From the NCBI RefSeq assembly GCF_900167605.1, contig NZ_FUYH01000015.1, forward strand, positions 27,472 to 51,471: a stretch of 24,000 nucleotides of DNA, written 5' to 3'. The first letter of the stretch is position 1. The number at the start of each line of letters is the position of its first letter. The notes under the pieces were generated by a model. That model ran no database searches and was not told the DNA's origin. It worked only from the letters and a program-made list of their open reading frames with translations. The DNA comes from Caloramator quimbayensis. Its GTDB lineage: Bacteria; Bacillota; Clostridia; Clostridiales; Caloramatoraceae. A program made the translations under genes and the position numbers. Below are positions 1 to 24,000 of this stretch, one piece after another.

Positions 1-1
1 T

Positions 2-784
2 GAAAGTGCTGAAAAAATTTATGAAGCTGCAAAGTCAATGGATAATCCTCCTAAAAAATTTGTAGGGCCGATTTTGCATGATATATTAAAATATGATGAA
101 AATATTTTATTTAACAAGTCAAATGAAGCTTCTGAAGTTTTGAGCTGTTTAGAAAAGTTCTCGCAAGATTCAAAGGCTGAAGAATTTTTTAAAAGCAACA
201 ACGAGTTATATATAAAAATGATAAATGATTTTACAGACGAAATAAACTTTGATTATATTAAGAGGCTTGAAGACTTTTTTGGGGAAAAGCCTAAAAATTC
301 TAAGTTTGTTGTGGTTTTATCAACGGTTATGGATGGAGGACAAGCAACGCATATAGAGTTAGATGATGGAAGCGTTGTTTATTATAATATTATGAATCCA
401 AGTCAAGATAAGCACAATAACCTCCTTACTCTTTATCATGAAACTGCTCATAATTTCTATGATGTAAGTTTAAAAAATAAAGACTTAATAGCTAAGTATT
501 TGATATACAGCGATATTGTTGGGAAAAATGAGAATAATTTTGAAAGGCAGATTAACGAAACTATAATAAGGGCAGTTACTGCAATAGTGTTAGAAAAGTA
601 TCATCCTGATATTGATGCAAAGAAGGACATTATAACTTTTGAGAAACAGGGCTATAAGAATCTTAATAACATATATGAGTTGATAAAGAGTGAATACCTG
701 ACCAATAGACAAAATTACAAAACCTTTAATACTTTCGTTCCAGTTATTTTCGAATTTATTAAAAATAGTAGTAAAAATAACTAA
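2..784 (+). CDS. Hypothetical protein with HExxH motif, 5'-truncated by the window edge
   Basis: The frame is open from position 2, with no stop before the ATG at 38, so the gene probably starts upstream of the window. Stop is TAA 782-784. The translation contains HETAH (nt 437-451), a possible zinc-metallopeptidase-type motif. I cannot assign a family by eye. Confidence 0.6.
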   Translation, partial: ESAEKIYEAAKSMDNPPKKFVGPILHDILKYDENILFNKSNEASEVLSCLEKFSQDSKAEEFFKSNNELYIKMINDFTDEINFDYIKRLEDFFGEKPKNSKFVVVLSTVMDGGQATHIELDDGSVVYYNIMNPSQDKHNNLLTLYHETAHNFYDVSLKNKDLIAKYLIYSDIVGKNENNFERQINETIIRAVTAIVLEKYHPDIDAKKDIITFEKQGYKNLNNIYELIKSEYLTNRQNYKTFNTFVPVIFEFIKNSSKNN

Positions 785-792
785 ATTTTCAA

Positions 793-1002
793 GGGACAGT
801 TAACAATTATTTATAACTTTTTTAGAAATGTTTTTGAGATTTGAGGGACGGTTAATTATTTTTCACATTTAAGTAAAGATATCAGTGGTATTAGTGGGAC
901 GGTTAATGATTATTCATATTTTTAAATGAAAAATAATTGTTAACTGTCCCCCAAGTTTATAAAATATCATGTCTATTATTTGATATAATAAGTAACCGTC
1001 CC
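793..1002. repeat. Cluster of five copies of the GGGAC(G/A)GTTAA-type interspersed repeat; 793-950 forms a MITE-like unit
   Basis: + strand copies: 793-812 (GGGACAGTTAACAATTATTT), 845-860 (GGGACGGTTAATTATT), 896-914 (GGGACGGTTAATGATTATT). - strand copies: 931-950 (exact reverse complement of 793-812) and 984-1002 (rc GGGACGGTTACTTATTATA). All lie in the 323-nt gap between two CDSs. Confidence 0.8.
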
Positions 1003-1107
1003 CCTGCTTCCCATGCTTTGAAATAAGTTTTTATTTGAGGCTTTTATATGAAGCATTTATATGGTAGTATAAGTAAAGTAAAATATTATGATTAAGAGGT
1101 TGGTTTT

Positions 1108-2166
1108 ATGGATTTTGTTAGTTACTTAAAAAAAGAACTTGATAATATATTGTTTTTGGAAATAGCAAAAGATATTAAAGTTAAAGACAGGGTGATTCTT
1201 CAAAGGGGGGAATATCCTGTATATTCAAGGGATATGGTATCTTTAGCAAAGGGAGAAAAGGAAAATATACCTATAAGCTTTTTTATTAATGGTATGGCCT
1301 ATGTGTTAAGCTGCGATTTGTCCTTTAAGTATAGGGATTTTTATATAGATTGCTTAAAAAATATAAAAGAAGCAAAAAGCTATTTGATTATGCAGATTGA
1401 AAACAATAAAAACACTAATTTAAAGGAAGCTTTAATTTATGCAAGAGCTCTTTGTACAATATATAATCAGAAGGAATACATAATGAATCAGATTTATTTG
1501 CTGATGAGTCTTAACGAAAAAACAGGGTATAAATTTTTAGAGGAAGAGATTGTCTATGAGCTTAAAAATTTATCAAAGGATTACCCTGATTATTCAGCTC
1601 CTCACTTTTTCCTTGGAGAATATTATCTTGATAAGGATAGGGCTCTATCTAAAATGTATCTTTCAAAATGCTTAAATGATGAAAAATTTAAAAGAAAAGC
1701 TGAGGAATATATAAATAAAATAGATATTACTGAGGAATACGATAAGGCAGTTGAGAAAATAAAAGTAGGAGAAGGAAGCAGAGTTATAGATGTTTTAAAC
1801 AGGTATTTAGAATTTTATCCTAACGATATGAACTGCAAATATTATTTAGCTATGGCTCTAAGGCAGAGGGGAGATTATGAAAATGCTCTGTTTACTTTAT
1901 ATGAGCTTTTGGAAAATGGGGAGCTTCCGGAGATATATAATGAGATTGGACTGAATTATGCCTGTATTAATCAATTTGACAGGGCCCTTGAGAGCTTCAA
2001 AAGCTCTTTAAAGATAAAGCCTGACAACTCTGATATTATATGCAATATGGGAGTTTGTCACTATTATCTTAATAATTTAGAAGAAGCACAGAAAGCTTTT
2101 AACCTCGCATTAAGATTAAATCCAAAGGACGATGTTGCAAAGCTTTGGATTGAAAAATGCAGATAA
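1108..2166 (+). CDS. Tetratricopeptide (TPR) repeat protein
   Basis: ATG follows AAGAGG. The C-terminal half has TPR-like repeats (YYLAMALRQRGDYENAL, YNEIGLNYACINQFDRALESFKSSLKIKPDN, NMGVCHYYLNNLEEAQKAFNLALRLNPKD). The N-terminal half is not recognisable. Confidence 0.8.
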   Translation: MDFVSYLKKELDNILFLEIAKDIKVKDRVILQRGEYPVYSRDMVSLAKGEKENIPISFFINGMAYVLSCDLSFKYRDFYIDCLKNIKEAKSYLIMQIENNKNTNLKEALIYARALCTIYNQKEYIMNQIYLLMSLNEKTGYKFLEEEIVYELKNLSKDYPDYSAPHFFLGEYYLDKDRALSKMYLSKCLNDEKFKRKAEEYINKIDITEEYDKAVEKIKVGEGSRVIDVLNRYLEFYPNDMNCKYYLAMALRQRGDYENALFTLYELLENGELPEIYNEIGLNYACINQFDRALESFKSSLKIKPDNSDIICNMGVCHYYLNNLEEAQKAFNLALRLNPKDDVAKLWIEKCR

Positions 2167-2226
2167 TATTTATAAGAAATGGTGTTAGTTAAATTTTTTG
2201 TAAGATTAAAATAAAGATAGAGAAAA

Positions 2227-2261
2227 GCGAAAAAGCAGATATAAGCTTTTTCGCTTTTTTT
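2227..2261 (+). terminator. Rho-independent terminator of the TPR gene
   Basis: Perfect 10-bp stem GCGAAAAAGC (2227-2236) / GCTTTTTCGC (2245-2254), extendable by A/T pairs, followed by T7 (2255-2261). Confidence 0.8.
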
Positions 2262-2407
2262 GTGTGCCCGGCATGGGCGGCAGCTTGGCAGTTAATGTCC
2301 CTATGGGCTTGAAGTGGGAACTATTAGCCAATGAATAGGGTGTGCATTGTGAGCATGAATGTTAAAAAATCCGGAGAATAGAGAAAACTTTTCATACTAA
2401 CTGTCCC
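2262..2407. repeat. Mosaic intergenic repeat, copy A (GC-rich GTGTGCCCGGCATGGGC module plus inverted GGGACAGTTAGT module)
   Basis: 2262-2278 is identical to 3716-3732, and similarity continues for about 60 nt (AGCTTGG, CTATGGGCT versus CTATTGGCT). The reverse complement of 2371-2407 (GGGACAGTTAGTATGAAAAGTTTTCTCTATTCTCCGG) matches 3827-3863 with a few substitutions and one indel. The module starts immediately after the terminator T-tract. Confidence 0.7.
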
Positions 2408-2415
2408 CATATATA

Positions 2416-2444
2416 TTGATTATATGAATAATATATAATAAAAT
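2416..2444 (+). promoter_or_regulatory. Candidate sigma-A promoter for ccdA
   Basis: TTGATT (2416-2421), 17-nt spacer, TAAAAT (2439-2444), about 35 nt upstream of the GTG start. AT-rich context, so specificity is limited. Confidence 0.35.
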
Positions 2445-2478
2445 ATACATATACCCCTAAGGGGTAGGAGGTGATTGT

Positions 2479-3153
2479 GTGAAGGACATAACCTTAGGTA
2501 TAGTTTTTTTAGAGGGCGTTGCATCTTTTTTATCACCCTGTTTATTACCGCTTATACCTATATATATTGCTTATTTGTCTGGTGAAGCAAGAAATAAAAG
2601 ACTCATAAAAAATTCAGCCTCATTTATATTTGGATTTACGATTATTTTCGTTTTACTTGGAGCGGCTGCAAGCGGAATTGGAAAGTTTCTAATTGCATAT
2701 AGGGATTTTTTTGATAAGATACTTGGAATTCTAATTATATTTATGGGGTTATTTTATATTGACGTTATTAAATCTAATTTCTTGATGATGGAAAGAAAAC
2801 TTGATATTGAAGTGCAAAATGATGGCTTTTTTAACGGGTTTTTGCTTGGGGTTGGACTTGCTTTTGGATGGACTCCCTGCGTAGGCCCGATACTTGCATC
2901 AGTGCTTGCAATAGCTGCAAGCAAAAGCTCCATGACATATGGAATCCTGCTATTATTTGTGTATTCAATGGGAATAGCTGTTCCATTTATTATAATTGCA
3001 ATTCTAATTCAAAGATTTAATATAAAAAATAATATTCTTATGAAGAGAGCAAAAACAATTAAACTGATTACAGGTATTATTATGATTATAACCGGCATAC
3101 TATTATTTACCGGATATATAGGAAAACTTTCAAGTATATTATGGAGGTTATAA
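2479..3153 (+). CDS. ccdA: Cytochrome c biogenesis / thiol-disulfide electron transfer membrane protein CcdA (DsbD family)
   Basis: GTG start 7 nt after AGGAGG. Polytopic membrane protein with the two conserved Cys motifs LSPCLLPLIP and WTPCVGPIL typical of CcdA/DsbD-beta. Confidence 0.9.
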   Translation: MKDITLGIVFLEGVASFLSPCLLPLIPIYIAYLSGEARNKRLIKNSASFIFGFTIIFVLLGAAASGIGKFLIAYRDFFDKILGILIIFMGLFYIDVIKSNFLMMERKLDIEVQNDGFFNGFLLGVGLAFGWTPCVGPILASVLAIAASKSSMTYGILLLFVYSMGIAVPFIIIAILIQRFNIKNNILMKRAKTIKLITGIIMIITGILLFTGYIGKLSSILWRL

Positions 3154-3155
3154 AT

Positions 3156-3674
3156 ATGAGTAAAAAATCGATTTTAATAATAGTAATTGTATTATTATTT
3201 TCTATTATAGGTTATACCTTTTTTAAAAGCAGACAGAATGAAAACAAGCAAAATACTGATAATCTTCAAGCGGTGATGGATTTTACGCTTAAAAATTTAA
3301 ATGGGGATAATGTTAAACTTTCTGATTATAAGGGGAAGGTGGTTGTCCTTAATTTCTTTGCGACTTGGTGTCCCCCATGCAAAGCTGAGCTTCCCGGATT
3401 TGCTAAGATGGCAGATGAATATAATGGGAAAGATGTGGTATTTGCATTTGTTGACGTTGGAGAAGATGACGGAACTGTTAAGAGTTTCTTAAAAGCTAAT
3501 AATTATAATTTTACTCCTTTAATGGACTATGATGGTAAAGTATCGGATATGTATGGAGTTAGAGGAATTCCAACAACATTTATAATAAATAGGGATTTTA
3601 AAATTACAAATCAGCATGTAGGATTTATGGATGAAGGAACTTTAAAGGATTTAGTAGATGAGGCGTTAAAATAA
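3156..3674 (+). CDS. TlpA/ResA-like membrane-anchored thioredoxin-fold thiol-disulfide oxidoreductase
   Basis: N-terminal membrane anchor (ILIIVIVLLFSIIGYTFF) and redox motif FFATWCPPCKAELP. I prefer ATG 3156 (GGAGG at 3143-3147, 8-nt spacing) over the track start at 3141. It overlaps or abuts the ccdA stop, so the two are probably co-translated as an operon. Confidence 0.88.
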   Translation: MSKKSILIIVIVLLFSIIGYTFFKSRQNENKQNTDNLQAVMDFTLKNLNGDNVKLSDYKGKVVVLNFFATWCPPCKAELPGFAKMADEYNGKDVVFAFVDVGEDDGTVKSFLKANNYNFTPLMDYDGKVSDMYGVRGIPTTFIINRDFKITNQHVGFMDEGTLKDLVDEALK

Positions 3675-3680
3675 TGTGGG

Positions 3681-3713
3681 ACGGTTAATGATTATTATCA
3701 TTAACCGTTTTTT
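3681..3713 (+). terminator. Rho-independent terminator of the ccdA-tlpA operon, built from a repeat copy
   Basis: Perfect 12-bp stem ACGGTTAATGAT (3681-3692) / ATCATTAACCGT (3697-3708), loop TATT, then T5 (3709-3713). The left arm is part of a GGGACGGTTAATGATTATT repeat copy (3678-3696). Confidence 0.8.
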
Positions 3714-3715
3714 AG

Positions 3716-3863
3716 GTGTGCCCGGCATGGGCTATAGCTTGGTTATTAGAGTTGGCTATTGGCTCGGTAGTGTGGTGTGGAATATGAAGAGAGATAGAGG
3801 GAAGCCATACTTAGATGGGATATTTTGGGACGGTTAGTGTAAAAAAGTTTTCTCAATCTCCGA
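3716..3863. repeat. Mosaic intergenic repeat, copy B (GTGTGCCCGGCATGGGC module plus direct GGGACGGTTAGT module)
   Basis: 3716-3732 is identical to 2262-2278. 3827-3863 (GGGACGGTTAGTGTAAAAAAGTTTTCTCAATCTCCGA) is the inverted partner of 2371-2407. It is followed by a 16-nt tandem duplication, AATCTCCGATGTTAGG (3855-3870) and AATCTCCGGTGTTAGA (3871-3886), and a hairpin TCTCCGGT (3873-3880) / ACCGGAGA (3888-3895). The segment is visibly more G+C rich than its flanks. Confidence 0.7.
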
Positions 3864-3912
3864 TGTTAGGAATCTCCGGTGTTAGATACCGGAGAAAGGA
3901 GGAAAAAAGTAC

Positions 3913-3951
3913 CACCCAGTTGACGAGGTTAAGTCAGCTGGGTGTTTTTTT
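3913..3951 (+). terminator. Orphan rho-independent terminator with no CDS upstream
   Basis: 12-bp stem CACCCAGTTGAC (3913-3924) / GTCAGCTGGGTG (3933-3944) with one G-U pair, 8-nt loop, then T7 (3945-3951). The nearest upstream CDS already terminates at 3681-3713. Confidence 0.8.
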
Positions 3952-4095
3952 GTAGCTTTAAAAAAAGATTTACATTCTAACATAGAGCATAAAACAGGTT
4001 AAATATTCGTTTTTTATGTTCGTGGATAATGAAGAAATAGCATTTTTAAGTGTTTATAGGCTCGATTATAAAAGATAATAAATTTGCAGATACAT

Positions 4096-4124
4096 TTGAC
4101 ATATAAAGGAAAAAAAGTATAAAA
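4096..4124 (+). promoter_or_regulatory. Candidate sigma-A promoter for the large secreted protein gene
   Basis: Consensus TTGACA (4096-4101), 17-nt spacer, TAAAAT (4119-4124). This would give a leader of about 200 nt before the GTG at 4335. Confidence 0.4.
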
Positions 4125-4334
4125 TAGTATTAAACTAAAATAGAAGTACAAACTATGATTTGTGATATATATCAAACAAAAACATTGTTAATTCTTGATT
4201 AAAAGATTATATTATCGATGAAAAAATAAAATCATTATTTTGATGTAAGAATAAAATATTATAAGGTTTTATTTTGAATTTATAAAGTTGCTATATGAGC
4301 AGCTTTTATAAATATAAATTAGGGGGGAGTATTT

Positions 4335-7300
4335 GTGTTTTTTAAATCAAAACTTTCTAAGAAAGTGACTTCGTTGTTTGTCGTAATGGTTATTGTTTTA
4401 AACTTTTTTAGTACAAGCATTCCTGCTTTAGCAGCACAGCCTCAGAGGATAGCAGCATGGGATTACACAGCAGCTCCAACAACTTATCCTGTTCCTGCCA
4501 CAGATGGAGAATATAAAGATGGGGCAGTTTTAAAGAATTTTAAGGATGCAATACCATCTTATAGTAAAGGAAGCTTATCTATTAATGGCTGGGACAATGG
4601 AGAGAATAGTAAGTACTGGCAGATTGAGTTTTCAACAAAAGGTTATGACAATTTAAGCTTATCTGCAAAGACTCGTTCATCATCAACAGGACCGAGGGAT
4701 TTTAAGCTTATTTACAGCATCGATGAAGGGAATACATGGCTTGATGTTCCAAACAGCACTTATGCAATAACAGGAACTGACCTTAGCAATTATATGCCTG
4801 AAATTAATTTGCCAAGCGATTTAGCAGATAAGGATAAAGTATATGTAAGATTTATAATGACAAGTAATACATCAAGTACTTCTACGACTACCACAGAAGT
4901 GCAATCAGGTGGTACAAGCAACATTAACAATATAATAATTACTGGCACTCCTGTATCTAATGCTCAGACAGTAGCAGGTATTACTGCAGTACCTGAAAGC
5001 GGCGCAGAAGTTGCATTAGGCTCAAAGGTTTCTCTTTACTGTGAAACTGAAGGTGCAACCATAATGTATTCGATTAATGACAGTGAATTTATCCCATATA
5101 ATCAAGAGGAACAAATAACTCTTAAAACATTACCAGCAACTATAAAGGCCTATGGAATTAAAGATGGATTAAATAACAGCGTTATATCTACGTTTAGCTA
5201 CATTCAAGGCAAAACAGCTGCAGTTACAGCAAATCCTAATGGGGGAGCTGTTCCTCTTAATAAAGAGGTTGCTCTTTCCTGTGAAACTCCAAATTCTACG
5301 ATTAAATATTCCCTTGATGATGGTACAACGTGGAATGATTATTCAGCACCCATAGTTTTAAATAATCTTCCTGCAACAATAAAGGCCTATGCAACAGCAG
5401 AAGGACTGCTTGACAGCCCCGTAACGACTTTCACCTTTACTGAAAAAGTTAGTGAAGAATATAATATATACTTTGGCCAACTTCACTCCCATACAACTAA
5501 TTCTGATGGTTTAGGAACACTTGATGATGCCTACAGTTATGCAAAGGGAACTGCAAAGCTCGACTTTTTCGCAGTAACTGACCATTCAAATTCCTTTGAC
5601 AATGCTTCAACTTCAAGTATGGCTGATGGTTCAAAGAGTACAAAATGGCTGAATGGAAGAGCAGCAGCGGATAAATATACAGACAGCAGCTTTGTTGGAA
5701 TATACGGCTTTGAAATGACTTGGTCAAACGGTACAGGACATATGAATACTTTTAATACTCCTGGATTTGAAACCCGTGATACTGCAAAGTATAAGCTTTT
5801 AGATGGACTAAAGCAGTATTATGATGTATTAAAACAATTTCCTGATTCAATATCACAGATGAACCATCCAGGACCTACCTTTGGAGATTTTAATGATTTT
5901 GCATATTATGACCCTCAAATAGATAAGCTGATTACTTTAATTGAAGTAGGTAATGGAGAAGGAGCGATTGGAAGCAGCGGGTATTTCCCATCTTATGAAT
6001 ATTATCAGAGGGCTCTTGATAAGGGGTGGCACCTTGCACCAACAAATAATCAGGACAACCATCTTGGAAACTGGGGAACAGCAAATACAGGAAGAACCGT
6101 TATTTTAGCTGACAGTTTAACAAGGGACAATGTTTATGATGCTATGAGAAATATGAGGGTTTATGCCACTGAGGATAGTAACTTAAGAATTAAATATACT
6201 TTAAATGGAGAAGTAATGGGAAGCATATTAGAGAATAAACCCTTTAGTGTAAACATAAAGGTTGATATTGAAGATGCTGATAATGAAGCTCTTGGGAAAA
6301 TTTCAGTAATTGCAAACGGCGGGAAGGTAGTTGATTCAAAAACAGTTTCAACTAATAAGGATTTAATAGAATTTAATCTTTCTGCTAATTATTCATATTA
6401 CTATATAAGAGTAGATGAGGCTGATAAGGATATTGCAGTTACAGCACCAGTTTGGATAGGTGAAGTTGATAAGGCTGGTATTTCAAAGACAACACCAAGC
6501 ACAACACTTCCAATAAAGGGTGAGAGCTTTAAAATAACTACAAATTATTTTAACAATGAAAACTATCCTATGGAAATAACAAGCTTAGTTTATTCAATAA
6601 ATGGTGAGGTAATAAATTCTGCATCTGAATTAACTTTTGTGCCTTCTTTAGGAACAGGCTCATACTCCTTTGATTATGTTGCGCCTTCTGCAGGGAAATA
6701 CAATATAGATGTAAGAATGACAGCAAAAATTAATGGCGTTGAAAAAATTTATACAGATGTTTTAAAGATAGAAGTTGTTGACCCTGCAATAACGACTAAA
6801 GTTGTTGTAGATGCAACACATTTTAATGATTATGTTTATGGATATTATGCAAATAATTTAAATAACTTTACAACGATAGCAAACAGCCAAAAGATTGCTG
6901 TAAATATCGAGAAGAATAAGCTGACTGATGATGTTTTAAAGGATGCACAGCTATTGATTATAACGGCCCCAGCAAAAAAATCGGGAACTGTAAATGGTGT
7001 TCCATATCAGCCCCAAAGCTTTAGCGAAGAGGATATTGCTGTGGTTAAAAGATTTGTAGACAAGGGAGGAAACCTTATAATATGCGGAATTGCTGACTAT
7101 CAGGACGGCACAGGAGAATATCAGACATCAACTCAGATGAATAGACTTTTAGAAGGAATAGGGGCAACAACAAGATTTAACAACGATGAGGTTGTTGATG
7201 ATGTTAATAAATTAAACAATCAAAACTTCAGACTTGCCTTTAGGAACTATAATTTTAATTCGCCTTATTTAAGTGGCGTTCTTCCAGAACAAAACTATAG

Positions 7301-8522
7301 TTTTTATAGCGGATGTTCTTTAAATATCGATGAAAATGCCCTTAATACAGGTAAAGTTACATGGCTTGTAAAAGGCTATGATACAACAAGATCAATAGAT
7401 TCTAATAAAAACCTTACAGGGGTATCACTTCCTGAGGGAAGCGTTTATGCCCTTGCAGTAGAAGAGATTCCTAACGGAGGAAAGATGTTTATTGGAGGAA
7501 CGGTATTTATTTCAGACTTTGAAGTGAAGGTTCAGCTTGATAATTCAACGCAGCTTCAAAACAGTAACTATAATATAACTATGAATATTCTAAACTCAAT
7601 TAAGAAAGTAATACCGGTATCTCAAATTTCGACTGTTCGTGCAGGACAAAAGGGAGATGTTTTCTGTGTAGAAGGAACAGTAACAGCAGGAAAGACACCT
7701 TCAGATAATGCTTTCTTTGATACTTTATATGTTCAGGACGAAACTGGAGGTATAAACCTTTTCCCAATTTCAGATACTAACATAATGGTTGGGCAAAGAG
7801 TAAAAGCAATAGGAACATTAGATGAGTATCAAGGAGATTTGGAACTTAGAGTTATCGAATATTCAGTAACAGATACTTCTATAAATCCTGTAGAACCTAC
7901 TTTATTGTCAACAAAGGATTCTATGGACAGCAAATATGGAGGACTTTTGGTAAAAGTAATTGGAAATGTAACGAGGATGGACAGCCAGAATATTTATGTT
8001 GATGATGGAAGCGGAGAAGCACGAATATTCGTCGATGGATATATAGGTGATGGAAGTGGCGATTCATCTAAAGCAGGAAAGTGGGATGAAAGAATTAATG
8101 TTGGAAGCAAGATAAGCGCTATTGGATTAGCCTCAGTTGATCCGAATGGTCCAAGACTTAGGGTTAGAAATACATCTGAAATTGTTCTTATAGAGGAGCC
8201 TGTACAAAAGGATAATTTTGAAATAGTAACTGTTGAAGCACCAGAAAAGATAATAAAGGGGCAGGATGCAAAGATAAGCATAAAAGGAATAAATAACACA
8301 AATACTGAACAAAATGTAGCGCTGATTGTTGCATTATTTGATGAAAATGACAAGATGATTCTTTATGGAGCATCTCAGCAAAAGATTAAAGCTAATGACA
8401 ATGCTGTATTAACTGTTATGATGAGAATACCCAATTCTTCAGAGAATTTAAAGATTAAATATTTTATCTGGGATTCTTTAGACGGCATGAATCCATTATC
8501 AAAAGTATATGAGATAAAATAA
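4335..8522 (+). CDS. Secreted 1395-aa multidomain PHP-family (CehA/McbA-like) metal-dependent phosphoesterase, possibly an extracellular nuclease/phosphatase
   Basis: GTG start follows GGGGGGAG. Signal peptide present (KK, hydrophobic core, ALAA/QPQ). Two tandem Ig-like repeats of about 80 aa sharing LPATIKAY (about nt 4950-5450) resemble chitobiase/hexosaminidase C-terminal-type domains. PHP motifs: LHSHTTNSDG (HSH at nt 5484-5492), AVTDHS, GFEMTW, GHMN, MNHPGP, NNQDNH. Near the C-terminus is an OB-fold-like segment of the kind seen in extracellular nucleases (VFCVEGTVTAG...LYVQDETGGINLF...GDLELRV, about nt 7620-8190). No LPXTG, SLH or cell-wall-binding repeats were seen. Confidence 0.85.
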   Translation: MFFKSKLSKKVTSLFVVMVIVLNFFSTSIPALAAQPQRIAAWDYTAAPTTYPVPATDGEYKDGAVLKNFKDAIPSYSKGSLSINGWDNGENSKYWQIEFSTKGYDNLSLSAKTRSSSTGPRDFKLIYSIDEGNTWLDVPNSTYAITGTDLSNYMPEINLPSDLADKDKVYVRFIMTSNTSSTSTTTTEVQSGGTSNINNIIITGTPVSNAQTVAGITAVPESGAEVALGSKVSLYCETEGATIMYSINDSEFIPYNQEEQITLKTLPATIKAYGIKDGLNNSVISTFSYIQGKTAAVTANPNGGAVPLNKEVALSCETPNSTIKYSLDDGTTWNDYSAPIVLNNLPATIKAYATAEGLLDSPVTTFTFTEKVSEEYNIYFGQLHSHTTNSDGLGTLDDAYSYAKGTAKLDFFAVTDHSNSFDNASTSSMADGSKSTKWLNGRAAADKYTDSSFVGIYGFEMTWSNGTGHMNTFNTPGFETRDTAKYKLLDGLKQYYDVLKQFPDSISQMNHPGPTFGDFNDFAYYDPQIDKLITLIEVGNGEGAIGSSGYFPSYEYYQRALDKGWHLAPTNNQDNHLGNWGTANTGRTVILADSLTRDNVYDAMRNMRVYATEDSNLRIKYTLNGEVMGSILENKPFSVNIKVDIEDADNEALGKISVIANGGKVVDSKTVSTNKDLIEFNLSANYSYYYIRVDEADKDIAVTAPVWIGEVDKAGISKTTPSTTLPIKGESFKITTNYFNNENYPMEITSLVYSINGEVINSASELTFVPSLGTGSYSFDYVAPSAGKYNIDVRMTAKINGVEKIYTDVLKIEVVDPAITTKVVVDATHFNDYVYGYYANNLNNFTTIANSQKIAVNIEKNKLTDDVLKDAQLLIITAPAKKSGTVNGVPYQPQSFSEEDIAVVKRFVDKGGNLIICGIADYQDGTGEYQTSTQMNRLLEGIGATTRFNNDEVVDDVNKLNNQNFRLAFRNYNFNSPYLSGVLPEQNYSFYSGCSLNIDENALNTGKVTWLVKGYDTTRSIDSNKNLTGVSLPEGSVYALAVEEIPNGGKMFIGGTVFISDFEVKVQLDNSTQLQNSNYNITMNILNSIKKVIPVSQISTVRAGQKGDVFCVEGTVTAGKTPSDNAFFDTLYVQDETGGINLFPISDTNIMVGQRVKAIGTLDEYQGDLELRVIEYSVTDTSINPVEPTLLSTKDSMDSKYGGLLVKVIGNVTRMDSQNIYVDDGSGEARIFVDGYIGDGSGDSSKAGKWDERINVGSKISAIGLASVDPNGPRLRVRNTSEIVLIEEPVQKDNFEIVTVEAPEKIIKGQDAKISIKGINNTNTEQNVALIVALFDENDKMILYGASQQKIKANDNAVLTVMMRIPNSSENLKIKYFIWDSLDGMNPLSKVYEIK

Positions 8523-8548
8523 AAAGCAGGTTAAATACCTGCTTTTTT
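8522..8548 (+). terminator. Rho-independent terminator of the large secreted protein gene
   Basis: Stem AAAAGCAGG / CCTGCTTTT (core GCAGG 8526-8530, CCTGC 8538-8542), loop TTAAATA, T6 run 8543-8548. Confidence 0.75.
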
Positions 8549-8565
8549 AAAAGTGAGAAAAGAGA

Positions 8566-8585
8566 GGGACGGTTAATTATTATTT
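8566..8585 (+). repeat. Solitary copy of the GGGACGGTTAAT interspersed repeat
   Basis: GGGACGGTTAATTATTATTT, 18 nt downstream of the terminator T-tract. Same motif as at 845, 896 and 3678. Confidence 0.7.
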
Positions 8586-8620
8586 ACAATATTTAAATTT
8601 AATATAATAAAGTTTTAATA

Positions 8621-8649
8621 TTGCAATGTTAACTGATTGCTTGTAATAT
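8621..8649 (+). promoter_or_regulatory. Candidate sigma-A promoter for the HAD hydrolase gene
   Basis: TTGCAA (8621-8626), 17-nt spacer, TAATAT (8644-8649). Confidence 0.4.
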
Positions 8650-8706
8650 AAATTAAGGTGGAGGATAAGTTCATTGAAATTTATATGAAATGGAAGTGGT
8701 AGTGTT

Positions 8707-9507
8707 ATGATTAAACTTATTGCAACAGATCTTGACGGTACTCTTTTAAATGATAAAGGTGAAATAGATAAAAAACTAAAAAGCCTTTTAAATGTTTTAA
8801 AATCAAAAAATATTAAATTCGTTCCAACCAGCGGCAGGCTCTACAGCACTCTTTGCAGGAATTTTAAAGATTATGGTTCTGATTTAATAATAGTTGCAAT
8901 TAACGGAGCTGTAGTTCAATATAACAATAACGGAAAAGTGATTTATGAAAATCCTATTGATAGAGAAATATGCTTTGAAAGCGTAAAAGCTTTGATTGAT
9001 TTAAATATGGATTTTGAAATATATATAACTTGTAAGAATATGAACTATCTCTTAAGGGAGAATAAAGAGCTTATTCATAAATTTGCAATTTCGGATGCGG
9101 ATATGTCTTTTATAGAAAACTATTATGAAATCAATGAGGATATATTTAAAATTGGAATATTTAAAACTTCAGGCTTTACAAAAGAAGAAGTTGATAGAAT
9201 TAAAATTGCAACAGGCAATAGATTTGAATATGAAGTATCAGGGAATGTATGGCTTGATATAACAAACAAAGATGTTAACAAAGGAAATGCAATAAAAATT
9301 CTTCAAAACATATTCGATATTAAAAAAGAAGAAACCTTAGTTTTTGGAGATTATTATAACGACATTTCAATGTTTAAAAGAGCGTATTACAGCTATGCGA
9401 TGGGAAATGCACCCCACGATGTTAAAGCAAAGGCAAGATTTGTAGCTCTTGATAATAATAACAATGGTGTTATTAAAGTTATAGAAAAGGTTGCAGGAGA
9501 AGATTAA
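8707..9507 (+). CDS. Cof-type HAD-IIB family hydrolase (sugar-phosphate phosphatase-like)
   Basis: N-terminal motif I LIATDLDGTLL, TSGR motif II, and C-terminal GDYYNDISMF (motif IV, GDxxND) typical of Cof/YidA-type HAD phosphatases. Confidence 0.9.
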   Translation: MIKLIATDLDGTLLNDKGEIDKKLKSLLNVLKSKNIKFVPTSGRLYSTLCRNFKDYGSDLIIVAINGAVVQYNNNGKVIYENPIDREICFESVKALIDLNMDFEIYITCKNMNYLLRENKELIHKFAISDADMSFIENYYEINEDIFKIGIFKTSGFTKEEVDRIKIATGNRFEYEVSGNVWLDITNKDVNKGNAIKILQNIFDIKKEETLVFGDYYNDISMFKRAYYSYAMGNAPHDVKAKARFVALDNNNNGVIKVIEKVAGED

Positions 9508-9532
9508 AAAGATCCTAAATTTAATCTTACAT

Positions 9533-9561
9533 TTGACTATTCTCAAATATTGCTATATTAT
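9533..9561 (+). promoter_or_regulatory. Candidate sigma-A promoter of the pepV-PTS cluster
   Basis: TTGACT (9533-9538), 17-nt spacer, TATTAT (9556-9561). Alternatively a TG-extended TATATT (9554-9559) with 15-nt spacing. It lies between the HAD stop codon and the large hairpin. Confidence 0.4.
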
Positions 9562-9569
9562 TAACTCAG

Positions 9570-9650
9570 GCATAAGAATGACCCCCAATATGATTTTTTA
9601 TGTTCTATTGATAATCTATCATATTGGTCATCTTATGCTTTTTTATTTTT
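9570..9650 (+). terminator. Large intrinsic-terminator-like hairpin: HAD gene terminator and/or leader attenuator of pepV
   Basis: About 21 bp of pairing: GCATAAGA (9570-9577) / TCTTATGC (9631-9638), TGA/TCA, a CCC bulge, then CCAATATGAT (9585-9594) / ATCATATTGG (9618-9627). Loop is 23 nt, followed by T6-A-T5 (9639-9650). It ends 9 nt before the pepV Shine-Dalgarno. Confidence 0.6.
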
Positions 9651-9673
9651 AAATAAAGAAAGGAGATTAAATC

Positions 9674-11053
9674 ATGATTGATTTTTATAAAGAAGTATTA
9701 AAAAGAGGGGATGAATATATTAAATATCTTGGTGAATGGATAGAGATTCCCTCTATTTATGATGAAGACACAGCAAATAAATATATGCCCTTTGGCAAAG
9801 AAATCGGTAGAAGTTTAAAATGGTTTGAAAACTTAGCTTTAAAGGATGGATTTAGAGTTAAAAATGATGATGGATATGCTGTTCATGCAGAATATGGGCA
9901 GGGCAATGATTATGTGTGTGCATTTGGACATGCTGATGTAGTTCCAGTAGATGATAACTGGAGGACAGATCCTTTTAAACTTACTGTTAACGATGGGAAA
10001 GCATATGGCAGAGGAGTGGTCGATGATAAAGGGCCGATACTTGGATGTTATATGGGGCTTAAAATAATAAAAGAATTGAATCTTCCTGTAAAAAATTCTA
10101 TTAGGATTATAGTTGGAGGAAATGAAGAAAACGGATTTAGATGTATTAGACATTACTTTTCTAAAGAGCCTCAGCCTAAATTTGGATTTACTCCTGATGC
10201 TAAGTTCCCTGTTATTCATGGAGAGAAGGGAGTAGCGATTTTAGAAGTTAGCGGAACTATTAAAGAGAGAATAGAAATAAAAGCAGGAACAGCTAATAAT
10301 ATAATACCCTCAACGATACAAATAAAGCTTAATACAAATTATGCTTATCTAAAAGAGAAATTTATGAGTTATTTATATGAAAATAATTTAAATGGAGATT
10401 TTAAGGTAAATAATTATTATATTTCAATAAAGGTTCAAGGAGTAGGGGGACACTCATCAAAGCCTGAAAAAACTGTTAACCCAATAACAAAACTTGTGAG
10501 CTTTCTAAGTACAAATATCAATACTCCATTGTTTTGGGATTTAGGCAAGATTTTATTTGATAATGATTACAAAGGGGTGGGATTTGGTATTTATACATCA
10601 GGTAAATGTGGAGAACTCACTATTGTCCCAACTATGTTTAATATAAATACGGACAAGATAAGTTTGATATTTAGCATAAGATATCCAGAAAATGCTGATT
10701 TGAATTCTATTAAAGATAAAATTACTAAATATATTTGTAAAAATTTAAAGGGAGAATATGAGATTAAACTAAAAAATATAAAAAATCCATGTTATATTGA
10801 GCCAGACTTTATATTAGTAAAAAAACTTCATGAAATATATATAAATCATTCTGAAGATTTAAAAAGCAAAGTAAGAGTTACAAGTGCAGGCACTTATGCA
10901 AGTGAAATGAAAAACTCTGTAGCCTTTGGCGCAGAATTTGGGGATGGCAGCTCTGGAAATGTGCATTCTGCTAATGAATATATGGAAGTTAAAAGACTTT
11001 TTCAGTCTGCTGCAATTTATGCACATGCACTTTATGAAATGGTCAATATGTAG
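9674..11053 (+). CDS. pepV: M20-family dipeptidase, PepV/Sapep-like
   Basis: ATG follows AAGGAG. Motifs FGHADVVPV, WRTDPF, GRGVVDDKGP and GGNEENG are characteristic of PepV/Sapep M20A dipeptidases. Length is 459 aa. Confidence 0.88.
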   Translation: MIDFYKEVLKRGDEYIKYLGEWIEIPSIYDEDTANKYMPFGKEIGRSLKWFENLALKDGFRVKNDDGYAVHAEYGQGNDYVCAFGHADVVPVDDNWRTDPFKLTVNDGKAYGRGVVDDKGPILGCYMGLKIIKELNLPVKNSIRIIVGGNEENGFRCIRHYFSKEPQPKFGFTPDAKFPVIHGEKGVAILEVSGTIKERIEIKAGTANNIIPSTIQIKLNTNYAYLKEKFMSYLYENNLNGDFKVNNYYISIKVQGVGGHSSKPEKTVNPITKLVSFLSTNINTPLFWDLGKILFDNDYKGVGFGIYTSGKCGELTIVPTMFNINTDKISLIFSIRYPENADLNSIKDKITKYICKNLKGEYEIKLKNIKNPCYIEPDFILVKKLHEIYINHSEDLKSKVRVTSAGTYASEMKNSVAFGAEFGDGSSGNVHSANEYMEVKRLFQSAAIYAHALYEMVNM

Positions 11054-11121
11054 ATGATGTCACTTAGTATGACATTGTTTATAATCAATTTTCAGAAAAT
11101 AAATATTATACTATATATAGG

Positions 11122-13041
11122 ATGGTGAGTGAGGTGTTAACAAAAAAGCATTATCTAATAATAAAATACCTCAGCGATAAGGATGCCTGTCTAACTTCGG
11201 CAGAGATGGCGCAAAAGATAGGAATGTCAACAAGAACAGTAAAAAGATATATAAATGATATTAACTATGAACTTAAAAAAATGGGGGTTGAAATTATAGC
11301 CTTAAAGGGTATAGGTTACAAGCTGACCGGTACACCTAAAGTTTTACAGGGGGTTTTAAAAGAGGCATTAAGAGTAATTGATGGATTTGAAATCGATGAT
11401 TCAATTGAGGGCAGAGTAGAAAATGCAATAAATCTTTTAATTAATAATGATACTTTAAATGCTGATGAGATGGCAGAAAAACTTAATTTAAGTACTTCAA
11501 GTTTTAATAAAATGACTTCTAAAATAAAAGAGTGTATAAAAAAATATAATCTTACAATTGCCTCAAAGCCTCATTATGGAACTTATATTGATGGAGAGGA
11601 GTTAAATATTAGAGCTCTTATACTCGATTATTGTATAAAAGCAGACAATAATAATAACCTTAAGGTTTATCTCTCTAATGTAAATAAAGAAGACATTGAA
11701 ACTATAGAAAAAATAATATCCATTTATCTTAAGGAAAACAATATAGTTGTTGCTGACAAAGACTTTAATAATTTGTTGTCGAGGATTATTGTATCTTTAT
11801 CGAGGATGAGAAAGAATAAAACTGTTGAAAATTTATCACTTATTAATAATTACAGGCATCACAATTACTCAGCCATTCACAGTATTATGAGTCAAGTTGA
11901 AAAGGCTTTGGATGTAGCGTTTAGTGAAACTGAATATTATTATGTTTCTTTTTACTCAGGCTTTATGATATATAATTACAGCATGAGAAATCTTCAGGAT
12001 ACTGATTTGCTAGATGAAGAAATATTCAGCTTTGTAAAAGCCCTCCTTGAAGAGATAAAAATAATAACTGGCAATGAATTTGATCAGGATACAAAACTTA
12101 TAAAAGCGATGACAATACATATTAAAATAGCAATTAACAGAGCAAGGGCAGGAGCTCAGGTTAAAAATCCTCTGCTGCAGCAGATAAAATCTAATTATCC
12201 AGTTGAGATGAATTTTGCAATGTTTGCAGCAAAGAAAATATATGATTATTACGGCATAGAGCTTGATGAAGATGAAGTAGGATTTATAGCGATGCACTTT
12301 GGAGCTGCTCAGGAAAGAATTAAAACAAACATGACAAAAAAGATATGCATAGTATGTCAATATGGAATCGGTACTGCGCAGCTTCTATCTGAAAAAATAA
12401 AAAACCATATTAAATATGTAGAAGTAATAGGGGTGTATCCAGCAAGATATTTAGATGTTGCATTAAAACAAAACGTTGATTATATAGTTTCAACAGTTGA
12501 GATTGAAGATTACAAATCAAACATACCTATTATCAGCGTTGATAACGTTCTATCAGATTCTTCTATTAAAAAAATTGGAGACATCATAACGTTGGACATT
12601 AGCAAAAAGAAACTTTTGTTTGAAATGTTTAACAGAAAAGCCTTTTATAGATTAAAAGCTTCAACCAAAGAAGAAGTTATTAATTTAATGGGAAGTATGA
12701 TGGAGAAGGAAGGTTTAATTGATTCTAATGTTGTTAAATCAATATTAGAGAGGGAAAATATGTCATCTACTGATATTGGCAATTTAGTTGCTATTCCACA
12801 TACTGCAATAAACGGGGTTCACAAATCGGTAATTGGAGTTGCAATTCTTGATAAACCAATTCTATGGGATGTGGACGAGGTTCAAATAATTTTTATGATA
12901 TGTTTTAATCTTGCAGATAGGAAGAACCTTCACATATTTAAAAATATATACAGTTTAATAGACGATATTGACTTTATTAAATCCATGATTAAATCAAAGG
13001 ATTTTGATGAATTCATTCAGCTTTTAAGTGAAGGGAGATAG
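11122..13041 (+). CDS. PRD-domain transcriptional regulator of the MtlR/LicR/ManR class (HTH, PRD, PRD, EIIB-like, EIIA-like)
   Basis: N-terminal winged HTH (LTSAEMAQKIGMSTRTVKRYINDI). The central region has PRD character. EIIB(Gat)-like Cys segment KKICIVCQYGIGTAQLL (about nt 12331-12380). C-terminal EIIA(Mtl/Fru)-like His motif NLVAIPHTA (about nt 12781-12807). The start codon is uncertain; in-frame GTGs at 11125 and 11134 are alternatives. Confidence 0.85.
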   Translation: MVSEVLTKKHYLIIKYLSDKDACLTSAEMAQKIGMSTRTVKRYINDINYELKKMGVEIIALKGIGYKLTGTPKVLQGVLKEALRVIDGFEIDDSIEGRVENAINLLINNDTLNADEMAEKLNLSTSSFNKMTSKIKECIKKYNLTIASKPHYGTYIDGEELNIRALILDYCIKADNNNNLKVYLSNVNKEDIETIEKIISIYLKENNIVVADKDFNNLLSRIIVSLSRMRKNKTVENLSLINNYRHHNYSAIHSIMSQVEKALDVAFSETEYYYVSFYSGFMIYNYSMRNLQDTDLLDEEIFSFVKALLEEIKIITGNEFDQDTKLIKAMTIHIKIAINRARAGAQVKNPLLQQIKSNYPVEMNFAMFAAKKIYDYYGIELDEDEVGFIAMHFGAAQERIKTNMTKKICIVCQYGIGTAQLLSEKIKNHIKYVEVIGVYPARYLDVALKQNVDYIVSTVEIEDYKSNIPIISVDNVLSDSSIKKIGDIITLDISKKKLLFEMFNRKAFYRLKASTKEEVINLMGSMMEKEGLIDSNVVKSILERENMSSTDIGNLVAIPHTAINGVHKSVIGVAILDKPILWDVDEVQIIFMICFNLADRKNLHIFKNIYSLIDDIDFIKSMIKSKDFDEFIQLLSEGR

Positions 13042-13043
13042 TT

Positions 13044-13517
13044 ATGATAAATTCTGATTTAATATTTAAAATCGATAATATCAGATTGGATGCTGATATA
13101 AAAGATAAGCTTGAAGCTTTAAAGTATGTTTCAAAAGTTGCAAAAGAGGTTAAGCTTACTGATGATGAAGAAGAAACTTTAAAAGGACTTTTACAAAGAG
13201 AAAACGAATTTTCTACAGGCCTTGGGGATAGAATAGCAATACCCCATGCGAAATGGGAAAGCATAAAGCAAGCAGGAGTAATCATAATCAAACCAAAGAT
13301 TCCTATAGAATGGAATGCATTAGATGGACAACCAGTTTCAATAATAATAGCATTATTAACTCCTTATGATAACAGCGGTAATGTTCATCTTAAACTTCTT
13401 GCCAGCCTTTCAAGAAGTCTAATTGATGAGAGCTTTAAGAAAAAAATAATAGAAACAAATGAAAAAGAGGAAATTTTTGATTTGGTTAAAGAAGCTTTAA
13501 CAGCTTTTAATAATTAA
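13044..13517 (+). CDS. PTS EIIA component, fructose/mannitol (EIIA-2) family
   Basis: Starts 2 nt after the regulator stop, with a GGGAGA Shine-Dalgarno. Phosphorylatable His motif GLGDRIAIPHAK. Length is 157 aa. Confidence 0.9.
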   Translation: MINSDLIFKIDNIRLDADIKDKLEALKYVSKVAKEVKLTDDEEETLKGLLQRENEFSTGLGDRIAIPHAKWESIKQAGVIIIKPKIPIEWNALDGQPVSIIIALLTPYDNSGNVHLKLLASLSRSLIDESFKKKIIETNEKEEIFDLVKEALTAFNN

Positions 13518-13534
13518 TAAATGGAGGTGTTAAG

Positions 13535-13849
13535 ATGAGTAAAAAATTAGTAGCATTATGTGCATGCCCCATGGGGTTAGCTCATACTTTCATGGCTGCG
13601 CAGTCATTAGAAAAGGCAGCAAAGGAGCTTGGCTATGAAGTAAAGGTTGAAACTCAGGGGGCAGATGGAATCCAAAACGAATTGACTTTAAAGGACATAA
13701 AGGAGGCAGATATTATTATCCATGCAGTAGCTGTAACTCCCCTTGATCCTGACAGATTTGAAGGGTATGACGTTCATGAAATTACACTTCAGCAGGCAAT
13801 TAAAAATGCAAAGAGCATAATTCAGGAAATAGAAGAGAGCATAAAATAA
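13535..13849 (+). CDS. PTS EIIB component, fructose family
   Basis: GGAGGTG Shine-Dalgarno. Active-site Cys motif ALCACPMGLAHTFMAA followed by VKVETQGADG, as in fructose-type EIIB. Length is 104 aa. Confidence 0.9.
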   Translation: MSKKLVALCACPMGLAHTFMAAQSLEKAAKELGYEVKVETQGADGIQNELTLKDIKEADIIIHAVAVTPLDPDRFEGYDVHEITLQQAIKNAKSIIQEIEESIK

Positions 13850-13852
13850 AAA

Positions 13853-13886
13853 AGTACCCTCCGCAAAAAAATTATTGGAAGGTACT
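13853..13886 (+). other. Intra-cluster hairpin between EIIB and EIIC
   Basis: AGTACCCTCC (13853-13862) / GGAAGGTACT (13877-13886), 10 bp with one C-A mismatch and a 14-nt loop. An A-run lies upstream and there is no T-run downstream, so the U-tract would be on the - strand. Confidence 0.4.
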
Positions 13887-13965
13887 AAAATAAATAACCA
13901 CATTAAGTATAATAACTTATTTTTAAATAATTAACAATATTTAAATAAAAAAAGGGGGAAATTAT

Positions 13966-15150
13966 ATGGAGAAGCAGACATCAAAAGGTTCAAAGGCTTG
14001 GAAAGAATTTAATAAGCATGTAATGACTGGCATTTCATATATGATTCCAGTACTTATCATGGGAGGACTTATAGGGGCATTTTCTCAGATGATACCTTAT
14101 GTATTTTTAAAGATTGATCCATCTACTTCTATTGTAGATGCGGTTAATTCAGGGAATTTTTCAGGGGCAAGCCTTGCCTTCTTAAAGCTTTCACATATAA
14201 TGGAAAGTTTTGGATTTACGCTGTTCAGCTTTGCTATACCAATGTTTGCAGCTTTTACAGCAAACTCTATTGGAGGAAAGACTGCACTTGCGGCAGGATT
14301 TATAGGAGGTTATGTTGCTAATAAGCCAATTGCTCTTCTTTCATTAACTGAAGGGAAATGGGCTCCAAAGGCTCCAGTTGCATCAGGGTTCCTTGGAGCA
14401 ATACTTATAGCTTTTATGGTTGGTTATTTTGTAAAATGGCTGAATAAAAAGATACAGCTTCCACACAACTGGCTTGCATTTAAGGCAACATTTTTAATTC
14501 CTCTTCTTGCAGCATTATTTACAATGGTAGCAATGGTATTTGTTGTAACTCCATTTGGAGGATGGGTAAATACATTAATAAAATCAGGACTTCAGGCGGC
14601 GGGTAAGGCTGGACAAATAGTTTATTCGATAGTTCTTGCAGCAGCAACAGCCTTTGACCTCGGAGGACCAGTTAATAAAGCAGCTGGATTTGTGGCCCTT
14701 GGATTTACTACTGAAAAGATTCTTCCAATAACAGCAAGATGTATTGCGATAGTTACTCCATCCTTTGGACTTGGTTTATCAACTTTAATAGACAGAAAGC
14801 TTGTGAGAAGAAGAGTTTATGATAAACAATTTTATGAAGCAGGAAAAACAGCAATATTCCTTGCATTCATGGGTATTTCTGAAGGTTCTATACCTTTTGC
14901 CCTTGAAAGACCAGCCTTTGTAATTCCTTTATATGTAGTAGGTTCAGTATTTGGTGCCCTCGTAGCAGTTGTTCTTGGAGCAGTTCAGTGGTTCCCAGAA
15001 TCTGCAATATGGGCTTGGCCATTGGTATCTAAGCTTGGAATATATATACTTGGTTTAATAGTAGGTGCTGTATTTATTGCAGTTATAAACGTATTATACA
15101 GAAATAAACTTATAAATGAAGGAAAACTTGTTGTTGATGGAGATGAATAA
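13966..15150 (+). CDS. PTS EIIC permease, fructose family
   Basis: GGGGGA Shine-Dalgarno. 394-aa polytopic membrane protein with fructose-type EIIC hallmarks (FDLGGPVNKAA, MGISEGSIPFA). Confidence 0.9.
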   Translation: MEKQTSKGSKAWKEFNKHVMTGISYMIPVLIMGGLIGAFSQMIPYVFLKIDPSTSIVDAVNSGNFSGASLAFLKLSHIMESFGFTLFSFAIPMFAAFTANSIGGKTALAAGFIGGYVANKPIALLSLTEGKWAPKAPVASGFLGAILIAFMVGYFVKWLNKKIQLPHNWLAFKATFLIPLLAALFTMVAMVFVVTPFGGWVNTLIKSGLQAAGKAGQIVYSIVLAAATAFDLGGPVNKAAGFVALGFTTEKILPITARCIAIVTPSFGLGLSTLIDRKLVRRRVYDKQFYEAGKTAIFLAFMGISEGSIPFALERPAFVIPLYVVGSVFGALVAVVLGAVQWFPESAIWAWPLVSKLGIYILGLIVGAVFIAVINVLYRNKLINEGKLVVDGDE

Positions 15151-15157
15151 TATAGTG

Positions 15158-15190
15158 TTAATGCAGGATTGAATATCAATCCTGCATTAA
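15158..15190 (+). other. Perfect 14-bp stem-loop between EIIC and the M24 peptidase gene
   Basis: TTAATGCAGGATTG (15158-15171), loop AATAT, CAATCCTGCATTAA (15177-15190). It is followed by TATTAATAAGG, so there is no clean U-tract. Confidence 0.6.
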
Positions 15191-15212
15191 TATTAATAAG
15201 GAAGGTAATATT

Positions 15213-16283
15213 ATGAAAAGATTAAATAAAATAAGGGAAATAATGAAAGAAAATTTTTTAGATGCGTTTTTAATAAATTCTCCCTATAATAAATTCTATT
15301 TGGCAAATCTATATAGCAACTCAGGATATCTTCTTATAACAAGAAACAATCAATATGCTCTCGTAGATTCGCGATATTATGTTCAGGTAAAAGAAAATGC
15401 AAAGGAATTTAATGTTATCGAAATTTCAAAGGAAAGAACGATTTTTGATTTCTTAAATGAGGTTATTAAAAAAGAGAGTATAAAGAAAATAGGAATTGAA
15501 GGAGATAATCTTACTTATGATAATTATATGAAGTTGGCTGAGAATGTTAAAGTAGTATTTTTAAGCATTTCTTTAGATAGCCTAAGAGCGATAAAAACTT
15601 CGGAAGAAATTGAAAAAATTAGAACAGCTGCTCAGATAGCTGATAAAGCGTATAAACACATACTGTCTTTTGTAAAAGAAGGAATGACTGAAAAGCAGGT
15701 TGAAAGAGAACTTGTAAGATATATTAAAGAATGCAATGGAGATAAGGAATCTTTTGACATAATTGTAGCTTCAGGAGAAAGGGGTGCTCTTCCCCATGGA
15801 AAAGCATCGGAGAAAATTATAAAAAGAGGAGAATTTGTAACTATTGATTTTGGCGTAAATTATAATAACTATTGTTCGGATATGACTCGAACCTTTTTGC
15901 TTGGAGAAGCTTATAATAAAGAAATGATAAAAATTTATGAGATTGTAAAAAAAGCTCAGTGGGAAGCTGTAAAGAGCGTTAAAGAAGGTATAACTGCTTC
16001 GTATCTTGATAGTATAGCAAGGAATATTATCGAAAAAGAAGGATACGGAAAGAATTTTGGCCATAATCTTGGCCATGGAGTAGGCATTTTGGTTCATGAA
16101 TATCCTATAATTGGAAAGGGAAATGACATATTTTTGGAGGCAGGAATGATTATTACCATCGAACCTGGAATTTACATAGAGGGGCTTGGAGGAGTTAGAA
16201 TAGAAGATGATGTACTTGTAACTGAGGAAGGTTTTGAAGTTTTAACTAACAGCGATAGAGAACTTATTTCTGTAAAGGGGTGA
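15213..16283 (+). CDS. M24B-family Xaa-Pro aminopeptidase/dipeptidase (PepP/PepQ/YpdF-like)
   Basis: AAGGAAGG Shine-Dalgarno. Pita-bread metal-ligand motifs VTIDFG, CSDMTRT, GHNLGHGVGILVHEYP, ITIEPGIY and GGVRIEDDVLVT. Length is 356 aa. Confidence 0.9.
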   Translation: MKRLNKIREIMKENFLDAFLINSPYNKFYLANLYSNSGYLLITRNNQYALVDSRYYVQVKENAKEFNVIEISKERTIFDFLNEVIKKESIKKIGIEGDNLTYDNYMKLAENVKVVFLSISLDSLRAIKTSEEIEKIRTAAQIADKAYKHILSFVKEGMTEKQVERELVRYIKECNGDKESFDIIVASGERGALPHGKASEKIIKRGEFVTIDFGVNYNNYCSDMTRTFLLGEAYNKEMIKIYEIVKKAQWEAVKSVKEGITASYLDSIARNIIEKEGYGKNFGHNLGHGVGILVHEYPIIGKGNDIFLEAGMIITIEPGIYIEGLGGVRIEDDVLVTEEGFEVLTNSDRELISVKG

Positions 16284-16287
16284 TGTT

Positions 16288-17484
16288 ATGTATGATTTTG
16301 ATATAAAAACAGATAGAATAAATGAGAGATGTAGAAAATGGGACAAAAAAATAATAAAAGAACATTTTGAAGATGTATCAGATGACTTTATTCCTTTGTG
16401 GATTGCGGATATGGATTTTAAAGCCCCTGACAATATACTAAATTCTTTTAAAAGAGCAATCGACATAGGAGTGTTTGGATATACTTATGTTTACGATGAA
16501 TTTTATGATGCAGTAATAAGCTGGCAGAAGGATATGCATGGAGTAGATATTTATAAAGACTGGATAACTTTAAGCTATGGAACGGTATCTACTCTGCATT
16601 ATATTGTTCAGGCATTTTGCAATGAAAATGATTCTATATTAATGAATACTCCTGTATATGAACCCTTTAATGGTGCAGCAATAAAACAGGGAGTAAGATG
16701 TATTTATAATAAATTAAATATTATTAATAACAGATATTACATAGATTTTGAAGAAATAGAATCTCAGCTTAGAGAATTTAAACCAAAGTTATATTTGCTT
16801 TGCTCACCTCACAATCCTTCAGGGAGGATATGGAGCATCGATGAATTAAGAAAAATTGCAATGCTTTGCAAACAATATAAAACTATTCTTGTTGTCGATG
16901 AAGTACATGGAGAGCAGATACATTTTGGAAGATTTTATTCTATTCTTTCCTTGGAAGAGGAATTAACGGATAATATAATATTGCTCTCTTCCCCAAATAA
17001 GGCTTTTAATTTGGGAGGGCTTAAAACTTCATATTCAATTATTCCAAATAAAAATATAAGAGAAAGGTTTAGAGAAAGGCTTTCTAAAAATTCGATAACT
17101 TCACCAAACGTATTTGGAATAATAGGAATAATATCAGCCTATAATGATTGCAAAGACTATCTTAAGGAAGTTACAAAATATATTTATGATAATTATATAT
17201 ACGCTGCAGATTTTATTGATAATAAAATTTCTAAACTCTCCTATATGAAAATGGAGTCTTCATATCTTTTATGGGTAAACATTAGTAAAACAGGAATTAC
17301 ATCTACTGAATTTACTAAATTTTTATCATCAGAATATGGTGTTTTGGTTGAGGACGGGAATAATTTTGTTTGTGATGGTGAAGGCTGGATAAGAATTAAC
17401 CTTGGAACCCAAAGAGAAAATATTAAAAAGGCTATGGAAAGGATAGAAAAATGTGTTCAAAATTTAGATAAGATTTTTTCATAA
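16288..17484 (+). CDS. MalY/PatB-family PLP-dependent C-S beta-lyase (cystathionine beta-lyase-type aminotransferase fold)
   Basis: Starts 4 nt after the M24 gene stop. Motifs DRINERCRKWD, IPLWIADMDFKAP, CSPHNPSGRIW and SSPNKAFNLGGLK (PLP lysine) are typical of MalY/PatB. Confidence 0.9.
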   Translation: MYDFDIKTDRINERCRKWDKKIIKEHFEDVSDDFIPLWIADMDFKAPDNILNSFKRAIDIGVFGYTYVYDEFYDAVISWQKDMHGVDIYKDWITLSYGTVSTLHYIVQAFCNENDSILMNTPVYEPFNGAAIKQGVRCIYNKLNIINNRYYIDFEEIESQLREFKPKLYLLCSPHNPSGRIWSIDELRKIAMLCKQYKTILVVDEVHGEQIHFGRFYSILSLEEELTDNIILLSSPNKAFNLGGLKTSYSIIPNKNIRERFRERLSKNSITSPNVFGIIGIISAYNDCKDYLKEVTKYIYDNYIYAADFIDNKISKLSYMKMESSYLLWVNISKTGITSTEFTKFLSSEYGVLVEDGNNFVCDGEGWIRINLGTQRENIKKAMERIEKCVQNLDKIFS

Positions 17485-17497
17485 ATTAAATTTTGAT

Positions 17498-17521
17498 GGC
17501 CGGATAATTCCGTCCTTTTTT
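17498..17521 (+). terminator. Rho-independent terminator ending the PTS-peptidase-lyase cluster
   Basis: GGCCGGA (17498-17504), loop TAAT, TCCGTCC (17509-17515), 7 bp with one mismatch, then T6 (17516-17521). Confidence 0.55.
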
Positions 17522-17552
17522 ATGGTAAATTATTATAATGAATAATTCATAT

Positions 17553-17581
17553 TTGCTTACCAACTGATAAGTATTTATAAT
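17553..17581 (+). promoter_or_regulatory. Candidate sigma-A promoter of the two-component system
   Basis: TTGCTT (17553-17558), 17-nt spacer, consensus TATAAT (17576-17581), 42 nt upstream of the kinase ATG. Confidence 0.45.
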
Positions 17582-17623
17582 AAATCTGTGAATGAAGTTA
17601 TGAATTTATTTAAGGGGTAGATT

Positions 17624-19129
17624 ATGGGAAAAACTAAAGTATTCAAAAAGACAATTGTTTCAACAATAATTTTTACTTTTCTACTTGTTATTATAATAAT
17701 GAGCAGCGGATATATATTTTTAGGAAATTTAAAGGAAAAGGCAAAAGAACGTTATGATAATCTAATGAGGATTAATATAACTATAGGCAGCTCCTCATTA
17801 GAGCTTAATAACAGCTTTAACTATTTTGATAAATATATAAAAACAAGGGATAAGGATTATCTTAATAAATACAATATGTCAATTGAAAAGGTTAAGAATA
17901 ATGTAAATTCTATAGAAACTAATCCCAATATAAATACTGAGTGTGGAATTTATATTAGGAACATAAAAAATATGCTTGAATGGTATGACGAGCAGATAAA
18001 ACTGCTGACTAAAAAAGATATACTCGAAAAATCTGATTACAACAAAATAATGGAAGTAAAGAGCATGTACATTCATATAAATAACCATCTTCAAAAAACA
18101 GCAGTTTCGTTTTTGTTTTACAGCAACAATACATATAACGAAATACTTGTAAATAACAAAAAAGTAGAGCAGCAGATACAAAAGATTATTTTTTTAATTA
18201 TAATCATTTCTATTATGATAGTTATTGCAGTCAGCTTAAATATAAAAAACACTATGTGGCAAATACTAAAAAATATTGAAAGGCTTTCAAATGCAGATTG
18301 GGAAATTGAGGACATGAAGGAGCAAAAGTATGAAGAATTAAATATATTAGCAGAGGCCTTTAACAAAATGAAGCATAGCATAAAAAAATATATAAATGAA
18401 ATAAATGAGAAAGCTGAAATTGAAAACAAATATAACCAAGAAAAAATCAAAAATATTGAAAAAGATAAAATTTTAAGAGATACTCAATTAAGAGCTTTAA
18501 AAACGCAGATTAATCCACACTTCCTATTTAATGCATTAAATACAGTATCAAGATCTGCCCTTTTTGAACCAAGTGAAAATACGGTTAAACTAATTGAAGC
18601 TATATCAAAGATATTAAGATATAACCTAAACAGTATTGATGATTTTGCTGAATTAAAGGAAGAGATAAATATTTTAAAAGCATATGCACTGATTCAGGAA
18701 ACGAGATTTAAAGACAGAATGAGTTTTAGCTTTGAAATCGAAAAGGATGCTGAAAATATAAAAATACCAAGAATGATTTTGCAGCCTTTAGTAGAAAACG
18801 CTATTTCCCATGGAATTGATGAAAAAGAAGAAGGAGGGGATATATTTGTACATGCCCAAAAAGATAATGAATGCATAAAAATAACGATATCTGATAATGG
18901 GATGGGAATGAATGAAGACACTATACAGAAAATACTAAAAAAACAGTTTAAGGGTATTTCAAAAAAATCTTCAGGATTAGGAATATCCAATATTTTAGAG
19001 CGTTTAGAACTATATTATAGAGATAGATTTTCTTTTAAAATAGAATCTAAACTAAACAAAGGTACAAAAATATCTATAAATCTGCCTATTGCTCGAGGTG
19101 ATTATTTTGCTGAAAATTATGATAGCTGA
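17624..19129 (+). CDS. Sensor histidine kinase, YesM/LytS-type (His_kinase PF06580-like plus HATPase)
   Basis: Two TM segments flank an extracytoplasmic domain of about 150 aa. A HAMP-like linker follows, then the H-box INPHFLFNALNTV, the N-box QPLVENAISHG, and the G-boxes DNGMGM and GLGISN. Confidence 0.9.
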   Translation: MGKTKVFKKTIVSTIIFTFLLVIIIMSSGYIFLGNLKEKAKERYDNLMRINITIGSSSLELNNSFNYFDKYIKTRDKDYLNKYNMSIEKVKNNVNSIETNPNINTECGIYIRNIKNMLEWYDEQIKLLTKKDILEKSDYNKIMEVKSMYIHINNHLQKTAVSFLFYSNNTYNEILVNNKKVEQQIQKIIFLIIIISIMIVIAVSLNIKNTMWQILKNIERLSNADWEIEDMKEQKYEELNILAEAFNKMKHSIKKYINEINEKAEIENKYNQEKIKNIEKDKILRDTQLRALKTQINPHFLFNALNTVSRSALFEPSENTVKLIEAISKILRYNLNSIDDFAELKEEINILKAYALIQETRFKDRMSFSFEIEKDAENIKIPRMILQPLVENAISHGIDEKEEGGDIFVHAQKDNECIKITISDNGMGMNEDTIQKILKKQFKGISKKSSGLGISNILERLELYYRDRFSFKIESKLNKGTKISINLPIARGDYFAENYDS

Positions 19130-20627
19130 AGATGAGATTCTTGAAAGAAAAGCATTAAGATATTTATTAGAAAAATACTATAAAAACAATCTTGAAATTG
19201 TGGCAGAAGCTTCAAATGGAAGGGAAGCTGCTGATTTTGCAATTGAATTAAAGCCGGATATAATTTTGATGGACATTAAAATGCCTGTACTTGATGGACT
19301 TGAAGCAGGTAAGATAATAAAAAGCGAATTGCCTGAAACAGAGATTGTAATACTTACGGCTTTTAATTATTTTGAATATGCAAAGGAATCTATAAAAATT
19401 GGAGTTGCAGATTATTTATTAAAGCCATATTCTAATGAAGAATTTGCCAATATAATAGATTCTTTGCTTAACAAATTTTATATTAAAAAACTTCTTAAAA
19501 ATAAAAATGAGCAGATGGAAAAGAAATATACTGAACTATTATCCCTTGCGGAAAATGAAATAATTTTAAATTTAATTTATTCTCATAAGCCTGAGAGAGT
19601 GCAGATTGAAGAGTACAAAAAAATATTAAATATACACAGTAATAAATATTGCTGTCTTATATGTTTACTAAAGGATGATTTAAAGGATGAAAATGTTGAA
19701 ATTATAAAAGATGAATTAAAATGTTTTTTTACTGAAGTTATTGGAGGAGTTAATAAAAAGGAAGCAGTTTTTTTAATATTCGATGATAACATAGGTAAAA
19801 AGCTTAATAAAACCATTTTAAAAAAAGTGTTTGATAAGAAAGATATTATTTTGTCCTTTGGAGTTGGAATTATTGAAGATGATTTGAAAAATTTTTATTT
19901 ATCATATAAAAAAGCAAAAAAAGATTTATATGAAAATCAAGCTTTAAATGAAGAAGAGGAAAATATATTTGAAAAAAATAATAATGCATATTATAAGCTG
20001 CTTAGAAGCTTTATTGATAATGATATTAACCAATTCAATATAATTTTTGAGGAATTGATTCTATTGAGATTTAATTCTAAGGATTGCTATGAAATAAATC
20101 AATATAAAATTTTTATTTCAGAAATTTATGAATATCTGATAACTAATATACCAAATTATTTTAAAAAGAATATAAATAAAGACGAAATTTTAATTTTTAA
20201 TGAAGAAATAAATAAAATAAATAAAATTGAAGATGTTACACTTTTACTTAAAGAAAAGATAAAAAACCTTATGATTTTATTTAAGCGTATTAAAGAAGGC
20301 GAAAGTTTAGGTGTAATTGAAAAAGCTAAAAACTATATTGAAGAAAATTATATGAAAGATATTACTCTTGAGAAGGTAGCTAATTATGTTTCAATGAGCA
20401 GTTTTCATTTCAGCAGGATTTTTTATGACGCTGAGGGAATAAATTTTAAGGATTATTTAATTAAGATAAGGATGGAAAAAGCAATAAATATGCTTTTAAA
20501 GGAAAAGAAAACTATAAAAGAAATAGCACAGGAGGTTGGGTACCCAGATCAAAATTATTTCAGCAGGGCATTTAAGAAATATACGAATTCATCTCCAACA
20601 GAATATTTTAAGAAGATAATTAATTAA
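19107..20627 (+). CDS. Response regulator with AraC-type HTH output (YesN-like)
   Basis: REC domain (KIMIAEDE, ILMDIKMPVLDG, LLKP) and a C-terminal AraC HTH (VSMSSFHFSRIF, GYPDQNYFSRAFKKYTNSSPTEY). I prefer TTG 19107 (GAGGTGA at 19095-19101) as the start. The track start at 19089 and ATG 19119 remain possible. It overlaps the 3' end of the kinase gene. Confidence 0.85.
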   Translation: MLKIMIAEDEILERKALRYLLEKYYKNNLEIVAEASNGREAADFAIELKPDIILMDIKMPVLDGLEAGKIIKSELPETEIVILTAFNYFEYAKESIKIGVADYLLKPYSNEEFANIIDSLLNKFYIKKLLKNKNEQMEKKYTELLSLAENEIILNLIYSHKPERVQIEEYKKILNIHSNKYCCLICLLKDDLKDENVEIIKDELKCFFTEVIGGVNKKEAVFLIFDDNIGKKLNKTILKKVFDKKDIILSFGVGIIEDDLKNFYLSYKKAKKDLYENQALNEEEENIFEKNNNAYYKLLRSFIDNDINQFNIIFEELILLRFNSKDCYEINQYKIFISEIYEYLITNIPNYFKKNINKDEILIFNEEINKINKIEDVTLLLKEKIKNLMILFKRIKEGESLGVIEKAKNYIEENYMKDITLEKVANYVSMSSFHFSRIFYDAEGINFKDYLIKIRMEKAINMLLKEKKTIKEIAQEVGYPDQNYFSRAFKKYTNSSPTEYFKKIIN

Positions 20628-20646
20628 AAGGCTTTTGAGCCTTTTT
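20626..20646 (+). terminator. Weak AT-rich terminator after the response regulator gene
   Basis: AAAAGGCT (20626-20633), loop TTTG, AGCCTTTT (20638-20645) plus T. A second AT-rich palindrome, TTTTTGCTAA (20649-20658) / TTAGCAAAAA (20669-20678), follows. Confidence 0.45.
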
Positions 20647-20763
20647 AATTTTTGCTAACTTTTGAAAATTAGCAAAAAAAGAAAGAAACACAACAACATA
20701 ATACATATATTAAAATTAACTTCTATCTTAGAATTAAGGTATAAAAATTAAAGGGGGATTAAC

Positions 20764-21783
20764 ATGAAACTTAAAAAACTAATCACAATTATTATGTCTT
20801 TAGCATTAATAAGTTCATTTTTAGGATGTTCAAGCAAATCAACAAACAATTCTACAAGCAATTCAAATCAAGAACAAAAACAAATCGTTTTAAGACTTTC
20901 AGATACTCACCCAGACGGGTTTGTAACTGTAAGAGCTGATAAGGAATTTGCAAGACTTGTTGAAGAAAATTCAAATGGAAGAATAAAAGTTGAAGTTTAT
21001 CCAGGAGGACAGCTTGGAGATGAAAAGAGCGTAATTGAACAGGTTCAATTTGGAGCTATTGATTTAGTAAGAACAAGTATTTCTCCTTTGGCAGAATTTG
21101 ATAAAGAATTAAGCGCTTTGATGCTTCCATATCTTTATAGGGATACTGAACATATGTTTAGAGTACTCGATGGTGCAATAGGAGAAAAGATATTTAAAAA
21201 CCTTGAAAATTATAAATTTGAAGGATTATGCTGGTTTGATGCAGGCTCAAGAAACTTCTACAACACTAAGAAAGAAGTAAAGAAGCCAGATGATTTAAAG
21301 GGATTAAAGATTAGGGTTCAAGAGAGCAAGATGATGATGGATCTTGTTAAGGCTTTAGGAGCTTCACCAACACCTATGGCTTACAGCGAAGTATACAGCG
21401 CTCTTCAAACAGGAGTAATAGATGGAGCTGAAAACAACTGGGCAAGTTACCTTTCTTCAAACCACTTTGAAGTTGCAAAATATATAACAACTGATGAACA
21501 CACAAGAGTTCCAGAAGTTATTATTATGAGTAAGATTACTTGGGACAAGCTTTCTGCTGATGATCAGAAGATAATAAAGGATGCAGCTGTAAAGGCTGGA
21601 TTATATCAAAGACAGGAATGGCAAAAGGATGAAGAAGCAGCTAAAAATCAATTAAAGGATAAGGGTGTAAAAATTACAACTCTTGAAAGCAATTCTGAAT
21701 TCCAAGATAAGGTAAAAGTATTATACGATGAATACGGTAAGGAATATAAGGATTTAATTAATGAAATTATTAATACAAAATAA
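20764..21783 (+). CDS. TRAP transporter substrate-binding lipoprotein (DctP family)
   Basis: GGGGGA Shine-Dalgarno. Lipobox LGCSS with a Ser/Asn-rich linker. DctP-family pattern (LRLSDTHP, GGQLGDE, VQFGAIDL, LKIRV, ALQTGVIDGAEN). Confidence 0.9.
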   Translation: MKLKKLITIIMSLALISSFLGCSSKSTNNSTSNSNQEQKQIVLRLSDTHPDGFVTVRADKEFARLVEENSNGRIKVEVYPGGQLGDEKSVIEQVQFGAIDLVRTSISPLAEFDKELSALMLPYLYRDTEHMFRVLDGAIGEKIFKNLENYKFEGLCWFDAGSRNFYNTKKEVKKPDDLKGLKIRVQESKMMMDLVKALGASPTPMAYSEVYSALQTGVIDGAENNWASYLSSNHFEVAKYITTDEHTRVPEVIIMSKITWDKLSADDQKIIKDAAVKAGLYQRQEWQKDEEAAKNQLKDKGVKITTLESNSEFQDKVKVLYDEYGKEYKDLINEIINTK

Positions 21784-21813
21784 CAAGCCTTTTCTAAAGG
21801 AGGAGGTTATATA

Positions 21814-22302
21814 TTGAAGAGTTTTTCAAATTTACTTAATAAAATTAGTACCTTTTTCGAATATTTAGCATCTATATTTTTAGGATTGATGATTATAATC
21901 GTTAGTTTTCAGGTTTTTACCAGATTCTTTTTCAGTTTTACCTTAAGATGGTCTGAAGAAATTACAATGCTCCTTATGGTGTGGTTCGGGTTTATAGGAA
22001 TTGCCCTCGGAGTTAAAAATGATATTCATCTATCAATAGAAGCCATAGTAAATTTATTTTCTAAAAACACAAAAAAGATAATTTATAAGATAGATGAGCT
22101 TATCACTTTGATATTTGGAATATTTACAGCGTTTTACGGCTTTAGATTGGTTGTAGAGGCAAAGGGTTCAACTTTGCCCGCAACTCAATGGCCTTCATCA
22201 ATGCTTTATTTAATGGTTCCATTGTCAGGCTTGCTTATAATACTATTCTCAATCAATAGATTAGCAGGATTTAAGGCAGTTAATGAGGAAAATCAGAGGT
22301 GA
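21814..22302 (+). CDS. TRAP transporter small permease (DctQ family)
   Basis: TTG start follows GGAGGAGG. 162 aa with four hydrophobic segments and the motif RWSEEITMLLMVWFGFIG typical of DctQ. Confidence 0.85.
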   Translation: MKSFSNLLNKISTFFEYLASIFLGLMIIIVSFQVFTRFFFSFTLRWSEEITMLLMVWFGFIGIALGVKNDIHLSIEAIVNLFSKNTKKIIYKIDELITLIFGIFTAFYGFRLVVEAKGSTLPATQWPSSMLYLMVPLSGLLIILFSINRLAGFKAVNEENQR

Positions 22303-22306
22303 AAAT

Positions 22307-23599
22307 ATGGTTAATACAACTGCGATATGTCTTTTACTTATAGTGTTTTTTGGATTATTAATAATTAGAGTTCCGATATCATTTTCCCTTGCAATATCAA
22401 CGTTTGTTACAGCGATTTACTTAAAAATACCTTCCATGGTAGTTGTACAGCAAATGGTAAAAGGTATAAATTCCTTCTCTTTAGTTGCTATACCGTTCTT
22501 TATAGTAGCTGGAGAAATAATGGGAGAAGGAGGAATATCTAAAAGGCTGATAGATTTTTCTAATGTGTTGGTTGGAAGAATGCGCGGAGGACTTGCAATG
22601 GTAAATGTATTGGCAAGCATGTTCTTTGGCGGTATATCAGGTTCTTCAGTTGCTGATACATCTTCAATTGGTTCTATAATGATTCCAATGATGGAAAAGC
22701 AGGGTTATGATAAGGATTATGCTGTTGATGTAACAATTACAGGTTCAACGCAAGGAATATTGATTCCACCGAGCCATAACATGATTATATACTCGCTTGC
22801 TGCTGGCGGAATCTCGGTTGGAAATATGTTTTTAGGAGGTGTAATTCCTGGTATTTTACTTGGGGTTATGCTGATGGTTTTAAGTTATATTATTGCAGTT
22901 AAGAGAAATTATCCACGCGGTGAAAAAGTTCCATTTAAGGAAGCAGTAAAAATAATAAAGGATGGTTTATTAGGATTATTTACTGCAGTAATTATAATAG
23001 TCGGAGTTAGTACAGGAGTGTTTACAGCAACTGAATCAGCAGCAATTGCAACAGTCTATGCATTCATAATTACTTTCTTTGTATATAAAGATATAAAAAT
23101 TTCAAGGATGATACCTATATTAAAGAATTCATTAAGAACATTGTCTATGGTTCTTGCGCTTATTGCAACTTCGAGTGCTTTTGCATGGATGATGGCTTAT
23201 TTAAAGATTCCATTTTTAGTAACAAATGCATTAATTTCAATTTCAAATAACAAATATGTTATTCTGCTAATAGTTAATATTGTGCTCCTTATTTTAGGTA
23301 TGATAATGGATATGGCCCCGTTGATTTTAATATGTACGCCTATTTTACTTCCGGTTGTTACAAAGGTTGGAATGGATCCTATTCAATTTGGAATAGTGCT
23401 TATGCTCAACTTAGGAATTGGACTTTTAACTCCTCCAGTAGGTTCAACTCTTTTTGTTGGATGTTCAATAGCTAAAATACCAATGGAGAAGGTAGCAAAA
23501 TCATTGATGCCATTTTATGCAATGATGTTTATTGTGTTAATGATTCTAACCTATGTACCACAGGTAACACTGTTTTTACCAAGATTGATAGGAAAATGA
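22307..23599 (+). CDS. TRAP transporter large permease (DctM family)
   Basis: I prefer ATG 22307 (GAGGTG at 22297-22302) over the track start at 22283. Polytopic protein of about 430 aa with DctM-type motifs (FFIVAGEIM, SGSSVADT, LTPPVGSTLFVG). Confidence 0.9.
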   Translation: MVNTTAICLLLIVFFGLLIIRVPISFSLAISTFVTAIYLKIPSMVVVQQMVKGINSFSLVAIPFFIVAGEIMGEGGISKRLIDFSNVLVGRMRGGLAMVNVLASMFFGGISGSSVADTSSIGSIMIPMMEKQGYDKDYAVDVTITGSTQGILIPPSHNMIIYSLAAGGISVGNMFLGGVIPGILLGVMLMVLSYIIAVKRNYPRGEKVPFKEAVKIIKDGLLGLFTAVIIIVGVSTGVFTATESAAIATVYAFIITFFVYKDIKISRMIPILKNSLRTLSMVLALIATSSAFAWMMAYLKIPFLVTNALISISNNKYVILLIVNIVLLILGMIMDMAPLILICTPILLPVVTKVGMDPIQFGIVLMLNLGIGLLTPPVGSTLFVGCSIAKIPMEKVAKSLMPFYAMMFIVLMILTYVPQVTLFLPRLIGK

Positions 23600-23609
23600 T
23601 ATTAAACAT

Positions 23610-23637
23610 AGAGTGCACTTAAAAAATGGTGCACTCT
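23610..23637 (+). other. Stem-loop after the TRAP operon (weak terminator candidate)
   Basis: AGAGTGCAC (23610-23618) / GTGCACTCT (23629-23637), a perfect 9-bp stem with a 10-nt loop. It is followed by AAAATTT, so no proper U-tract. Confidence 0.3.
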
Positions 23638-23670
23638 AAAATTTAGCAAAAAAATATAAGGTGGGATAAA

Positions 23671-24000
23671 AGTGAATATAAGCAATATTAAAACAAAAAA
23701 CAACAACGCTGAAAAAATACTACAATTTGGAGAGGGAAATTTTTTAAGAGCTTTTGTTGATTGGATGATAAATAGGTTAAATGAAACTGGAAGTTTTGAC
23801 GGCTCTGTTGTTGTAGTTCAGCCGCTTGAAAACGGAATGGTGGAAAAACTAAATGAGCAAAACGGGCTTTATACCGTTATTTTAAAGGGAATTGAAAATG
23901 GAAATGAAGTATATAATAGCGAAGTTGTTAGCAGCATTTCAAGGGGAGTAAATCCATATAAAAACTTCGATGAATATGAAAAGTTGAGCTTTAGTGAAAA
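23671..24000 (+). CDS. uxaB: Tagaturonate reductase / altronate oxidoreductase, 3'-truncated by the window edge
   Basis: Not in the ORF track because no stop is reached. GTG 23671 follows AAGGTGGG. The translation VNISNIKTKNNNAEKILQFGEGNFLRAFVDWMINRLNETGSFDGSVVVVQP matches the conserved UxaB N-terminus (IIQFGEGNFLRAFVDW in E. coli UxaB). The frame is open to position 24000. Confidence 0.85.

Follow-up and report, generated by a model that had tools for sequence, protein, structure and literature searches.

A Fry-type PTS operon with peptidases and a PatB-family lyase in Caloramator quimbayensis, and its candidate alpha-mannosyl conjugate substrate

The operon described here lies in a 24,000-nt stretch of Caloramator quimbayensis DNA (the window) and, judged by sequence, is a Firmicute (Gram-positive) member of the Fry-type PTS, orthologous to E. 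coli fryBC-ypdFE. Its EIIC falls in a tight clade in which either a GH38 enzyme or peptidase/lyase genes always come next, and this alternation behind close EIICs is a new observation. The PTS appears to fall within a family of alpha-mannoside permeases. We tentatively propose that it may import alpha-mannosyl-amino-acid or -peptide conjugates, which the peptidases would trim and from which PatB would free mannose-6-phosphate.

Gene content and family assignments

Seven co-directional genes occupy positions 9674–17484:

9674–11053, + strand: M20 dipeptidase, PepV/Sapep family (TIGR01887 and closest solved structures)
11122–13041, + strand: PRD transcriptional activator, MtlR/LicR type (domain table)
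13044–13517, + strand: PTS EIIA, fructose/mannitol family (PF00359, TIGR00848)
13535–13849, + strand: PTS EIIB, FryB orthologue (TIGR00829)
13966–15150, + strand: PTS EIIC permease, FryC orthologue (TIGR01427)
15213–16283, + strand: M24B Xaa-Pro-type peptidase, YpdF-like (Creatinase_N and Peptidase_M24)
16288–17484, + strand: PLP-dependent PatB/MalY-family lyase (TIGR04350)

The intergenic gaps are, in gene order, 68, 2, 17, 116, 62 and 4 nt. Positions and strand are exactly as the earlier note on this DNA gave them, and its family assignments for all seven genes were upheld by profile and domain matches. EIIA matched TIGR00848 (114.7 bits, cutoff 103.5), EIIB matched TIGR00829 (94.1, cutoff 76.85) and EIIC matched TIGR01427 (164.2, cutoff 157.55). 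The regulator combines HTH_11, Mga HTH and two PRD domains with EIIB-like (PTS_IIB) and EIIA-like (EIIA_2) domains. The M20 enzyme scored 381 bits with the Sapep family model (cutoff 208) and 409 bits with the PepV equivalog, under its cutoff of 435; among solved structures it comes closest to Sapep (3khx) and PepV (1lfw). The M24 peptidase reached 344.5 with PRK09795, under the cutoff of 393, and 304.6 bits against the YpdF structure 5cnx. For PatB, the TIGR04350 score was 342.5 (cutoff 340) and the closest solved structures were 3t32, 9k71 and S. hominis PatB 6qp3 (259 bits). Its residues K238, D204, N176, Y124, R369 and Y65 occupy near-invariant columns (at most one exception) among 24 PTS-linked homologues. 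From motifs we take these residues to bind PLP and the alpha-carboxylate; the lysine assigned to PLP and the arginine assigned to the alpha-carboxylate are both retained in PatB.

The seven-gene operon encodes no kinase, isomerase, aldolase, deglycase or glycosidase, and both mannose-6-P isomerase (PMI) and GH38 are missing from the whole window. The earlier statement that no sugar-phosphate enzyme accompanies these genes holds for the window but not for those relatives in which PMI is linked.

Conservation of the locus and its borders

Loci were sampled with two short peptide patterns and tblastn. Gene-neighbourhood comparison found 15 species-level genomes with the full PepV-Reg-IIA-IIB-IIC-M24-PatB order, spread over Clostridia, C. 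difficile included, and Negativicutes, so the linkage is conserved well beyond close relatives, as the earlier note had anticipated. The order is found in Clostridia, Negativicutes, Tissierellales and Peptostreptococcaceae, with Anaerosolibacter, Clostridium spp., Pelosinus, Lucifera, Tissierellales, Romboutsia and C. difficile (CD2484-CD2490) as holders; Geosporobacter has the matching order with PepV undetected. Enterobacterales, Fusobacteriota and Erysipelotrichia have incomplete forms of it, and variants include PepV-IIB-IIC-M24 in Rahnella, IIC-PatB in Streptobacillus and IIC-M24-M42-PatB(-PMI) in Solobacterium and Caproiciproducens. PepV orthologues (37–57% identity) are found at the corresponding position in 15 Firmicute loci, and in 11 Enterobacterales loci they adjoin IIB. 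The peptidase set switches family (M20 or M42) yet keeps its position, which indicates a metabolic need.

Because this gene order is repeated across several phyla, the arrangement is far beyond what chance could plausibly give. The same persistence makes it hardly credible that the seven genes are mere neighbours without a shared function, with pepV, for example, standing apart and M24-patB serving as a housekeeping pair. Such a view could draw on a terminator-like hairpin upstream of pepV, on the 68-nt gap with a promoter-like site after pepV and on a strong hairpin between EIIC and M24, but it conflicts with C. difficile, where glucose and CcpA regulate the M24 gene (CD2485) together with the PTS genes (CD2486-88). 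The signals around and within the operon are as follows:

9533–9561, + strand: promoter-like hexamers TTGACT-17-TATTAT, 10/12 matches, weak evidence
9568–9650, + strand: long hairpin with U-run between the HAD gene and pepV, -28.6 kcal/mol, z -4.0
15153–15195, + strand: intercistronic hairpin, perfect 20 bp, right after the EIIC stop codon, -26.2 kcal/mol, z -8.3
17498–17521, + strand: terminator-like hairpin with U6, 3' of patB, weak, -7.7 kcal/mol, z -0.9

The region contains 58 promoter-like sites of the 10/12 grade, and shuffled sequence would give 49.8 ± 7.4. The hairpin at 9568–9650 stops some 24 nt short of the pepV ribosome-binding site and gave no Rfam match. Among relatives, a terminator is present at a variable distance when the upstream gene is co-directional and is absent when that gene is divergent. 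The simplest reading of the hairpin is therefore that it terminates the upstream HAD gene; the promoter/leader that had been placed at 9533–9650 is not conserved among relatives. The Cof-type HAD phosphatase encoded at 8707–9507 had been suggested as a partner that removes the PTS-added phosphate. Apart from this window, such a gene lies upstream only in one Tissierellales genome (30% identity) and in the metagenome counterpart of that genome. In the Caloramator window it is cut off from pepV by a terminator, and it is not part of the module.

The hairpin at 15153–15195, which the earlier note overlooked, lacks a U-run; 0 of 200 shuffles folded equally well, and no copies were found elsewhere in the window. 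Nearly all Firmicute loci have a strong hairpin 3' of EIIC, whether of the M24 or the GH38 type. Its presence ahead of GH38 genes as well makes it part of the system rather than a boundary between unrelated genes, and it marks the border of the transporter module and the enzyme module. The 3' terminator proposed at 17498–17521 does exist as a hairpin with U6, but it is weak and is not among the predictions of the terminator scan.

Alternation with GH38 and the candidate substrate

The survey took in 108 loci whose EIIC is at least 59% identical and for which 1.5 kb or more of sequence lies downstream. The gene after EIIC encodes an MngB-like GH38 alpha-mannosidase in 70 of them, and peptidase/lyase genes follow in the other 38; no locus has both and none has neither. 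The two locus types are interleaved in the EIIC tree (neighbour-joining only), with Leptotrichia (GH38) sister to Streptobacillus (PatB). In the EIIC alignment 109 of 394 columns are invariant and a single column nearly discriminates the two types; identity between the Caloramator EIIC and its relatives is 70–84% across phyla. Regulator orthologues are 40–64% identical in peptidase-type loci and 23–34% in GH38-type loci.

The linked GH38s are full-length MngB homologues (34% identity) whose sole NCBIfam match is mannosylglycerate hydrolase (933 bits), and among 34 loci with more distant EIICs (30–44% identity), 30 have a linked GH38. As summarized in PMC2815779, citing Sampaio 2004, MngB frees mannose-6-P from a PTS-phosphorylated mannoside. 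Since an MngB-like alpha-mannosidase is carried by all 30 GH38-linked loci with distant EIICs and by half of the close ones, the transported sugar is most likely mannose rather than fructose. The aglycone of the GH38 type may differ (mannosylglycerate, mannobiose), in which case the common permease argues for the sugar head-group only. PMI, scoring above the manA equivalog cutoff, is found next to or within the peptidase/lyase type of locus in three lineages: it is the last operon gene in Caproiciproducens, it adjoins the operon in Geosporobacter, where it is also given as the last operon gene, and it is divergent and adjoins pepV in C. difficile, Romboutsia and related loci (Peptostreptococcaceae). 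Its adjacency in only these three peptidase/lyase lineages and its absence from the window speak against the proposed mannosyl-conjugate reading.

Of the earlier proposal, a conjugate in place of free fructose, the conjugate stands: a sugar-amino-acid or sugar-peptide conjugate best fits the strict alternation across 108 loci, and the fructose-type sugar most likely gives way to mannose. A rather unlikely alternative is that the PTS takes up free mannose or fructose and that nitrogen or amino-acid supply, MalY-like regulation of the PRD regulator by PatB, or some similar need accounts for the neighbouring peptidases and PatB. E. coli MalY is indeed a regulator as well as a lyase. EIIA, EIIB and EIIC all score above fructose-type subfamily cutoffs, C. 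difficile papers call CD2486-88 a glucose-induced fructose PTS, and PTS-PatB pairs exist with a glucose-family EIICB in Hafnia and also in C. difficile CD3027-30. However, a free-hexose permease requires no bond-cleaving enzyme, and yet 108/108 loci carry glycosidase or peptidase/lyase genes; the M20/M42 swap at a fixed position and the conservation of the expected catalytic motif residues of PatB point the same way.

In the pathway that we propose for mannosyl conjugates, EIIC with EIIA and EIIB would import alpha-mannose carried on an amino-acid side chain, as a free amino acid or short peptide, and the mannose would be phosphorylated at O-6. The simplest candidate is O-mannosyl-Ser/Thr, which could come, for example, from the proteolysis of O-mannosylated proteins of fungi, actinobacteria or a host. 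Flanking residues would be trimmed off by the YpdF-like M24 aminopeptidase/prolidase and by the PepV-type dipeptidase, whose place is taken in other lineages by an M42 YpdE-type enzyme. The PatB-type PLP enzyme would then split the sugar-amino-acid bond by alpha,beta-elimination, giving mannose-6-phosphate, pyruvate or 2-oxobutyrate, and ammonia, as the counterpart of the MngB-like GH38 mannosidase in sister loci. PMI, linked in relatives and unlinked here, would pass the product into glycolysis, and the PRD activator could tie expression to substrate flux via the PTS. Here we infer the identity of the substrate, its O-linkage and the elimination chemistry. Characterized PatB-family members, to our knowledge, cleave C-S bonds, and we know of no precedent for one that eliminates an O-glycosyl leaving group, which counts against this pathway. 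So do the Rahnella and E. coli clusters, which have the peptidases without PatB or GH38 and leave the bond-breaking step there unaccounted for.

Closer to the earlier note is a sugar-bearing Cys or Cys-Gly S-conjugate, such as an S-glycosyl cysteinyl peptide or a sugar-cysteine adduct, with PepV as a Cys-Gly-type dipeptidase and PatB as a C-S beta-lyase. PatB scores above the C-S lyase cutoff, its nearest solved relatives are cysteine-S-conjugate beta-lyases, S. hominis PatB included, and the M20 enzyme belongs to the Sapep family. This reading is nevertheless unlikely. The Cys-Gly-3M3SH dipeptidase model gave 220 bits against a cutoff of 1025, and the Cys-Gly-S-conjugate route is not supported at the family level; elimination from an S-mannoside would yield 1-thio-mannose-6-P and leave the linked PMI unexplained; the alternative partner GH38 works on O-glycosides; and we know of no abundant natural S-mannosyl peptide.

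Very unlikely, in our view, is the import and peptidase trimming of glycated (Amadori/Heyns) peptides or amino acids, whether fructosyl or glucosyl/mannosyl-amine, which had also been named as candidates. The PTS does belong to the Fru family, a fructoselysine/glucoselysine PTS exists in Salmonella, and glycated peptides would require peptidases. But none of the peptidase/lyase loci examined carries a SIS-type deglycase or a fructosamine kinase, N-alpha-glycated peptides withstand aminopeptidases, and the swap partner, an alpha-mannosidase, would have no role on ketoamines, so such substrates do not fit.

Comparison with known systems

The frl (fructosamine) and gfr (glucoselysine) systems also break down sugar-amino-acid conjugates, and gfr catabolism runs via a PTS; they combine a mannose-family PTS with deglycases or kinases, and no such enzyme occurs here. 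The thioalcohol pathway of skin Staphylococcus and Corynebacterium likewise applies an M20 dipeptidase and then a PatB-family lyase to an amino-acid conjugate. It involves no sugar, its uptake is by a peptide transporter rather than a PTS, and its dipeptidase model is the one that scored 220 against 1025 here. In E. coli malX-malY, C. difficile CD3027-CD3030 and Hafnia alvei EIICB-patB the lyase also comes right after the permease, and Hafnia PatB is 54% identical to that of Caloramator, but these permeases are glucose-family EIICBs and the pairs lack peptidases. MngA/MngB resembles the present system in having a Fru-family PTS followed directly by an enzyme that frees mannose-6-P. MngA is only about 28% identical to the Caloramator EIIC, however, the window has no GH38, and the proposed aglycone is an amino acid or peptide instead of glycerate.

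The closest system is E. coli K-12 fryB-fryC-ypdF-ypdE-fryA, a cryptic 'fructose-like' PTS with the aminopeptidases YpdE and YpdF. A 2017 paper (PMC5364489) still calls its substrate unknown, one of 2023 (PMC10305011) still lists the system as 'fructose-like', and we found no publication naming the substrate of a Fry-type system. What had been offered as a parallel proved to be orthology: EIIB, EIIC and M24 are 78%, 57% and 43% identical to FryB, FryC and YpdF, the IIB-IIC-M24 order is common to both, and both have a second aminopeptidase. This is M42 YpdE in E. coli and M20 PepV in Caloramator; E. coli has the fused EI-HPr-EIIA protein FryA where Caloramator has a separate EIIA, and the fry operon lacks the PatB lyase and the PRD regulator. 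The Reg-IIA-IIB-IIC-M24-M42-PatB-PMI locus of Caproiciproducens forms a bridge between the E. coli and Caloramator versions.

Gene content and signals at the ends of the operon

ORF coordinates, together with Pfam and NCBIfam assignments, confirmed the seven co-directional genes described in the earlier note. From pepV through patB they are separated by gaps of 68, 2, 17, 116, 62 and 4 nt.

Genes of the operon (position in the window, strand, assignment and its basis)
9674–11053, +, M20 dipeptidase (Sapep/PepV); Pfam, NCBIfam
11122–13041, +, MtlR/LicR-type PRD activator; Pfam domains
13044–13517, +, stand-alone fructose-type EIIA; TIGR00848, 114.7 against a cutoff of 103.5
13535–13849, +, stand-alone fructose-type EIIB; TIGR00829, 94.1 against 76.85
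13966–15150, +, stand-alone fructose-type EIIC; TIGR01427, 164.2 against 157.55
15213–16283, +, M24 peptidase with Creatinase_N; Pfam, with an equivalog score of 344.5, below the cutoff of 393
16288–17484, +, PatB-family lyase; TIGR04350, 342.5, barely passing the cutoff of 340

The M20 protein matched the Sapep subfamily over its full length (TIGR01887, 381.2 against 207.95) and narrowly failed the PepV equivalog (NF005591, 409.2 against 435); Sapep and PepV are its nearest solved structures. Those nearest to the M24 protein are YpdF and the B. anthracis prolidase, and those nearest to PatB are cysteine-S-conjugate β-lyases, S. hominis PatB among them. The regulator has the MtlR/LicR/ManR-type architecture (HTH, Mga-like HTH, two PRDs, EIIB(Gat)-like, EIIA(Mtl)-like), with HTH_11 at residues 12–67, Mga at 103–170, two PRD stretches (the best at 307–396), PTS_IIB at 407–485 and EIIA_2 at 508–637. 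In 24 PTS-linked homologues of PatB, residues K238, D204, N176, Y124 and R369 are near-invariant. From motifs and related enzymes we take K238 to be the PLP lysine and R369 to be the residue for the α-carboxylate, and presume D204, N176 and Y124 to be catalytic as well. Because all five are kept, PatB is treated here as a predicted active enzyme on an α-amino acid. The window is low in GC (~30%), and its EIIC and PatB are 99% and 94% identical to the proteins of a close strain, Caloramator E03.

The earlier note placed a promoter and leader at 9533–9650. The promoter-like site (9533–9561) proved no better than background; the hairpin and U-run at 9568–9650 are real (z −4.0). We rejected a conserved attenuator at this position, since no such hairpin precedes pepV in relatives with a divergent upstream gene, and in those with a co-directional upstream gene a terminator lies before pepV at variable distance. 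As the hairpin tracks co-directional upstream genes, it is most readily interpreted as terminating the upstream HAD gene. It is puzzling that this terminator-type hairpin stops ~24 nt short of the pepV ribosome-binding site, which leaves no space for a promoter between the two; the sole promoter-like hexamers of 9533–9673 lie upstream of the hairpin. Despite the hairpin before pepV, the operon is served by a PRD activator that binds DNA and does not act as an RNA antiterminator. The 3′ terminator after patB is weak. Rfam searches (gathering thresholds over the whole window, E-value mode over the leader) returned only a chance sRNA match of 14 bits, no CcpA cre site was matched within the window, and the intergenic regions held no repeats besides hairpins.

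The HAD phosphatase, which the earlier note drew into the system, is not a conserved part of it and was set aside. It lies upstream only in the window, in a Tissierellales locus (L010) and in the metagenome counterpart of that locus (L090), at 30% identity, and in the window the terminator separates it from pepV. Further upstream, 4335–8522 encodes a 1395-residue protein with a CehA/McbA (PHP-type) metallohydrolase domain, chitobiase/hexosaminidase C-terminal domains and an OB-fold; tblastn found no homologue of it in 78 genome loci.

Genes that follow the EIIC in related loci

We compared the 78 loci, from a scan in which each species was represented by one genome, and 80 more from a metagenome scan, with neighbour classes assigned by tblastn and ORF clustering; two metagenome loci, L135 and L150, were full of frameshifts and uninformative. 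The neighbourhood comparison that the earlier note proposed showed that the full order PepV-Reg-IIA-IIB-IIC-M24-PatB (Reg, the PRD regulator) recurs: Anaerosolibacter, Pelosinus, Lucifera, Romboutsia and C. difficile have it, as do several Clostridium and a Tissierellales genome. In Geosporobacter this order is kept, with PepV not detected. Elsewhere the arrangement varies: LacI-PepV-IIB-IIC-M24 occurs in Rahnella and other Enterobacterales, Reg-IIA-IIB-IIC-PatB in Streptobacillus, IIC-M24-M42-PatB in Solobacterium and Reg-IIA-IIB-IIC-M24-M42-PatB-PMI (PMI, mannose-6-P isomerase) in Caproiciproducens; the last is intermediate between the Firmicute and E. coli forms. That permease, peptidases and lyase are unrelated neighbours is scarcely credible, as it is contradicted by the synteny across phyla and by co-regulation in C. 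difficile, where, according to the literature, glucose co-induces the M24 and PTS genes through CcpA.

In half of the close EIIC orthologues the next gene encodes instead a protein of ~880 residues. This protein has all four GH38 domains, shares 34% identity with E. coli MngB along its entire length and has mannosylglycerate hydrolase as its sole NCBIfam match. Of the 108 sister loci whose EIIC is at least 59% identical to that of the window and which have at least 1.5 kb of sequence downstream, 70 carried GH38, and every one had either GH38 or peptidase/lyase genes, never both.

Enzyme genes linked to the EIIC, by EIIC identity to the window (number of loci)
At least 59%, genomes: GH38 31; peptidase/lyase 31; both 0; neither 0
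At least 59%, metagenomes: GH38 39; peptidase/lyase 7; both 0; neither 0
30–44%, genomes and metagenomes: GH38 30; peptidase/lyase 0; both 0; neither 4

This linkage of 108/108 loci to a bond-cleaving enzyme would be left unexplained if the system were a PTS for a plain sugar, a reading that we consider unlikely. GH38 is the partner of the more distant EIICs (Bacillaceae, Enterococcus and others), and PMI often lies upstream. PMI, which scores above the manA equivalog cutoff, also accompanies the peptidase/lyase type: in Peptostreptococcaceae it lies beside pepV in divergent orientation, and in Geosporobacter and Caproiciproducens it follows patB in the same direction. The earlier remark that a sugar-phosphate enzyme is missing thus holds for the operon, which contains none, and for PMI and GH38 throughout the 24-kb window, but not for the relatives just named.

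In the EIIC tree, loci of the two types are intermingled; among Fusobacteriota, Leptotrichia (GH38) is sister to Streptobacillus (PatB). The EIIC alignment has 109 invariant columns out of 394, and a single column nearly separates the types. Residue 264, within the invariant motif TARCIAIV-x-PSFGLG, is T in 29/30 GH38-linked sequences and I/V in 30/33 peptidase/lyase-linked ones. No other residue came near to sorting them. The window EIIC is itself among the three peptidase/lyase-linked sequences with T, and residue 264 was not retained as a discriminator.

A perfect 20-bp hairpin occupies 15153–15195 in the gap between EIIC and M24 (−26.2 kcal/mol, z −8.3). Nearly all Firmicute relatives have a strong hairpin immediately behind the EIIC stop codon, conserved in position and not in sequence, whether M24 or GH38 comes next (surveyed loci L001–L011, L012, L018–L024, L023, L030–L037, L054 and L055, and the window). 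Several have GAGAACTGA...TCAGTTCTC in common, and U-runs follow some. Rahnella, Anaerococcus and Leptotrichia, with gaps of 0–14 nt, lack the hairpin. The palindrome of the window does not recur as a dispersed element. The conserved hairpin probably acts as a partial terminator or stabilises the mRNA, and so sets the ratio of permease to enzyme; the enzyme modules are exchanged at this point.

A mannoside conjugate as candidate substrate

The established activity of MngB is the release of mannose-6-P from a PTS-phosphorylated α-mannoside (PMC2815779, citing Sampaio 2004). By analogy with this activity, the EIIC family is best seen as α-mannoside permeases, and the gene context argues for a mannoside over fructose as the transported sugar. 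In one branch, peptidases and a PLP lyase would have taken over from the GH38 glycosidase, placed identically, right after the conserved hairpin. Because these enzymes occupy the GH38 position, a mannosyl-amino-acid or mannosyl-peptide conjugate would be the most economical substrate. The peptidases would trim it and PatB would break the sugar–amino-acid bond by β-elimination, yielding mannose-6-P for PMI. O-mannosyl-Ser/Thr would be the simplest candidate. Mannosyl-serine and mannosylglycerate are close in size, and O-mannosylated regions are rich in Ser, Thr and Pro, which would suit an Xaa-Pro peptidase.

Other conjugates fit less of this pattern. An S-linked conjugate agrees with the known chemistry of PatB, but would not account for the PMI link, and the Cys-Gly-S-conjugate (thioalcohol) route raised in the earlier note is not borne out, as the Cys-Gly-3M3SH dipeptidase model (NF052477) scored 220.1, far under its cutoff of 1025; we regard this substrate as quite unlikely. 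Glycated peptides are improbable, since deglycases are lacking and the swap with a mannosidase would go unexplained.

We therefore return to the mannoside conjugate. The general model, in which a PTS imports such a conjugate, peptidases trim it and a lyase takes the place of GH38, is our tentative preference from genomic context. It keeps the conjugate and the peptidase/lyase linkage proposed in the earlier note, and sharpens "fructose-family" to a Fry-type mannoside PTS. A narrower version is less probable: the cargo of Fry-type PTSs would be O-mannosylated amino acids or short peptides, and PatB, where GH38 is absent, would be a "glyco-amino-acid lyase" freeing 6-phosphomannose from Ser/Thr by β-elimination. 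O-glycosyl elimination by a PatB enzyme has no precedent that we know of, and enterobacterial versions have no PatB in the cluster.

Three observations, namely that one EIIC clade always leads to an MngB-like mannosidase or to peptidase/lyase genes, that these never occur together, and that PMI accompanies the latter, make the question of Fry and YpdEF directly testable. If true, the narrower version would provide a new route of glycopeptide catabolism, combining a PTS for glycopeptides with PLP-dependent deglycosylation of amino acids. E. coli FryABC/YpdEF would then have a function, as would C. difficile CD2484-CD2491 and possibly the PTS–MalY pairs, and a nutrient class derived from fungal, actinobacterial or host O-mannosylated proteins would be recognised for gut and soil anaerobes including C. 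difficile.

Comparison with Fry, MngA/MngB and PTS–PatB pairs

Among the PTS operons of E. coli, that of Fry with YpdE/YpdF has long counted as "cryptic". Over their full length, the window EIIB and EIIC are 78% and 57% identical to FryB and FryC, and the M24 protein, encoded 62 nt after the EIIC, is 43% identical to YpdF; both operons have the gene order IIB-IIC-M24. On these identities and this order, the operon is the Fry system, beyond the mere parallel drawn in the earlier note. FryC shares more identity with the window EIIC clade (52–57%) than with the next group of EIICs (41%). There is no FryC-specific equivalog in NCBIfam, and FryC itself scores 138 on PRK10478. The systems differ in that E. 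coli has the M42 peptidase YpdE and the multiphosphoryl FryA (an EI-HPr-EIIA fusion), neither found in the window operon, which has the M20 PepV and a stand-alone EIIA instead.

The EIIB value compares a thermophilic relative of Clostridium (window 13535–13849) with E. coli (L079:10917–11243). Identity within the EIIC clade is 60–84% across five phyla, with homologues at 70–84% in Clostridia, Negativicutes, Tissierellales, Fusobacteriota and Enterobacterales. Such similarity suggests horizontal spread or unusually strong constraint.

The E. coli fry operon adjoins the two-component system pyrS/pyrR (annotated sensor kinase/activator) and the AraC-type ypdC. Downstream of the window operon, 17624–23599 encodes a PF06580 histidine kinase, a response regulator–AraC HTH fusion and a TRAP transporter (DctP/Q/M). 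As tblastn matched the window kinase in three distant Bacillaceae loci only, the likeness may be coincidence.

A 2017 paper states the FryABC substrate as unknown (PMC5364489), and a 2023 review still enters Fry as "fructose-like" (PMC10305011). The literature searched on Fry, YpdE/F, FrvX/SgcX, other PTS-linked peptidases, the C. difficile locus tags and GH38–PTS pairs yielded no functional or substrate assignment. In an E. coli BL21 derivative, an in-frame deletion of fryA gave a fitness advantage in prolonged LB culture (PMC5364489); speculatively, this fits a Fry substrate present in yeast extract or tryptone.

In the MngA/MngB system GH38 lies next to the permease, whereas the 24-kb window has none, and MngA is not orthologous to the window EIIC (28% identity; PRK09765 score 115, cutoff 763). 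In C. difficile the orthologous operon is CD2484-CD2490, adjoining pmi (CD2491) and routinely labelled a fructose PTS in the literature. The pairing of PatB with a PTS permease that the earlier note cited from malX-malY is recurrent: C. difficile malY is located in CD3027-30, and in Hafnia alvei (L080/L081, 7415–10188) a PatB 54% identical to that of the window lies 14 nt after a glucose-family EIICB, an arrangement resembling malX-malY. Since the Hafnia PatB adjoins a glucose-family EIICB, PatB-type lyases are tied to at least two unrelated PTS families.
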